Shown here: positions 1 through 64,000 of the stretch, piece after piece
Numbering within the stretch: the stretch's first letter is position 1
How the letters are laid out: each line of letters opens with the position of its first letter
Assembly: GCA_963720465.1 (NCBI GenBank)
Contig: OY970393.1
Span: 992,001-1,056,000 of the forward strand
From: Methanobacteriota archaeon
Lineage (GTDB): Archaea > Halobacteriota > Bog-38 > Methanoflorentales > Methanoflorentaceae
Reading direction: 5' to 3'
Length of the DNA stretch: 64,000 bases
Notes under the pieces: generated by a model
Database searches by the model: none
Seen by the model: the letters and a program-made list of their open reading frames with translations, nothing else
Told to the model about the DNA's origin: nothing
Position numbers and translations under genes: made by a program

Positions 1-114
1 TGTTATGATGATGCCGTCAGCGTCCGTGATCAGCGCCGCATCAGAAAAGGCGCGGAGGAAGTCTGACACAATTTCGAAGCGCTCTAGTGGTGCATTGTTG
101 CGCGATTCGTTCAC
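1..114 (-). CDS. PAS-domain signalling protein, N-terminus only (runs off window)
   Basis: Manual translation from GTG at 114: MNESRNNAPLERFEIVSDFLRAFSDAALITDADGIIIT; DAALITDADGII is a typical PAS start; frame open to position 1. Confidence 0.6.
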   Translation of the reverse strand, partial: MNESRNNAPLERFEIVSDFLRAFSDAALITDADGIIIT

Positions 115-243
115 CGCTTTGTCCCCGCAAACCGTACAGTAGGTGTTCGAAAGCCTAGTCGTCAACAAACGTTAGCTTTCGTAGATATAAGATTTCACCC
201 TTGAAAAGCTACCGCAGACTGCTGCTTGGTGCAGCTTAAAACG

Positions 244-495
244 CTACGGCGACTTAGTTTGCTCTTTATCGCCCTTTGCTAACTGCTCGTAGAGCTCGCG
301 GCCGACGCACTCTTTCGCATAGGCACACCAGTAAATGCACAAGTTCTTATCGTTAAATATGGTTAGCCCGCACTTGCTGCATTGGACCTTGACGTCTGAC
401 GAAAAAATTTCGACATCTTCGCCGCACCGTGGGCACTTTTTGATTGTCAGAGTGGGCGTTCGTAAGTGTGACGTCCCAGGACAACTGCCGAACAA
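244..495 (-). CDS. small Cys-rich zinc-ribbon protein
   Basis: CPG...CPRCG...CSKCG...CIYWCAYAKECVG; probable TTG start at 495 behind a GGGAGA SD-like motif. Confidence 0.75.
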   Translation of the reverse strand: MFGSCPGTSHLRTPTLTIKKCPRCGEDVEIFSSDVKVQCSKCGLTIFNDKNLCIYWCAYAKECVGRELYEQLAKGDKEQTKSP

Positions 496-698
496 CGTTC
501 TCTCCCCTTCCAAACGAGTGCACCTCGGTTCTCGCCTGCAAAGTTTAAGCCAAGAACGCAAAAAAAAGCGCTCTAAACAATTTGGATGCGCACGAATGCC
601 TATAAAGTACTCGGTTGGATTGCCAAAGACACTAAGGCGCCGAGCGCTTCAACGTTCACCAAGATCTCTTTCCCGTGATTCATCATCGCCCAAAGGGT

Positions 699-824
699 CT
701 CGTCGAAAACGACAGCTGTAGCGTCGACGCCGTACAGGTTGTAACTGGCTGCACATTCGGAAAAGGCAATCTTGTGCTTAGAGATTGCGGAAAGCACGTG
801 TATACGTTCATCAATAGGGACACC
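699..824 (+). pseudogene. FmdE/FwdE family fragment
   Basis: [37 protein letters not shown] matches the FmdE core; the N-terminal HGHxCPG motif and the C-terminus are absent. Confidence 0.75.
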
Positions 825-889
825 GCCCGCAGTCCGAATCGCGTTGAAGAACTCAGTGGATCTCGAGCACATGGATCCAGCGTGGGGCC

Positions 890-1286
890 AGCTGCGGACA
901 ACGCCTTGTTCACGACTACTTGGGAATCAAGCTCGAAAAATCGGTTCAGGCTCCCGAAAACTGGCAGAGATCGCTTACCGATGCACGTTGCGTATAACGT
1001 CCAGGACGCCACCACAACCTGGGAGCTCTACCGCGTCCTAAACGAAAGGTTGCAAGAGCGGGGCCTGGAACTCGTCTATGAGCGCGAGCGCAACGCCCTG
1101 CCTGTTCTTCGTCACCTAGCTAGGAACGGCATGTATTTAGATGCAGCTGCGTGGCAGCGAGATCTGGCTCGGGGCAAACAGGAGCAGGCCCACCTCGCAG
1201 CGCTTCTGCGAACCGAGTTACAGGCGCCGTCTGATTTCAATCTGAACTCGCCGACACAAATACTCGGCGTGGTATCTTTATCATAG
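890..1286 (+). pseudogene. family A DNA polymerase (PolA-like) fragment: end of 3'-5' exonuclease to start of polymerase domain
   Basis: [26 protein letters not shown], then after a frameshift [13 protein letters not shown] (ExoIII YxxxD), [15 protein letters not shown] and FNLNSPTQI; ends at a premature stop. Confidence 0.75.
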
Positions 1287-1611
1287 GGGACAGCAAGACA
1301 CGGCCCCGCTGAATGAAGAACAACACGTACATCTCTCCAATATTGCGAGTACAGATCGTAAACGTGCCCGGGCAACGGATGCCGACAATTGCCAGATAGG
1401 TTCTAGTGTCAGAGCCTGTAAGGCTCCGGTCCTGTGTCGAATTGATACTTTGAAGCGTTTCGGATGTTACTAAGTGGGTCGGAGCGTTATCGGGTTCTTT
1501 AAACCCACATTGATTTGGCCACAAATTCACTCGATGCTTGAAACAACTTAGCGGATTAAACTAGAGTTTGCGCCGCCCTATCAGGAGCCCACGAAGACGT
1601 TTATGCTACGA

Positions 1612-3846
<2,235 letters not shown>

Positions 3847-3872
3847 CTACTACGAATAATAGTGTTCGCTGC

Positions 3873-4033
3873 TCATATAGCTAACATCTCCGTCTGCTTG
3901 CCGACTTCGGGGAAGAGCTTGGCCTTGATGTAGCGGGTGATGTCATTCGTAACCGTGAAGGCGCCGATAGCGCCGCGCTCTTGGCGTGCAAGCGCCGCTC
4001 CGGGATGACCTCCCGGTCGAAGTACGCCAGCTT
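3873..4033 (-). pseudogene. monofunctional heme catalase fragment
   Basis: Manual translation: KLAYFDREVIPERRLHAK, 1-nt frameshift, then GAFTVTNDITRYIKAKLFPEVGKQTEML-stop; this is the catalase distal-His region. Not in the ORF track. Confidence 0.85.
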
Positions 4034-4639
4034 CGCAGGATAGAGTAAAGTAATATTGCAGCGGTGGTTAGCGCAGGAACTGCTGACGCCCTCCAGTCAA
4101 CGTGTGTTTTAGTCTCACAAACGACACAGGTCCTGTTCTTGGGCGTCCGCACTCCCCATATCACTTTCTCTGTGCATTTAGCTAACACAATTACCCCTTA
4201 GACCCACCATCTCTTTTCGTAAACAACGATTGCGTAGAGGTCGATGAACTCAAAATCGAACTTGCAGATTACAAGAACGACTATGCAGACATGCCGCAGA
4301 AAAGCTTTTGAGGAAGTGCTCGACTAGTTGGCAGGCTTACCAATATCTCAAAAAGCGAGTCCACGATGCCTGGCTACCCAACAGCGCACGCCAGCAGTTG
4401 CGCCGAATTATCAAGAGGCTTGAAGTGCAAATATACCAGTGCCGCGAGTACGGCTGTGTGTATGAACAGCCGTGAATGCAGATCAACACGTTTAACCTCC
4501 TTGAACCTAGTAGGCGAGTTTCAGGAGGCTCCCGATAAAAGGGGATTGGACGATGGCGTCTGGACAAACACCAATTGCGGACGTAAAGAGAGTCGCTGAG
4601 GGAGCATGCGAAACACCCCCTCCGCCTAGAAAATTGCGC

Positions 4640-5660
4640 GATCGCCTCTAGTTTGTCGACAATCTGCGGACCTATCTCATCACGCTGGTGGTGCTACACC
4701 ACCTGGCAATCGTTTACACTGGGGCGGGGGCCTTCTATTACGTGGAGCCGACCCCGATCGATCAACTGGCGCTCGCCGTGCTGGTCATTTTTATAGCCCT
4801 CAACCAGGCCTACTTTATGGGTCTCTTGTTCCTGATTTCTGGTTATTTCTCGCCCGGATCGCTCGACCGCAAGGGGCCGAGGCGTTTCATCAGGGATCGG
4901 CTGATCCGCTTGGACATCCCGCTGGTCGTGTTCTTCTTCGTGCTCAACCCGATCGCGGCCATCGGCTCGTACGCGATGCCGGCGTCTCTGAGCGGCATCA
5001 CCACGCCTCTGTCCTGGCAAGATTACCCCAAACCGAATGCCACGGCAGGAGAGCAGCAACCAGCCTCCCCGCTATCGGACAATAGGCGCGTTCATCCTTG
5101 TCCTGGCTTTGACCAGTTACTTGATCCGAATCGTCATACCCATAGGTGAGTTCGTAGCCGGCTTTCCGACCCTATCCTACCTCCCCCAGTATGTCAGTTT
5201 CTTCATCATGGGCATCGTTGCCGTCCGTCACAATTGGCTACGGAACGTTCCGAAGTCGATGGGGAGAGTGGGCTTCGCCCTGGTGGTAGTCGCGACGATC
5301 ATTGTCTTTCCCATTGCAATCAGCGGAGGCGCCACAAATGTCGCCGGCTACGGGTCCTGGCAGTCTGCAGTCTACGCCCTGTGGGATTCGACCGTTGCCG
5401 TGGGAATGTCCCTCGGGCTGGTCACACTCTTCCGTGACCAGTTCAACTGGTCGGGTAGGTTCACCCGATTCCTGCAGCGACACTCGTACACCGTCTATGT
5501 CATCCAGGCCCCAATCATCGTATTCGTTGCCGTTGAGCTGATGGGACTCTCGCTCGAGCATCTGCTCAAGTTCGGTCTGGCAGCGGTGATCACGGTTCCG
5601 CTCTGTTTTGCGGCAGCCTATCTGGTTCTGAAGACTCCCTTCGCGTCCAGGGTCCTCTGA
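4640..5660 (+). pseudogene. acyltransferase family 3 (OpgC/MdoC-like) membrane protein, disrupted
   Basis: RL*FVDNLRTYLITLVVLHH (in-frame TAG at 4649), YFMGLLFLISGYF, RLIRL; frame break near 5035; C-terminal HSYTVYVIQAPII. Confidence 0.8.
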
Positions 5661-5865
5661 ATCTTAGAGAGTCGTTCTTAACTCCGAATGCTGGCTCATT
5701 TTGGTAATAGCTGGGCGAGTTACCGCGCCTTTTATCTATCGCTGTCTCCTGAACGCCCGCAGCTAGGAATAACGACCATTTTGACGCTAATATTGCCATT
5801 AGAAAAAACTACAGATGAAATATATCATGCGGCCCATCTGATTAGCACTGAGTAGGAGGGAGAAA

Positions 5866-6110
5866 ATGCTCACCAAGGCGCTAATTTTGACGGACGGCGA
5901 AGCGGACTTGCTAAGTCGTGTGCTTGAAGAAGTGGAGACCAAAACCTTTGAGGAGTCCCAGATTAGCCTAGATGATGTGGGAGCTCTCAACGCTCTTGTT
6001 TCACATTTCAGCGATGCAGAGAAGGTAGAACCGGATAAGGAAGCACGTCAAATATCTGTTAACCCATTGGGCAAACGCCTTTTTCTGGGGCATATTATCG
6101 GTCGAGAAGG
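5866..6110 (+). CDS. small acidic hypothetical protein; 3' end runs into the catalase remnant
   Basis: AGGAGG SD before the ATG; first ~70 aa look protein-like and are unrelated to catalase; end coordinate approximate. Confidence 0.35.
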
Positions 6111-6119
6111 CCGCACCGA

Positions 6120-7434
6120 GACAGCGAGTGAATCCCGGAGCGCGTCGTACACGCGAAGGGGGCGGGGGCCCACGGCTACTTCCAAGTGTACCAAAGCATG
6201 GCCCCGTATGCCTGTGCGAAGTTCCTCCAGATCCGGAAACGCAGACGCCCGTCTTTGTTCGTTTTTCAACGGTCGTTGGCGCTCGGGGGTCTGCGGACAC
6301 GGCGCGCGACCCGCGAGGGTTTGCGGTCAAGTTCTACGCCGAAGAGGGAAACTATGACCTCATGGGAAACAACTTGCCTGTTTTCTGTATCCGCAATGCC
6401 CTCAAGTTAACTGATATGGTGACTCGTTCAAGCCCGCTCCAGACTCGAACATCCCGACGAGCTCCTCAGCAAACAGTCGCTTCTTGGGATTTCATCTCCC
6501 TAACACCAGAGTCAACACGCATGATCACCTGGCTGTTTTCAGATCGAGGAACGCCTAAGAGCTACCGGACGATGGAAGGATTTGGCGTCAACACCTACAA
6601 GTGGATCAACGCAGCGGGGGAAGCCCGCTATGTGAAGTATCACTGGAAGCCAAAGCTGGGCGTCTAATCACTTGACCGTCATGAAGCTACAGCTTTGGCA
6701 GGGACCGACCCTGACTACCTCACTCGGGACCTCTGGGATACGATCGCAAACCGGAGCGAGGCGGAGTACGAACTTAACGTGCAGCTGATGGATATCGCCG
6801 ACGAGTTGAAACAGGACTTCGACCCTCTTGACGCAACCAAAACGTGGCCCGAGGATACCTTCCCGCTGATGCCGGTCGGCAAGATGGTGCTGCATCGGAA
6901 CCCTGAGAACTATTTCGCAGAAACAGAACAGGCCGCGTTCTCGCCCGGTGCCATCGTTCCGGGAATCGAGCCGTCTGCTACAAGCTGCTGCAAGGCCGTG
7001 TCTTCTCGTACGCGGATACCCAGCGGCATCGCCTTGGGCCCAATTATCTGCAGCTCGCCATCAATAAGCCGCACGTGCCGGTTGATAACGACCAGCGCGA
7101 CGGTGCGATGCAATCCGAATCGTTCCGTGGAGCGGTCAACTACGAACCAAACACTCTCGCTGGCGGCACGCCGAACGAAGCGCCTGCCGGTCCGACGTCC
7201 AGGGATCGGATAGAGAGGAACGTCACTCGTCGAAAGATAAGCCTCAAGAACGATTTCGCACAGGCTGGCGACCTGTACCGATCGCTGAGCACGACCGATC
7301 AAGACCACCTGATTGACAACGTTGTCGACTCACTTGAGAAAGCCGATAAACCAATGCAGGAGCGAATGGTGGACAACTTCACCAAAGCAGACGGCGAACT
7401 GGGCGCACGCGTGGCTCAAGGGCTCAACCTGTAA
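6120..7434 (+). pseudogene. monofunctional heme catalase, multiple lesions
   Basis: DSE*IPERVVHAKGAGAHGYF, VRFSTV, RDPRGFAVKFY, GNNLPVF, MEGFGVNTY, ETEQAAFSPG; stops at 6129 and 6665, frameshifts near 6225 and 6975; N-terminus missing. Confidence 0.92.
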
Positions 7435-7643
7435 CTCGTGATTGCAGTAGGCCGCTCCGCTGTCCAAACGCGCACGTAAACCAACGCCGGTTGAGCAACT
7501 GCCCACAAAAATAGCTCAGTCTTAGGCTGAGAGATGAGAAAAACGCCCTCTCCACGGAGCAGGCAACTGGTTGCGGGAATCGCGCTGCTTGCACCGGAGG
7601 GGCAGCTACCGACCGTCAAGAAGAGCTGTCAATTGACGAGCTG

Positions 7644-8117
7644 TTACTTAAGCAACACCACATTTCCCATCCCGCGCCGCCTGCGCTCGATGAGGCCCCT
7701 GCTTTCCAGCCCGTAGAGCGCTCTGCTGACGTTGGATTTCGGAAGGCCGGTCTTTTCGACCAATTCGCTCTGGTGAACGATTCCTTCGTCGATAATCGCT
7801 TTAAAGAGCGTCTGCTCATCATCTTTAAGCGTTTTAGCGACCTCTTCCCACCGCTGCCGCCGTTCCTCGAGGATTGTGTCTCCAGCAGACGCAGGCGCGG
7901 GTGCAGGGGTGACCGAATCGTGCAACAAGATGTACATGCCGCTCACGCTCATAAGGACGCACGCAATGGCGATGACCAGCACGTCGGCGTAGGTGAATAG
8001 CCCCGGAACCTCCGTCATAATGGCAGTATTGCCCTCAACGACGATCTGCACCGGCGTAGGATTGAGCAACTTGAACGCGAGCACGAGTACCTGAGGCGAC
8101 AAAAATAGCTTCCGCAA
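7644..8117 (-). CDS. membrane-anchored winged-HTH transcriptional regulator (COG2512-like)
   Basis: Hydrophobic N-terminal segments, then QSELVEKTGLPKSNVSRALYGLESRGLIERRRRGMGNVV; start uncertain. Confidence 0.8.
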   Translation of the reverse strand: MRKLFLSPQVLVLAFKLLNPTPVQIVVEGNTAIMTEVPGLFTYADVLVIAIACVLMSVSGMYILLHDSVTPAPAPASAGDTILEERRQRWEEVAKTLKDDEQTLFKAIIDEGIVHQSELVEKTGLPKSNVSRALYGLESRGLIERRRRGMGNVVLLK

Positions 8118-8180
8118 AGAGTGTCTTCCCTCGAACTCTCCCCCCGACCATAGCTGTGCCTCGCGTCGTGCGGCCTGAGG

Positions 8181-8636
8181 CTAATCATTGCACGCCGGAC
8201 CGTAGCAGATGCGCTCCTCTACAGAGATTACTTTCTCATGCGGTATATCAATGTTGATCTTGTAAAAATTGCCGTCGACTCGCAGCACCAGAGCAGCGTT
8301 ATCGATGGGGGGCGCACCGGGCGAAGGGGGAGGCGATCTGAGAATGGCGATTCCCACGACGGTACAGTTCTTGCCAGTGATTAACGCGTGCACGTATGCG
8401 TCCTTGTTTGCGATCGCAAGGAAGCTTTTAACGCGCGCTTCATATTGCGCTTGCTGCTGGGCTTGCTGATCTGGCGATTGCGACGTCTGTGGCGGTTTGA
8501 CGACGCTAATATAACCATTGCTGGTTCCTGGTATGGCATTCTCTGCTCCGACGACGATGAGGGCAGCTCCCGCCACGACTCCTACAACAAGCAAAATTAT
8601 GAGTAGTTCTAAACGCCGTTTGAGTGCGGCTTCCAT
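8181..8636 (-). CDS. membrane-anchored/exported hypothetical protein
   Basis: Probable ATG at 8636; basic residues then one TM helix, Gln-rich linker, C-terminal CYGPAC. Confidence 0.65.
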   Translation of the reverse strand: MEAALKRRLELLIILLVVGVVAGAALIVVGAENAIPGTSNGYISVVKPPQTSQSPDQQAQQQAQYEARVKSFLAIANKDAYVHALITGKNCTVVGIAILRSPPPSPGAPPIDNAALVLRVDGNFYKINIDIPHEKVISVEERICYGPACND

Positions 8637-8673
8637 TTCTAGGGTTCCTCTTGCCCAGCGCGCGCCAACCACT

Positions 8674-9426
8674 TCAACTGAAGTAGTAGGGTAACGCGTC
8701 GTCAAGGGTTTTTACCCCGACGACGGTCACGTTATAACCATCGTGACGCAGCTGCGATTGTAAGTTTACGAGCCCCGTTGTCGGATTTGCTTCGAGCGGG
8801 GAACTAGTACTTACGACGGTTTGATTGTAGGGGACGAGGATAACCCGAGCACCACTTTGTGCTGCTGCTTCTGCCTTATAGTAAACGCCACCGACATCGC
8901 CTACATTTCCGCCGCTGTCAATGGTACCGGTGCTGTAGACGTACTCATTGACCGGCTTCTTGGTTATCGCCGAGTATGCCGCGATTGTCATGGGGAGACC
9001 GGCGCTTGGCCCATCCACCTCGTACACGCCATTAGGCACGTGTAAGACGAATTCAAAATCTCGTTGATTTGGGTTGACGCTGGCGCGCGCAGCTGCAACA
9101 GCTACTGCAGTATTCGCGGTCTCCTGAAAATCGACGCCCGTCGCCGGCTGGGTCTCAACAAAGACGTACCCCGTTCCAGGTTGCGAATATACAACGAGGT
9201 TAGACACGGCGCCCGTGTAACTGTTGTTGCTCAATTGCTCCACGGCGAGCAAATGCGCTGTGCCGTTGGTGGTCCCCTGCGCGTTGATTCCTGCCGGGGT
9301 TCCTGTCGGGGATTGAGAAGGGTTAAATTGAATGTAGGGCGGGTTTAGATTCGCTGTGCATCCTGCGGTCGCAACCGACAACAACAGCAGAACGCAGAGA
9401 ATAAGTATTGCGCGAATCCACTTCAT
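8674..9426 (-). CDS. S16 (Lon-type) serine protease domain lipoprotein
   Basis: Lipobox TAGC; VDGPSAG catalytic Ser and VGGVYYKAEAA catalytic Lys; no AAA+ domain. Confidence 0.85.
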   Translation of the reverse strand: MKWIRAILILCVLLLLSVATAGCTANLNPPYIQFNPSQSPTGTPAGINAQGTTNGTAHLLAVEQLSNNSYTGAVSNLVVYSQPGTGYVFVETQPATGVDFQETANTAVAVAAARASVNPNQRDFEFVLHVPNGVYEVDGPSAGLPMTIAAYSAITKKPVNEYVYSTGTIDSGGNVGDVGGVYYKAEAAAQSGARVILVPYNQTVVSTSSPLEANPTTGLVNLQSQLRHDGYNVTVVGVKTLDDALPYYFS

Positions 9427-9637
9427 AAAATCAAATCCTGCGAGCAGTCACGTAGCAATCTCTTACATCGAATAATAACCTTTGCCCGTTGCAAGCTCCT
9501 AGAAGGGAAGCAAAGACGAGGCAATCGCCACTATTCTTTGCCGAATCGAGCACATTAATCACCACTTTTAATTTTCAATTCGGTCAGACAGCGACCGCGA
9601 CAGTTCGGCAGATCGGAAGTTATCGAGAGAAAGTCGC

Positions 9638-9862
9638 TCATGTCGACCGCGGCGCCTGAGCCGGCTCGAGGTCAAAGACGTCGTACACCCACTGGGCCCG
9701 CTTCTGCCAGTCCTCCCACAGATCCCGCTTCGATACGCTGTATTTCACCGAGAGCCTGTCAATAATTTCCGATATATTCAGTTCAGCGATATGGAGACGA
9801 TACATCTCCCGTCTTCGCGAGTAGAGTTCCATTTTTTTCGTCGTGGCCGCCTTTCGCAGCAT
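9638..9862 (-). CDS. small HTH-like protein, copy 1 (possibly truncated)
   Basis: ELYSRRREMYRLHIAELNISEIIDRLSVKYSVSKRDLWEDWQKR; paralog at 10818-11015; GGAGG upstream. Confidence 0.6.
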   Translation of the reverse strand: MLRKAATTKKMELYSRRREMYRLHIAELNISEIIDRLSVKYSVSKRDLWEDWQKRAQWVYDVFDLEPAQAPRST

Positions 9863-9981
9863 TTCACTGCCTCCGTGTCGTTGCAATTAAAAAAAGGGGA
9901 ATAAAGTGAGGAGAGGCGAGGGGATTCTATAGAGCTCAAGGGGGGAAGTATGGCACTGACGCCCCTCACCTCATCGTTTCT

Positions 9982-10374
9982 CTACTGCGCTTGAATTGTC
10001 TGGTTCACTATGCTCTGCAGCTTGGCCTGCTGGTCCTGTGGCAACTGGTTGTACCAGCTGGACAACGCCTGTTTAAGGTCGTTCTGCAGGGCGTTCTTCT
10101 GGTCGGCGGGAAGTTGGTTGTACCACGTGATCAGCTCGTGCCTCGCTGCTCTGTCTTGGCAGACGGTCAGATTCTTGTTCTGATTCGGCGTACCGAGCGA
10201 TGATACGAGGAACGGCCCGAGGGGGCCATTTGAGCTGCTCGTGCTGCTTGAAGTCGCTGACATGGTGGTCATGTTGCTCGTAGTGTTCGTCGTCTGCGCG
10301 TAGACCGCTCCCGCGAACGCCACTGACGCTATCAGCACAGCGAGAACGGTGACTGTTATTGTGCGCTTCTTCGT
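9982..10374 (-). CDS. secreted Thr/Ser/Gln-rich protein with internal WYNQLPxDQ repeat; apparent start codon is ACG
   Basis: GAGGTGA SD 6 nt before ACG-AAG-AAG-CGC, giving the signal peptide (M)KKRTITVTVLAVLIASVAFAGAVYA. Confidence 0.7.
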   Translation of the reverse strand, partial: TKKRTITVTVLAVLIASVAFAGAVYAQTTNTTSNMTTMSATSSSTSSSNGPLGPFLVSSLGTPNQNKNLTVCQDRAARHELITWYNQLPADQKNALQNDLKQALSSWYNQLPQDQQAKLQSIVNQTIQAQ

Positions 10375-10817
10375 GTATTCTCACCTCTATTCCCTCGACT
10401 GCACTAGAAGCCACGTGAGTGACCTCGGCAGAGGGCTCTCGGAATCACCTCAATCCCATATCATGAATGATGGTGTTTCCCTAGCCCGGCAACAACATTG
10501 ATGATCTAGCTTATCTTTGATGCGTGCGAAACTAGTTTCCAACTGGTTTAGTGCCCATTTTATTTTTATTTGACCTCGATAATTTTTCATAGTGCAAGTC
10601 GCTCCGCTGAGTAGACATCACGAATCATATTACAGTCGCTGACCTTCGCACGCCAGCCGACGTCAAAGGATCCACATTGCGCAACTTAAACAAAAAAAAT
10701 GCTCGCGCTCAGAAAAAAACGTCGCTCGATTGCGTCGTGTGAACCCACGGCTGCAACATCAGCTAGGAAGTCATATCAAAGACCGCGCACTGTTGCGCAA
10801 CAACGGTATTTGACCGA

Positions 10818-11015
10818 TCACGACGTGCGAGCTGGCTCGAGGTCAAAGACGTCGTATACCCACTGGGTCCGCTTCTGCCAATCTGTACACAGCGCCCGTT
10901 TGGATACGCGATACTTGGCAGAAAGCTTCTCGAGGATTTCTGACATGTTAAACTTAGCGATGTACAAACGGTACATCTCCCTTCTCCTCGAGTATAGTTC
11001 CGCTTTTCGTGTCAT
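10818..11015 (-). CDS. small HTH-like protein, copy 2 (possibly truncated)
   Basis: MTRKAELYSRRREMYRLY...DWQKRTQWVYDVFDLEPA; aligns with copy 1; AGGTG upstream. Confidence 0.6.
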   Translation of the reverse strand: MTRKAELYSRRREMYRLYIAKFNMSEILEKLSAKYRVSKRALCTDWQKRTQWVYDVFDLEPARTS

Positions 11016-11129
11016 GCTAACACCTATTTGGAATCTCACATTTGTCCTTGATCAACTTAAGCTTTTTCTGGAAATGAAGGTCCGGAGGCGCAAGTATAGC
11101 GCTCACGCATTCCATATAGGACGCGGTGT

Positions 11130-11795
11130 TCACATCCAGCCCTTCTCCATCCAAAATTCGTACTGATGCCTCCAAGCCTCTTTGTTCGCTTTCACCAATT
11201 GCCTGAAAAACGCACCTCTCTCGGCAATCGCGCTTTCCTGCTCAGCATAGTGGCGCTCTGTCTGTATTGCGTCCGTAAGCGTTTGGCCGAGATTAAACGC
11301 TTTGTTGATCGCCGCATCAATGGCAGCAGGATCCCTTCCAATGGCAGCACCGGCCTCGCCAACCGTCACTGCGCCTAGTTGGTTGAGGAAGTAATTCATA
11401 TAGCTAAGCACTTCGCTAATTCCCGAACTCCCTGCGGTGGTCACAGCGCAACCATATTTCCCTACGAGCATCTGGCAATGGATTGCGTCAGCCAATCGGT
11501 CGATCATCGTCTTGAGTTGTGCGGTGACGCCATTGATGTAGACCGGTGAGCCAAGGACAATCCCGTCGGCGTCCATCATTTTTTCCCACACCTCAGACAG
11601 ATCATCGTCTAGAACGCACTCGCCTTCGGCGTAACAAACTTGACACCCTAGACAATATTGAATATCTAAGGCGCGCAAATCGACGAGTTCCGTTTCCGCG
11701 CCGCGTTCCTTCGCACCGTCAAGGACGGCTTCTACTAGCTTGAGTGTGCGACTATTCCTCCCACGGGGACTGCTATTGATTCCTAGTATTTTCAT
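11130..11795 (-). CDS. iron-sulfur flavoprotein / multimeric flavodoxin (Isf/WrbA family)
   Basis: ILGINSSPR, CLGCQVCYAEGEC, GSPVY, LKTMIDR. Confidence 0.9.
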   Translation of the reverse strand: MKILGINSSPRGRNSRTLKLVEAVLDGAKERGAETELVDLRALDIQYCLGCQVCYAEGECVLDDDLSEVWEKMMDADGIVLGSPVYINGVTAQLKTMIDRLADAIHCQMLVGKYGCAVTTAGSSGISEVLSYMNYFLNQLGAVTVGEAGAAIGRDPAAIDAAINKAFNLGQTLTDAIQTERHYAEQESAIAERGAFFRQLVKANKEAWRHQYEFWMEKGWM

Positions 11796-11898
11796 CGTTG
11801 CACCTCGATTACGTACGATATGGCCTGGTGCTATAAGTATTGTTTCGGACGTGCAGCAAACATACTTTTATGGTGTTTCTGCGACAAACCAAGCTTGC

Positions 11899-12477
11899 GT
11901 GGTTGACTTCAATTCGGTCTACCAAGGTGACCCCCCTTGGGACATCGGCCGTCCGCAGAAAGAGTTCGTGCAGCTCGAAGAAGCGGGCGAAATCGTCGGA
12001 TCCGTTCTCGACGTCGGATGCGGAACTGGAGAGAACGCGCTCTTTATTGCGGCACGAGGACACGAGGTGTGGGGCGTTGACTTCACCCCCAATGCGATAA
12101 AGAAAGCAAAGAACAAAGCGTTGGAGCGTAATATCAACGTTACGTTTCTCACGCGAAACGCGTTGGACCTGCACCATCTTGGCATGGTGTTCGACACGGT
12201 CATCGACTCGGGACTATTTCACGTGTTGAATGACGATGAGCGCCCGCTCTTTGCGAGTAGTCTTGCGAACGTCCTTCACCGCCACGGAACCTACTTCATG
12301 CTGTGCTTTAGCGAACTGGAACCTGGCTCATGCGGTCCGCGGCGGGTTACGCAAAGTGATATTAGGGACACGTTCGATCGCGCATGGCACATCAATTACA
12401 TTAGACCCGCACAGATGGAAAGTCGACGACTTATCGATGGCATCCACGCTTGGCTCTCGTCGATCTCGAAGGCTTAA
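11899..12477 (+). CDS. class I SAM-dependent methyltransferase
   Basis: PPWDIGRPQ, VLDVGCGTGEN, FDTVIDSGLFH; probable GTG start at 11899. Confidence 0.9.
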   Translation: MVDFNSVYQGDPPWDIGRPQKEFVQLEEAGEIVGSVLDVGCGTGENALFIAARGHEVWGVDFTPNAIKKAKNKALERNINVTFLTRNALDLHHLGMVFDTVIDSGLFHVLNDDERPLFASSLANVLHRHGTYFMLCFSELEPGSCGPRRVTQSDIRDTFDRAWHINYIRPAQMESRRLIDGIHAWLSSISKA

Positions 12478-12620
12478 AAGGGCGCACGATTGCATCACAA
12501 AAGAACGGACGCTCGATTGTCGTCGACATCGCTCATTTGCGGCATAGGCTGCGCATATCAGCAAATTCGCGTGAAAAACATATACGCCGACAAAGCAACT
12601 AGATTCAAGAGTGAGTACGC

Positions 12621-13358
12621 ATGCAAAGCAAAATCGCTGATGCCATCAAGCTGCACCGCGGACCGGTCGCCATTCTGCTGACCGATCACAAACCCGAAAA
12701 CGCGTTGGAGTTCACGGAAGAAGGCGGACAAAAGACCCGCTGCATCATTCCGTTGTTTGTCGCCGCCATGAACGGGCGCACTGCGGTGCTCGAAAAAGAG
12801 ACTGTCCTCTGCCCAGGCGGGCAGGTGGGGCTCTGCTTCGGCCCCTATCAGCTAGGCTACATCGACTATTTCCTGTCAACCGGAAAGGAGGGGCAGTTCG
12901 AGGGCGAATACCGAAAGAAAACCCCCGAGCTCGTGCGGGAATTCATTGCGAACCTTCCCAAGATTTCCCTGCCGACGCGCTACGTGGTGATGAAACCGCT
13001 TAGCGAGGTCACCGACGGCGAAACTGTCGAGACTGCAATCGTCGTCTTCGTTGCGAACGCCGACCAGCTGTCCGCACTCGCGACCCTAGCAAACTTCGAC
13101 AGACCGACCAACGATAACGTCTCGACGCTGTTCGGTTCTGGATGCGGAAGCCTAGTGATGCAATTGCTCGATCAGGCGCGCGCCGAAAGTCCAAAGGCCG
13201 TCATCGGCCTCACCGACATTACCGCACGCAAATACCTTGACAAGAACGTGCTGTCCTTTAGCGTGCCCTTCAAGCGGTTCGTCGAGATGGAGGCAAACGT
13301 CGAAGGTAGCTTCCTCACGAAAGGCAAAGACTGGCCTCAGATCGCAAAACGACTCTAA
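12621..13358 (+). CDS. DUF169 family protein
   Basis: PVAILLTD, CPGGQVGLCFG, DQLSALATLAN, FGSGCGS, AVIGLTDITAR pattern. Confidence 0.75.
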   Translation: MQSKIADAIKLHRGPVAILLTDHKPENALEFTEEGGQKTRCIIPLFVAAMNGRTAVLEKETVLCPGGQVGLCFGPYQLGYIDYFLSTGKEGQFEGEYRKKTPELVREFIANLPKISLPTRYVVMKPLSEVTDGETVETAIVVFVANADQLSALATLANFDRPTNDNVSTLFGSGCGSLVMQLLDQARAESPKAVIGLTDITARKYLDKNVLSFSVPFKRFVEMEANVEGSFLTKGKDWPQIAKRL

Positions 13359-13568
13359 ATGTCTTGATTGTTAGAGAGCGATAAATCCTCCGCCGGGTTG
13401 CATTTCGTCATTATCTGCGTTACAACGTTGTGAATCAGAATGTACCCAGTGCTTTGTAGCGCCCGGCTTAGTTTTCACCCGCTTCTTATGTGAGCAATAA
13501 AGGCACGTATCGACGATCTCGCTGAAGCCTACATAAACTATATAGCGTACATTAAGCATTTGGCAGCG

Positions 13569-14228
13569 ATGCTCCTTTTTTTGCCGCCTGTCCATTTACC
13601 AATAGCGTCTGCATATCTCGGCGGATTCGACTACAATGCCACGCATTTCATCCGAGGACTCAATCACGGCGGCTTTCTCAATACGCTATTTTGGTGGGTC
13701 ACGTTCACGGGCAGCCTCACCTTCATGGTGCTCATTACGATCGCACTCTATCTCGCCGGTGCCCGCAAAGAAGCGCTCGTCTTCGCGCTCGTCTTCATAC
13801 TAGCAAATGCGGTCGGGTTCGGACTGAAGTACGCCATTGCACGTCCACGGCCGAGCGATTTGGGCGTCAAACCGGAAGCTGAGCCGTCGTTTCCGAGTGC
13901 GCACACCGCGAACGCCTTTGCATTCGCGACGACACTCTCGTCCTATCACCGAAAGTTCAGTGTCGTGTTGTTCGCGTGGGCCCTGCTCGTCGGCTTCAGT
14001 AGAGTCTACCTCGGCCTCCACTACGTAACCGACGTCATCGGAGGGGCCATCCTCGGCATCGTCGTAAGTCTTGTGGTGACCCGTGCGGCGAAGCGCGCCG
14101 ATGAAAAAATCTCTGGTATCGCCAGCACGCCGCCGCCACCGACCACCTGGCAAGGCGTGCTCAAACTGCCGATCGTGTTCATCTTGCAGCTCCTAAACGT
14201 CGCGTACGCTTTGATCAAACCGGCCTAA
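13569..14228 (+). CDS. PAP2 family phosphatase (membrane)
   Basis: KYAIARPRP, SFPSAH, SRVYLGLHYVTDVIGG. Confidence 0.92.
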   Translation: MLLFLPPVHLPIASAYLGGFDYNATHFIRGLNHGGFLNTLFWWVTFTGSLTFMVLITIALYLAGARKEALVFALVFILANAVGFGLKYAIARPRPSDLGVKPEAEPSFPSAHTANAFAFATTLSSYHRKFSVVLFAWALLVGFSRVYLGLHYVTDVIGGAILGIVVSLVVTRAAKRADEKISGIASTPPPPTTWQGVLKLPIVFILQLLNVAYALIKPA

Positions 14229-14499
14229 GCCGAAGATGTCGACAAGCCCTTGCCGAGATTGAGGGGGGTCTGTTCAAATCAAGCCGATCTTCAAAACCCT
14301 TTGCCCAGTGAATTTGAAACCTTCGCGATAAGGTCAATCACTTAGCTCGATAAATCTGCTAGTTGGTCGCCTTCAAGAGCCGCTTTCTCCAAAGAATATC
14401 ATAATCAACGGGGCAATACCACCCCCTTAAGTTCATGGCATGACAAGCCGGCGCGTTCCTCTACAGTTGTCCATTTTGAACTTCCGCCACCAAGCATAA

Positions 14500-14548
14500 T
14501 TATATATCCCGAGTAAGATAAGTAGGATTTGTAGGATTAGCACGATTA
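14500..14548 (+). promoter_or_regulatory. TATA box followed by four 9-bp tandem repeats (candidate AbrB operator)
   Basis: TTATATAT, then GTAAGATAA GTAGGATTT GTAGGATTA GCACGATTA at 14513-14548. Confidence 0.55.
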
Positions 14549-14571
14549 CGCGTACCCCTGGAGGGAAGATT

Positions 14572-14859
14572 GTGGACGATCAGATGCTTCGAAAGATGAA
14601 GTACTATGGGGACACCATAATTGGCGAGAAAGGTCAAGTCGTGATTCCAGTTGAACTGCGGAAACAACTTGGGATTGAAACGGGAGACCGTTTTCTGGTG
14701 ATGGGCAGCACAAGGATGGGTGCGTGGGGGTTCGTTCTCGTAAAAGCTGATGTGCTCTCACAACTGGTCCAAGAAATATTTGGTGGCAAACTCGAGGAGG
14801 TTCTCGGCCAGGAAGGGCGAGAAGACCACCATACGGAAACAGCGAACGAACGACACTGA
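14572..14859 (+). CDS. AbrB/MazE/SpoVT family DNA-binding protein
   Basis: YYGDTIIGEKGQVVIPVELRKQLGIETGDRFLV. Confidence 0.9.
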   Translation: MDDQMLRKMKYYGDTIIGEKGQVVIPVELRKQLGIETGDRFLVMGSTRMGAWGFVLVKADVLSQLVQEIFGGKLEEVLGQEGREDHHTETANERH

Positions 14860-14982
14860 AAAAAAGCTATGACACGTTTCCCGAACGTATACGCATTGGT
14901 TTGCAGACTCAACAAAAGCCTCTGGATGGTGCGCCCGTGCGCTTCCAATTGGGAAACCTCTAAATAGCTAAATATCTTATAG

Positions 14983-14998
14983 TATATCTTTAGATATA
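14983..14998. promoter_or_regulatory. perfect inverted repeat upstream of ABC transporter (candidate repressor site)
   Basis: TATATCT-TT-AGATATA, ending 17 nt before the ATG. Confidence 0.5.
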
Positions 14999-15015
14999 TC
15001 AATCGGGTTAATAAC

Positions 15016-16038
15016 ATGGCCGACGTTGCAATCAGAGCCACAAACCTCGTCAAGAAATTCCGCGACTTCGTCGCCGTAGATCATCTCTCCTTTGAAGTGA
15101 AGAAAGGCGAGATATTTGGTTTTTTGGGACCAAACGGCGCGGGCAAAACGACGACTATTCGGATGCTCTGCACACTGAGCAGCCCTACTGAAGGATCGGC
15201 GACCGTTGCCGGCTTCGACGTTGCTCATCAAGGTGACAAGGTACGCGAGCACATTGGACTCGTATCCGAAAAAATGATCATGTATGATCGGCTCACAGCG
15301 TATGAAAACCTGCGCTTGTTCGGCGAGCTCTACAATATCCCACGAAACGCCCTGCGTGAACGCATCGATGAACTGCTCAAGGTCGTTAATATGGAAAAGT
15401 GGGCAGACCATCAGATCGGCACGTTTTCGACCGGGATGAAGCAGCGCATCAATGTGATCCGCGCTCTCCTCAACGAGCCGGAGATCCTGTTCTTAGATGA
15501 GCCAACGCTCGGTCTCGATCCGCAATCCACGAACGAGATCCGCGACTTTGCGCGCAGCATCAACGAAGATGCTGGAACAACGATCATCTTAACAACGCAC
15601 GCCATGGCCGAAGCGGACATGCTCTGCGACCGGATTAGCATCGTCGATTACGGGAAGATCGTCGCGCTCGATACGCCGTCAAATTTGAAAAAAGTAATCA
15701 CCGGTGCCGATACGAGCGTCATTGAGCTCGACGTTCCAAACATTACGCCAACGCTTGTCTCGGACATTCAATCGCTGTCGTGCACGCAAACGGTCACGGT
15801 AGAAGACGAGACGCACATCAAGGTACACGCGTCGGGCGACGAGGCGTGCGTAAACGTCATTGATTCGGTGCGCTCAGGCGCAGGGCAGATTCGTTCCATT
15901 CGTAACGTTGAGCCAACACTGGAGGACGTGTTCCTCTATCTTACTGGCCACGAGGTGAGGGAACAGGTCGCCGATAAGGTTACCACAAAGGAACCGAGTT
16001 CTCGGCACGGACCGAGAGTGCAATCGAGGATACGGTAG
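15016..16038 (+). CDS. ABC exporter ATP-binding protein (DrrA-like)
   Basis: GPNGAGKTT, FSTGMKQR, LFLDEPT. Confidence 0.95.
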   Translation: MADVAIRATNLVKKFRDFVAVDHLSFEVKKGEIFGFLGPNGAGKTTTIRMLCTLSSPTEGSATVAGFDVAHQGDKVREHIGLVSEKMIMYDRLTAYENLRLFGELYNIPRNALRERIDELLKVVNMEKWADHQIGTFSTGMKQRINVIRALLNEPEILFLDEPTLGLDPQSTNEIRDFARSINEDAGTTIILTTHAMAEADMLCDRISIVDYGKIVALDTPSNLKKVITGADTSVIELDVPNITPTLVSDIQSLSCTQTVTVEDETHIKVHASGDEACVNVIDSVRSGAGQIRSIRNVEPTLEDVFLYLTGHEVREQVADKVTTKEPSSRHGPRVQSRIR

Positions 16039-16048
16039 GGGCTGTACT

Positions 16049-17242
16049 ATGGGAGTTAGAAGCGGTATTCGTCACGCGCTGTGGATCGCGTGGAAAGACT
16101 TGTTAGACATAAGCAGGAATCGCATGGGCCTTGTAATGCTCATCCTGATGCCCCTCTTCATGATGGGCATGGTCGGCTACATCTTCCCTTCAAATAGCGG
16201 CATGTCTAACGTCCCCGTTGCGCTCGTGAACCTTGACGCTGCGCAGGGCAATGCGTCCCTCAGCACGAAATTCGTCGCACAGCTCAATGCTCTGAACAAC
16301 AAGACCGGCATGATGGATCTCTCGACGGTCGGCAGCGCCGCCGACGTGAAATCGAACATTCAAAACGGCCAGCAGAGCGCGGGCATCATCATCGGAAGCA
16401 ATTTCACATCTAACCTTAAAACCGGTAAGCAAGCAGACGTGACCCTTGTCTTAGATCAGTCGAACCCTCAGACGGCATCTCTCATCGAGACGCAGCTCAC
16501 GCAAGCCATTGGACAAATGGGCACACAGACGGCCACGTATGGACTGAACCAGACGTATAAAACGCCGCTGAACTATTCGCTAGCTCAGGTGGCACCATAC
16601 AACGTCCAGACGACGGGCATCGTTCCAGGACAAACCACCAACTACTTCGAGTTCGTCGCGCCCGGCATCATGGGGATGGTCGTCATGATGTCGCTTATGA
16701 CCGGCCTCCCACATGCCATTTCGTTCGAGCGGGAGGTAGGTACCCTCGACGGCATGCTCGCCGCACCGGTGCACCGGATGTCGATACTGGGCGGAAAGGT
16801 CATCGCCCAGACAACGCGCGGTATGATGCAGGGGATCATCGTCCTTGCGCTTTCGATCGTTCTCTTTGGCGTGGTCGTACAAGGGAGTATCGCGCTCATC
16901 CTAGGAATCTTGCTCCTCGGCGTGTTCAGCCTTGTCGGCTTGGGCGTTCTCATCACCTCATTCACGAGTACCGAGGAGACCGCTACGATGATCATGATGA
17001 CGCTAACGTTTCCCATGATGTTCCTTAGCGGCGTCTTCTTCCCGATATCGCAGATGCCGCAGTTTATGCAGGTCATCGCGCAGTTCCTTCCGCTCACCTA
17101 CACGATTAGCGCGCTGCGACAAGTGGTAGTGCTCGGTGTGGGCGTACCAGCAATTTCAAGGGACATCGTCATACTCTTTGGTTTCGGGATCGTTCTGTTG
17201 TCAGCAGCGCTCGTTGCATTCGAGCATGCGATGAAACGATAG
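16049..17242 (+). CDS. ABC-2 type exporter permease
   Basis: N-terminal TM, extracellular domain, EREVGTL, FLSGVFFPISQMP, LPLTY. Confidence 0.93.
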   Translation: MGVRSGIRHALWIAWKDLLDISRNRMGLVMLILMPLFMMGMVGYIFPSNSGMSNVPVALVNLDAAQGNASLSTKFVAQLNALNNKTGMMDLSTVGSAADVKSNIQNGQQSAGIIIGSNFTSNLKTGKQADVTLVLDQSNPQTASLIETQLTQAIGQMGTQTATYGLNQTYKTPLNYSLAQVAPYNVQTTGIVPGQTTNYFEFVAPGIMGMVVMMSLMTGLPHAISFEREVGTLDGMLAAPVHRMSILGGKVIAQTTRGMMQGIIVLALSIVLFGVVVQGSIALILGILLLGVFSLVGLGVLITSFTSTEETATMIMMTLTFPMMFLSGVFFPISQMPQFMQVIAQFLPLTYTISALRQVVVLGVGVPAISRDIVILFGFGIVLLSAALVAFEHAMKR

Positions 17243-17911
17243 TGAACGGAGACACCAGCGCCCATCACAGCACCCCAAGCAGCTTTACGCCGTGGATACG
17301 CAGCGCGATCGCATCAAATCCTGCTTCTCGTTTCGACATATGGAAAGAGGCGATCGCACGCGACAAGCGAAGAGCCGCACCTAAGGATCAGACAGTAATG
17401 CTCGATGCGTCGATACGTGTTTGCGTCTGCGACGGCGCACGCAGGCCGCCGTGGCCCTTAACGCGCTCGATCGTAAAGAGCTGGAACGCCCAATATCACC
17501 ACCACCGCCGTCTTCCAAACCCGCACAACAGTGAGCGCCGTGCTCTCGGTGCGACGTGCCCGAAATGACCGGATGGCGAATTAAGAAGGTGCCGCAGGTG
17601 ATGAAAATACTTGCCGCGAGGACGCTTGCCACGGAGCGGCTTCAGTGAAACGAGGAAGCCGCGCGCCTGTGCGCGCGGGTCCCTAGTAACGTTACGCCCG
17701 CTTTTCGCAGCTCATCGCTCCGTTCACACCTCACGTCATTATTTCATTCTAACGATGGCTGCTTTTCGCATTCATGTGTTTCTCTGCGCTCAGCGATTCT
17801 CAGCGGAAGCAAGTGGCAGCCTCACGGCCGCCGCGAGGTGTGACACGAAAAAGTCGTCACGCAAGCTTAAACACATCTAGAGCACGGTGTTCTGCAAGGA
17901 GGGGAAAAACT

Positions 17912-18100
17912 ATGATGCCTGAAAGCGTGACGCTCTATTATGGGCGCCTTGTTGGACGTTTAAACGAACTGCAGGCTCCAGAATGCTTAGAGTGTTCTCA
18001 GCGCCTAACGTGCGCTGTTTATCAAGTGCTCCACCCGGGTGACCAGAAGCACTGCATTGTCCCGTCTGATGAACCGCGACTCGAAGCGACAACAAAGTGA
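17912..18100 (+). CDS. small Cys-containing hypothetical protein
   Basis: AAGGAGG SD, ATG at 17912, 62 aa with CLECSQRLTC. Confidence 0.5.
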   Translation: MMPESVTLYYGRLVGRLNELQAPECLECSQRLTCAVYQVLHPGDQKHCIVPSDEPRLEATTK

Positions 18101-18330
18101 TACCGCTTTGTTAAGTGCGCTTGATAGTTCGCTGACTCGTATCTAGCCCAATGATCGCACGACTCCTTCATGAAGCTCGGACTCGTTAGTGCCGCAAGCT
18201 GGACTATGTTTTCGATGGGATGAAGAAAGGTCATCGATAGCATTCGTGTGACAACTGTAGATTGACTACCTCCAGCTAATCTGTCCTGAAGCAGGCGTTT
18301 TAAGATTGACAATCCATCGCAACCAGAGCT

Positions 18331-19009
18331 TCAGCTACGGCGGGTGACGCGTAATGCCAGAAACACGGCAGCAAGGGCACCAAGTGCGTACAACGCCTCA
18401 AAACCGGGAAGCGGATTTTGGCTACTTGCAGCTGCACTCGCTTGAGCGACGTTCGCTATAGAAGGACTCGCTCCTGCGGTCGCGCTCGATCCAGCGGTTG
18501 ACGCCGTGCGTGGCACGGCGCTGGGCGAGGGGCTTGCCGATGGCGCCCGTGACGTCTGCTGCCACGCGCTTTACGGTGACCGCATCGACGGCCTGCGCAC
18601 CTGGCGGCAGTTTCGTTATTGCCATTCGCTGCGCGGCGTAACCGCTCAGCGCAGTACTGGCGCTTTGATCAGCGACGACCGCGTCGATTTGGAACGTTTT
18701 GCCGACGCCAAATATGGTGCCTACTGAGAGGCGAGACGACCAGGTCGCATCACTCCGCACCGTGAGCGAGGGAGCTTGAGGATAGTACTTGCCCGCGGCC
18801 GGATCGTACGGCACGATCCAAAGCGAATACCCCTTTGAAAGCTGAGCTTTACCGCTTACGCTCTCCGTAGGCCCGGCCTTGCCGTTCTTTGGAGGCGAAC
18901 TGATCTGTACTACGCCTCCTTGTGTGCTTTGCGCGCTCGCCACGGTGCAGGCCGATGCGAGCAACAAGACGGTGACCAGCAGTAGAAGGGCCCATTTATA
19001 CGCGCTCAT
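18331..19009 (-). pseudogene. PGF-CTERM cell-surface protein split by a 1-nt frameshift
   Basis: Signal peptide in ORF 18422-19009; PLPGFEALYALGALAAVFLALRVTRRS in ORF 18331-18516; removing one base of the G4 run at 18529-18532 joins them. Confidence 0.8.
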
Positions 19010-19346
19010 ATTGACTCCTCCCATATACAAGCTGCTGATTATCAGATAAACCTTTTCACTTGGTTCGCTGCGGTGCCGTCCGATCTCGTGGTTGATAGAT
19101 CTACCCTCCAGACTTCCAAGTCAGTGCGACGAGCTGTAACCCATCCGCGCCCGCGCAGTTAATTATAATAGGTAGCGTTCCGACTAGTAGCTGGAAACTA
19201 TCCAACGGAAGGCCTCAAAAAACATTGGAGCGCCGCCGCTCTAAATTGACTAAACATCAAAGCAGTCAACGCGCTCTCATGCCGCTGTTTGAATGTCGGA
19301 GGCGCAGATCTCGGTACGAGGAGCAGCGATAAAAAGACCGTATCAC

Positions 19347-20756
19347 ATGACCACGGAAAGAACCGACGTTATCATAGGGCTCGAGGTGCACACTCAGCTC
19401 ACAACCCAATCGAAGCTGTTTTGCGGATGTTCAACGCGTTATCAAGACTCAGAGCCAAACACCCACACGTGTCCCATCTGTCTTGGGCTTCCGGGGAGTC
19501 TGCCGGTCGTCAACGAAATGGCAATCGTTTACGCCGAACGGGTCGCGAAAGCGCTCAACTGCTCGGTGCAACGGACGCAGTTCTATCGGAAGAACTACTA
19601 CTACCCGGACTTGCCGAAAGGCTTTCAAATCAGCCAGTACCACTTTCCGCTCGGAATAAATGGCTACTTGACAGTCGACAGCGCAGGGCGGGAGCGGAAG
19701 ATTCGGATCAGGCGCGTGCATTTGGAAGAAGATCCAGGGAAGCTCACGTACCGCGGAACCATCGAAAAGGCGCAGTACTCGCTCATAGATTATAATCGAT
19801 CCGGCGTGCCACTGCTTGAAGTGGTCACCGAGCCCGACCTTCGCGCCCCCAAGGAAGCGCGTCGCTTTTTGAACAAGTTGCGTAACATCCTTGAATATCT
19901 CGACGTCTTCGACGGCAACCTCGAAGGATCGCTTCGCGTCGACGCTAACATTTCGATCGCCGGCGGGCAACGGGCCGAAGTCAAAAACATCTCCTCATAC
20001 AAGGGCGTGGAAAAAGCGCTCCTGTTTGAGATCACCCGCCAGCGAAACTTGCTTCGAAGAGGTATCCATATCACGCAAGAAACGCGGCACTTCGACGAAG
20101 CGCGGGGCATCACAATTTCGCTCCGTTCAAAAGAGCAAGAACACGACTATCGGTACTTCCCCGAACCTGATCTTCTGCGCATCGACCCCGAACCGGTGGC
20201 CGAGCAGTTCCCGCAGCAAGTACAAGTCGAACTCCCCGACGCAAAACGTCACCGCTTCATCGAACAGTACAGAATTTCAGATTACCTTGCGAAAGTGCTC
20301 ACCTCGTCGAAGCCCTTGGCCGACTACTTCGAAATGGTCGCCGCACGCGTCGACCCGTCGGCTGCGGCAAGTTGGGCCGTTGACGTGCTCCAAGGCGAGC
20401 TGAACTACCGCGGGCTGACCCTTGACGCGTTTAGCCCCAACTTCTTAATCGATGTGATCACCAGCGTGACCGACGGAACCATTACTGAAAAGGCAGCCGT
20501 CGAGGTAATACGAACGGTCCTCGACACCGGGGGGACCCCTTGCGAGATCATCGACGCGCAGGCGCTCCACGCTGCCCCAATCGAACAGATCACCGCTGCC
20601 GTTAAGCAAGCGATCGAGGAGAACCCACAGGCCGTTGGCGACTATCACAGCGGCAAGAAAGGCGCGCTTAACTTCCTCGTCGGTCAGGTTATGAAGAAGA
20701 CACGCGGACGGGCTGATCCCACGCTCACCAATCGTCTTATTCGGGAGCAACTCTGA
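19347..20756 (+). CDS. gatB: Asp/Glu-tRNA amidotransferase subunit B
   Basis: [44 protein letters not shown]; likely start at 19347. Confidence 0.97.
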
Positions 20757-22762
20757 TGCACCTCATCGTGACCGAGAAGGATATCGCGGCAAAGCGGATC
20801 GCTGAGATTCTCTCCGACGGCGGCGCATCGGCAACCAAAGTCGCCAGCGCTAACGCGTATCGCTTCGACAGCACGGTCGTGCTAGGCCTGAGGGGGCACA
20901 TCGTCAAGCTCGACTTCCCAGCGGAATACCGCGACTGGAAGACAAACCTTCACGACCTAATTCGGGCTGATGTCGTCACCGTTCCCACGCACAAGACTAT
21001 CGTGTCAGGACTCAAACGGGCCGCCAAAGAAGCCGATCGCGTGACCATTGCGACTGACTTTGACACGGAAGGCGAACTTATCGGTTTAGAGGCGTGCACG
21101 ATCGTCAAGTCGGTAAAGGACGTCGGGGTGGACCGCGTGCGGTTTAGTGCGATGACCCCCGTTGAGGTCAAGCGCGCGTTTCGCTCGCCAACCAGAATTG
21201 ACCTCAACCTCGCTCATTCCGGAGAAGCACGGCAGGCAGTGGACCTCATCTGGGGCGCTGCGCTCACGCGTTTCATATCGACGTCTGCGAAGCGACTCGG
21301 CAACCGTTTCTTATCTGCGGGACGTGTACAAAGTCCAACACTCGCGCTGATCGTTGATCGCGAGCGAAAAATTGCACAATTCGTGGCAGAGCCATACTGG
21401 GAAATATACATTGACCTCAGCACGAGCAGCGAAACGTTTCACGCAAAGCACCAAACAGACCGATTTCAAAACAAAGCGAGCGCAACGGCGGCGATACAAA
21501 ACATCGGCGACACGGCCACCGTCGTTACGTTTGCCAAAACCGAACGAGTGGACGCCCCCCCAAAACCCTTCAATACGACCGAGTTTCTCGCTGCAGCAAG
21601 CGCGCTTGGGATCTCAGCAAGCCGCGCTATGGAAACGGCGGAGCGCCTCTACACGGCAGGGTGGATAAGCTATCCGCGCACGGACAACACGGTTTATCCG
21701 AATGAGCTCGATCTCCGCCTCACAGTGAGCATGTTCAGAAGCGGTCCATTCGCTGAGAATGCTCGCTTGCTGCTACAAAAAGAGCAGCTTGTCGCCACCC
21801 GAGGTAAAAAGCAAACGACCGACCATCCGCCGATCTATCCGACGATGCGCGCCACACAAGCTGATCTCGAGCCACAAAGCTGGAAGGTGTATGAGCTCGT
21901 AGTGCGACGATTCTTTGCGACGCTCTCCGACCCGGCGCGATGGTGCACGAAAAAGGTCACGCTGGACTCTCGAGGGGAGCAGTTCAGAGCGACTGGGCTC
22001 GAACTTTCATATCGAGGCTGGCGCTATCACTACCCGTATGCACAGACGCAAGAGCGATACCTCCCTGACCTTCACGAAGGCGAAGTTGTCACTGTCACAA
22101 ACAAACAACTTGCGGAGAAGGAGACGCAGCCACCACAGCGATGGGGACAAGGCCAGTTGATCAAGAAGATGGACGAGCTCGGGTTGGGGACGAAAAGCAC
22201 CCGCCACGAGATCATCAAGAAGCTCGCTCAGCGGGGCTATGTCGACGTGAATCCCCTTCGTCCCACCGGTATCGCGTGCAGCGTCACACAATCGCTCGAG
22301 CGCTACGCTCCGACAATTACGAAACCTGAGATGACCCGACTTCTCGAGGAGGAGATGGAGAAGGTCAAAACGGGGACGCTGTCAAAGGAGTTTGTGGTAG
22401 TCAGCTCAAGGGACATTCTCGATAAGGTCTTGAGCACGCTCGATGAGCAACACGAAGAGATTAGCAAGTCGCTGCGAGAAGGGCTACGCGGAGATGCGAC
22501 CGTCGGGACATGCCCTCAGTGCAGCTCGGATCTCGTCGTGCGTCGCTCAAAACGCGGCGGACGGTTTGTAGGGTGCAGCGGGTATCCGAAGTGCACATTT
22601 GGACTCCCCCTGCCGAAATCAGGAAGGCTGCGCATAACTGCCCGCAAGTGCAAACAACACGACATGCGGCTTATCAAAGTACAAAGCGGCAAGCGATTTT
22701 GGGATCTCGGCTGCCCGCAATGCAACTACAGCAGCTGGATAGAGAAAAACAAAAGCGCGTAG
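20756..22762 (+). CDS. topA: DNA topoisomerase I (type IA)
   Basis: IVTEK, ATDFDTEGE, SAGRVQSPTL, ISYPRTD, C-terminal zinc ribbons. Confidence 0.97.
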   Translation: MHLIVTEKDIAAKRIAEILSDGGASATKVASANAYRFDSTVVLGLRGHIVKLDFPAEYRDWKTNLHDLIRADVVTVPTHKTIVSGLKRAAKEADRVTIATDFDTEGELIGLEACTIVKSVKDVGVDRVRFSAMTPVEVKRAFRSPTRIDLNLAHSGEARQAVDLIWGAALTRFISTSAKRLGNRFLSAGRVQSPTLALIVDRERKIAQFVAEPYWEIYIDLSTSSETFHAKHQTDRFQNKASATAAIQNIGDTATVVTFAKTERVDAPPKPFNTTEFLAAASALGISASRAMETAERLYTAGWISYPRTDNTVYPNELDLRLTVSMFRSGPFAENARLLLQKEQLVATRGKKQTTDHPPIYPTMRATQADLEPQSWKVYELVVRRFFATLSDPARWCTKKVTLDSRGEQFRATGLELSYRGWRYHYPYAQTQERYLPDLHEGEVVTVTNKQLAEKETQPPQRWGQGQLIKKMDELGLGTKSTRHEIIKKLAQRGYVDVNPLRPTGIACSVTQSLERYAPTITKPEMTRLLEEEMEKVKTGTLSKEFVVVSSRDILDKVLSTLDEQHEEISKSLREGLRGDATVGTCPQCSSDLVVRRSKRGGRFVGCSGYPKCTFGLPLPKSGRLRITARKCKQHDMRLIKVQSGKRFWDLGCPQCNYSSWIEKNKSA

Positions 22763-22800
22763 AAAGCAGGCTGGGTGCCGGATGTGGCCTGCGCAGGCGA

Positions 22801-23544
22801 TTAGTGCTGTATTACGCGGACAAAGCTTGCGATCTTGTTTTCGATGTCAACGTCCTCTTCGATTGCCGTGCCCGTTACGATGACATCCGCTCCCGCCTTC
22901 GCGAGCAACTCGGCCTGTTCGTCGGTGCGTATCCCGCCGCCTACGATGAGCCTTGTATCGTCTATGGCTGCTTTTACCGCCTTCACCATTTCGGGGGGGA
23001 CGGTATCGGGGACACCGGAACCTGCTTCAAGGTAGATCCATCGCATCCCAAGATATTTTCCTGCGAGCGCGTATGCGGCAGCGATCTCGGGTTTGTTGCG
23101 CGGAATCAAACGCGCATCACCTATCCAGCCAACAGTTCCCCCCGGTTCTACGATGATGTACGCTACTGGAATTGGCTCTATTCCGTAGCTCTTGACAAAC
23201 ACGGCGCCGAGCGCTTGGTTTGTACTGAGATACGCTGTGCTCCTAGAGTTCATAAGGCACAAGAAAAACATCGCGTCGGCCGTGGTACATACACTCCCTA
23301 CGTCTGAAGGGAAGATGATAGCAGGGACACGCGTGCTACCTTTGATCTCCGATACGGTGCACTCTATTCCACGTCCGCCGACGCCTACAGAGCCTCCCAC
23401 AAGAACCGCAGTGGTACCTCCAGCCGTGGCGCCCCGTGCAATTCGTGCGGCTTCCTCTGGCGACTGTGAGTCGGGATCGATAAGCGTTAGATGTATCGTT
23501 CCTTCTCGGCTGATCGCCTCTTCAAGGTGCTGCTCGATCCTCAA
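22801..23544 (-). CDS. geranylgeranylglyceryl phosphate synthase
   Basis: HLTLIDPD, VGGS, YLEAGSG, VGGGIR. Confidence 0.95.
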   Translation of the reverse strand: MRIEQHLEEAISREGTIHLTLIDPDSQSPEEAARIARGATAGGTTAVLVGGSVGVGGRGIECTVSEIKGSTRVPAIIFPSDVGSVCTTADAMFFLCLMNSRSTAYLSTNQALGAVFVKSYGIEPIPVAYIIVEPGGTVGWIGDARLIPRNKPEIAAAYALAGKYLGMRWIYLEAGSGVPDTVPPEMVKAVKAAIDDTRLIVGGGIRTDEQAELLAKAGADVIVTGTAIEEDVDIENKIASFVRVIQH

Positions 23545-23548
23545 TCGA

Positions 23549-23695
23549 CTAACCCCTTCGTTCCTTCGACTTGACCCTCAGATTTTTGTAACCACATTTC
23601 CTGCATCGAGTCGCCCGTGGCGGGTTGCGGGCGTTACACCGCATGCAGATTTTGATATTAAGCAACCTTTTTTCAGCTTCTGGAAAACGTGCCAT
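23549..23695 (-). CDS. rpl40e: 50S ribosomal protein L40e
   Basis: Manual translation [48 protein letters not shown] (48 aa, below the ORF-track cutoff). Confidence 0.96.
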
Positions 23696-23787
23696 CAGAT
23701 GTACCTCTCACGTCGGTAGAACCATACGCCTAACAGCATTTAATCTTTCTGTTTGCGTTAACCGCAAGAACGCGGATAAGAAGTCAT

Positions 23788-24291
23788 TTAGCCTTCTATA
23801 TAGGCGCGTTCAAGTGCGAGCACGTCGCCAACGGTGTTCGCGCCAGCGTATTCATTGAGGGGTGCCGCGTTCAAGTTCAAAAATGTCGAACCCCATTTGA
23901 ACTTGTTCAAGAGTTCTCTTGCGCGTTGTGATTCCCCGAGGACGTAGAGCGCAGCCGCCAGCGCTTCTACGGTTGTGAGCTCGAACGGCCGCCCATAGTT
24001 CACAGGATTCGCTGCCAAAAGATACGGAAGTCGTCGCCTCGTCCGCGCCCGGAACGACTCAAACACGCGCTCGCGTTGTTTCCAGGAGCAGTCAACCGCA
24101 ACGAGCGTCGTCACAACATCCGCGCGGCATAACGGAGCGGGTGCGGATGGATCAAGGAGCACCGTATGAGAGCCCCACAAGGGTCGCGGCGTCGAGAAAA
24201 GAGTTACGAGATGAAATTTGGCAAGTTTTTTGGCGGTGCACTTCTTCGGATCACACTGCCCTGCGTGAAAGACGTACAGCCGCGTGCTCAT
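23788..24291 (-). CDS. tsr3: 16S rRNA aminocarboxypropyltransferase (DUF367)
   Basis: QCDPKKCTAKKL, DCSW, RRLPYLLAANPVNYG, LTTVEALAAAL. Confidence 0.95.
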   Translation of the reverse strand: MSTRLYVFHAGQCDPKKCTAKKLAKFHLVTLFSTPRPLWGSHTVLLDPSAPAPLCRADVVTTLVAVDCSWKQRERVFESFRARTRRRLPYLLAANPVNYGRPFELTTVEALAAALYVLGESQRARELLNKFKWGSTFLNLNAAPLNEYAGANTVGDVLALERAYIEG

Positions 24292-24303
24292 CTTCAGCGG
24301 GGC

Positions 24304-24684
24304 TTACTCGTGCGAGAGGACATGCGGGAAGACGAGATAATCGAGCTTCAACACTCGCGAAAAACCGCACTCGTCGCAGATCACGTTCATCTTGTGCTCG
24401 TCGAGATGGACGCTGTGCCGTGCGTGTTCTTTGCAGTTCAGACATTCGCTGGTCTTCGCGAAGTCCCACGCATCATATTTCATCCCCACAGGGGCCATCG
24501 GCGGCGTGTCCGTCCCATAAATCACGCTTCGTATGACGTAGTGACGCTGTGCGCCACACGCCGAGCATATAACACTGCCTTGCTTATCCTTAATCCGCAC
24601 AACTTGCGTTGCTTTTGTCTGGCAGTTAAAACAAACGACTTCTTTTTCGAACTGCCATTCTTCCGGTATTATTGTCGCGTGCAT
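24304..24684 (-). CDS. double zinc-ribbon hypothetical protein
   Basis: CFNC...CSACG and CLNC...CDECG. Confidence 0.75.
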   Translation of the reverse strand: MHATIIPEEWQFEKEVVCFNCQTKATQVVRIKDKQGSVICSACGAQRHYVIRSVIYGTDTPPMAPVGMKYDAWDFAKTSECLNCKEHARHSVHLDEHKMNVICDECGFSRVLKLDYLVFPHVLSHE

Positions 24685-24845
24685 AGGCCCACCAGCGCTT
24701 CCACGTATGGCCTTACATGTCTTTTATACACGCCCAATTATATAAGAATATTTAAAAAAAAGTGAGGGTTCAAAAAACGCTCACAACCGTGGGCTTTTTT
24801 GAACGGGGTACAGTCCGTTGCGGCAAAAATCGATACGACGTTGAG

Positions 24846-25148
24846 TTACATCGTACAAAACGACGCAAGCTTGTCCGCAACGTCGCCGGCAGTCCGGATC
24901 GGAAACTCGTCGGCCTTCATTTTAGAAATGTACTCGTGAAGCTCTACTTTTTGACCTTTCATCGAGCACTGCATGCTCCAGCCCTTGGGAAACACGGTCA
25001 TGAGCTGTTCGCGGCTATTTATCGGGAATGGCACCTCGGCTTTCTTCAGCTCGTACACGATTTCAGCCTTGAAATTCTGAATCTCAGAGAGCGCGGGATC
25101 GATACCATAGTCCTCAAATACAGCTTTCTTAGGGGGTTGTTCCGCCAT
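24846..25148 (-). CDS. MTH865-like family protein
   Basis: FPINSREQL...FPKG...C...DEFPIRTAGDVAD pattern; ATG at 25148. Confidence 0.65.
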   Translation of the reverse strand: MAEQPPKKAVFEDYGIDPALSEIQNFKAEIVYELKKAEVPFPINSREQLMTVFPKGWSMQCSMKGQKVELHEYISKMKADEFPIRTAGDVADKLASFCTM

Positions 25149-25367
25149 TATAATCGCCTCAATACAACAGATAGACTCCAAAAATGCTTATACATCAAGC
25201 TATTTCGTAATATGATTACACGATACCTACTTAATGGTTTTGGAAAAAAAGCGAGTCAAACCGAGATTGGATCTCAGTCCAAACGCATTCCTAAAGCACT
25301 TCTCGCCTCGCCGAACCTCCTACTCAGAGACACCAGCACTCAAAGTGCAGCCACAGTCGGCTAACGG

Positions 25368-25793
25368 CTAATCGAACTCGCTGTAGATTTGCTCCATCAA
25401 ATTGGGAAGGCTTGCCAAGACGTCACTACACGAGATAATCCCGAGGATTTCTTGTCCATTGAAGACGGCCAGATGATTCACCCCGCCTTTTCGAAACATC
25501 TTAGCAGCGTACAGGATGGGCATTCCCGGAGATACAATGAAGAGTGGCTTGCTGGCCATCTCTCCGACCGTCACTTTGCCAATATCCACCTCGTCGGCGA
25601 ACAGGTCGACGATATCTCTCTGGGTAATGATGCCAAATGGCTCATCTTTTTCAAGCGGCGACACAATAAAAGCGTCTGTTGCGTCTTCAACCATGCGCCT
25701 TGCCGCATCAACTAGTGATGCACTCGGGTCAATTGTCTGCGCTCTGTGCTTGATAACGTCCCTGACCTTAAGTCGCTTCACGATCCTCACCAC
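25368..25793 (-). CDS. CBS domain pair protein
   Basis: VRDVI, GIITQRDIV, VGEMASKPL, GIISCSDVL. Confidence 0.9.
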   Translation of the reverse strand: MVRIVKRLKVRDVIKHRAQTIDPSASLVDAARRMVEDATDAFIVSPLEKDEPFGIITQRDIVDLFADEVDIGKVTVGEMASKPLFIVSPGMPILYAAKMFRKGGVNHLAVFNGQEILGIISCSDVLASLPNLMEQIYSEFD

Positions 25794-26408
25794 GAGTCAT
25801 TACGCTAACTCCATACATAAAAGCTCGGGCACGGTCGACAGTGCTGAGAATGGATTGCAAAAGAGGAGTTGAGCAGACGTACTGCGCCTTCATTAGATTT
25901 ACGCGTGCAGGTCTGCACGTGCCTAGTGCGCTAACCTGCAACCGTAGAATTTTGGCATTATAGCGGATGTACCGGCTACAACCAACCGAATCCATCCCTA
26001 GCCATATCGATCACCTTTACCCACATGAATCCCCAGCGTCGCATCAAAAAAAATGGCGCATAAGTGACCTAGTTCTTTTATCTATTGTCTAAGAGAAGCA
26101 AAAAAAGGTGCTTATTCTTAGCAATATTGCACCGTAACATATATCGTCCTCCAACTTATATTTACATAATTAATCATAATAAAAATGTAACACCTTGGTG
26201 ACGCAATGTGGATAACGGTGTTATACAGCTAGTCGATAAACTGAAACAAGGAGCAGTAGATCGGTGTCGAGAGCGCGTTTTGCGCGCAGCTGAAAAAGCG
26301 AAATATAGCAATCAAAAAAAGAACGAACGCCACGTTTCAGATCAGGAGATAACCGCACATCTAAAAGCGCGACGCGGGCTATAGGATCAAAACTCCGAAG
26401 AGGCAAAA

Positions 26409-26732
26409 ATGGCTGAAGCAGAACCGTCGATATTGCAGCAGATACGAAGGAAGGAGGTGGAACTAAGCGTAAAGGCGGACCAAGCGCGGCGAGACGCCGA
26501 GCAGATTGTCGCAGACGCTAGAAGGGAAGCCGTTGATATTTTGAAAAAGGCTGAAATTGACGGAAAACAAGCCGCCGACGAGTACTCCAAAAAGAGACTA
26601 GCGGCCGTCCTTAATGAGGTGGAAACCCTGCAACGGCTCGGCAAGGAAGAGGCAGAATTGACAAAACAGGGCGGAGAGCAAAACTTGTCCAAGGCCATAG
26701 AAGTAATTGTGAAAGCGGTGACTCCCGAGTAG
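26409..26732 (+). CDS. atpH: A/V-type ATPase subunit H/G (operon 1)
   Basis: Charged coiled coil, first gene of the operon, GAGG SD. Confidence 0.85.
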   Translation: MAEAEPSILQQIRRKEVELSVKADQARRDAEQIVADARREAVDILKKAEIDGKQAADEYSKKRLAAVLNEVETLQRLGKEEAELTKQGGEQNLSKAIEVIVKAVTPE

Positions 26733-26738
26733 ATCGAT

Positions 26739-28661
26739 ATGCTGCAGAAAATGACTAAGATCCAGGTCATTGGACCAAAAACCGACTTGCACAGCACGGT
26801 TGATTTTCTGTACAACCTAGGAACGGTTCATTTAGAAGACGCGTCGACGACGATCGCTCCGGGAGATACGATGCTGCGACGCGTGCACGCAGGCCCAAAA
26901 GTCGACATCGCGGGCGCGTTAGTCAAAGTCAGCGGGATGTTTCACCTGCTCCCGACTATGCCCGTGAACGAGGCACTAAAGGCTCAAATCTACGAAGGAC
27001 TGCGATGGAAAAATGATGATGAGCTCGTCGGCGAAGCCGACCAAGTTATCAGCGAGCTCGAGACGCTGACCAAAGAGCTAGCAACGCGAAAAAGTGATAT
27101 TGAGTTTACGCTTACGAATCTCGCTCATTACGAAGAAGTTATTCAGAAGCTGCAGCCTCTAGAGTCTCAACTTCCTATTTTAGAGGGGTTTGAGGTCACC
27201 GTAATTCTCATCCAAAGGGAGTTTAAGGATGTCCTCGAGATTGTTCGCTCAGCGCTAGTCGAAATCACGCACAACCAATTTGAGCTCTTGTCCGCGGATG
27301 TCGACGAGGCGACGACGGCTGCGGTGACGGTGTTTAACAAACGGTATTCTGACCAAGTGCACTCGTTTATTTGGTCGCAGAATGTGAATGAAGTTCGACT
27401 CCCGCCCGAGTATCTGGGTAAGCCGTTTGACCAGGTTCTGACGTTAGTCGACGAACAACGGCAGAAAGCAACCGTCGAAATGAGCGCCGTCAACGGGGAG
27501 TTAGCAGAACTGTCGGAGAACTGGTACCCGAAGCTCAGCGTGCTCAAAGAAGTGCTTGAGGACAGGAATGAAGAACTCAGTGTTTTCACCAAGTTCGGGC
27601 AGACGGACTACACGTTCGTGATGCTTGGGTGGGTGCCAAAAAAGCAGCTCGCAAACACTAAAAATGCGCTGAAAGAGGCATTTGAAGGCAGAGTCATCGT
27701 AAACGACCTTACCGTAAGTCGAGAGGAGAGCTACAACGCGCCGTCGTGTTACGACAATCCGCGAATCGTCAAGCCCTTTGAGGCTCTCAGCAATTTGATA
27801 GGTACACCACTGCACGGCGAGATTGAGCCGACACTGCTGCTCGCGTTGTTTTTCCCGTTCTTTTTTGGCCTCATGGTAGGCGACATTGGGTACGGAATCT
27901 GTATACTCGCGTTTGCGCTGGTGGTGAGATGGTTCTATGGGCGACGCAGTAACACAATCAAGCAACTGATGAACATCCTAATCATCTGTTCAATTCCCAC
28001 AATGTTCTTTGGCTACCTCTATGGCGAGTTTTTCGGAAATCTCGGGCAAATGATGGGTTGGATACAGCCCGTAACAATAGCTGGGACGACATTAAATAGG
28101 ATTGACATTATCGTGCCGCTGATCATTTTCACGGTCGCCATCGGGGTATTTCACGTATTCTTTGGCCTCAGCTTAGGGGTAGTGAACGCGCGCAGACGCA
28201 GCAACCAGAAGCTCCTATGTACGAGGGTTGGCATGATGCTCGCCTTGGCCAGCATCATAGTGATTCTGCTCGCGATAGTTGCAGTGGTTCCCTCTATACT
28301 CGTAGCGCCCGGCATAGTTCTGCTCGTCATTGCACTCCCGCTAATCTTCTATGGCGGCGGAATTGCCGGAGCAATAGAAGTCATGAGTACGTTTACAAAC
28401 GTCCTCTCGTACGCGAGACTCATGGCAATAGGGATGGCGTCCGTAGTACTCGCGCTTGTGGCCAATGAGCTAGGAAGCTCAATGGGAATCGTACTGGTAG
28501 GTATTTTGATAGCGGTGTTGCTTCACGGATTAAATGTCGTCCTGTGCATGTTTAGCCCCTCGATTCAAGCACTCAGGCTACATATCGTAGAATTCTATTC
28601 AAAGTTTTATGAGGGCGGGGGCAGAGCGTACGATCCTTTCAAACGGGGGGCGGCAAAGTGA
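26739..28661 (+). CDS. atpI: A/V-type ATPase subunit I/a (operon 1)
   Basis: FFFGLMVGDIGYG, SYARLMA (essential Arg), LRLHIVEFYSKFY. Confidence 0.95.
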   Translation: MLQKMTKIQVIGPKTDLHSTVDFLYNLGTVHLEDASTTIAPGDTMLRRVHAGPKVDIAGALVKVSGMFHLLPTMPVNEALKAQIYEGLRWKNDDELVGEADQVISELETLTKELATRKSDIEFTLTNLAHYEEVIQKLQPLESQLPILEGFEVTVILIQREFKDVLEIVRSALVEITHNQFELLSADVDEATTAAVTVFNKRYSDQVHSFIWSQNVNEVRLPPEYLGKPFDQVLTLVDEQRQKATVEMSAVNGELAELSENWYPKLSVLKEVLEDRNEELSVFTKFGQTDYTFVMLGWVPKKQLANTKNALKEAFEGRVIVNDLTVSREESYNAPSCYDNPRIVKPFEALSNLIGTPLHGEIEPTLLLALFFPFFFGLMVGDIGYGICILAFALVVRWFYGRRSNTIKQLMNILIICSIPTMFFGYLYGEFFGNLGQMMGWIQPVTIAGTTLNRIDIIVPLIIFTVAIGVFHVFFGLSLGVVNARRRSNQKLLCTRVGMMLALASIIVILLAIVAVVPSILVAPGIVLLVIALPLIFYGGGIAGAIEVMSTFTNVLSYARLMAIGMASVVLALVANELGSSMGIVLVGILIAVLLHGLNVVLCMFSPSIQALRLHIVEFYSKFYEGGGRAYDPFKRGAAK

Positions 28662-28888
28662 GAGTCGGGAGGTAGCTTTGTGCAGCGCACGACGTCGAAG
28701 CCATTTGTACGGCGTCGGCAAAAAAAGTCATCAGATCTCTCTGCGAGGGTGAAGGACGTGGACGCAGATACTCGACGAGCGCGGATGCCATTGAGTAGAA
28801 TATTGTTATCCAAGTGGCACATCTGCGTTGGATAACGACGTTACCGCAAGATGCGGTGCTGACAAAAAAAACCATAGGAGTTGGAAAA

Positions 28889-29119
28889 ATGGTACTCGAT
28901 TGGTCGATAGCGATTGGTGCTGGACTAGCTTTTGGGTTAGGTGCGCTCGGAACCGGAATAGCACAGGCAAGAATAGGTGCAGCAGGAGCAGGAGTGATTG
29001 CAGAAAAACCAGAATTATTCGGCTTAGCGCTCGTTTTTGTGGCACTTCCGGAAACTTTAGTCATTTTAGGCTTTGTTGTCGCTGCGATTATCCTTTTCGT
29101 TCTACCTACGATGCCATGA
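28889..29119 (+). CDS. atpK: A/V-type ATPase proteolipid K/c (operon 1)
   Basis: GTGIAQARIGAAG...LPETLVILG; ATG at 28889 after AGGAG. Confidence 0.95.
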   Translation: MVLDWSIAIGAGLAFGLGALGTGIAQARIGAAGAGVIAEKPELFGLALVFVALPETLVILGFVVAAIILFVLPTMP

Positions 29120-29261
29120 TGTTTTGGCCTTTCAATGGAGGTGCCGCCTACCGGGTTTACGATGAAATCTCCTGTTGTTTCAGAACAACAATCGGAGTCT
29201 GGTCGTTAACGCGCAAAAAAACTGCTTATCAAAGGAGAGCCAAAAAAGGCTGTTGGGGCGA

Positions 29262-29846
29262 ATGACCTATGAAAATTTGATTGCTTCGATGGGGGTAAGC
29301 GCTGAAAAGAGCATCACAGGGATTACTCAAAAGGCGCATCAAGAAGCCGTAGAGATAAGGAGAAGCGCAGAAGCAAAGGGTGAGGAGATTAAGGCCTCAT
29401 ACTGCGAGAACGCACAAAAATCGGCTGAGATAGAGCGAAACAAACTGATTTACAACGCCAAGGCCGAAAACAAAATGCGGATCATAAAGGAGAAGGACGC
29501 AGTCATACAACGAGCGTTTTTCGACGCCAAAAAAAGCTTAAACAGTTTTAGAAATGATGCCAGCTACAAGGAAAATTTCAAGAAGATACTCCAAGAAGCG
29601 GTTCGCGAACTCGAAGGAGAGAAGGTGAGCCTTCATATCGATCCGCGAGACGAACCCCTATGCAGGCAGGTGTTAGATGAACTAGGCAGGAACTCCGAGA
29701 TCGTCGGTGATTTGACCAGCGCAGGAGGCTTAGCCGTCAGCACAAAAGACGGAAGGGTGCTCGTCTCCAATACGATTGAATCACGACTAAACAATGCCAA
29801 AGAACTCCTGAAACGAGAGATCTTTTCTACGTTATTCGGTGACTAA
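29262..29846 (+). CDS. atpE: A/V-type ATPase subunit E (operon 1)
   Basis: Coiled coil then SAGGLAVSTKDGRVLVSNTIESRL; ATG at 29262. Confidence 0.92.
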   Translation: MTYENLIASMGVSAEKSITGITQKAHQEAVEIRRSAEAKGEEIKASYCENAQKSAEIERNKLIYNAKAENKMRIIKEKDAVIQRAFFDAKKSLNSFRNDASYKENFKKILQEAVRELEGEKVSLHIDPRDEPLCRQVLDELGRNSEIVGDLTSAGGLAVSTKDGRVLVSNTIESRLNNAKELLKREIFSTLFGD

Positions 29847-30897
29847 GGTGGACTACGAGTACATTGGTGCGCGCATAAGAGGCATGAAAAGCCGACTCCT
29901 TAAGCGGAAAGAACTCGAAGCCTTAGGGGCCAAACTAGACATCAACTCCCTTATCGACGAGTTGGAAAACACGCCGTACCGACAAGACCTAGAAGATGCT
30001 AGTGTCCAACATACCGGTCTCGCGTGCGTCGAAGAGGCGCTGCGGCGGAATCTAGGCAAGACCTTTCGACTGATATTCAGTTTTGTGAAAGGCGAAGACG
30101 CTGAAACACTTATTAACGTATTCCTGAACAAGTGGGACGTCCAAAACATAAAGACGATATTGAGGGGGAAAAATATCCAGGAGGTGCCTGAAGAGATAAC
30201 AGAAAGCCTCGCACCTGCCGGAGCACTTAGCGATGCGACGCTCACCGAGCTGATTAAGCAACCGGATGTCAAAGCGGTTATTGATTTGCTCGCGACATGG
30301 GGGATCGAATATTCGCGGCCGTTGACGCAACATTTTAAGGAATTCAGCGAAACGCGAGAGCTCGTTGTGTTGGAGTATGCTCTAGACAAGTTTTACTACG
30401 ACCACGCTTTACACGCCGTCGCGGGTGATTCTTACGATGAAGGGATCATTCGGGGGATATTAAGGACGGAAATAGACGTGACCAATATAAAAAATGTTTT
30501 GCGGATCATCCGCGACAAGGTTGAACTTGAAGACCCCAAGTACTACTTCATTCCCGGAGGAAAAGAGTTAGACGTCGACAAATTCTCGGCTTTAAGCAAA
30601 ACTCGAACGATGGACGGGGTTACCAAACAATTGGCGGGCAGTTCTTACGACTTCCTCGCCCGCCTTCCAGACCAGTACGTCACCGCAGAAAAGATATCAC
30701 CATTTGAAAAAGAACTCGACAAGTTTGTTTTACAAAAAGCTCTGAGTTTGTTTTCTGGCGATCCGCTAAGCCTTGCGTTGGTCATTGGTTATTTGTGGGC
30801 TAAACTTAACGAGATCACCAACATACGGATCATAGCGATGTGCAAGACCGAGTACGTGCCAGAAAAGGAAGTAATGGAGGAACTGGTATTTGTATAA
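29839..30897 (+). CDS. atpC: A/V-type ATPase subunit C/d (operon 1)
   Basis: YIGARIRGMKSRLL, WDVQNIKTILRG, EITNIRII. Confidence 0.93.
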   Translation: MTKVDYEYIGARIRGMKSRLLKRKELEALGAKLDINSLIDELENTPYRQDLEDASVQHTGLACVEEALRRNLGKTFRLIFSFVKGEDAETLINVFLNKWDVQNIKTILRGKNIQEVPEEITESLAPAGALSDATLTELIKQPDVKAVIDLLATWGIEYSRPLTQHFKEFSETRELVVLEYALDKFYYDHALHAVAGDSYDEGIIRGILRTEIDVTNIKNVLRIIRDKVELEDPKYYFIPGGKELDVDKFSALSKTRTMDGVTKQLAGSSYDFLARLPDQYVTAEKISPFEKELDKFVLQKALSLFSGDPLSLALVIGYLWAKLNEITNIRIIAMCKTEYVPEKEVMEELVFV

Positions 30898-31210
30898 ATT
30901 TGTAGTCGTAACCGACCCAGAGACGGCACCGGGTTTTCGGCTAGCGGGAGTCGAGGTGCTCGAAGCGGCTACCGTGGAAGAGGCAAAGAGCATGATCCCC
31001 CCTTTGTTGTTTAAGGACGACACCGGCATTGTCGCGGTGAACGAGGACTTTATGGCTTCATTGGATGCTAAGCTCATGGAAAAAATCGAAAAGACGCACC
31101 GACCAATAATTATTCCGATACCTTCGAGAACGCGACAGATTGACCGCGCAGACTACATCGAAAGGATGTTGCGCAGGGCGATTGGGTATAACATCGTGGT
31201 GAGGCGATAG
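30890..31210 (+). CDS. atpF: A/V-type ATPase subunit F (operon 1)
   Basis: VVTDPETAPGFRLAGV...RRAIG. Confidence 0.93.
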   Translation: MYKFVVVTDPETAPGFRLAGVEVLEAATVEEAKSMIPPLLFKDDTGIVAVNEDFMASLDAKLMEKIEKTHRPIIIPIPSRTRQIDRADYIERMLRRAIGYNIVVRR

Positions 31211-31213
31211 GAC

Positions 31214-32953
31214 GTGTTGCAGGGATCCATTGCGCGGATTTCGGGCCCGGTCGTCTATGCTCTCGAAATGAGGGGGTCTAAATTGTACGACGTCGTCCGA
31301 GTCGGCGACGAGCAGCTAAACGGCGAGATCATACGATTAGACGCAGATGAAGCCGTCATTCAAGTGTATGAGGACACCTCGGGACTAAAAGTTGGAGAGC
31401 CAGTGGTCAACACCGAGAGTCCGCTGAGCGTCGAGTTGGGTCCCGGAATAATTTCGTCCATATATGATGGGATTCAGAGGCCTCTGCCGATACTAATGGA
31501 AAAAAGTGGAGATTTCATTTCGCGAGGCATCACGTTGCCCGGGGTGGACAGAGACCGAAAGTGGGAGTTCACCGCTTCAGTGCACAAAGGCGATACCCTC
31601 GAATCGGGAGACGTCGTTGGAAGCGTATACGAGTACCACATTGAACACAAGATCATGGTTCCGCCTCACGTCTACGGAACGGTAACCGAAATAAAAAGCG
31701 GAGAATTCACCGTAGAGGAAACGGTGTGTATCTTAGACAATGATAAAAACATAACGCTAACGCAAAAATGGCCGGTGCGAATCGGAAGGCCTTACGCCAA
31801 AAAGCAGGATCCCACATTACCCTTGCTTACGGGACAACGCATTTTTGACAGCATCTTTCCGGTGACCAAAGGCGGCACCGCCATGATTCCTGGCGGATTC
31901 GGCACCGGAAAGACGGTGTCAGAACAAACGCTGGCCAAATGGGCAGATGCTCAGATTATAGTGTACATCGGCTGTGGAGAGCGAGGCAACGAGATGACTG
32001 ACGTGCTTACCGAGTTTCCTGAGCTGGTTGATCCTCGCACCCAACAACCCTTGATCCAAAGAACGATCATGATCGCGAACACCTCAAACATGCCCGTGGC
32101 AGCGAGAGAGGCATCGATTTATACGGGGATTACAATGGCTGAATACTACCGCGACATGGGATATGACGTCGCGCTAATGGCAGACTCGACCTCACGATGG
32201 GGAGAAGCGCTTAGGGAGGTCTCAGGCCGGCTTGAAGAGATGCCTGGTGAGGAGGGATATCCAGCCTATCTCGCGACACGATTGGCCGCCTTTTACGAAC
32301 GTGCCGGTAGGGTTGTTTGTTTAGGCTCTGATGGACGAGCTGGATCTATCACGGTCGTCGGGGCAGTGTCACCACCGGGAGGCGATTTCTCAGAACCGAT
32401 AACACAAAACACGCTGCGGATAGCCGGCGCGTTCTGGGCCTTGGATACCAGCCTTGCGTACAGGAGACATTTCCCGGCCGTCAATTGGATCAACAGCTAT
32501 AGTCTCTACATAGAAAGCGTCCAAGACTGGTTTGCAGAGAGCATCGCGCGCGACTGGAGGGAGCTCCGAGACAAAACGATGTTTCTTCTCCAAAAGGAGG
32601 TCGAATTGCAGGAGATCGTCCAACTCGTGGGCCCCGATGCCTTACCAGAGAGCGAGAAGGCGATTTTAGAGGTAACGAGAATGGTGCGTGAGGACTTCCT
32701 ACAACAAAGCGCGTTTGACGAGGTCGACTCTTTCTGCCCTCTAGAGAAGCAGTACTGGATGTTGAAAGCGATCCTCGCCTTCCACGATGCAATAACCGAT
32801 GCGCTGAGCAAAGGGGTCTCGCTCCAGCAACTGCTCGACTTGCCAGTCAAGACCGATATCGCGCGCATGAAGGAACAAGAAGATGTGGCCACCGTCAAAG
32901 GCCTCCTAGAAAAAATAGAGGCAAGTGTCGCATCTCTCGAGGTCGCACAATGA
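31214..32953 (+). CDS. atpA: A/V-type ATPase catalytic subunit A (operon 1)
   Basis: [33 protein letters not shown]. Confidence 0.98.
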
Positions 32954-34362
32954 CTTTCCCCAGTCTGCTCACCAAAGAGTACAAAACGATCAACTACGTG
33001 TCGGGGCCGTTGATATTCACCGAGAACGTGAAAGGAGTGTCATTCGGAGAGACTGCCAAGATTACACTTCCCAATGGCGAAGAACGGACCGGTCAAGTTC
33101 TGGACGTTTCTCGAGAGCTCGCAGTTATTCAAGTCTTTGAGGGGACTAGCGGCATAGACGACCTTGAAACGCGTGTTAGATTTACTGGGGAACCGCCGAA
33201 AGTGAATGTCTCGTTTGACATGCTTGGAAGGATTTTCGACGGCGTTGGCAACCCGAGAGATGGGGGCCCTGCCATCATTTCAGAAGAAAGCGTGGATATC
33301 GCAGGGACCCCGATAAATCCGTACGCGCGAGACAAACCGGCGGACTTTATTCAAACGGGGATGTCCGCCATCGATGGCTTAAACACCCTCGTCCGTGGAC
33401 AAAAGCTGCCAATATTCTCTGGTTCCGGCTTGCCGGCAAACAGGTTAGCCGCTCAAATCGCGCGCCAGGCGAAGGTGATAGGCGAGGGAGAGAACTTTGC
33501 GGTCATTTTTGCGGCAATGGGCATTACTTACAAGGATGCGTCATTCTTCATGACGGATTTCGAACGGACGGGAGCCCTCGAGCGCGTGGTATTCTTCATG
33601 AATTTGGCAGATGACCCTACTATTGAGCGCGTTGCCACGCCTCGGTGTGCCTTGTCCGTGGCAGAATACCTTGCCTATACCCACAATCTACACGTCCTCG
33701 TTATTCTCACAGACATGACGAATTACTGCGAGGCCTTGAGAGAGATCTCCACCGCACGCGAGGAGGTGCCAGGCCGGCGCGGTTATCCAGGATACATGTA
33801 CACCGACCTTGCGTCGATCTATGAACGCGCAGGACGGATTAAAGGAAAAAGCGGATCCATTACCCAAATTCCCATACTAACGATGCCAGACGATGACATT
33901 ACCCACCCTGTGCCGGATTTGACAGGTTACATTACCGAAGGGCAAATCGTCTTGAGCAGAGATTTGTACCGAAGAGGAGTTGATCCTCCCATCGACGCGC
34001 TTCCGTGCTTGTCTCGACTAATGAACCTGGGGATTGGATCCGAAAAGACCAGGGAAGATCACCGGAACGTAGCAGATCAGCTCTACGCCTCGTACGCCTA
34101 CGGCAGAGATTTGAGACGACTGGTAGCGATTGTCGGGGAGGAGGCGCTGACTGAACTGGATAAGAAATATCTCGAATTCGCAGACGAATTTGAGCAGAGA
34201 TTCATCTCACAGGGAGATGAAGACCGAAATATCGAAACCACCTTCGCGATAGCTTGGGACCTTTTCTCAATGCTTCCTGAGGAAGAGCTCAAGCGGATCA
34301 AGTTGGATTACATTCAAAAATACCATCCGGTCTACAAGGGCAAATCACATGGAACAGGTTAA
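32950..34362 (+). CDS. atpB: A/V-type ATPase subunit B (operon 1)
   Basis: [44 protein letters not shown]. Confidence 0.98.
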
Positions 34363-35021
34363 TCCGACCAGGATGGAGCTCATCAAGAAGAACGCTCAAA
34401 TAAAGCTAGCGGAGCAAGGAAGAGACCTCTTGCGCGAAAAAATGGACGCCCTCATTCAGGAGTTTTTTCACATTATGGTCTCTGTCTCCAAATCACGAGA
34501 AGAACTAGAGACCGCAGCCGTCGCCGCGCAACGCTCGCTGTGCGTCGCGGAAGCGGTTGACGATCTTACAGCTTTGAAATCCGCTTCTTTTGCCACGAAG
34601 CGATTCCTGACCCTTGACATTCGCGGAAAAAACATAATGGGGGTTCCCGTTCCTCTCGTTGAGCGAAAAACGGTCACAAAAAGTGTACATCGAACGGGGG
34701 TACAGTATGATAGGGACGAGCGGCCGGATTGACGAAACCGCCGAGCGGTATGAAGCGGCGCTAGATCTGATCATCGGGCTCGCAGAAACTGAAACGTCTC
34801 TTCGAAGGCTCGGAGACGAGATTCAAATGAATAGAAGACGCGTAAATGCCCTCGAACAAGTACTCATACCTGAGCTAAAAAGGCAAGCGAAATACATCAA
34901 GATATCAATCGAAGAGCGGGAGAGGGAGGATTTGTATCGGCTAAAGAAGGTTAAAAAGATCCTCGAAAGAAGACGGAACGCCACAAAGAAAAAACAGCCT
35001 GCTTCTATAGGCGCCGCATAA
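34349..35021 (+). pseudogene. atpD: A/V-type ATPase subunit D (operon 1), split by a single-base insertion near 34678-34688 (real or assembly error)
   Basis: PTRMEL...KNIMGVPVP in one frame; ERGYS...RRVNALEQVLIP...EREREDLYRLK in the +1 frame. Confidence 0.88.
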
Positions 35022-35087
35022 TCCGATCGACTGGGCTGTTCGACTGGTAAAAAAACCTCTACACCTTCTCGGGACCGGTAACAAGGA

Positions 35088-35417
35088 CTATTCTTTAGTT
35101 ATTATCGCAGTGCAAACCTCATCAATCGCTATTTTTTCCGGTTTTTCCTTGCTACTCACTTCATTTGCGATTTCGATGATTACCTGTAAATCTTTCTTGG
35201 TCAACCTTGCGAAAGAGATGCCCTCCCAATCGCTTCGCTTGATGCAGACCCACGCCTCACCTAAGATGTACTTAAGCACGTCAATGTCTGTTGAAGTGAA
35301 TGACTTCCACTCAGAGGGCATTTTTCGCCGTATTTTTTCGAGTGCAACTTCGACGGCTTTTTCCTTGTGTATTTGAAATAACCGTCTTCCAACTTCCTCG
35401 TCATGGGCTTCAGGCAT
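35088..35417 (-). CDS. hypothetical protein
   Basis: 109-aa ATG-initiated, helical-looking ORF between the two ATPase operons. Confidence 0.7.
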   Translation of the reverse strand: MPEAHDEEVGRRLFQIHKEKAVEVALEKIRRKMPSEWKSFTSTDIDVLKYILGEAWVCIKRSDWEGISFARLTKKDLQVIIEIANEVSSKEKPEKIAIDEVCTAIITKE

Positions 35418-35633
35418 AACACTACCCTAATCGTATTCGAGCTACGTTTAGATATCTTTTTTGCCAATCAATTCCTACGAGCTGCAGATCGAACCTAGCA
35501 GCCTGTTCGCGCGAACAGAGCCTCCACTTTTTCCGTGGATCGGTGGTTATGCGCAATGCGCCGACTGCACATTCCGCAGTGGTGTCTCAGATGAACGACT
35601 GGGTGGGATACTTTACAGACGAAAAGATCTGCA

Positions 35634-36275
35634 TTACGCGGCTTCAGAACTCGCCGCTTTTTTCTTGATTTTCTTAAGCCGGAAAATATTTTCGCGTTCC
35701 ATCTCTTCGAGCCTGAACATGATAAACGCCTCGGCTTCTTTCAAGTCCGGTATCACCCGAAATTCAAGTGCGTTTACGCGACGCTTAATCCTTTCAATTT
35801 CCATAAGCAGTCGCTTAACGGCGGTTTCGACTTCCGCCGCACGTATAATCTTGTCTAGCAGCTCTTCGTATGCAGCTGCCGCCTCGTCAATCGCCGATGA
35901 TGTCCCTATTATGCCATAACCGCGCTCATCTATGCTCTTGCTGATAGTAGCGAAAGATACTTCCGGGACGGTGACCCCCATTAAGCTCCTGCTCGTTAAA
36001 GTGACCTCTGGCTTGTGCTTCAAAGCAAACGCGGCGGAATACACTTCTATTACGCCTTCGACCATTTCCGCGACATCAATCTTCTCCTTTGCAATTTTGT
36101 ACGCGTTCGCTAAGTCTATACTCGCATCTTTCGCCTTTTCAAGGACGTCAAAGAATTCCAGCAAGAGCCCGTCCCGCTTCATCTTCAGCAGGTTGTAGCC
36201 CGACTCCGACAACCGTATTTTCTTCTTAATTTCGAGCAGTTCCGATCGTGTTGGTTTTACTTCCCTTAAGGCCAT
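35634..36275 (-). CDS. atpD: A-type ATP synthase subunit D (operon 2)
   Basis: KPTRSELL, LLKMKRDGL, RRVNALEF, EMERENIFRLK. Confidence 0.96.
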   Translation of the reverse strand: MALREVKPTRSELLEIKKKIRLSESGYNLLKMKRDGLLLEFFDVLEKAKDASIDLANAYKIAKEKIDVAEMVEGVIEVYSAAFALKHKPEVTLTSRSLMGVTVPEVSFATISKSIDERGYGIIGTSSAIDEAAAAYEELLDKIIRAAEVETAVKRLLMEIERIKRRVNALEFRVIPDLKEAEAFIMFRLEEMERENIFRLKKIKKKAASSEAA

Positions 36276-36346
36276 GCGCTCTCCTTAGTCGAACAGGGAT
36301 TCTGGCGCTACGTGTGTACGCCGCCTACGCCTTGTCTAAAGCCACG

Positions 36347-37765
36347 CTAGGAAGAGACTGCGGGCACGGGCTCCTCAGCCTTTTTCGCGACGTGTGCCGG
36401 ATGATATTTCTCGATAAGTTTCCTGTCAATTCTGGTCAGTTGCGCTTCCGGCAACGTTGCAAGCAAGTCCCAGCCGAGTTGGAGCGTTTCTTCTATACCG
36501 CGATCTTCCTCGTAACCCTGTCGTACGAATTTATCCTCGAAGATATCTGCAAACTCGAGCAACGTTTTGTCACGATCGGAGAGTGACTCTTTCCCGACGA
36601 TCGCCACAAGCCCGCGCAGATCTTTGCCCTCGGCGTACCCTGCATAAAGCTGGTCCGATACCGCCTTATGGTCTTCACGCGTCTTTCCAACGCCTATGCC
36701 CGAATTCATCAGGCGTGAGAGCGAGGGGAGAACGTTCACTGGCGGATATATGCCCCTCCTGTGCAGTTCACGCGATATCACGAACTGCCCTTCCGTAATA
36801 TACCCCGTAAGGTCAGGAATTGGGTGGGTGATATCGTCGCCAGGCATGGTGAGAATCGGGATTTGCGTAATCGAACCTGTTTTACCGCGGATTCGTCCTG
36901 CGCGTTCATAGATCGACGCAAGGTCGGTGTACATGTATCCTGGGTAGCCTCGCCGGCCCGGCACCTCTTCGCGGGCAGCGCCAATCTGCCGCAGCGCTTC
37001 GCAATAATTTGTCATGTCGGTGAGAATAACGAGCACGTGCATATCGTGTTCGTAGGCGAGGTACTCAGCCGCTGTGAGCGCAAGCCTTGGGGTAATGAGC
37101 CGCTCAATTGCAGGATCATCCGCAAGGTTCAAGAACACGACGGCCCGCTCAAGCGCCCCAGTTCTCTCAAAGTCGTTCATAAAATGTCGCGCTTCTTCTG
37201 CGGTGATGCCCATGGCGACGAAAATGACGGCAAAGGCTTCTTCTGCACCCAATACTTTCGCCTGCCGCGCAATTTGCAGCGCCAAGTCGTTATGGGGGAG
37301 ACCCGATCCCGAGAAAATGGGCAATTTCTGCCCTCGAACGAGGGTATTCATTCCGTCTATCGTGGAAATGCCGGTTTGGATGAATTCAGATGGGTTATCT
37401 CGTGCATAGGGGTTAATCGCCGCGCCCGTTATGTCGAGTCGCTTTTCCGGCACGATTTCTGGACCGCCATCAAGCGGTTCACCTGATCCTGAGAGTATTC
37501 GGCCGAGTATTTCGGTCGAGACCGGCATCTTGATAACTTCACCGGTAAACCGTATTTTCGAGTGTCGGTCAATGCCCGCAGTCGTTTCGAATACTTGAAG
37601 TGCTACCAACTTTTCGGACGTGTCAAGAACCTGTCCTCTTTTCACAGTTCCGTCTGCGAGGATGACGTTGACAAGCTCCATATACCCAACAGGCTCTGTT
37701 TTCTCAACGAAAACGAGGGGCCCCGCAATGGATGTTATTGTTCGATACTCTTTCATTTTCTTCAC
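36347..37765 (-). CDS. atpB: A-type ATP synthase subunit B (operon 2)
   Basis: [31 protein letters not shown]. Confidence 0.98.
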
Positions 37766-37766
37766 C

Positions 37767-39494
37767 CTATGCTAGTTCCGCTCGCAGGGCTGTTTCAATC
37801 TCTTCAAGCTTGGTCCCGTATTCTGCTTCAAACTTGATCTGCGCCAGCTCCGACTTTGCTGGGACGTTCATGATCTCATCGACGAGTCTGCCCATATTGA
37901 GAGCTTTTCTCGCAAGATCGTCATAAACCATGATAGCAGCGAGAATATCGTGTTGCTTTTGAAGGGGACAGTACGTATCAACCTCGTGATACGCATTTTG
38001 CTGCAAAAAGTACTCGCGAATCATCCGCGCAACCTCCAGGGTTAGCTGCTCATCATCAGGGAGCGCATCAGATCCGACTAGTTGCACGACTTCCTGAAGT
38101 TCACTTTCTTTCTGGAGTATCGCCATAGCCCGCATTCTGAGTTCTTCCCAATCTCCGGCGACATGATCGACAAACCATTCCGCGAGGTTTTGCGTATAGA
38201 GGCTATATGAATCGAGCCAGTTAATAGAGGGGAAATGGCGCCGTTGTGAGAGCTTGCTGTCGAGAGCCCAAAATACTTTCACTATCCGGAGTGTATTTTG
38301 CGTCACAGGTTCCGAGAAATCGCCTCCTGGAGGGCTCACCGCCCCGATAACGGTGATAGAACCTTCGTTACCGCCAAGTGTTTTGACACGCCCCGAACGC
38401 TCATAGAACTCAGAGAGCCGTGCGGCGAGATAGGCAGGATATCCTTCCTCGCCGGGCATTTCCTCCAGACGTGAAGAGATCTCACGCATAGCCTCAGCCC
38501 ATCGTGACGTCGAGTCTGCCATAAGGGAAACGTCATACCCCATATCGCGGAAATACTCAGCGATGGTCACGCCGGTATAGACCGACGCCTCGCGGGCTGC
38601 TACCGGCATATTTGAGGTATTTGCTACGAGTACGGTACGATCCATGAGCGGCGCGTTTGTTTGGGGGTCTAGAAGCTCCGGAAATTCGGTGAGCACGTCA
38701 GCCATTTCATTGCCGCGCTCTCCGCAGCCGATGTACACCACAATCTGTGTGTCCGACCATTTCGCGAGTTGTTGCTGCGCGACCGTCTTTCCAGAACCAA
38801 AAGGCCCGGGAATAGCTGCAGTTCCGCCTTTCGCCACAGGGAATAGTGCATCCAGAATCCGTTGCCCCGTAACGAGGGGGGTGTCAGGCATTAACTTCTC
38901 AACCGATGGTCTCGACACACGAACCGGCCACTCCTGCATGAGCTTGAGTTCTGTTCCGTCGTCAAGAGTGCAAATAACGTCGTCTACCGTGTGTTCTCCG
39001 GACTCTATCGTCTTTATCGTTCCGCCTTTCTCGGGAGGAACCATGATCTTGTGCTGTAAGTGCGGCGTCTCTTGCACGTGGCCGATAGTTTGACCCGCGT
39101 GGACCTCCTCGCCGGGCTTAACCTCCGACACGAAGTCCCACTTCTTTGAATGGTCGAGTCCTGATGCGGCGACGCCCCTCTCGATGAAGTCACCCAGTTG
39201 CGCATTCAACACTGGAAGCGGCCGTTGAATGCCGTCATAAATTGAACTTAAGAGCCCGGGCCCCAGCTCAACGGAAAGCGGCAACCCCGTGTTCTCCACA
39301 GGCTCACCGGGCCTTAGGCCTGACGTATCCTCATAAACTTGAATGATGAACTTGTCCTGATCGATCTCGATGACCTCTCCCATGAGGCCTTCGTCACCAA
39401 CCTTTACGAGGTCATACATCTTTGCTTCGATCCCGACAACAGTAACGACGGGCCCTGCAACCCGATATATCCTGCCCTTTTGCTCTACTTCCAC
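37767..39494 (-). CDS. atpA: A-type ATP synthase subunit A (operon 2)
   Basis: [24 protein letters not shown]. Confidence 0.98.
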
Positions 39495-39796
39495 AAGTCA
39501 ACACCTACAGATCGCTTTATCTTCTCTCGCAAATGCGTGCGTTCTTCTCCGGCGCCGCCAATTGAGATGACGGTCGGTTCGATGGAGTCGTCTAAGGCTA
39601 TGCGCAAAGGCATCGACACCTTTTCCACATCGTCGCTATTCATGATTAATATGCCAATGTCCTCGTCCTTTAAGGCCTCCTTAAGTGTCGGCTCCAAATC
39701 AGCATCGGTAGTGATGAATGTTTTCCGCACGCCGGCCAATAGAAAGCCTGTCACAAAATCAGCGCTGCCAACAACTGCAACTTCCACGCAACTCAC
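39485..39796 (-). CDS. atpF: A-type ATP synthase subunit F (operon 2)
   Basis: [18 protein letters not shown]...[15 protein letters not shown]. Confidence 0.95.
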
Positions 39797-39831
39797 CGCA
39801 TTACAAAACGTTTGCCCTAAACTATATTCTT

Positions 39832-40902
39832 CTATAGTGCCAGATGGTCTTTAATGATTTCTTGCGATAGTCCCGCCTCTTTGCCTCGCACTATCGCTTG
39901 GATGTTGTCCACTTCTGCGTCTTTGCTCAGCATGTACCCCGGCATGGGCAGCACTGTCAACGGATTGAACGTAGAGATCTTCCACACGTGCTCGTTCAAG
40001 TATTTGTCCAGCCTCAGTTCGATCTTGCTCAATGATTCCATTCGCTCTGTGACGAGGTCAGAAATAGCGCTCCAATACCGATATTTGCCCAACAAAGCTA
40101 CAAATTCGTCGAAGGGCACATCAGCCATCTTCTCGATCTCCTTGTCTGAGAGATACAGTCCGCCCGGTATGACATATTCAAGGACGCGCGAGCCTGAAAT
40201 GCCTGCATTTTTCAACCTGAATAATGTTTTTAAGTTGGCGACGTCGATCTCCATTTTAATGACGGTCAAGTACAGCGAAGAGCCGCCTATTCTCGATACG
40301 AGGTCCACCATTCTTGCATAATAGAACTTGTCAAGTTCGTCTTCAACCTTCATCGAAGATTCGGTGTAGCCAATATCTTTGATGACATCATAATAGACGG
40401 TGCCTTTCAATGCAGCGATAACCTCTTCAACACTGGGCTTCCGTACGAGAGTCTGCAGGTACTCGCGCGCTAGCTCGCCACTGGGGACCAGGATCCTCAC
40501 TATCTCCTCATCGGAAGCTCCGTACATTTTTCCTCGCAGTATAGTTTTAATGTTCCAGATGTCCCAGCGTCTGAGATATTCCACGATCAAGTCGTGAGGT
40601 TCGCCCATCGTCATCTCCATGAGCTTGGTGAATGTCCTCGCCAAGTTCAGGTGCGTAGCGAACTCAACTAAATCTATGCCTGAGTACGTGCGCGCCAGTT
40701 CGTCGACTTCAGCTTTGTACTCCGACTCTTCAATAAATCGGGTTATTTCAGGAAGGGCCATGACAAGGAGTTTTGCATAGGTCTCCTTCGGAAAGAGCTT
40801 CACCTTCATTGCGTGCACTCGTGCAGTGCCATAGGCGTATCTCGCTCTGGGCGCAGATCCTGAAGATTTGCCCTTTTTTGGCCGCGTGTACATTGCGCTC
40901 AC
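39832..40902 (-). CDS. atpC: A-type ATP synthase subunit C (operon 2)
   Basis: YAYGTARVHAMK, WDIWNIKTILRGK, EVDNIQAIVRGK. Confidence 0.94.
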   Translation of the reverse strand: MSAMYTRPKKGKSSGSAPRARYAYGTARVHAMKVKLFPKETYAKLLVMALPEITRFIEESEYKAEVDELARTYSGIDLVEFATHLNLARTFTKLMEMTMGEPHDLIVEYLRRWDIWNIKTILRGKMYGASDEEIVRILVPSGELAREYLQTLVRKPSVEEVIAALKGTVYYDVIKDIGYTESSMKVEDELDKFYYARMVDLVSRIGGSSLYLTVIKMEIDVANLKTLFRLKNAGISGSRVLEYVIPGGLYLSDKEIEKMADVPFDEFVALLGKYRYWSAISDLVTERMESLSKIELRLDKYLNEHVWKISTFNPLTVLPMPGYMLSKDAEVDNIQAIVRGKEAGLSQEIIKDHLAL

Positions 40903-41447
40903 ACGTTCAAAATTTCTAAGAGCTGCTTCAAAGACGTCTCACGCACGTTCCTGAGAAGCGTGTCGAAGGTCAGGTCGTGTATGACTGTGCCATCTTCATT
41001 TTCCAAAACTATGCCGCCTGAACAGAGAATCGTGCCACCATATTCCAAGTCGGTGATTCGTCTCACTATGGACTCGTCGCTTTTGTTTGAAAAAATACGC
41101 TTTGAGTCAGTGTGTGATTCGAGCAGCCTCTTGATGAGGGTTTCTCGCTCCGATTCAGAAAGTGCAGCCAGCGATCCCAAGGCTTCGGCATATACGTTGT
41201 CAAGCAGTTGTTTCTTCGCGTTGAGGATCGATCGCTTAACATCAAGATTCGCGCTGGATATTTCTCTGTTTTTTCGACGCTCAATTTGTTGGACTGCCTG
41301 CTCTCGTCTTTCTTCGAGGATCTGACGCGCTGTGTTTTCGGCCCCTCCGATTATGGCATTGGCTTCGTCCGTTCCTTCTTGCCTGATGCGGTTCGCTTCC
41401 TCCTCTCCTCGCGCTAGGACGTCCTTGACGACGACTTCCAAGCCCAT
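40899..41447 (-). CDS. atpE: A-type ATP synthase subunit E (operon 2)
   Basis: MGLEVVVKDV...GGIVLENEDGT...DLTFD. Confidence 0.94.
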   Translation of the reverse strand: MGLEVVVKDVLARGEEEANRIRQEGTDEANAIIGGAENTARQILEERREQAVQQIERRKNREISSANLDVKRSILNAKKQLLDNVYAEALGSLAALSESERETLIKRLLESHTDSKRIFSNKSDESIVRRITDLEYGGTILCSGGIVLENEDGTVIHDLTFDTLLRNVRETSLKQLLEILNV

Positions 41448-41453
41448 AGGTCC

Positions 41454-41693
41454 TCAGATTGTAGGCATAGTCACAAAGAGCAGTATCAAGGCCACGACGA
41501 GCCCGAAAATTACAATAGACTCCGGAATGACGGTCATGACCAGACCCCTCCCGAAGAAGCCTTCGTCTTCAGCCATGACTCCGATGGCTGCCGAACCAAT
41601 GACTTGCTCGCCCAAGGCGGCTGCGATTCCCGTGGCGCCGACCGCTATGGCTGCGGCCAAAGCGACCATACCTCCTCCAATTGGATCTACCAT
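41454..41693 (-). CDS. atpK: A-type ATP synthase proteolipid K/c (operon 2)
   Basis: GEQVIGSAAIGVMAE...FGRGLVMTVIPESIVIFG. Confidence 0.95.
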   Translation of the reverse strand: MVDPIGGGMVALAAAIAVGATGIAAALGEQVIGSAAIGVMAEDEGFFGRGLVMTVIPESIVIFGLVVALILLFVTMPTI

Positions 41694-43607
41694 TTATTGT
41701 TCCTCCGTATATTTTCTCTTAAAACCAAACGGCCTATATTTCGTTCCGCCTCCACTATAGAACTTCGTGAAGAACTCCACGTAGTGCAATCTCAAGGATT
41801 GCAAGCCTGAATCCAAAATGCCGAGCGCAGTATTCACCGCGTGGCCAACGATTAGCATTAGCACTCCCAAAATGACGAAAACCCCGCCCCGGGAGAAGAA
41901 GAGCGCATATGACAGCTTATTTACTGCAAGAGCGATACCGGCCGAAGAAATGCCTATCGAGAGCAATCGCGAATAAGAGAGCACATTAGACAGAAGCGTC
42001 GGAAGCTCAGCGATGCCGATGATGCCTTCACCCATTATCAAGAATATGAAGCCTACTACGGCGACTGCCAAGCCGGCCAACAACGGGGGAGATATGCTGA
42101 TAGCAGTTCCCGACGTAAGAGGCGGCAAGATCTGAATGATCACGAGTACCCCACCCCACAGCAGAAGAAGCCAGCTTACTTTCGCGAATACGGCGTGCTT
42201 CAGCCCGTGCTGTCGATATTCGTTGACAAATCCGAGTACATACCCGAGCGTGAGCATGAGGATGCCAATAACTAAGGTAACCAGAAGCAACGTGAGAACG
42301 TTCTCAAAACGGGGAATAGTCGGATAAGCGTAAGAGGACAGAATCAAACCGCTTTTCCCAACTAGCTCGACGCCGAAGAACTCATTGTAGATAAGTCCGA
42401 ACACGAGCGATAATACCCCTGCATAGACCAGGATCTTGGCCAAATCGCGAATGCCTTTCGATTTCAGCATTCGCATCACCAACAAGCCTATTACGATAAT
42501 CACGACTCCGTACCCAATATCTCCCAGCATCAGGGCGAAGAGAAAAGGATAAATCAGAGCGACAAACGTCGTTGGGTCGATCTCGTTGTACTTCGGAAGT
42601 GAAAAGGCCCTCACAAGCACCTCAAAAGGTTCTGAAGGCATCGGGTTTTCGAGTGCTATGGGAACTTTTTCTGGGCTGACTACCTCCGATGCATCAGTGG
42701 CCACCATGACGTGACCTTCAGTCGCGCGATCGACGTCGCTTTGGACGCGTTCAAGCTTCTTTGTGGGAATCCAGCCCTCAACGATGAATGCGTTCTTCGT
42801 CGTGGCGAATCGCAGCGGAGCTTCAGCCTTTTGTGTTGCTACCGAGAGGTACTCGTCTGAAGCGAGAATGTAATCGATGTATTTTTCCCGGAGCGCGTTT
42901 AGATCCTTCTGGCTCTCTTCTTTTTCGGATTCAAGTTCGGTACGCTGTGCATCGAGATTTACGAGTATGTCCTTCGGGGTGCCCTCCATTTCAGGGAGCG
43001 AAAGCGCTGAATAGTTCTGGTCTTGCAAGCGTTTCAGAACATCGTCCTCAAATGCCCTAGGCACAAAAAGGGCGATGGCGTGCCCCCTGCCATAGGGCAC
43101 AGTTTCGAGCTCATAGTCATTGGTGATATCGCTGATCGCAGGCGACCCTTTCAGTGTCCCGACAAACACCGTTAACGAGCGATAGCCGCCATACAGATCG
43201 AGTGGCAGGTCAAAGCTCTTCAGAGGGTCGAGCAATCGCTTTTTGTCGTTGATGTCTTTGATGCGCGAATCGATATCGCTTATCTTGTGTGTTACTTGCG
43301 TAAGGTCAAAATTAAGGCGCTCCGTTTTCTCATCGATCTCATCGGAAATAGCGCCTTCAGGGTACTTACTTTGAATGTCCTCTTTGCCTGTGATGTGGAG
43401 ATAACTCGCTATAGAGCGCAGGGATACGGCCCGCTCTGAGAGCTTGGTGGCGCTAGCGTACGGCGTGCCGATCTTGAAGTCTTCATCTTCATCAACGAAG
43501 TCGGTAATGTGGACAACATTATGCTTATGCAGGACATCTATCGCGACGCCCATATAGTCTTTCGATCCGGCAATGATGACCTTCGTCATCGCTTGCGGCT
43601 CAAACAT
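41694..43607 (-). CDS. atpI: A-type ATP synthase subunit I (operon 2)
   Basis: MLGDIGYG, LSYSRLL, LRLHYVEFFTKFY; ATG at 43607. Confidence 0.96.
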   Translation of the reverse strand: MFEPQAMTKVIIAGSKDYMGVAIDVLHKHNVVHITDFVDEDEDFKIGTPYASATKLSERAVSLRSIASYLHITGKEDIQSKYPEGAISDEIDEKTERLNFDLTQVTHKISDIDSRIKDINDKKRLLDPLKSFDLPLDLYGGYRSLTVFVGTLKGSPAISDITNDYELETVPYGRGHAIALFVPRAFEDDVLKRLQDQNYSALSLPEMEGTPKDILVNLDAQRTELESEKEESQKDLNALREKYIDYILASDEYLSVATQKAEAPLRFATTKNAFIVEGWIPTKKLERVQSDVDRATEGHVMVATDASEVVSPEKVPIALENPMPSEPFEVLVRAFSLPKYNEIDPTTFVALIYPFLFALMLGDIGYGVVIIVIGLLVMRMLKSKGIRDLAKILVYAGVLSLVFGLIYNEFFGVELVGKSGLILSSYAYPTIPRFENVLTLLLVTLVIGILMLTLGYVLGFVNEYRQHGLKHAVFAKVSWLLLLWGGVLVIIQILPPLTSGTAISISPPLLAGLAVAVVGFIFLIMGEGIIGIAELPTLLSNVLSYSRLLSIGISSAGIALAVNKLSYALFFSRGGVFVILGVLMLIVGHAVNTALGILDSGLQSLRLHYVEFFTKFYSGGGTKYRPFGFKRKYTEEQ

Positions 43608-43923
43608 AGTGCGTCCTCTTGAACTCCTCAACCAAATACGAGAGCGCTTCAGCGTGCTTTTTCTCGGCGCGCTCTTTGATTCTTAAAATATCTGCTTCTC
43701 CGGTCTTATGGATTGCTTGCTTAGCTGTGCTTATGTCTGCATCGGCAGTCGCGTTCAAATCGTCTGCTATCTTGCTTGCTTTTTTCTCTGACGCATCAAT
43801 TATCTCAAACGATCTCTTTTTTGCATCTTCGATTGTTTGTTCTTTTTGAGTCTGAGCTTCATCGATCATTCGCTGGGCTTCCGCTTCAGCAGCCTTGATC
43901 TCTAATAATATATCTGACTTCAT
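43600..43923 (-). CDS. atpH: A-type ATP synthase subunit H (operon 2)
   Basis: ILLEIKAAEAEAQRMIDEA coiled coil; first gene of the operon. Confidence 0.9.
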   Translation of the reverse strand: MKSDILLEIKAAEAEAQRMIDEAQTQKEQTIEDAKKRSFEIIDASEKKASKIADDLNATADADISTAKQAIHKTGEADILRIKERAEKKHAEALSYLVEEFKRTHYV

Positions 43924-44041
43924 ATGACCAAGCCCATCCGGTATAATAAAAAGGGATGTTATTTAAGCTTTAGCAAACGTCGCCCACTCGCGTATCGGAG
44001 CAAAAAAGGGCAAAAGATACCATCTTCGCGAACGCGCAGTG

Positions 44042-44824
44042 CTACGCTTTCAAATAGTCTTCAGCGTACACGTCTTTGTTCAGCAGCACGTCGCACGTTT
44101 TTATGGTGTCCAATAGCTCTCGATCCTCGGTGTTTATGATTGCTGATGATAATCCCGCGCCCATCAGCATTGCCAGAAATGTCCGTTCAATTAATCGCGG
44201 ATTCTTTGTATCGTGCGAGATGTTGTTTAGGCCGATAGTCGTCTTTAGCGCTGACGTGGGGCTCGTGAGGAGGCCAATTTTTCGAACCGCTTCGACGACG
44301 ATCGGCGCTTGATCTTGCGCCGTACTCACGGGCAAACAAACAGGGTCGACGAACAGCTTGTCGACTTCGATGCCGTACTCACACGCGTTTGCGACAAGTG
44401 TCGCGGCCTGTTCCACTCGCTTATCGACGTCGCCAAGAATAAACTTCTCGTCCATCGTCATGCATATAATTTCTGAATCGTGCTCCGCGGCCAATGGAAA
44501 AAGCGTCGCCATCTTCTCCTGCTCAGCGGGGATCGAATTGATCATCGACTTTCCTTTGACGTCGTCAATACCGGCTTTCATCACGTCGATTTTAGGAGTG
44601 TCGATGGAAAGCGTTACGTCAATCACATCTTGCACAGTCGCTACCAGCCATTTCATCATCTCAGTGGCATCGCTTCTGGCAAGCCCCGCGTTGAGGTCGA
44701 TGATTTGCGCCCCGGCGTCGACTTGCCGAATTGCAAGTTCCTGAACAGCTTTCGTATCTCGTCGATCGATTATCGCTTCAACCGACTTTGAGTAGCCGTT
44801 GATGTTGCCGCCAATGACTATCAT
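44042..44824 (-). CDS. acsE: methyl-pterin:corrinoid iron-sulfur protein methyltransferase (AcsE/MeTr, pterin-binding TIM barrel)
   Basis: MIVIGGNING, QVDAGAQIIDLNAG, LSIDT, MINS, VDP, GLNNIS, RTFLAMLMGAGLSSAI; real start at 44824. Confidence 0.88.
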   Translation of the reverse strand: MIVIGGNINGYSKSVEAIIDRRDTKAVQELAIRQVDAGAQIIDLNAGLARSDATEMMKWLVATVQDVIDVTLSIDTPKIDVMKAGIDDVKGKSMINSIPAEQEKMATLFPLAAEHDSEIICMTMDEKFILGDVDKRVEQAATLVANACEYGIEVDKLFVDPVCLPVSTAQDQAPIVVEAVRKIGLLTSPTSALKTTIGLNNISHDTKNPRLIERTFLAMLMGAGLSSAIINTEDRELLDTIKTCDVLLNKDVYAEDYLKA

Positions 44825-44984
44825 AGACAACTCCCCCGCTAAAGTGCAAGTGATTAGGTGCGCGTAACGCTTTAACGCTTTCGCATGAGCGCGCACGACG
44901 CTACCCACCTCGCAACCTATATATAAAAATATAGTATATAAAGACACGTCAATTTTGAACACAATGTGAGGCTTTTGGGGCAAT

Positions 44985-46856
44985 TTGAAGAAAGAATTCA
45001 AGGTTGTTTTTAAACCTGACAACAAGACTGTCAAGGTTGAACGAGGCACGACTGTTCTTGACACAGCTACGAGCTCCGACATTTACATCGATAGCATCTG
45101 CGGAGGCCGAGGCAAGTGCGGCAAGTGTAAGGTCCTCATCGAGGGGAACGTCCATAGCGACGAGACTGACCTGATAACCACTGAAGAAAAAGCAGGCGGC
45201 TACTTTTTGGCGTGTTTGGCTCGAGTCACAGGCAATTTGAAAGTGACCGTGCCCAAAGAGAGTAGGGTGGAATCACACCAAATACTCATGAAAAGCGTGA
45301 CCACGCCTCTGCCAGCGATTGACCCCCCCGTGCTCAAGGTCCCGCTTTCTCTGACTCCCCCATCACTAGCCGACTACGTGAGCGACCTCGATAGAGTCAC
45401 GCACGCGCTGCGCAATCTTGACATAGGGCACGTCACGATCGGGCTGCCCACATTGAAGAGACTAAGCAGAGTGCTTCGAGAGAACCAATGGAACGTGAAC
45501 GTCACGCTGATGGACCTCTGGGACAGAAAAGAGATCATCGATATCGGTGCTCCTTCAGATAACGACTTGATCGGAATCGCAGTGGACATAGGTACTACGA
45601 CGATCGTCGTCGAGTTAGTGGACTTAACAACTGGCAGGGTGATTGACGCTCGCTCTGACTATAACAAGCAAGTCGTGTACGGTGAAGACGTCCTTTCCCG
45701 AGTGATGTACACCGAGGAGCACGAAGATGGCATTAGCAAACTGACAAGTACCATCAGGTATGGTATCAATGACCTCATACGAGAGCTCGTTATCGAAAAT
45801 AACGTGCGCTATGAAAGAATTTGCCGAGTGGTTCTTTCAGGCAATACCGTTATGATGCACCTTTTTTATGGGCTGGATCCCAAGTACATACGCCACGAGC
45901 CTTACATACCGGTGATGTCCATCGTCCCCCAGATGAAGGCGGTGAAGCTCGACCTGAGCGTCAACCCCAACGCCTATATTTATGCGCTTCCGTGCCGGAG
46001 CAGCTACGTCGGCGGCGACGTCACAGCTGACATAATCGCGTCTGGGATGAACGACAATGCGGACATCTCATTACTAATCGACGTTGGCACCAACGGCGAG
46101 GTCGTGTTGGGAAACGATACGTTCCTCGTGTCGTGTTCGTGTTCAGCCGGTCCGGCCTTTGAAGGCGGAGAAGTCGAGTTCGGCGTCCGAGCAATGAACG
46201 GCGCAATTGAGCGCGTGTGGATCAACGACGGTCTGGTGGAGTACTCGACCATCGGCAACGAAAAGCCAAAGGGCATTTGCGGGTCGGGTCTTATCGAACT
46301 CATCGCAGAGCTCTTCAGTAATGGCGTGATTGACCGAACGGGGAAGATTCAGCTAGACAAGAACAACGTCAGAACCGAGGTCGGAAGCAACGGCAACCAG
46401 TTCGTCGTGGCGTACAAAGAGGACACAGCCATTGACAAGAACATAGTCATGACCGACGTTGACATTCAAAACATACTGCGGACAAAGGCCGCGGTCTACG
46501 CGAGCTGTAGTGTGCTGCTCAAAACCTTTGGCTACAAATTTAGCGACCTGAGCAATGTCTTCATCGCAGGGAGCTTCGGCAACTACCTTGACACCAAGAA
46601 AGCGATTACGATTGGATTGCTTCCTGACCTACCCCTCGATACGTTCAAGTTCATTGGCAATGGGGCCCTTGGCGGAGCGCGAATGGTGTTGCTCTCGCGG
46701 AACCTGCAAGACAAAGCAGCAGAGATCGTCGAAAATATGACACACATAGAGCTGAGCGTCAGCAGCATGTTCTTCAAAGAGTTTACCTCAGCCCTTTTCA
46801 TTCCGCACACAGAACTTGATCAGTTTCCCCACATTGCCACACGAGTCTACACGTAG
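44985..46856 (+). CDS. acsV: reductive activator of corrinoid protein (RACo/AcsV; 2Fe-2S + ASKHA)
   Basis: CGGRGKCGKC...LAC, AVDIGTTT, IDVGTNGE, SAGPAFEG, GICGSG. Confidence 0.92.
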   Translation: MKKEFKVVFKPDNKTVKVERGTTVLDTATSSDIYIDSICGGRGKCGKCKVLIEGNVHSDETDLITTEEKAGGYFLACLARVTGNLKVTVPKESRVESHQILMKSVTTPLPAIDPPVLKVPLSLTPPSLADYVSDLDRVTHALRNLDIGHVTIGLPTLKRLSRVLRENQWNVNVTLMDLWDRKEIIDIGAPSDNDLIGIAVDIGTTTIVVELVDLTTGRVIDARSDYNKQVVYGEDVLSRVMYTEEHEDGISKLTSTIRYGINDLIRELVIENNVRYERICRVVLSGNTVMMHLFYGLDPKYIRHEPYIPVMSIVPQMKAVKLDLSVNPNAYIYALPCRSSYVGGDVTADIIASGMNDNADISLLIDVGTNGEVVLGNDTFLVSCSCSAGPAFEGGEVEFGVRAMNGAIERVWINDGLVEYSTIGNEKPKGICGSGLIELIAELFSNGVIDRTGKIQLDKNNVRTEVGSNGNQFVVAYKEDTAIDKNIVMTDVDIQNILRTKAAVYASCSVLLKTFGYKFSDLSNVFIAGSFGNYLDTKKAITIGLLPDLPLDTFKFIGNGALGGARMVLLSRNLQDKAAEIVENMTHIELSVSSMFFKEFTSALFIPHTELDQFPHIATRVYT

Positions 46857-47048
46857 TTGGCGTATCCTTTTCACCTGATACACCTTTTGCCAGATGCGTG
46901 CCCGCCCTCGATCACTGATTACGCGAGACGGCCGCTTGCCGGTCGCCCAATGATGCGATAAATCGCAAGAGTGACCTGTATTTAAGTAGAAGAGCAGCGT
47001 AGGCATAGGCGACGGGGGTTTCCGCACACAGCGTTACGGAGAAACAGC

Positions 47049-47795
47049 GTGCAAACCATTGCGATAACTGGTAAAGGCGGAACCGGCAAAACGACTTTTG
47101 CTTCGCTCCTTATAAAACACTTGAGCAATGAAAGCGTCACCGTTTTGGCTGTCGATGCAGATCCGAACTCAAACTTGGACGCGCGACTCGGAATGCACGT
47201 CGACCAAACGATTGGCGACTTGCGAGAGGATCTGCTCAAAGAGTCATTTCCCGCGGGGGTTGCCAAGAGCGAACTTATTGAGTATCAGATACGCTTGGCT
47301 CTCGTTGAAGGAGACACGTTCGACCTTATCGCGATGGGACGGCCTGAAGGGCCTGGATGCTACTGCTACATCAACAACGTGTTGCGAGATGTCCTCGACA
47401 GGCTCTCCGTCAATTACGATTACGTTGTCATCGACAACGAAGCGGGTATGGAACACCTGTCACGACGCACGACTAGAGATGTTGACGTGCTGTTTATCAT
47501 GAGCGACGTGACCGTGCTAGGCATAATCACCGCCAGTCGGATCAAGAAGCTCTCTGAGAGCCTCAATCTTGTCGTAGGAAAAACGTATTTGGTGCTGAAC
47601 GAAGTCGAGAACGCCATACCGGAAAGCATCAAGGACCAGATACGGCAACAGGAATTAGACCTCATCGGCGCTATCCCAAAAGATGCCTTAGTTGGAGAGT
47701 ATGCTTTGGAAGGAAAATCTCTGTTTGAACTGCCTCGTGATTCGGCAGCGTTTAAAGCAGCTAGCGCGATTGCTGAGCACTCGATAACTCCGTGA
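47049..47795 (+). CDS. cooC: Ni-insertion ATPase CooC/AcsF
   Basis: GKGGTGKTT, VDADPNSNL, GPGCYC, DNEAGMEHLSR. Confidence 0.93.
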   Translation: MQTIAITGKGGTGKTTFASLLIKHLSNESVTVLAVDADPNSNLDARLGMHVDQTIGDLREDLLKESFPAGVAKSELIEYQIRLALVEGDTFDLIAMGRPEGPGCYCYINNVLRDVLDRLSVNYDYVVIDNEAGMEHLSRRTTRDVDVLFIMSDVTVLGIITASRIKKLSESLNLVVGKTYLVLNEVENAIPESIKDQIRQQELDLIGAIPKDALVGEYALEGKSLFELPRDSAAFKAASAIAEHSITP

Positions 47796-47797
47796 AC

Positions 47798-49132
47798 CTA
47801 TCCGTTTGCAAGCTCTTTCAAATACTTTGGCAGTGCAGACGAATCTTTGACACCGACGATGACTTCCCAGCCCGTGAGCTCCTCGAGTTTCATCTTCAGC
47901 ATGGCGATCATGCCGGGAATTATAAGCTTTCGGTGATCCACCTTTTCTGCGACCTTGTACTCCTTAAGCGCCTGTGCGATTGTCTCTGGCGTAAACTTGT
48001 CAGCGGCGAATGCGGTCATCACCGACAGGCCTTCGGTATCGACCACAAGAAGGCGCGCAGGGACTTTGCTCGCTTCAACATCGCTTGCGACGGTGAAATA
48101 TGTGAGGGAGAAATTTGACGTGACGATGACTGGCGAGTTCCGGTTGGGCTTTCCAATATCATAGAGACCTGGATTGACCTGTATGAGCGCCTGGGGATCT
48201 GTGAAGATGTTAGTCCTCAGCGTCGTAAGGGGGTATAACCGCGCGGCATCGAGGTCACCAAAGATAATCAGCGACGCGTATTTCAACGTTCCTATCGCGG
48301 CCCTTATCGCTTGCGTTTCGACGTCCGTCCCGTTGTCCAAGTTTAGCATGACCGGATAGCCCAGGGGCCGGAAAAGCTTCTTGACACTGAGTCGACGCAA
48401 GATGGTGAGCCATTCCAATGCATCGCGTAATGGCTTGGCACCGAGATTTAGATCTAACACGATGTCATCGACGCCTTCGCTTGTTGCTATTTCAGATAGC
48501 GACACAAGCTCATCGACGTCGTCTGAGTAGAGCGCGAGCGGGCACGCGTACTGCCGCGCGAGTTTTGCAAGTGCCGCGCAGTTGTTCGCATTACCGGCGT
48601 AAATCAACGGTTTGGCCTTCGATACGACCTTAAGCCCCACTTCAACGATTTGAGGGTCATGGCTCATCAAAACGAACGGCAATCCGCTGTTTTCTTTCAC
48701 GAGCGTCACCACTTCAGAGAACCGCTGTGCATCCCCTTTCGATTCGACCGCGATCAAGTCCACGCCTGAGATGGTGCCAATCCGCTCGTATTTCATCGCA
48801 TCGAGCTTCTTGGCCCGTTCCACAATGCTTTCGTTGTCGCTGTCGTCTTCGATTACCACCGCATATGCCGTCTGGTTGAAGAACTTCTTCTCGTGTCTGA
48901 ATAGCTCGGTTTCGCCTCCGATTTCTACGTCACCAACGGTGACGGTGCGCATAGGCGGCGAAGCGGAACTCTCGAGTTGTTGCACCACTTCGGGTGACAC
49001 ATATGGACATTTCGTGAGCTCTGTCTGCTTGTTCGCCAGCATCATAGCAAACGCCAGGCACGTGGGCACTCCGCATTCGCCGCAATTCTTTTTGGCTAGG
49101 AGTTTGAATATATCGAGCGCAGTCATCGGCAT
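47798..49132 (-). CDS. acsC: corrinoid iron-sulfur protein large subunit (gamma)
   Basis: NCGECGVPTCLAFA...CPY, RHEKKFFN, TSNFSLTYF, GLSVMTAFAADKF. Confidence 0.95.
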   Translation of the reverse strand: MPMTALDIFKLLAKKNCGECGVPTCLAFAMMLANKQTELTKCPYVSPEVVQQLESSASPPMRTVTVGDVEIGGETELFRHEKKFFNQTAYAVVIEDDSDNESIVERAKKLDAMKYERIGTISGVDLIAVESKGDAQRFSEVVTLVKENSGLPFVLMSHDPQIVEVGLKVVSKAKPLIYAGNANNCAALAKLARQYACPLALYSDDVDELVSLSEIATSEGVDDIVLDLNLGAKPLRDALEWLTILRRLSVKKLFRPLGYPVMLNLDNGTDVETQAIRAAIGTLKYASLIIFGDLDAARLYPLTTLRTNIFTDPQALIQVNPGLYDIGKPNRNSPVIVTSNFSLTYFTVASDVEASKVPARLLVVDTEGLSVMTAFAADKFTPETIAQALKEYKVAEKVDHRKLIIPGMIAMLKMKLEELTGWEVIVGVKDSSALPKYLKELANG

Positions 49133-49137
49133 GGTCG

Positions 49138-50082
49138 TTATCCTGTCAATTCATCGACAACTTTTCTCGTGATCGCTACAGACTTCGGGTGTCGGAGTAT
49201 TAACGCGTTCGCGCCGGCCATTAAAGCCGCCAACGCAGACGCCACCTCCCAAAAGATCGCCCGTTCTCTCTCGTCGCCCAGCTTAGCGTCAACGCGATAG
49301 GCTTCCTTCGCGCCCCACGCCACGCTTATGTCAGCGATCATCGGAGATTGGAGCATCTTATCTCCCACGAGACCGGCGAGTTTAATCCGTTCCATCGCGG
49401 AATAAGCGTATTCCATCCCAAAACCAATTCCAGCCATAAGCGGGTCACTGACGATATGGTCGACTGGCACGCCAAACTCGGTGAGCATGATATTGAGCTG
49501 TTTAGCGATATTCACGTCGATGTTTGAGAACGCGACGACATCGTGGCCGTTGGCGGTCGCCGCAACGGCGATCGATTTGTAACCGTCCTGTTCCGCGCGG
49601 GAGAGCAAACACCGTTCTCCTTTGGCGGCGTCGCCGCAGAGTTCCATGACGCGGGCGTCTTTGTCATAGTCGCCACTTCCCTGTATTACGAGCGGTGCCT
49701 TCACCTGCGCGAGCACGGCCGACACGAGGGAGGCCGCATCTTCAGCGCTGACGTTTGCTTCCTCTGGATTCGTGCTCAGCAGCTTCAGACAGATGAAGTC
49801 TGCGCCATAGACATCAACGCACGCACGCGCCCACGCAACGGGATCCTTGATGACGTCGCCGATTTCATCAATGATGATGTGGGGGTAGTCATCGCCAACA
49901 TGATCGATCACTTCCATTCCGATCGCCGGTCGCGAAACCTTGCCTTCGAACGCCAAAAACGGAAGAGTCGTCTCTCCGCCTAAAAGGAGTTTTCTATCCC
50001 TCGTTCCGCCTTCCTCACCAGTAGCCCCGAATGCAATCTCCTTTATCTTTCCACTCCAACTTTCCTTTGGAATTGTTACCAT
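49138..50082 (-). CDS. acsD: corrinoid iron-sulfur protein small subunit (delta)
   Basis: GGETTLPFL, DVNIAKQLN, GMEYAYSAMERIKLAGL, ILRHP; ~314 aa (short, bacterial-like length); ATG at 50082. Confidence 0.94.
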   Translation of the reverse strand: MVTIPKESWSGKIKEIAFGATGEEGGTRDRKLLLGGETTLPFLAFEGKVSRPAIGMEVIDHVGDDYPHIIIDEIGDVIKDPVAWARACVDVYGADFICLKLLSTNPEEANVSAEDAASLVSAVLAQVKAPLVIQGSGDYDKDARVMELCGDAAKGERCLLSRAEQDGYKSIAVAATANGHDVVAFSNIDVNIAKQLNIMLTEFGVPVDHIVSDPLMAGIGFGMEYAYSAMERIKLAGLVGDKMLQSPMIADISVAWGAKEAYRVDAKLGDERERAIFWEVASALAALMAGANALILRHPKSVAITRKVVDELTG

Positions 50083-50116
50083 CGCCGTAACCACCGAGCT
50101 TCTCACGACGGCGCGT

Positions 50117-53100
50117 TTAAAACATGCCCATCGGCGACATGCGCAGCGCCGGGTGATCGACCTTCGCCAAGTACTGCGCTAGTTCATCCGCATCCGTCGT
50201 AATAGTTTCGTCGGCGATCTTGTCCACCAGATCCGGCAAGCCCAGTTCCTTTGCCCTTTTTTCAAGATCTTCTCGTAGCGCGGCTTTCAGGTCTTTCGGC
50301 ATCCAAACGACGCGCGCTAGCCCTCCATCCGCACGGATAAACTTCTTACTCGTAATGAACTGCCTGCCGACACCAATGAATCCGGGCGTTTGATTGCCCC
50401 CACCGACAGACCCGGCGAGCGTTGAGAACTTCATGCCGATCGGAGTCATTCCCGTGTACTCGCGGTTGACGACGATCACGCCCTGCAAATCACTGTTAAT
50501 CGCCACGATACACTCGAAACATCCACACGACGTCTGCGGATCCTCCATCATAGTGTACTGATTCATCCGCTCGATGTGGCCGTGGGTGAGCTCGCGGACC
50601 GCTTGGTTTACGTTTAACCATTGGCCTTTCTCCTCATCAATCACGGCGCCCTTCTCAACAGGCTTATTTGGCCCGTTTGGATCGATACTATACCCCGCCG
50701 CTGCATCTAGCCAGTTCAGTGCACCACACAGCCCAAGGCGTTCCGGAGAGATGATGCATACGTGGCTCGGGGCGAAGCTCTGACACAACGTGCACGAGTA
50801 GAACGCATCAACGCTCTCGTCCGTCAGCCCTGCAATCCGCCGATCCCGCTGTGCGTAAGCTTCCATAGCCTCTGGCAGATGCTTCTCCACCTCCTTCTCG
50901 TCGGTCATGATGGTGACTTGTATCCGGCTGATAATACCGCCGAGTTCTTCTTTCATCTTGTGGTAAAGGATGTCTCCGAAGTGCTTGAGGCGGAGCCCGT
51001 TGGCCACACTGTTCTTGCTTAGCCGCACCCAGATCAAGTTTCTCTGACCTGTATGCCACGCGCCTTCCGCATAGTTGATGAACTGATGAATGCGCCGCTC
51101 GACGACGGGCTCAAACTCGCTTTTCATGTGCTTTCCATACACTTCAACAAGAATCCCCAGCGCGGACACGCTCCCTTCTTCCATCTCGTCAACGTCCTTG
51201 CCGATGAGCGTGATCTGACCGTCCTTAACAGCATCAGCGTCGCGAATCTTGACGAGCTCAAAGACCTTTGTCTTTGTCGGGCCTCCACACTCGAGGTAGG
51301 TCTGCGGCTTACGCACCGTTTCACCCTCGAAGGCTAGCCCGTAGGCGACCGGCAATGAAACTTCGCCGACCGTGACCTTCATGTTCCGTATCTCTATCGC
51401 GTGTGCGACGATCTGATTGTAATCCTTCTCCACCTCATATTTGCCCGGCACTTCCTCCACGTCTTGATCAGTGATCGTCGGTGAACCATTGAACAGCACG
51501 GCGAACTCAATCGCTGCCTTAATGTCATCAATAGGGCCTAACTGGACGACGACGACTTTTGGCCTTTTTGCCAGGTAATCGGAGAGACCTTCCCTGTCGC
51601 CTGGCTTGACGTTCCCGAAGGTCAGCGCGGCGCGGATTGCAAAGCTCAACGCGTGAATTGCCTGCGTGAATTCGCCTACGCAAAACAGCAGCCGGTCAAG
51701 CCCCTTGTGTTCGCCAATCTCAATGCCGGCCTCGCTAATCTGCTGTATAGTATCAAAGGTAGGAATCACTAACATGCCCTTACTTTGACAATCTCTGATG
51801 ATCTTCGCAAGCAGTTTTGGGTCTCTCGCCTTCCCCACCAACACGAGGACCCCCGGTATGGTATCATCGACGAACGAGATCCCCAACTTTCGCAGCACCT
51901 CGTCAGCGACGAACCCCGTGTACGGAGTGGCCGCGTATGGGTCAGGATTGTCGATGTACTTGAGGGCTTCAACGATTTCTGCAGCGATCATCGTCGCTTC
52001 GCCCGAAGCCACCGCGTTGTCAAACGTGTACTCCTCCCGTATCTTTCCCCTCACCTCTCCGAGGAGCCGCGGCAGCTGTGCGAGTTTCGTCACTCGTTCT
52101 CCTGTCCACGCGGTTATACAAGGAAGGTAATACCCGGTGCTCGGGTATCCTATCTCCTTATCGCGACCGTACTGACGTATCGCCTTGTTCAGCAGCTGGT
52201 CTGCATACCCTGTCGCGATGATAGCCCCGTCAATCCCCTTTTTATATAGATCCTCATTCGAGAGCGCAGGTGCCTCCACCGACGGCGTGGATCCGTTCCA
52301 GTACGTGACCTCGCCGTCTAGTTCACTGTGCGTGTCCATCTTCCATCTGCGGTATTGGATGGTGTTTACCAGCGTCTTCGCGGCGACCGTCGGATCGGGC
52401 TCAAATATAAAGTGACCGCCGTAGACGTCTTGTGCTGTCGCCTGAGCGACTTCATCCGCAAGAGGGCTCCCCTTGATGAACGGGTACACTCCGACGTGCG
52501 TGGGCCATCCGGTTGCCACGCACCACGTCCCGATCGCCACCGCCTTTTCGCTCATGGCTTCGGGCGCGCTCGCGACGATGGGGAGGTCCTGTATGTCGAC
52601 GCCCATTGCCTGCGCGAGTTCGCTGACGAGGTTTTCCACGCGCGAGTTGTCCACGCAGGACCCCATATGAAGGACGAGCGGTAGCGATTGGCCAATGGTT
52701 TTTTCCCCGACGTCTTTGAGAAACGCCTTGAGAGATTCGCCAGCGTACTCGTCGACTGCCTCTGGCGTCAACAAGCCGTGCTTCGCGAGAGATTGAGCCG
52801 CACAACCGGTCACAAGCGTTAGGATGTTATTTTTGACCAGTTCCTTGGCGATAGTCAAATGACAGAGGTCGTGTTCAGCTTTCGCGGGATTGTTGCACCC
52901 CGCGATAAGTGCGATGCCTTGGACATCTCCGCTGCGAATCTTTTCGGCCAGATGCTTAAGCGGTTCTTTTTCGTTAAAGCTGCTCAGTAACGATTTTATG
53001 TACTCGAGACTAAAGCCTGCAACGACCTTGCTCGAAATGTCAGGAATGAATATTTTGGTTGGATCTCTGTTATTGTATGCTTCAATTGCGACGCGCACGA

Positions 53101-54250
53101 TCTCTTTGGCGCCTTCGCGCGCCGCCGCTTCGTTGAATTCGATGTGCGTATCGCCGGGGATGCGGGTAATCGGCATCGTTGATATCAACTTCGTGTGGAA
53201 ACACTGCGTCCAGAATCCCACCGATGGCGCGATACATTGATAATCGATGACCATCACGTCGACGACGCCTGTCATTATCGCCAATTCTTGACTCGCGAAA
53301 TTTGTGACGAGCGGAATACCTCTGCGCATCAACAGTTCGTTACCAGTGCAACAAATGCCGACGATATTAATCCCTTTCGCGCCAGCGGCTATGGCCTCGC
53401 CTTGCAGCTCGTCAGCAGCGTCGCAGATGACTTCGCTCAGTATGGGATTGTGCCCGTGCACACAGACGTTCACGCAGTCCTGCTTTAACGCTCCAAGATT
53501 AGCCTCTGAAACCACCATCTGCGGCGCGCCAAACAAGACGTCTGAGATGTTTGAGCTTATGTTTTCGCCCGTGACATCGCCGAGTGAGCACTTGATCCCC
53601 CCGAATATTAACGGCACCGGATCAGCGTCGCACCCCATGTGCGTTCTGTGCATCACTTCCGTGATCCCTCTATCAATGTTGGTAGCGATTACGTCATTTC
53701 GCTCAAGGAGTTCCAACCTCTTTGGGGGGAGCATGATCTTGAGCCAGCTACACGCCTGGTCATCGTTCCGTGAAAAGTCCTCCAAAGCGGCATTCGCCAC
53801 CGCCACCGCAAGTTCACTTATGCTTTTCTCGTTCTCCAGACCGAGCTTTGCGGCAAGTGCGCGCAGTTTCGCCTCATCTTTTATGCGATAGTCGGGTGCC
53901 TGACCCTCGCCGACCGCTTTAAGCGCGGACGCCAAGTGCCGTCCGTGGTCAGAGTGGGCTGCACAGCCTCCTGCCATCATCCGAATCAGATTACGCGCCA
54001 CAATTGTGTAATCTTTCGCCCCACAGATTCCTCTTTGTGGCTCTTTTCCGAAAGGATTGATCCGACAAGGTCCCTGCAAACAGATCCGGCAGCATAGACC
54101 GGACTCACCGAAGCCACACTGAGGCTGCATGGTTTCAGCCCTATCCCACATCGTTTGCATATGGTCCCGCTCTGCACGTGGCAGCATCTCGAGCGCCGCA
54201 GGGTCCACAGTTACAGCTTTTGTATTTCCTTTGTTACGTCTCTTGTCCAT
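50117..54250 (-). CDS. cooS-acsB: fused anaerobic CO dehydrogenase (CooS/AcsA) - acetyl-CoA synthase (AcsB)
   Basis: One frame, ~1377 aa from ATG 54250. CODH motifs CGFGESGLCCRICLQGPC, HGHNP, GICCTGNE, DYQC, GCNN, TGC, GSCVD, SEKA; ACS motifs CTLCQSFAPSHVC, LCGA, TSCGCFE. Confidence 0.95.
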   Translation of the reverse strand: MDKRRNKGNTKAVTVDPAALEMLPRAERDHMQTMWDRAETMQPQCGFGESGLCCRICLQGPCRINPFGKEPQRGICGAKDYTIVARNLIRMMAGGCAAHSDHGRHLASALKAVGEGQAPDYRIKDEAKLRALAAKLGLENEKSISELAVAVANAALEDFSRNDDQACSWLKIMLPPKRLELLERNDVIATNIDRGITEVMHRTHMGCDADPVPLIFGGIKCSLGDVTGENISSNISDVLFGAPQMVVSEANLGALKQDCVNVCVHGHNPILSEVICDAADELQGEAIAAGAKGINIVGICCTGNELLMRRGIPLVTNFASQELAIMTGVVDVMVIDYQCIAPSVGFWTQCFHTKLISTMPITRIPGDTHIEFNEAAAREGAKEIVRVAIEAYNNRDPTKIFIPDISSKVVAGFSLEYIKSLLSSFNEKEPLKHLAEKIRSGDVQGIALIAGCNNPAKAEHDLCHLTIAKELVKNNILTLVTGCAAQSLAKHGLLTPEAVDEYAGESLKAFLKDVGEKTIGQSLPLVLHMGSCVDNSRVENLVSELAQAMGVDIQDLPIVASAPEAMSEKAVAIGTWCVATGWPTHVGVYPFIKGSPLADEVAQATAQDVYGGHFIFEPDPTVAAKTLVNTIQYRRWKMDTHSELDGEVTYWNGSTPSVEAPALSNEDLYKKGIDGAIIATGYADQLLNKAIRQYGRDKEIGYPSTGYYLPCITAWTGERVTKLAQLPRLLGEVRGKIREEYTFDNAVASGEATMIAAEIVEALKYIDNPDPYAATPYTGFVADEVLRKLGISFVDDTIPGVLVLVGKARDPKLLAKIIRDCQSKGMLVIPTFDTIQQISEAGIEIGEHKGLDRLLFCVGEFTQAIHALSFAIRAALTFGNVKPGDREGLSDYLAKRPKVVVVQLGPIDDIKAAIEFAVLFNGSPTITDQDVEEVPGKYEVEKDYNQIVAHAIEIRNMKVTVGEVSLPVAYGLAFEGETVRKPQTYLECGGPTKTKVFELVKIRDADAVKDGQITLIGKDVDEMEEGSVSALGILVEVYGKHMKSEFEPVVERRIHQFINYAEGAWHTGQRNLIWVRLSKNSVANGLRLKHFGDILYHKMKEELGGIISRIQVTIMTDEKEVEKHLPEAMEAYAQRDRRIAGLTDESVDAFYSCTLCQSFAPSHVCIISPERLGLCGALNWLDAAAGYSIDPNGPNKPVEKGAVIDEEKGQWLNVNQAVRELTHGHIERMNQYTMMEDPQTSCGCFECIVAINSDLQGVIVVNREYTGMTPIGMKFSTLAGSVGGGNQTPGFIGVGRQFITSKKFIRADGGLARVVWMPKDLKAALREDLEKRAKELGLPDLVDKIADETITTDADELAQYLAKVDHPALRMSPMGMF

Positions 54251-54662
54251 ATACCAATGCACCACACTTGCACGCAAGAACGCACGACAACTCCGCTGCG
54301 CCATCGCATAGATCGCACTTAACCGCTTTGCGATCGCGCGTCAATACCGCCCCAAACGGGCACGCATCAATACACGCGAAACAGCCGGTGCAGCGCTCGT
54401 CGTCAATCGTCACCACGCCCGCTTCACTTTTTACGATCGCACCCGCTTCACACACTTCGATACACTTCGGCCGCTTACAGTGCAGACATCGTGTGAGATG
54501 TAGCTTGCCGTCTTTGTATCCGATGGTAAGCCTCGAGATCGGGGAAGGGTGTTCCGACATCGCAGTGTTAATGTCGCCTGACTGGCTATGGCGCAGGGCA
54601 CACGCAAGCTCGCACGTCTTACACGCTACACAGTTCTTCGGAACAAACCTAGCGATCAACAT
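54234..54662 (-). CDS. cooF: CooF-like 4Fe-4S ferredoxin
   Basis: CVACKTCELAC, CLHCKRPKCIEVC, CTGCFACIDACP, KCDLC...CVLAC; overlaps the cooS start. Confidence 0.9.
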   Translation of the reverse strand: MLIARFVPKNCVACKTCELACALRHSQSGDINTAMSEHPSPISRLTIGYKDGKLHLTRCLHCKRPKCIEVCEAGAIVKSEAGVVTIDDERCTGCFACIDACPFGAVLTRDRKAVKCDLCDGAAELSCVLACKCGALVYGQET

Positions 54663-54979
54663 GAGCAGCCGAACTATGCCGTTGATTTTATGAAACCTCT
54701 CATCGCGGTTGAGTACGGTTCACGGTATTCATAATACCACCTGATCCCATCACAGCCGCAGAGAAATCGCTGAGCCATTGGGTGCTTGTGAAAATGCGGA
54801 CTCCCCACAGGACGAGACAAAGTGTCTTTCGCATTCTGCTTGAATGAAATAACGCGATATTGAGCAGTAGGCAACGATCTAATGCTTGTATTATTTTATA
54901 TAACCTTAGTCATATATATGTATAGTCTTACCAAAACGACAGAAAGTATTTATAGTGCACTAAAGCGAGTAAGTTACTA

Positions 54980-55255
54980 ATGGGGCTTGTGAACGTCCGT
55001 CTGTTCGCAAATTTGCGCGAAATCGTGGGGCACCCACAATTAGCTGTAGAGGCAAGTACAATACGCGAGGTACTCACGACACTTCAGGCAGAGCACCCGG
55101 CGTTGCGGTCTGTGCTCTGTGACGACGACGGCAAGGTTCGCTCATACATCACGATCCTCGTAAACGGCAAGAATATACGCGAAATGGAAGCGCTCGCCAC
55201 GACTGTATCAGTTGGCGACGAAGTTGCCATCTTCCCGCCCGTTTCAGGCGGCTAA
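54980..55255 (+). CDS. MoaD/ThiS family ubiquitin-like sulfur carrier (SAMP1-like)
   Basis: VRLFANLRE...ILVNG...IFPPVSGG C-terminus. Confidence 0.93.
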   Translation: MGLVNVRLFANLREIVGHPQLAVEASTIREVLTTLQAEHPALRSVLCDDDGKVRSYITILVNGKNIREMEALATTVSVGDEVAIFPPVSGG

Positions 55256-55267
55256 CTAGCGTAAATA

Positions 55268-55603
55268 TCAATCCGAGAGGTCGATGTACCATTTGGTAAG
55301 TTGGTTCAGTGAGCCTTCCATGCCTCGATAATCCCCTAGAAGCTCATAACCGAACGCAGTCAGCTTGGCCCCGCCCCCTTCTTTTCCGCCTCGCGTCCTC
55401 TCAACAAGAGACCGACCGAGCCGTTTTTCAACGACGGTTATGCGTTCCAGAGCGTAGCGATACGACATCCCCAGCTCGCGCGCCGCGGCGCTGACAGATC
55501 CAAGCCTATCTATTTCAGCAAAGAGCCTCATCGTACCGAGGCCAAAAACGTATTCTTCATCTTCGCCGACGAACCACAGTTTGAATCGTGGTCTAATTCT
55601 CAT
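55268..55603 (-). CDS. ModE-type winged-HTH regulator (DNA-binding domain only)
   Basis: GSVSAAARELGMSYRYA...VERTRGGKEGGGAKLT. Confidence 0.88.
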   Translation of the reverse strand: MRIRPRFKLWFVGEDEEYVFGLGTMRLFAEIDRLGSVSAAARELGMSYRYALERITVVEKRLGRSLVERTRGGKEGGGAKLTAFGYELLGDYRGMEGSLNQLTKWYIDLSD

Positions 55604-55646
55604 GCTGGTAAGCTATAATAGGCTATGTGCACACTTAATCATAACG

Positions 55647-56837
55647 ATGAAATTCAAAACACGAACTCCATTCGAAGCGGCGCTGGATACGTTCCTCACC
55701 GCCATCGTGCCGATCGAAGAAACCGAGGTGACGCCATTACGAGAGGCGCGAGGGAGAGTGGTAGCACATCAGATCATTGCACAAAGGGATGAACCCAACT
55801 ATCGACGCGCTGCAATGGATGGCTACGCCGTCGTCGCCGACGACACGTTGGGCGCGAGCGAACATTCACCAATCGTTCTTAGAGTTGGCAACTCCGTGAG
55901 GCGCGGCGTGGCCTCGCGGGTCCACACCGGATCCAAAATACCCGACCAAGCCGACAGCGTCGTGATGGTGGAGGACACAGAACGTCTCGGCGACGTGGTT
56001 GAGGTTAGAGCGCACGTACATCCGTTCGAAAATGTCGGCCTCAAAGGAGAGGACATTGGCCGCGGTGATGTCGTTGTTGAGCCCGGCCATCAACTGCGAC
56101 CTGCGGACATCGGTCTACTCGCCTCCCTCGAGGTTCGCGACGTTACCGTCTACCGGCGACCAGATGTCGCGATCATACCGACCGGAGAGGAGCTCGTTGA
56201 AAAAGGGCCTTCAGAAGGGGAAGTGGTCGAAACAAATGGTCTTATAACGGCGCTTCTAGTAGAACAGTGGGGCGCTCACTACCGCTATCGAAGCATCGTT
56301 ACCGACGCGCGAGAGCTCATTGAAGCCGCATTGTTGCGGGACATCGATGCCGACCTGATACTTACGACGGGGGGGACCTCAGTTGGCATTCGGGACCTCG
56401 TACCAGAGGCGGTACGTAAGCTTGGCAAGCTTTTGGTGCACGGGATCGCAATCAGCCCCGCAAAGCCTACAGCGCTGGGGCTTGTAGAGAATACCCCCGT
56501 CGCGTGTCTGCCTGGGTTTCCGGTGGCCTGCCTCGTCGCTTCATACGCATTTGTCAAGCCAGCGGTCTATCGTCTGGCTCACTTCGACCATACATTTGAG
56601 CGGACGGTGACCGGCACGCTGGCGAGTAAGGTCATGGGAAAGCCCGGCTCGCGAACGTACGCGCGCGTGGCTATCAGGAACGGACGCGTCGAACCCATTA
56701 TGACGTCTAAATCAGGTATACTCCCTGGATCAGGCATACTCAGCTCTATGGCTAAAGCAGACGGATTCGTTATCATTCCGGAAAATGTTGGAGGGTACGA
56801 CAAGGGTCAACAGGTAGAGGTCGTGCTGTTCGACTAG
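55647..56837 (+). CDS. moeA: molybdopterin molybdotransferase MoeA
   Basis: AAMDGYAV, VHTGS, IIPTGEEL, TTGGTSVG, LPGFP; ATG at 55647. Confidence 0.94.
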   Translation: MKFKTRTPFEAALDTFLTAIVPIEETEVTPLREARGRVVAHQIIAQRDEPNYRRAAMDGYAVVADDTLGASEHSPIVLRVGNSVRRGVASRVHTGSKIPDQADSVVMVEDTERLGDVVEVRAHVHPFENVGLKGEDIGRGDVVVEPGHQLRPADIGLLASLEVRDVTVYRRPDVAIIPTGEELVEKGPSEGEVVETNGLITALLVEQWGAHYRYRSIVTDARELIEAALLRDIDADLILTTGGTSVGIRDLVPEAVRKLGKLLVHGIAISPAKPTALGLVENTPVACLPGFPVACLVASYAFVKPAVYRLAHFDHTFERTVTGTLASKVMGKPGSRTYARVAIRNGRVEPIMTSKSGILPGSGILSSMAKADGFVIIPENVGGYDKGQQVEVVLFD

Positions 56838-56839
56838 CG

Positions 56840-57427
56840 ATAAACGTCGGCTCACTACGAGGGCTTACCGCTCTTCGGACGGGAGTTGCCAATGTTGCAG
56901 GTACGCACCTGCTGAATGCGTCCAAGGGGTACAACTTTCGCTTTGTCAAAGAGTACAGACGGCACTGTATCGTACTCGTCAAAGGCTATTTGCAGCAGCA
57001 ACGTATCATCACCCGAAAGGGAGAGCTGATCTCGCCGCTTGATGATCTGACTGAAGCGCAGTTCATTAACCGGAATGCCGGGTCAGGAACTCGCGTTTGA
57101 CGAACATGTTACTTTAGCGGTGGCTATTACTGGGCACGTTTGCCGAGTTGACTCAATCAATCAATGGCCACGATTGTAAGGCGACCGCACGGCGCAGTGG
57201 CCTTGGCGGTGAAATTCGGGAAAGCAAATGCCGATATAGAGATCGGACCCGTCGCCAACCTAAACGGCTTGGCGTTCAGTCCGCTTGCTGATGAGGCGCA
57301 CGGCTTCTTTACACTGGAAGACCTCCTCGATGAGCCACCAGTGAAGCAATTTCTCCGCTACGATCAAGTGAATTCACAGGGTCGTTGCCATCAAACGTGC
57401 GAACCTACGATAAAACCAGACTTGTGA
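56840..57427 (+). pseudogene. remnant of the PBP (substrate-binding) domain of a MoeA-PBP fusion
   Basis: INVGSLRGLTALRTG..VAGTHLL...VKGYL...FINRNAGSGTRV-stop, then HGAVALAVKFGKA...GLAFSPLADE; no start codon and no MoeA part. Confidence 0.8.
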
Positions 57428-57614
57428 TCCAGATTGGCTGGATGACCTGCCAGGCGGAAAACGCTGTGTGTGCCTGCGACGTCGCGATTGAGCGAGCCAC
57501 CGCTTTGCATCCGCACCAGTATCGATGCAAACAAAAGCACGCCCCTTTGTTGGTCAAGCTCTGCCCGTATTCTAGGCAACTTTTTATTGTCAGAAGTACC
57601 ATACCAGTTGCCCC

Positions 57615-57689
57615 GGGGTAGTAGGGTAGCTTGGTCCATCCTCGAGCGTTTGGGACGCTTGGACGGCAGTTCGAATCTGCCCTACCCCA
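57615..57689 (+). tRNA. tRNA-Pro(TGG)
   Basis: Acceptor GGGGTAG/CTACCCC, anticodon arm GAGCG-TTTGGGA-CGCTT, T-loop GTTCGAATC. Confidence 0.95.
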
Positions 57690-57736
57690 TAGGCTTAAGA
57701 CACGCCGATGAAGTAACTGTCGGAACCACCACATAA

Positions 57737-57811
57737 GGACTCGTTGCCTAGTCAGGATAGGGCACCGGCCTCCTAAGCCGGCGGTCGAGGGTTCAAATCC
57801 CTCCGGGTCCG
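57737..57811 (+). tRNA. tRNA-Arg(CCT)
   Basis: Acceptor GGACTCG/CGGGTCC, anticodon arm CCGGC-CTCCTAA-GCCGG, T-loop GTTCAAATC. Confidence 0.95.
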
Positions 57812-58168
57812 CTTTCGCGCTTTGAGCACAATGCTACTGCGCGTTTCATCAAACAGTGCGACGTCTAGATGGAGACAATAAAGATGGAGCGACGCGTTAG
57901 CTTACGAGTCGGCAGTTTTTTCTTTGACTACCCTCTTTTCAAGCACGGTCGCCAAGAAACGTGCTTGGCTCGGCTCCACTGCAGACCCTAAGTCGTGCAA
58001 CATATCGTATATCCGTTCGCTTCTAATGCGATTGTGTAACTTCCTTTTTCGTTTTTGTGGCCTATATAAGACTTAAGAGCTAGCAGCATCGAACAACGGC
58101 CAACCCTCGTCGCGCCAATTCGCCCGTGCCCGTTTCACAAGGCACCACGCTCGTCGATCTAGCAAGGG

Positions 58169-59749
58169 TTACAGGCGGAACTCGAAAGCCGCGACAGGAT
58201 AGATCAGTTTGTGCTCAACCAGCATATCTGGGTCGATCTCCCCAAAAGTTCCTACGGGCTGTCCATTGACGATAATCATTGCACGCCTGCCCTCAATGAA
58301 TGAGGGGTCGGCTGATTCAGTGACCTCAAACGGACGGTCGAGCTCCCGCAAGACCGCGTTCACGACCTTTTTTATTTCCGTGAAATTAGCTGAGCTGGAC
58401 GCAATAACGCCCGCGCACAGGCGCCGTTCTTCGGCCGCGTCGGCGACAAGGCGGACTACGTCACCCACCTCGTACACCATTTGGGGGTACTCTCGGTGCT
58501 GGTTGAGGGCCAGCGTGTCTATCAAGCCAGGCAACAAACTCGTTCGCAGGCTAATGTGCTCCTCAAGGAGAGGGTTTTCAATAATGACGGCTTCTCTGGG
58601 ATCGGAAGCCAACATAAGCGTGATGACCTCGAGGAATCCCAGCCCCTGTAGCACGTCCCTGACGAGGGTTGATCGCTGCTCTTCTTCCAGCCTGCTGCCG
58701 ATAGTTCCAAGCTTCGGAAAAGAAGACGGAAGGTTTTCGTAACCAAAACCGATAGCGACGTCTTCTATGATGTCAACCGGATGCATGATGTCAGTCCGGT
58801 AGCACGGAACCGACACCGTAATCGTGCCTGCGTCCGCCTCTGCGTCCATCCGCATTTTTTGCAGTGAGGCCATGATCACCTCGTCTGCGATCTCGGCGCC
58901 AATACGCTGCCTTACGTCGCTATTTCTGACGACAAGGGTCGAGCCGCCCATGTTGGGGGTACACAGCACGCGGTCGCCACCCCCATAAACGACGTCAACC
59001 GTCTCGATCGACGCTCCTCGGTCATAAAGCGCTGCGACAAGTATGTGAAGGCAGTCTTGAATAGCTTTCAGCTCAATACCCGTCACGTCAATGAAAAGAT
59101 CGGTCGTCTTTTCCGTAACACGGGTGAGCTCACCGTTGATAATTGGCGGAAATGAGAGAACGTGATCGTTTGCGTCCAAGATCAGGGGGTGGTGATCGCC
59201 GACGATGTGTGCGTATTCCTTTCCCTTCGGATGGACGCGAAGAATCTCTGCAGGGGTCATCGGTTCGGAAAAATCGAGGGGTATAAACGCGACTTCGCTA
59301 AGTGTGTACCTAAACGGTGGGCATACTCGAGAGAGATCGTGAATTCCTATCGAAGCCTTTCTGCGGTCCCGCCCAACTCCCCAGTGCAGGTCTTCCTGCA
59401 GATCGATCAATGACTTAATCGTCCTTTCATCGATCGTAATTCCTCTCACAACGGCGCAAACCACGTGTGGGCGCACCGCGTTTACCGATGGGTCGACCCC
59501 GATTTCGATACCCGAGGGTGAGGTCGCGTACGCGGGGAGACCCACCTCTAGTCCGAGCATCCCTTTTATCGCTCGAGCCCCGCCCTCAACACTAAACAAA
59601 TCAGGCCTATTTGGGAAAAACTCGACCTGTACCTCGTCATCGACACACTCAACATCTGCCCCGAGGCGTGGAAGCAATTCAACGATTGTGCCAATGTCGG
59701 CGCCAACCATTTCCTCAAGCTCCGCACGATTGAGGGTAACGACTGGCAC
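58169..59749 (-). CDS. pheT: phenylalanyl-tRNA synthetase beta subunit (archaeal type)
   Basis: EFFPNRPDLFS, GIHDL, SFPPIING, YRTDIMHPVDIIEDVAI. Confidence 0.96.
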   Translation of the reverse strand: MPVVTLNRAELEEMVGADIGTIVELLPRLGADVECVDDEVQVEFFPNRPDLFSVEGGARAIKGMLGLEVGLPAYATSPSGIEIGVDPSVNAVRPHVVCAVVRGITIDERTIKSLIDLQEDLHWGVGRDRRKASIGIHDLSRVCPPFRYTLSEVAFIPLDFSEPMTPAEILRVHPKGKEYAHIVGDHHPLILDANDHVLSFPPIINGELTRVTEKTTDLFIDVTGIELKAIQDCLHILVAALYDRGASIETVDVVYGGGDRVLCTPNMGGSTLVVRNSDVRQRIGAEIADEVIMASLQKMRMDAEADAGTITVSVPCYRTDIMHPVDIIEDVAIGFGYENLPSSFPKLGTIGSRLEEEQRSTLVRDVLQGLGFLEVITLMLASDPREAVIIENPLLEEHISLRTSLLPGLIDTLALNQHREYPQMVYEVGDVVRLVADAAEERRLCAGVIASSSANFTEIKKVVNAVLRELDRPFEVTESADPSFIEGRRAMIIVNGQPVGTFGEIDPDMLVEHKLIYPVAAFEFRL

Positions 59750-59758
59750 TTAGACACC

Positions 59759-61249
59759 TCAACGCAGCGCGCTTGGCGTATCGCGCAGCCAGGCGACGTC
59801 ACTCATGTAGAGCTTTCTGATGTCTGCCAGCCCCATTTTGAGCATCGCAATCCTCTCAATACCGATGCTGAATCCCAAAACGCTTTTGAGCCCTAACGGC
59901 TGAGTCACTTCAGGCCGAAAGACGCCGGCCCCTACCAACTCAAGCCAGCTGCCGTCCACAAAGACATCACCTTCAAGGCTCGGTTCGGTAAAAGGAAAAT
60001 AACCGGGTCTAAATCGAACGCGATCAAATCCGAGCCGTTCAAAGACCGCCTTAAGCACGCTGATCAGGTCGGCCAAGCTGAGGTCTTCACCGTGAATTGT
60101 CCCCTCGCACTGGTGAAACTGCGGCAGATGCGTTGAGTCCATACTTTCTCGTCGGAATACGCGGTCGATGGCGAAAATCATTGCCGGGGGCTCCGGATGG
60201 CGTACGAGATAACGAAATGCGGACCCGGTCGTATGAGTTCGCAAGACTGCTCTACGCGATCGCTCGAGGTCAAACTCGCCCCCCCACCCCATTGAACCCT
60301 CGCAGCCGAACCTATGTGCTGCTGCCACGCGCTCTGCCAGGTCCGTTGGCAATTCGAGCGCCGCTGGGCGACTGAGATAGAACGTGTCTTGTTCATCGCG
60401 TGCGGGATGGTCTTGCGGCACGAACAGAACGTCGAAATTATGGAATTCACTTTCGACGATCGGCCCCCTGAACTCGGCAAATCCCATCGAAATGAAGATT
60501 TCGCGCATTTCATCAATAAGGCGTCGCAGCGGATGTGCTTTGCCGGGATAAAGCGGAAGGGTAGCGGCGCTTACGTCGTAGGGCTTCAATCGTCCTCGCC
60601 AAGCCCCAGTTCTGATGAGTTCAGACGTGAGATCAGCAATATCACGGTCGGCCGCGGGTGGCACACGTAGTGGCGTTTCGTCGCCCACTTGAGTCAAAAT
60701 GACCTCACGTGATACAACCTGGTGTGCGCGAACGACATTGCGCTTTTCGAGCTCTTTGAGAGTCGGTTCTGCTACTTGTCGCTCAAGCGAGACGTCATTC
60801 AAGGTGAATTGGATACTGACCTTCACGTCCTGAAGTATGCGCTCTTCAGGCAGTTCGCGTGCCGCGCGAGGTGAAAGTATGGAGTCGCCATTCGCGGTCT
60901 CGATGGTGGCCCACCCACGACGCTTCAGCCAACCAACGGCGATTGGCACGGCTGGAAAGATGCTCTTGAGGTCCGTCAGTAGAGTAGGCCCATTTATGAG
61001 CAAGTAGTCGTGAACCTGCCGTTCTGGAAGCCCTTTCTCAGCATAGGTTACGCCCTCAGCTGTAAGTTCGTAAACAGTTTCGATGGTTTCTTTTACCTGC
61101 GCGAGCTCCTTTGTTTGAAGAAAGTACGCTGATTGAAGGACTGTTTCGGTTTTTAAGTCGGCGTCTTTTGACAGGACTTCAACTGTCGCTCGCTTTGCAC
61201 GCTTAAGGGCCCGAAAAAGTATCCAGTCATTCTTAGATAGCTGCACCAT
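59759..61249 (-). CDS. pheS: phenylalanyl-tRNA synthetase alpha subunit (archaeal type)
   Basis: PQDHPARDEQDTF, LRTHTT, VFRRE, YFPFTEPS, GIERIAM; ATG at 61249. Confidence 0.96.
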   Translation of the reverse strand: MVQLSKNDWILFRALKRAKRATVEVLSKDADLKTETVLQSAYFLQTKELAQVKETIETVYELTAEGVTYAEKGLPERQVHDYLLINGPTLLTDLKSIFPAVPIAVGWLKRRGWATIETANGDSILSPRAARELPEERILQDVKVSIQFTLNDVSLERQVAEPTLKELEKRNVVRAHQVVSREVILTQVGDETPLRVPPAADRDIADLTSELIRTGAWRGRLKPYDVSAATLPLYPGKAHPLRRLIDEMREIFISMGFAEFRGPIVESEFHNFDVLFVPQDHPARDEQDTFYLSRPAALELPTDLAERVAAAHRFGCEGSMGWGGEFDLERSRRAVLRTHTTGSAFRYLVRHPEPPAMIFAIDRVFRRESMDSTHLPQFHQCEGTIHGEDLSLADLISVLKAVFERLGFDRVRFRPGYFPFTEPSLEGDVFVDGSWLELVGAGVFRPEVTQPLGLKSVLGFSIGIERIAMLKMGLADIRKLYMSDVAWLRDTPSALR

Positions 61250-61464
61250 ACGAATCTCTGACGTTATAGGAAGTAAAATACGCGTATTGCTACTCACCAC
61301 GCGCGATTATTATTTATTGTTACCTGTCGACACACAGTATGTGCAAGCCAAAATGATGGTATTGTCGCGAACCGAGCCTTGCTGACTGGATCTCTGTGCG
61401 GCTTGGGATTCAACGGCTTGTTCCCACGCACCACGACAGAGGCGGGGCCTTACGGGGATACCTA

Positions 61465-61949
61465 GTGGCAGATTACGGAAGCTCCATTTTTTTTTGTTCA
61501 GGAGAGACTTGCGCATAAGCGACAACATTGGGCGAATCGAAGCGTCTAAAGCCTCTAAAACGGTGGTGCCGTTGTTTGTCTTTGACCGAGACAAGGAGCG
61601 CGAAATCCGTACTCTAGTTCGAATGCGTTCCAGTTCATGGTCGAAGAAGCTTGTGGACGATCCCGCTGTCAACAATGGAAACTGGCAGTGGTGTGCGTCG
61701 ACCGGCCGCGATGCCCAGCCATATTTTCGGATTTTCAATCCTTGGCTGCAGCAGAGGCGGTACGATCCTGATTGCACTTACATCAAAGCGTGGATCCCGG
61801 AGTTACAGGCTATCGCCCATGCGCTTGTCCATTCTCTCGACAACTTTAAGGACAAGGCGATTCCTGGCTACCCCGCGCCAATCGTTGATCACTTAGCGGA
61901 AAGCAGTCGTGCGAAAGAAGCTTCTCGCAAAATCGCAACAGGCCTGTGA
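61465..61949 (+). pseudogene. deoxyribodipyrimidine photolyase remnant with large internal deletion
   Basis: N-terminal FRRDLRISDN...VVPLFVFD joined almost directly to C-terminal DPAVNNGNWQWCASTG..AQPYFRIFNP...YIKAWIPEL; frameshift in a T9 run near 61487. Confidence 0.85.
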
Positions 61950-62141
61950 GCGGCATCACAAACTAGTAAGCGCGTATCTAGTTCGATTAAGGCGACTAGG
62001 TGAAATGCTACGGCCTAAGGCGCGGAACTACCACCGCAGCCCCGACTCTCCAAGCGCTTACGTCAGCAGACGCTGGCGAACCTTTTGAGAATAATCGATG
62101 CTCACCGCACGACGTTTCGAACAGCAGGTTACTTGATCAAC

Positions 62142-63272
62142 TCATTCCGGACAGTCTCGGATGATGAAATCCTCTATTCGATCTTGCGCTTGCTCGCGCG
62201 CGGCCTGGTGATGTCTCAGGAATTGCACGACCTTGTCAGCAAGCTCATTCTTACACTCGCCACAAGCGCGCGCGCCGCGCAAACACTCTTCTCGCAGCTC
62301 AAGGGCCCGTTTATCGTCCTGCTCAAAGAGGTAGAATGAGTACTGATACACCGCACAAATATCAGGCACCCCGCCTAAATCCCTTTGTTCTTGCACCGTC
62401 GTTCGCCCGCCAGTAAAGGCGTTGGCAATTTTCGTGCGCACCTCCTCCGGACTGTCTGTTGTGAAGATGCTCGTTTCAGGAATCGATGCAGACATTTTGT
62501 CGAGTCCTAAGAGGCTCGGGAAAAACCGGCTATGGATGAGTGCGGGCTTGTAGTACCCCATTTTGGGAGCTACGTCGCGAGTAATACGAAAATGTGGGTC
62601 TTGGTCGATCGCGCACGGGATCAATACCGGAACGTTTCGCCCGGCTATTATCGAAGGAAGAAATGCTGGCGCCGATTGCATACTCGTGAAGAAGACCATT
62701 CCGATGTTGGTGCTACTGTCGAATCCAAAAACCGCGCGAGCTGCCGAAAATGTCACGCGCTTTGCCACTTCTAGCGCAATCGGATAGAGGGTTCGTGCGT
62801 ACTCTGTGTCGAGGAATATCCGAGTCTTCTCCGGATCAAAGCCGAGCGCTATCAGATCAAGAGCATTGTCATACGAAAAACCGCGCGTCGCACTAGCGAT
62901 TAGAGTATCCTTCTGTAGGAATTTTTCATCGTCGGTCATCTGGAAGTATAGATCTGCGTCAAACGCGTCTTGCAGGTACTTCGTGAAGATCCACGGCATC
63001 AGATGACCAAGATGCGTGTGCCCTGAAGGCCCTCGCCCGGTGTAGAGAACGAACTTTTCACCCGCTTCGTACCGATCAAGTATCCAGTTAAAGTCTCGAT
63101 GCGAGAAGAAGACCTGCCTCCGCAACATCGGGGGGATTGAGCCCGTAAACCTCTTGAATCGCGCCAAAATCGCGTCGTCAATGGGCTGCGTACCAAAGAG
63201 CGCCGTCAGCTTGTTATAGTCAACGTGGCCCTCTACTTCCCACGGTGTGACGAGAAATTCATCGCTTGGCAT
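62142..63272 (-). CDS. trpS: tryptophanyl-tRNA synthetase
   Basis: VTPWEV, YTGRGPSGHTHLGH, IDQDPHFR, KMSAS. Confidence 0.97.
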   Translation of the reverse strand: MPSDEFLVTPWEVEGHVDYNKLTALFGTQPIDDAILARFKRFTGSIPPMLRRQVFFSHRDFNWILDRYEAGEKFVLYTGRGPSGHTHLGHLMPWIFTKYLQDAFDADLYFQMTDDEKFLQKDTLIASATRGFSYDNALDLIALGFDPEKTRIFLDTEYARTLYPIALEVAKRVTFSAARAVFGFDSSTNIGMVFFTSMQSAPAFLPSIIAGRNVPVLIPCAIDQDPHFRITRDVAPKMGYYKPALIHSRFFPSLLGLDKMSASIPETSIFTTDSPEEVRTKIANAFTGGRTTVQEQRDLGGVPDICAVYQYSFYLFEQDDKRALELREECLRGARACGECKNELADKVVQFLRHHQAAREQAQDRIEDFIIRDCPE

Positions 63273-63419
63273 CGTTGTCGGCCCTGTTCCGTTGCGTATT
63301 TCGGCTAGTGATAGTCACGAGCAATTATAAAGACACCGCATTGGCAAGACCTCAGGGCGCTGCAACTTGTTTGCCAGGTCAGGCGTATAGCGACATGGCG
63401 CGTGCCAACGGCAGCCGGG

Positions 63420-64000
63420 TTACGGTTTTGCCCGTCCAATGTCAAGGTACTCGATACTGTCCTTTCCACTATAAGCAAAGATCATTCGTTTGCGGACACC
63501 GTGTGCGAGACGAACGGCGCGTGACATTTCCGGAAGCATTACGATATAGTCCTCCGGAAGTGCGTGCACGAGGTACTTCGAGTGCGGGATCGCGCTTACG
63601 TCGCTGACTTGCTCATATGCCCTGAAATGGCTGCCAAATTTGAAACCTGTTTTCACGACCAAACCGCGATCGCGAAGGTCCGTATATACGTCGAGCTTCC
63701 TCACGAATTCTGGTTCGAGGACCTTCGCCCTGCGCGTGAATTGCCGTGCGGTGAAGCGCTTATTCGTCGCCCCGTCCTCAACTGGCAAGCCGAGTCGCAT
63801 GAGGTACGCGCACTCAAGAAGCGAGAGCTGGAGCAACTTCTCATCTACAAGCTTTCCGTAAAAGCCAGCTCTGTAGAGCTGCACGGCGTGTTGCTGATCC
63901 CAGATAACGACTCGGTCGTCAAGAAGGGTGGCGTCTGCTTCAGAGAGATCCACTGTTAATGGCGCCATCTTGCCCTGCATACGCGCGTTTTTAGCTTCGT
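63420..64000 (-). CDS. endA: tRNA-splicing endonuclease, catalytic unit (probably continues beyond the window)
   Basis: LSLLECAYL, VYTDLRDRGLVVKTGFKFGSHFRAY, HSKYLV, VRLAHGVRK; frame open to 64000. Confidence 0.93.
   Translation of the reverse strand, partial: EAKNARMQGKMAPLTVDLSEADATLLDDRVVIWDQQHAVQLYRAGFYGKLVDEKLLQLSLLECAYLMRLGLPVEDGATNKRFTARQFTRRAKVLEPEFVRKLDVYTDLRDRGLVVKTGFKFGSHFRAYEQVSDVSAIPHSKYLVHALPEDYIVMLPEMSRAVRLAHGVRKRMIFAYSGKDSIEYLDIGRAKP

Follow-up and report, generated by a model that had tools for sequence, protein, structure and literature searches.

A bacterial-type carbonyl-branch gene cluster with a CooS-AcsB fusion, the predicted sole CODH/ACS of an H4MPT-dependent methanogen

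In the window, the whole 64,000-nucleotide stretch of archaeal DNA analysed here, seven intact genes between positions 44042 and 54662 form a complete bacterial-type carbonyl-branch cluster of the Wood-Ljungdahl pathway, as the preliminary description had claimed. Profile searches of the window ORFs with Pfam and NCBIfam models assign each to the expected family. The main unit lies on the minus strand and begins with a cooF-like gene (54234..54662, -) for a 2x[4Fe-4S] ferredoxin of 142 aa with Fer4 family matches, whose 3' end overlaps the start of the next gene by 17 nt. That gene (50117..54250, -) encodes a CooS(AcsA)-AcsB fusion of 1377 aa that matches TIGR01702, NF040764, PF03063, PF18537, PF03598 and PF19436. 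It is followed by acsD (49138..50106, -), the small CoFeSP subunit in its short bacterial form (322 aa; 367.5 bits with the 313-aa profile NF003376, cut-off 280), and by acsC (47798..49132, -), the large CoFeSP subunit of the AcsC/CdhE family (444 aa; PF03599, PF04060 and 519.6 bits with NF003195), which carries an N-terminal [4Fe-4S] motif.

Convergent with acsC across a gap of 2 bp is cooC (47049..47795, +), a cooC/acsF-type Ni-insertion ATPase of 248 aa with CbiA/AAA_31 matches, the P-loop GKGGTGKT and a CYC motif. RACo/AcsV (44985..46856, +), the ATP-dependent reductive activator of corrinoid protein, is 623 aa long and matches all four RACo domains (Fer2, RACo_linker, Raco_middle and RACo_C_ter); its NF040756 score of 625 bits lies below the cut-off of 800. 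The last gene, acsE (44042..44824, -), encodes a pterin:corrinoid methyltransferase of 260 aa with a Pterin_bind match and an alignment to MeTr 1f6y; its ORF spans 44042-45082(-), with the true start at 44824. Between the divergent acsE and RACo lies a 160-bp AT-rich spacer (44825..44984) with TATA-like runs (…CCTATATATAAAAATATAGTATATAAAGA…), a putative promoter region. The flanks are as previously described, with the A-type ATPase genes H/I/E/C on one side and SAMP1, a ModE-like gene and MoeA on the other.

The fusion ORF runs over 50117-54304(-) and 1395 aa; we placed its start at 54250 because the homologues are 1377 aa long. Pfam finds the Prismane/CooS, AcsB N-domain, CdhC and ACS_CODH_B_C domains within this one ORF, in which the Ni-CODH domain is followed by a linker of ~30 aa and then by a full-length bacterial-type ACS that includes the N-terminal domain. 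The CooS half (residues 33-656 of the 1395-aa ORF) scores 730 bits with TIGR01702, against a cut-off of 478, and the AcsB half (residues 691-1392) scores 953 bits with NF040764, covering profile positions 1-704 of 705. The CODH-docking N-terminal domain of AcsB is present (PF18537, 100.8 bits), by a profile that also reaches beyond bacteria, having matched the archaeal CdhC of G083 and given a hit in the M. jannaschii control. In an alignment of 12 sequences, every Cys/His column expected for the B, C, D and A clusters is conserved without exception. Among the matches listed, all four domains occur at ~1377 aa in 119 of 120 homologues, and the 11 homologues named by organism are all archaeal. 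Our sample of loci, the best 80 of at least 598 that were confirmed, holds 24 from archaea and 56 from bacteria. Both halves share one ORF in 16 of these 24 archaeal loci, the other eight showing one half only, and no fused CooS-AcsB was found in the 56 bacterial loci, all of which have AcsA and AcsB as separate genes. Judged from its sequence, cooS-acsB is a true single-polypeptide fusion, a point overlooked in the preliminary description, and it thereby differs from the bacterial CODH/ACS, an alpha2beta2 enzyme of separate AcsA and AcsB.

In its parts list the cluster is of the Moorella thermoacetica/Carboxydothermus hydrogenoformans type, with CODH/ACS, CoFeSP, MeTr, RACo and CooC components all represented, and the bacterial hallmarks that had been claimed for it (CooS-type CODH, short AcsD and a separate AcsE) are all present, together with the AcsB N-terminal domain. 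As in the bacterial CODH/ACS, the host has a CooS/AcsA-type Ni-CODH and neither CdhA nor the CdhB epsilon subunit. The layout differs from that of three Bacillota loci (L024, L086 and L087), where all genes lie on one strand, whereas the order in the host is split over both. The archaeal ACDS (CdhABCDE) shares the overall chemistry, the homologous cores CdhC/AcsB, CdhE/AcsC and CdhD/AcsD, and a presumed role in making acetyl-CoA from CO2 and methyl-H4MPT in a hydrogenotrophic methanogen, but it is distinguished by a CdhA with an extra Fe-S domain, by CdhB and by a long CdhD that takes its methyl group from H4MPT without AcsE, none of which the host has.

The host genome is closed, a single contig of 2,313,764 bases (2.31 Mb), and probably belongs to the Bog-38 peat lineage (Ca. 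Methanoflorentaceae, Rice Cluster II), which 10.1101/2025.08.21.671631 characterises as obligately hydrogenotrophic. Chimerism at the cluster borders, a concern raised earlier, is not seen: the cluster lies on that one contig, GC is continuous (0.50-0.55 across the cluster and 0.49-0.55 in the flanks), and the same cluster with its AhaH/AhaI and SAMP1/ModE/MoeA flanks recurs in four independent relatives from two genera (L011, L014 and L018, with L013 from the second genus). A genome-wide search, which the preliminary description had proposed, returned profile matches to mcrA, mch, mer and two mtrH genes and no match to fhs, folD or metF in the whole host genome. The absence of cdhA and cdhB that had been claimed holds for the window and for the whole host genome: the best cdhA hit in the genome reaches 34 bits against a cut-off of 781 and is the CooS part itself, the window search with TIGR00314 gives 59 bits against that cut-off, and cdhB (PF02552) was not found. 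On this gene content the cluster, with its seven genes intact, is the one CODH/ACS available to what we take to be a hydrogenotrophic methanogen dependent on H4MPT.

The pattern extends to the host class. A cdhA above cut-off is found in none of the 24 class genomes and in 160 of the 301 genomes in the phylum sample, while bacterial-style AcsB is matched in 22 of the 24 (16 of these above cut-off) and the AcsB N-domain in 21 of the 301 phylum genomes, 20 of the 21 belonging to the host class. The preliminary description had allowed that the cluster either replaced or supplements the native ACDS; since the genome has no other CODH/ACS, the first of these stands and the second falls away. Replacement of the native CdhABCDE would predate the divergence of the class into its two genera.

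Per-gene phylogenies, built by 'quick' searches with SH-aLRT support only and, inside the archaeal clade, rooted by nothing but the outgroup, place AcsB, AcsC and AcsD on the bacterial side, split from the CdhC, CdhE and CdhD of the same phylum at 100, 100 and 99, as the preliminary description had expected. With CdhC as outgroup, the AcsB tree recovers the bacterial-type clade (100) and within it an archaeal fused clade of 20 rows (100) that is sister to Bacillota (95); the host class is sister to the Thermoplasmatota L015/L016/L023 (93). The concatenated CooS+AcsB+AcsD+AcsC tree unites the same two groups at 100, and a topology in which the 10 Thermoplasmatota rows are kept together is rejected (p-AU 0.00018, for a group named after the tree was seen). 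AcsD groups with Thermoplasmatota (98), apart from archaeal CdhD (99).

The Thermoplasmatota/Methanomassiliicoccales-related clusters resemble that of the host in having a ~1377-aa fusion with acsD-acsC downstream. Gene order and strands (cooF, fusion, acsD, acsC / inverted cooC and RACo / acsE) are identical in the Thermoplasmatota L020 and L059, including the position and strand of cooC and the placing of acsE after the inverted cooC-RACo pair, and the cluster genes of these two are 43-64% identical to those of the host. As order and strands are already the same there, the split-strand arrangement must have arrived with the cluster; the rearrangement, as the comparison of loci indicates, is older than the arrival of the cluster in the host class, and does not, as had been suggested, reflect a long residence there. 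The preliminary description had also proposed an inter-domain transfer. In its direct form, this would run from a bacterium, for instance a Bacillota acetogen, into the methanogen lineage with local rearrangement afterwards. The bacterial architecture of the cluster would fit such a transfer, as would the standing of Bacillota as nearest bacterial relatives (47-52% identity within the best-80 sample described above) and as sister group of the archaeal clade in the trees of AcsB and AcsE. Against it, the Thermoplasmatota fusion is far closer (66-70% for the nearest, 57-70% overall, in that same best-80 sample), the fusion is shared with Thermoplasmatota and found in none of the 56 bacterial loci of that sample, the exact split-strand order is common to class and Thermoplasmatota, and the class branches from among Thermoplasmatota sequences with the same CooS-AcsB fusion, with Thermoplasmatota monophyly rejected at the p value given above. 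We judge a direct bacterial donor very improbable and an archaeon the probable immediate source.

The cluster came most probably from a Thermoplasmatota (Methanomassiliicoccales-related) archaeon that carried the fused, split-strand cluster beside a folate methyl branch. The opposite course, from the class to the L015/L016/L023 Thermoplasmatota, or descent of both from an unsampled third archaeal lineage, is an outside chance in our estimation. Sister-group status by itself gives no polarity, rooting within the archaeal clade comes from the outgroup only, and a CooF 5' of the fusion is restricted to the class and the L015/L016/L023 group: cooF homologues lie directly 5' of the fusion in L011-L014 and L018 and in the Thermoplasmatota L015, L016, L023 and L057, where the arrangement is like that of the host. 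This course nevertheless costs an extra transfer, because the 7-13 remaining Thermoplasmatota rows branch outside the pair; the fused form is also more diverse in Thermoplasmatota, among the matches listed and within the best-80 sample, and the folate branch that matches AcsE sits there as well. Behind the archaeal donor, the ultimate origin of the cluster is likely bacterial. In the CODH/ACS tree the fused archaeal clade lies with the bacterial forms, Bacillota being closest by AcsB and AcsE. For AcsC and AcsD, however, the archaeal clade is sister to all sampled bacteria (87 and 84), and for AcsB bacterial monophyly is not rejected (p-AU 0.256), results compatible with more than one donor and with either direction of the deep transfer.

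The methyltransferase AcsE reaches 254 bits with NF005719, just below the cut-off of 259, and 157 with NF040758 against a cut-off of 370, and we therefore regard it as a divergent family member. Its residues 1-259 align to residues 1-257 of MeTr 1f6y (E 1.9e-60), and it aligns end to end with 2e7f too, at E ~1e-60 for both structures. Source databases label the class proteins 'dihydropteroate synthase' or '5-methyltetrahydrofolate … methyltransferase', and the nearest AcsE outside the class is 49% identical in a search of 5.8 billion proteins. Each of the two archaeal groups has a long stem in the AcsE tree (0.78 and 0.71), so fast evolution of AcsE is not peculiar to the class. All 93 sequences (33 from the class and 60 others) share D75, N96, D160 and N199, which we take to be the catalytic and pterin residues. 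Five further positions separate the host AcsE from the bacterial one: the class has G6, M122, P207 and E211 in 33/33 and L130 in 32/33, whereas the 60 others have E6 (59/59), L122 (60/60), P130 (60/60), R207 (57/60) and N211 (57/60).

The bacterial CODH/ACS draws on methyl-tetrahydrofolate made by Fhs, FolD and MetF, whereas the host lacks these folate-branch genes and has mch, mer and mtrH instead. The methyl donor would accordingly be methyl-H4MPT, as fhs, folD and metF are absent while mch, mer and mtr are present; with a methyl branch of H4MPT only, AcsE would not be working with methyl-folate, a point that the preliminary description had overlooked. The same division is seen among relatives. 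The chromosomes of L013 and L018, both of the class, have mch and lack fhs, and the chromosome of L023, the one complete Thermoplasmatota relative tested, has fhs and lacks mch; L023 is folate-based, unlike the host, a methanogen that has mcrA and uses H4MPT, and it keeps a canonical, folate-type AcsE ~10 kb from fhs, outside its fused cluster.

According to PMC13370988, bacteria require AcsE, the archaeal CoFeSP transfers the methyl group unaided, and archaeal CdhD has an N-terminal extension; on that account the archaeal ACDS needs no AcsE, and the host differs in having a separate one. We slightly favour methyl-H4MPT as the substrate of AcsE, the homologue having been re-tuned to take its methyl group from that carrier. 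The substitutions at E6, L122, P130, R207 and N211 may have brought about the switch. The methyl group might instead reach the corrinoid protein through the duplicated MtrH or a self-methylating AcsCD, leaving AcsE with another role or as a passenger. MtrH occurs in duplicate, the copies sharing 87% identity and one of them lying outside the mtr operon; acsE forms its own transcription unit with a dS of 0.58-0.68, against 0.15-0.35 for the rest of the cluster; and self-methylation of the archaeal CoFeSP is described in PMC13370988. We hold such a route to be unlikely, though less so than a direct bacterial donor. AcsD has the short form seen in bacteria, it groups like AcsC with relatives from a folate context, and the extra MtrH has no adjoining corrinoid partner, while acsE keeps its position in both genera at a dN/dS of 0.08-0.09 and retains its presumed catalytic and pterin residues with five otherwise invariant residues changed.

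All seven genes are under purifying selection, with a within-genus dN/dS of 0.06-0.15 (cooF-like 0.07-0.14, fusion 0.07, acsE as above). The stretch 43.7-56.9 kb is matched at 92-96% likeness by contigs from 4/4 RNA libraries of four studies, these contigs being assemblies from relatives rather than strain reads and open to DNA carry-over. The most likely function is anabolic acetyl-CoA synthesis from CO2 and methyl-H4MPT, in a hybrid Wood-Ljungdahl pathway that would join an archaeal methyl branch to a bacterial-style carbonyl branch and serve mainly autotrophy. Reaction direction and electron route we infer from the gene set: the CooF-like ferredoxin would pass electrons to the Ni-CODH domain, which would reduce CO2 to CO, and CO would travel to the A-cluster inside one polypeptide, given the covalent link between the CODH and a full-length AcsB. 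A bacterial-type CoFeSP (AcsC and short AcsD) would deliver the methyl group, CooC would mature the Ni site, and RACo would re-reduce inactive Co(II).

A mainly catabolic role, by CO oxidation through CooS/CooF or by acetyl-CoA cleavage (acetoclastic or acetate-oxidising), seems improbable to us. CooF does adjoin a CooS-type CODH, as in CO-oxidising modules, and CODH/ACS reactions are reversible according to PMC13370988. The monofunctional Coo-type CO-oxidising module, however, pairs CooS-CooF with an Ech-type hydrogenase, and no hydrogenase or other Coo-type partner was found in the flanks among the annotated window ORFs; in the host, CooF is present but the CODH is covalently joined to ACS. 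The lineage is moreover described as obligately hydrogenotrophic (10.1101/2025.08.21.671631), and a hydrogenotroph with no other ACS would need the enzyme for autotrophy. We consider the explanation as a whole, that is, a sole CODH/ACS from an archaeal donor, with an AcsE fed by methyl-H4MPT and an autotrophic role, to be likely.

The acetyl-CoA pathway is usually seen as two packages, an archaeal one of H4MPT and Cdh and a bacterial one of folate and Acs, and a whole methanogen class would here combine a bacterial-style carbonyl half with an archaeal methyl half. The occurrence of bacterial-type CODH/ACS in some archaea has reportedly been discussed already by Adam, Borrel and Gribaldo (PNAS 2018), and part of these findings may be in print. 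Whether one of the most abundant northern-peatland methanogen lineages runs such a hybrid pathway, with a CODH-ACS from a folate-using archaeon and an AcsE switched from methyl-folate to methyl-H4MPT via a few fixed substitutions in the active site (E6G, L122M, P130L, R207P and N211E), we rate as evenly balanced. If true, it would be a natural, datable case of pterin-cofactor switching in a C1 enzyme, and the two 'domain-specific' halves of the Wood-Ljungdahl pathway would be interchangeable. The AcsE substitutions would offer a short, testable list of residues for a change of C1 carrier in a pterin methyltransferase, and a natural covalent CODH-ACS fusion would be of interest to the design of CO2-fixing enzymes. 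Reads of cooS, acsB and acsE commonly serve as markers for acetogenic bacteria; some of those recovered from bogs and fens may derive from the methanogen described here.

We recovered all seven genes of the cluster, by ORF listing and family scans, exactly at the positions that the preliminary description had assigned to them. On the minus strand, a gene for a CooF-like 2x[4Fe-4S] protein (54234–54662) precedes a single long ORF (50117–54304) that encodes a CooS-type Ni-CODH and then AcsB, both complete. The CooS half matches TIGR01702 with 730 bits over residues 33–656, and the AcsB half is of the bacterial type, matching NF040764 with 953 bits over residues 691–1392 with the N-terminal PF18537 domain included. 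Homologues of the fusion are 1377 aa long, which places its start at 54250 with a 17-nt overlap with the end of cooF. An alignment of 12 fused proteins shows no variation in the Cys and His columns at which the metal clusters of CODH and ACS are expected, and we take these columns to be the ligands of the respective named clusters. A short AcsD of 322 aa, which scores 367.5 bits with NF003376 (cut-off 280), lies between the fusion and AcsC (444 aa, assigned by family scan), the last gene of this minus-strand run, which ends at 47798. The plus strand carries RACo/AcsV (44985–46856) and a CooC-type ATPase (47049–47795) whose P-loop reads GKGGTGKT and which also has a CYC motif. AcsE is again on the minus strand (44042–44824). 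Its longest ORF extends to 45082, but the 86 additional N-terminal residues are an ORF-calling artefact: the stop-to-stop frames in close relatives are only ~273 aa, and residues 1–259 of the 260-aa form align with residues 1–257 of MeTr (PDB 1f6y; E 1.9e-60), so we place the start at 44824. Gene orientation and AT-rich, TATA-like spacers suggest that cooF–fusion–acsD–acsC, RACo and acsE form separate transcription units; cooC, 192 bp after RACo, possibly has its own promoter.

On one side the cluster borders on an A-type ATPase operon of archaeal kind (subunits H, I, E, C and others), and on the other side on SAMP1, a ModE-like gene and MoeA. The window contains two complete A/V-type ATPase operons arranged tail to tail, at 26739–34362 (plus) and 35634–43923 (minus), whose catalytic A subunits (31214–32953 and 37767–39494) are 60% identical. 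The plus-strand operon lies in a lower-GC stretch (0.49–0.50), and the pair could reflect two ion specificities or the foreign origin of one operon. Two tRNA genes (57615–57689 and 57737–57811, plus) are found just past moeA. A two-domain, KatG-like catalase-peroxidase of 731 aa (1612–3807, minus) sits in a patch with a GC of 0.62, well above its surroundings, and is possibly a gene that a strict anaerobe acquired for defence against oxygen.

All four domains of the fusion are present in 119 of the 120 best homologues from a search of 5.8 billion proteins (~1300–1434 aa), and the 11 of these best homologues that carry an organism name are all archaeal. Two database homologues, P0067 and P0115, are fused CooS-AcsB proteins of ~1895 aa that contain intein and LAGLIDADG domains (PF14528, PF14890). 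A scan of species-representative genomes yielded at least 598 confirmed loci, and the best 80 of these comprise 24 archaeal and 56 bacterial loci. Among these 80, a single ORF with both halves occurs at 16 of the 24 archaeal loci and a two-ORF arrangement at none, with the other eight showing one half (contig ends, breaks and AcsB-only forms). At none of the 56 bacterial loci are CooS and AcsB encoded by one ORF; acsA and acsB are neighbours there but distinct. At L076, L079, L081 and L082 of Methanomassiliicoccales and at L063 and L083, some AcsB ORFs are 979–998 aa long and others encode AcsB alone (720–750 aa). The N-terminal ~300 aa of the longer forms gave no match to Prismane/CODH, and together with the AcsB-only forms this indicates that the CODH half seems to have been degraded or lost in some Methanomassiliicoccales lineages. 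A separate kind of fusion, AcsB-AcsD, is found in some Chloroflexota, where four loci (L034, L040, L043 and L047) show both matches within one ORF of 1223–1336 aa.

Sequence identity and gene order both bear on the origin of the cluster. The halves of the window's fusion are 66–70% identical to those of the Thermoplasmatota loci L015, L016 and L023, 51–67% identical to those of other Thermoplasmatota and Methanomassiliicoccales (43–53% for the accessory genes), 46–52% to Bacillota and 36–44% to Chloroflexota and Desulfobacterota homologues, and CdhC, CdhD and CdhE of the same phylum reach 33–44% identity to the window's proteins. In an AcsB tree of 56 sequences (site-heterogeneous model, CdhC outgroup; built, like all trees below, by quick search with SH-aLRT supports), the bacterial-type clade received a support of 100, and within it an archaeal fused clade of 20 sequences (100) is sister to Bacillota (95). 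In the AcsC and AcsD trees, the archaeal clade (98) groups with the bacterial sequences and apart from archaeal CdhE and CdhD (splits supported at 100 and 99, respectively), as sister to all sampled bacteria (87 and 84) and not adjoining Bacillota; bacterial monophyly is also compatible with the AcsB data (p-AU 0.256). The AcsE tree joins the host's class and the Thermoplasmatota loci L020 and L059 (97) as sister to Bacillota (84), and the CooC tree is uninformative at its root (support 45). We read the fused clade as a whole as being of bacterial type, as had been proposed, with AcsB, AcsC and AcsD branching apart from the Cdh sequences, and as probably of bacterial origin.

The preliminary description had further envisaged a direct transfer from bacteria into the host lineage, followed by rearrangement during long residence. 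Within the archaeal fused clade, however, the class is sister to L015, L016 and L023 in the AcsB tree (93), with agreement from a 49-sequence repeat. A concatenation of CooS, AcsB, AcsD and AcsC (31 sequences, LG+G4) unites the same groups with a support of 100 and nests them among other Thermoplasmatota clusters with the fusion. Forcing the 10 Thermoplasmatota sequences together, a group chosen after the tree had been seen, costs 58.8 log-likelihood units (p-AU 0.00018), which speaks against the direct route. The split-strand layout of the window (fusion, acsD and acsC, inverted cooC and RACo, then acsE) is already present in exactly this form in L020 and L059, so the rearrangement does not date from residence in the host lineage. 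Bacillota loci L024, L086 and L087 carry all cluster genes on a single strand, and a cooF immediately upstream of the fusion is common to the window, L015, L016, L023 and the further Thermoplasmatota locus L057. On these sequence comparisons, we read the last step of transfer into the class as archaeon to archaeon, from within the diversity of Thermoplasmatota. The earlier interpretation therefore stands as to a bacterial-type system and, as described below, replacement of the native complex, and falls as to route and rearrangement.

The gene content of the host was examined by six-frame HMM searches of its whole genome, and every control gave matches in those reference genomes where they were expected. 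The genome-wide survey that had been called for found mcrA, mch, mer and two copies of mtrH, with no match to cdhB, fhs, metF or folD and no cdhA, for which the top match (34 bits) is the CooS domain itself. This content identifies the host as a methanogen whose methyl branch runs on H4MPT and which lacks a folate branch. Its GTDB class, a single family with two genera, comprises 24 genomes, and the closest public loci to the cluster come from MAGs labelled Methanobacteriota, Halobacteriota or Euryarchaeota archaeon. In the available text of three papers, Bog-38 is a single-family peat methanogen lineage equivalent to Ca. Methanoflorens/Rice Cluster II, and the accessible part of one report describes it as an obligate hydrogenotroph (10.1101/2025.08.21.671631); the host probably belongs to this lineage. 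Above the cut-off, cdhA occurs in 160 of 301 sampled genomes of the phylum, in none of the 23 from the host's own family and in none of the 24 class genomes. Bacterial-style AcsB was matched in 22 of these 24 (16 above cut-off), and the remaining two are 61% and 86% complete. Of the two possibilities raised earlier, the native ACDS has thus been replaced rather than supplemented. The AcsB N-terminal domain was found in 21 of the 301 phylum genomes, 20 of them from the class. The other match is a CdhC of 739 aa (L111, G083:C10, 3535–5751) that is archaeal in the tree, carries an N-terminal PF18537 and lies beside a true cdhA. Because PF18537 also matched in Methanocaldococcus jannaschii in a control search, this domain is not a clean bacterial marker.

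A chimeric contig is ruled out as the source of this arrangement. The host genome is one contig of 2,313,764 bases, and GC, whose continuity the preliminary description had asked to be checked, is 0.50–0.55 inside the cluster and 0.49–0.55 in adjacent sequence. In addition, the same flanking genes surround the cluster in three loci of the host's genus (L011, L014 and L018) and in L013, from a second genus, and the Thermoplasmatota loci compared lack all of these flanks. Within the genus, dN/dS is 0.06–0.15 for all seven genes, equal to or lower than that of the flanks (AhaI 0.14–0.17, MoeA 0.19–0.28). Also within the genus, the dS of acsE (0.58–0.68) is much higher than that of the remaining cluster (44985–54662; 0.15–0.35) and is nearer to that of the adjoining ATPase gene (0.56–1.13). 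This contrast may mark a recombination breakpoint between acsE and RACo. Of 22 listed public runs with part of the stretch, 18 are peat or wetland RNA libraries, and contigs from all four RNA runs compared (four studies) cover 43.7–56.9 kb at 92–96% likeness. As these contigs were assembled and derive from relatives, they hint only faintly at transcription of the cluster. No RNA contig was placed on the ATPase flank at 39.8–43.7 kb, which is uninformative on expression of the flank, since the runs were picked via the cluster and the contigs are those of relatives.

The cofactor context of the cluster differs between the class and its nearest relatives. G301, the genome that carries L023 and the only complete chromosome among them, has fhs and no mch, whereas the class chromosomes represented by L013 and L018 have mch and no fhs. 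The AcsE of G301 is 49% identical, lies ~10 kb from fhs outside the ACS cluster and shows the folate-type residue pattern. The cluster thus appears to have moved from a folate context into a cell with H4MPT only. According to the accessible text of one study, methylation of bacterial CoFeSP requires AcsE, and the archaeal CoFeSP accepts the methyl group without AcsE by means of a longer CdhD (PMC13370988). Given the short AcsD in the window, AcsE is the obvious candidate for the link to H4MPT.

We aligned 93 AcsE sequences, 33 from the class and 60 others (37 bacterial loci, two Thermoplasmatota loci and 21 database clusters), leaving out two fragments below 240 aa, matches with less than 80% coverage and the frameshifted L011, and numbered residues by MeTr position via the Bacillota locus L024. 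Asp75, Asn96 and Asp160, presumably the residues that bind the pterin ring, and Asn199, which we take to be catalytic, are invariant in all 93. Five other positions separate the class from the rest: Gly6 (33/33; Glu in 59/59 others), Met122 (33/33; Leu in 60/60), Leu130 (32/33; Pro in 60/60), Pro207 (33/33; Arg in 57/60) and Glu211 (33/33; Asn in 57/60). Position 198, Ser in all 60 others, is not fixed in the class (Asn in 20, Ser in 13). A pterin and methyl-transfer core that is kept and a periphery that is altered fit what is expected of a switch in C1 carrier and do not prove it. The long stems of both archaeal groups in the AcsE tree (0.78 and 0.71) and the second mtrH call for caution in reading the substitutions this way. 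The two mtrH copies (L116 and L117; G000:C1:529706–530596 and 531695–532585) are 87% identical; one closes the mtr operon, and the other lies 1.1 kb downstream, adjoining genes for a putative cyclase and a DUF2098 protein. The neighbours of the second copy include no corrinoid protein, and a dedicated MtrH–CoFeSP link is therefore unsupported.

The cluster is not an archaeal ACDS but belongs to the archaeal clade of fused forms whose best-known members come from relatives of Methanomassiliicoccales. It works like bacterial CODH/ACS and shares most of its defining features, differing in that AcsA and AcsB are separate subunits in bacteria and a single fused polypeptide here, and in that the bacterial folate supply is absent from the host. 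In the literature searched, we found no statement that a bacterial-type CODH/ACS occurs in the host's lineage of methanogens and no description of a CooS-AcsB fusion, although either may already have been mentioned in print. Relative to the preliminary description, our analysis adds the covalent CooS-AcsB fusion, the archaeon-to-archaeon step and the mismatch between H4MPT and AcsE with its five fixed substitutions. In the mechanism we propose, electrons from reduced ferredoxin would reach the CODH domain by way of CooF, CO2 would be reduced to CO in this domain, and the CO would move inside the fused polypeptide to the A-cluster. AcsE would pass the methyl group of methyl-H4MPT, supplied by the methanogenic methyl branch, to the Co(I) form of CoFeSP (AcsCD). 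With RACo repairing oxidised Co(II) and CooC loading Ni, the ACS domain would assemble acetyl-CoA for biosynthesis from the methyl group, CO and CoA.

What the first reader, a model, noticed from the sequence alone, without database searches (positions are those of the whole stretch)
50117..54250. Single-chain CODH-acetyl-CoA synthase (CooS-AcsB fusion) in an archaeon
Seen: one uninterrupted ~1377-aa ORF with a full CooS-type CODH (D/B-cluster Cys, all six C-cluster ligands, catalytic Lys), a short linker (DTHSELDGEVTYWNGSTPSVEAPALS) and a full AcsB including its N-terminal domain and all A-cluster Cys. Established: archaea normally use separate CdhA/CdhB/CdhC, and model acetogens such as Moorella encode AcsA and AcsB separately. 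Inference: a laterally acquired, covalently tethered CODH/ACS that fixes 1:1 stoichiometry and CO channelling. Similar fusions may already be reported from uncultured lineages; I cannot check that here.
Basis: partly seen in the sequence, partly recalled or inferred. Interest (0 to 1): 0.9.

Follow-up and report, generated by a model that had tools for sequence, protein, structure and literature searches.

The report
Single-chain CO dehydrogenase/acetyl-CoA synthase in methanogen
A peat-bog methanogen makes its only CO dehydrogenase and acetyl-CoA synthase as one fused bacterial-type protein; this fusion is real and shared by hundreds of archaeal sequences in public databases, but no paper I could search describes it.

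Summary
Window 50117-54250 (-) is one 1377-codon ORF: a complete CooS/AcsA-type Ni-CODH, a 26-residue variable spacer, then a complete three-domain AcsB. Every metal ligand is present.

It is not an assembly artefact. 119 of the 120 best database hits carry all four domains. In 22 of 22 species-representative loci that hold both halves, the halves share one frame. Contigs from two RNA libraries cross the junction without indels.

The host is an archaeal methanogen with McrA, close to MAGs that a paper assigns to Ca. Methanoflorens (GTDB Bog-38). The fusion is its only CODH and only ACS. No CdhA or CdhB was found, and CdhA passed its cut-off in 0 of 24 genomes of the class.

The gene sits in a bacterial-style cluster: CooF-like, CooS::AcsB, AcsD, AcsC, CooC, AcsV/RACo and an AcsE-like gene.

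Trees of both halves place it inside a fused family otherwise labelled Thermoplasmata/Methanomassiliicoccales. The likeliest history is transfer of an already fused gene between archaea, not a local fusion.

The claimed benefit (1:1 stoichiometry, CO channelling) already holds for the unfused bacterial complex and is untested here. Ten full-text searches found no description of the fusion, and two likely sources could not be read.

Moderate interest: a new variant of a known kind.

The parts
50117..54250 (-). cooS::acsB fusion gene, 1377 codons plus stop (an in-frame ATG at 54304 would give 1395 aa)
52331..54250 (-). CooS/AcsA-type Ni-CODH half (aa 1-640) with D-, B- and C-cluster ligands and catalytic Lys
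52253..52330 (-). variable spacer (aa 641-666) between the conserved RRWK motif at the end of CooS and the start of AcsB domain A1
   Evidence: RNA-library contigs cross it without indels
50120..52252 (-). AcsB half (aa 667-1377): domains A1, A2 and A3 with the complete A-cluster motif
54234..54662 (-). CooF-like 2x[4Fe-4S] ferredoxin; its stop overlaps the fusion gene's start by 17 nt
   Evidence: conserved upstream in relatives
49138..50106 (-). AcsD-like small subunit of the corrinoid iron-sulfur protein (322 aa)
47798..49132 (-). AcsC-like large subunit of the corrinoid iron-sulfur protein (444 aa)
47049..47795 (+). CooC-like P-loop ATPase (probable Ni-insertion accessory protein)
44985..46856 (+). 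AcsV/RACo-type reductive activator of the corrinoid protein
44042..45082 (-). AcsE-like pterin-binding methyltransferase. The true start is uncertain because the longest ORF overlaps the start of acsV.

Best explanation
This is a functional single-polypeptide, bacterial-type CODH/ACS of about 152 kDa (my estimate from 1377 residues). It is the only CODH and the only ACS of a methanogen of the Ca. Methanoflorens / Bog-38 lineage.

Inferred mechanism, by homology to the Moorella and Carboxydothermus alpha2beta2 enzymes:
- Two chains dimerise through their CooS halves, rebuilding the CODH dimer with its bridging D-cluster.
- Each chain's AcsB half stays tethered by a flexible spacer of 27-38 residues and docks through its A1 domain.
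- Ferredoxin electrons enter through the CooF-like protein.
- CO2 is reduced to CO at the C-cluster, and the CO moves to the A-cluster.
- There it is joined to CoA and to a methyl group delivered by the AcsC/AcsD corrinoid protein.
- The AcsE-like methyltransferase loads that protein, and AcsV/RACo keeps it reduced.
- The net reaction is reversible acetyl-CoA synthesis, most likely anabolic in a hydrogenotrophic methanogen.

Evolution: the whole cluster replaced the archaeal Cdh complex after transfer of an already fused gene from a Thermoplasmatota-like archaeon.

Shown: the architecture, ligand conservation, synteny, uniqueness in the genome, distribution and phylogenetic position.

Inferred: dimer assembly, the CO tunnel, the methyl donor and the physiological direction.
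For: - Intact ORF with full-length matches over the curated cut-offs for both halves.
- Strong matches to solved AcsA and AcsB chains (698 and 789 bits).
- C- and A-cluster ligands invariant in 116 of 116 fused sequences.
- 119 of the 120 best hits carry all four Pfam families, and 115 of 120 are 1280-1450 aa long.
- In 22 of 22 GTDB-representative loci that hold both halves, the halves share one frame; 21 of 22 have no stop.
- The fused gene is matched in 22 of 24 genomes of the class. The two misses are 61% and 86% complete.
- The own genome has one Prismane hit and one CdhC hit, both this gene. It has no CdhB and has McrA at 996 bits.
- CdhA passes its cut-off in 0 of 24 genomes of the class, against 77 of 151 in the phylum sample.
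- The cluster CooF-CooS::AcsB-AcsD-AcsC-CooC-AcsV-AcsE-like is syntenic in the relatives. CooS::AcsB-AcsD-AcsC-CooC-AcsV is shared with three Methanomassiliicoccales-labelled loci; the two closer Thermoplasmata-labelled loci show CooF-CooS::AcsB-AcsD-AcsC only.
- The spacer varies in length (27-38 aa) and sequence: consensus identity 0.43, against 0.71 for CooS and 0.80 for AcsB. Two relatives carry repeat expansions in it. This is how a flexible tether behaves.
- In the AcsB tree, the Methanoflorens rows (100*) are sister to a Thermoplasmata-labelled fused group (99*). In the CooS tree they join the same group at SH-aLRT 91, unstarred.
- An AU test rejects a tree in which Methanoflorens is not nested among the other archaeal sequences (p = 0.0002).
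- Contigs from two RNA libraries of different studies cross the junction with 0 gaps.
Against: - There is no protein-level evidence. A 152-kDa product, a homodimer and activity are all unshown.
- The RNA-library contigs are about 95% identical, so they come from relatives. Such libraries can also carry DNA.
- I could not get a structure model, so whether A1 docks in cis or in trans, and whether the tunnel is intact, is untested.
- The trees use only the top-120 hit lists, quick or FastTree searches and submitter-given taxon labels. Two labels at 87-96% identity (Bathyarchaeia, Acidiferrales bacterium) clash with the rest. The AU group was named after the tree had been seen.
- The number of fusion events is unresolved: the fewest state changes are 2 on the CooS tree and 7 on the AcsB tree.
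- The AcsE-like protein scores 254 bits, just under its 259-bit cut-off. Its pterin substrate is unknown.
Confidence: 0.8

Rival explanations
1. Assembly or gene-calling artefact: two adjacent genes (acsA, acsB) were merged by a lost stop codon or a frameshift error.
For: The gene order equals the usual adjacent acsA-acsB arrangement. One relative locus (L014) has a TAG inside the match.
Against: The host genome is a single 2.31-Mb contig with an intact frame. 22 of 22 independent loci keep both halves in one frame, and 21 of 22 have no stop. 119 of the 120 best hits are fused. No indels were seen in two DNA runs and two RNA-library runs laid on the junction. With the 34 listed variants applied there were no stops; 84 further differences were not shown, so that check is partial.
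Confidence: 0.02
2. The gene is fused but the protein is not. The spacer is cleaved, or AcsB is also made from an internal start, so the cell ends up with the ordinary two-subunit alpha2beta2 complex.
For: The spacer is poorly conserved and probably exposed. Stand-alone AcsB paralogs of 727 aa that start just before the A1 domain exist in relatives, so AcsB alone can be a viable product.
Against: The spacer holds no Met. The fused frame is kept across sequences down to about 55% identity, which argues that selection maintains the fused reading frame. No cleavage motif is known to me.
Confidence: 0.08
3. The enzyme runs mainly in reverse. It cleaves acetyl-CoA for acetoclastic methanogenesis, as proposed for Ca. 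Methanoflorens from cdhC/D/E plus acs gene calls.
For: PMC12296737 (passages read) reports this gene set in 89.1% of 156 Methanoflorens MAGs and its expression. The own genome has two AMP-forming acetyl-CoA synthetase genes over the cut-off. The reaction is reversible.
Against: The 'cdh' genes behind that inference are this bacterial-type cluster. Its characterised homologs (Moorella, Carboxydothermus) work in acetogenesis or carbon fixation. Hydrogenotrophic methanogens need CODH/ACS anabolically (established knowledge). AMP-forming activation costs two ATP equivalents, which makes acetoclastic growth marginal (established knowledge for Methanothrix, recalled). No tool here tests direction.
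Confidence: 0.2

Closest known systems
Moorella thermoacetica CODH/ACS (AcsA2AcsB2; PDB 1MJG, 1OAO)
   Same: Both halves align over nearly their full lengths: 698 bits to chain A (residues 26-662 of 674) and about 776 bits to the ACS chain (21-728 of 729). All cluster ligands are present, as is the three-domain AcsB with its A1 docking domain.
   Different: In Moorella the enzyme is two separate polypeptides; here it is one. The spacer between the invariant Trp and Gly is 27-38 residues. By my count from the alignments, that is shorter than the two free tails of the separate subunits added together (about 46). The host is a methanogenic archaeon.
Carboxydothermus hydrogenoformans CODH/ACS (PDB 7ZKJ, 1RU3) and CODH-II (1SU6)
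   Same: Best ACS match (789 bits) and a near-best CODH match (692 bits). The D-cluster has the same C-x7-C spacing.
   Different: Separate subunits, and a bacterial host that uses folate.
Archaeal ACDS (CdhABCDE; for example Methanosarcina, PDB 9C0S)
   Same: Same overall chemistry. The A2-A3 core of ACS is homologous (361 bits to 9c0s_E).
   Different: CdhA scores only 59 bits against a cut-off of 781. There is no CdhB. ACS here carries the A1 domain that CdhC lacks. AcsD is of the short bacterial length. The host class has no CdhA over the cut-off (0 of 24).
Unfused bacterial-type AcsA + AcsB of Thermoplasmata-labelled MAGs
   Same: These are the closest stand-alone forms: CooS at 55-62% and AcsB at 63-68% identity. 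Several appear to be pairs on the same contig, judged from equal contig lengths in the two hit tables.
   Different: They are two genes. They branch beside or between the fused clades.
Other fusions among CODH/ACS components in the 50%-identity representative library
   Same: Fusions between neighbouring cluster genes recur: AcsB-AcsD (P0371, P0378), AcsD-CooS (P0426), and a pyridine-nucleotide oxidoreductase fused to AcsB (P0369).
   Different: None of them joins the two catalytic subunits. The CooS::AcsB family is represented by a single full-length representative at 50% identity (P0036).

Membership tests
Ni-CODH, CooS/AcsA type (TIGR01702) | Full-length match over the curated cut-off | tested here: met
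   730 bits against a cut-off of 478, profile positions 2-619 of 621
Ni-CODH, CooS/AcsA type (TIGR01702) | C-cluster ligands (His + 5 Cys), B-cluster 4 Cys, D-cluster 2 Cys, catalytic Lys | tested here: met
   H267, C301, C339, C452, C483, C532; C54, C57, C62, C76; C45, C53; K569, mapped from the alignment. Conserved in the family. The reference residue numbers are recalled.
Ni-CODH, CooS/AcsA type (TIGR01702) | CO/CO2 oxidoreductase activity with bound Ni | not testable with these tools
   Needs purified protein.
Bacterial-type acetyl-CoA synthase AcsB (NF040764) | Full-length match over the curated cut-off, with three domains A1-A3 | tested here: met
   953 bits against a cut-off of 800, profile positions 1-704 of 705. 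Pfam CODH_A_N, CdhC and ACS_CODH_B_C all match.
Bacterial-type acetyl-CoA synthase AcsB (NF040764) | A-cluster motif C-x2-C-x8-C-x9-C plus C-G-C | tested here: met
   C1153, C1156, C1165, C1175 and C1242-G1243-C1244; 116 of 116 rows
Classical bacterial CODH/ACS (alpha2beta2 of two gene products) | CODH and ACS are separate polypeptides | tested here: not met
   One ORF without a stop. The same holds in 21 of 22 relatives.
Classical bacterial CODH/ACS (alpha2beta2 of two gene products) | Accessory set: corrinoid protein AcsC/AcsD, methyltransferase AcsE, CooC, RACo | tested here: met
   All are adjacent. The AcsE-like protein scores 254 bits, just under its 259-bit cut-off.
Archaeal ACDS (CdhABCDE) | CdhA-type CODH with E/F clusters, partnered by CdhB | tested here: not met
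   TIGR00314 scores 59 bits against a cut-off of 781. No CdhA in the genome and no CdhB. The controls ring in M. jannaschii and M. acetivorans.
Archaeal ACDS (CdhABCDE) | CdhC-type ACS that lacks the A1 domain | tested here: not met
   The A1 domain is present (CODH_A_N; it aligns to residues 19 onward of 7zkj_B).

The most novel reading that the evidence does not exclude
The Bog-38 / Ca. Methanoflorens lineage, reported as the most abundant methanogen group in northern peat, discarded the five-subunit archaeal ACDS. It runs its acetyl-CoA node on a horizontally acquired, naturally single-chain bacterial-type CODH/ACS homodimer. That enzyme is wired to archaeal methyl-H4MPT chemistry through an AcsE-like methyltransferase with a new pterin specificity. 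The fusion itself, which no searchable text describes, matters for assembly or stability. It would be a ready-made single-gene CODH/ACS for structural work and engineering.
Probability: 0.35. Interest if true: 0.7.

Novelty: new variant of a known kind. Interest (0 to 1): 0.5.

Why it matters
CODH/ACS is the core of the Wood-Ljungdahl pathway and one of the oldest enzyme systems. Its bacterial form is always described as two subunits and its archaeal form as five.

A conserved natural single-chain form gives a one-gene route to the bifunctional enzyme. It also offers a test of what tethering does for assembly and CO transfer.

In ecology, the published claim that Ca. Methanoflorens is both hydrogenotrophic and acetoclastic rests on 'cdh' gene calls. 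In the host genome the only ACS and CODH matches belong to this bacterial-type fused cluster, so the direction in which it runs affects how peatland methane pathways are read.

In evolution, it documents replacement of the ACDS complex in a class of methanogens by transfer between archaeal phyla.

Tried and rejected
- **Structure prediction.** I prepared residues 1-960 (CooS + spacer + A1) with a 41-row alignment. I ran no complex job.
- **Prior mention in print.** Ten full-text searches found none. These included the phrases 'CooS-AcsB', 'AcsA-AcsB fusion', 'CODH-ACS fusion', 'fused CODH', 'AcsAB fusion' and 'fused AcsA'. The single hit is about cellulose synthase.
- **Sources I could not read.** Adam et al. 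2018 (PNAS) is not held. Inoue et al. 2019 (PMC6344411; passages read) says fused Ni-CODHs are listed in Supplementary Table 1, which is closed. Either could already list this fusion.
- **Recent transfer judged from base composition.** GC of the gene region (0.546-0.553) lies within the window's range of 0.48-0.62. There is no signal either way.
- **DNA runs X5 and X6.** They gave only short contigs over the stretch, and no listed piece spans it whole. I use them only for the absence of indels.
- **Parsimony on fused versus unfused state.** It gave 2 changes on the CooS tree and 7 on the AcsB tree. I could not decide between one fusion followed by fission and two fusions.
Full report
**Observation**

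The window holds one ORF at 50117..54304 on the minus strand, 1395 codons from the first ATG, and it translates without a stop. That is the length of 10 of the 11 closest homologs, and relatives align from residue 1 of that version. An upstream CooF-like ORF ends 17 nt inside it.

Pfam finds Prismane, CODH_A_N, CdhC and ACS_CODH_B_C in that order. NCBIfam places a full CooS (730 bits, cut-off 478) in front of a full AcsB (953 bits, cut-off 800). The halves match the solved Moorella and Carboxydothermus chains almost end to end.

I read the ligand positions off those alignments, using recalled Moorella residue numbers as the key. All D-, B-, C- and A-cluster ligands, the catalytic Lys and the gating Phe are present. 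In 116 fused sequences, the C- and A-cluster columns are invariant.

**Not an artefact**

- The host genome is a single 2.31-Mb contig.
- Of the 120 best hits among 765 significant ones, 119 carry all four Pfam families and 115 are 1280-1450 aa long.
- The species-representative genome collection gave 33 related loci. 22 of them hold both halves: 22 of 22 share one frame and 21 of 22 have no stop. L014 has one TAG, and L005 holds masked N.
- Contigs from two RNA libraries of different studies (X15 record 4, X16 record 9) run from inside AcsB across the spacer (52253-52330) far into CooS with 0 gaps. No indels were listed in any of the four runs laid.
- Applying the 34 listed substitutions creates no stop. 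That check is partial, because 84 further differences were not shown.
- The RNA-library contigs are about 95% identical to the window, so they come from relatives. An RNA library can also carry DNA.

**The host**

The genome has archaeal SSU and LSU rRNA and McrA at 996 bits. The closest fused homologs (87-98% identity) come from peat, bog and fen MAGs, among them isolates 'bog_38' and 'SPRUCE 210'. PMC12296737 (passages read) assigns SPRUCE 210 to Ca. Methanoflorens crillii and equates Methanoflorens with GTDB Bog-38. PMC9635834 (passages read) equates c__Bog-38 with Methanoflorentales. I therefore read the host as a Ca. Methanoflorens-lineage methanogen. This is an inference from relatives, not a direct classification.

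**It is the only CODH/ACS**

- In the own genome the Prismane family hits once and the CdhC family hits once, both at this gene. The control genomes show that CdhA-type enzymes would have been detected.
- CdhB is absent.
- In the 24 genomes of the class (one family, two genera), the fusion is matched in 22; the two misses are 61% and 86% complete. CdhA passes its cut-off in 0 of 24.
- In an even sample of 151 genomes from 26 families of the phylum, a 444-residue query spanning the junction matched only the host's own family (16 of 18, plus the host), apart from one 37%-identical AcsB-only hit.
- In the same sample CdhA passes its cut-off in 77 of 151 genomes, and in 0 of 18 of the own family.

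**Context**

The gene sits in a bacterial-style cluster: CooF-like ferredoxin, CooS::AcsB, AcsD (322 aa), AcsC (444 aa), CooC, AcsV/RACo, and an AcsE-like pterin methyltransferase (254 bits, cut-off 259). An A-type ATP synthase operon lies beside it.

This order is conserved in the Methanoflorens-like loci. The core CooS::AcsB-AcsD-AcsC-CooC-AcsV is shared with three Methanomassiliicoccales-labelled loci at 59% identity. The two Thermoplasmata-labelled loci at 67-68% show CooF-CooS::AcsB-AcsD-AcsC, with no CooC or AcsV match in the stretch held. In five such genomes (four with the fusion, one with an unfused AcsB), none has CdhA, and two of them have McrA.

**The spacer**

Between the invariant Trp at the end of CooS and the invariant Gly at the start of A1 there are 27-38 residues in 116 fused sequences (median 33; 38 here). 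Consensus identity there is 0.43, against 0.71 for CooS and 0.80 for AcsB. One relative has a Thr/Pro-rich repeat expansion in the spacer and another has a duplicated segment.

This is how a flexible tether behaves. Its length could reach either CODH subunit of a dimer, so cis versus trans docking stays open.

**Evolution**

At 50% clustering, the whole representative library holds one full-length fused representative (P0036) plus fragments, so the family is compact. The nearest stand-alone forms are Thermoplasmata-labelled (CooS 55-62%, AcsB 63-68%), followed by Bacillota (51-54%).

- FastTree trees of 219 and 233 rows and IQ-TREE quick trees of 60 and 58 rows agree.
- The archaeal sequences form a clade next to Bacillota ACS-type enzymes.
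- The Methanoflorens rows form a long-stemmed clade (100*). In the AcsB tree it is sister to one Thermoplasmata-labelled fused subgroup at 99*. In the CooS tree it joins the same subgroup at SH-aLRT 91, which is not starred.
- An AU test rejects keeping the other 44 archaeal AcsB rows together to the exclusion of Methanoflorens (p = 0.0002). The group was named after the tree had been seen.
- Together with the phylum distribution, this supports transfer of an already fused gene, probably with its cluster, from a Thermoplasmatota-like archaeon into the Methanoflorens ancestor, replacing Cdh.
- An unfused Thermoplasmata clade sits between fused clades. The fewest state changes are 2 on the CooS tree and 7 on the AcsB tree. 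One fusion with later fission, or two fusions, both remain possible.

Caveats: only the top-120 hit lists were sampled. The taxon labels are the submitters' own, and two labels (Bathyarchaeia, Acidiferrales bacterium) at 87-96% identity look wrong.

**How it most likely works**

By homology, two chains dimerise through the CooS halves. Each AcsB half docks through A1. CO made at the C-cluster reaches the A-cluster. The methyl group comes from the AcsC/AcsD corrinoid protein, which the AcsE-like enzyme loads and AcsV reactivates.

In a methanogen the methyl donor should be methyl-H4MPT, which would be a new specificity for an AcsE-like protein. That is inferred, not tested. The direction is probably anabolic.

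PMC12296737 proposes acetoclastic use from cdhC/D/E plus acs gene calls. The genome does have two AMP-forming acetyl-CoA synthetases. I give that reading about 0.2.

**Novelty**

That AcsB occurs in Thermoplasmatota, Methanomassiliicoccales, 'Methanomicrobia' and Bathyarchaeota is stated in a 2026 preprint. Its phylogeny section (read in full) does not mention a whole CooS fused to AcsB.

JGI's automatic names for these proteins already join both subunit names. Ten full-text searches found no description of the fusion. Adam et al. 2018 and the supplement of Inoue et al. 2019 could not be read and may list it.

Other fusions among cluster components exist: AcsB-AcsD, AcsD-CooS and oxidoreductase-AcsB.

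I file this as a new variant of a known kind, of moderate interest. The fusion is real, conserved and possibly useful. It is also widespread in public data, and what the fusion adds functionally is unshown.

Noticed in passing
P0068 and P0116 (fused homologs, about 1895 aa): A 538-residue intein with a LAGLIDADG homing-endonuclease domain is inserted directly before the A-cluster Cys that corresponds to C1156. Two intein-bearing AcsB-containing representatives without a CooS match also exist (P0363, which lacks the start of AcsB, and P0370).
   Followed up: partly
L026 and L031 (one MAG that also has the fused gene, L009); P0242-P0246: Stand-alone AcsB paralogs of 727-744 aa, 84-88% identical to the AcsB half, start just before domain A1. 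In L026 no CooS lies upstream, and the neighbours are ArsP- and ACR3-like transporter genes. In the tree they fall inside the Methanoflorens clade. The copies in L026 and L031 look frameshifted. The window's genome has none.
   Followed up: partly
L003 2550-2753; L009 9918-10070: The spacer is expanded in two relatives. One has a Thr/Pro-rich run of short repeats (204 nt between the halves, against 81-84 nt in the close relatives). The other has a duplicated segment of about 23 residues that includes the first residues of A1.
   Followed up: no
P0289, P0295, P0307, P0311, P0312, P0319: A clade of unfused AcsB nests inside fused Methanomassiliicoccales-labelled sequences. It includes one protein named Candidatus Methanomassiliicoccus. 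This suggests secondary loss of the CooS half in that group.
   Followed up: no
L010; L004 and L034: Record titles 'Candidatus Bathyarchaeia archaeon' (96% identity, full synteny with the window) and 'Candidatus Acidiferrales bacterium' (87-89%) clash with all other close relatives, which are labelled Methanomicrobia, Halobacteriota or Methanobacteriota. These are probably mislabelled or mis-binned MAGs.
   Followed up: no
window 44985-45082: The longest ORFs of the AcsE-like gene (-) and acsV (+) overlap head to head by 98 nt. The AcsE-like ORF has about 86 residues in front of its methyltransferase domain. One or both true starts probably lie further in.
   Followed up: no
window 36347-43923; 55268-56837; 57615-57812; 58169-61300: Flanking genes are an A-type ATP synthase operon (subunits H, I, E, C, A, B), a ModE-like regulator with MoeA, tRNA-Pro(TGG) and tRNA-Arg(CCT), and both phenylalanyl-tRNA synthetase subunits. 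These are ordinary chromosomal surroundings with no mobile-element genes.
   Followed up: no
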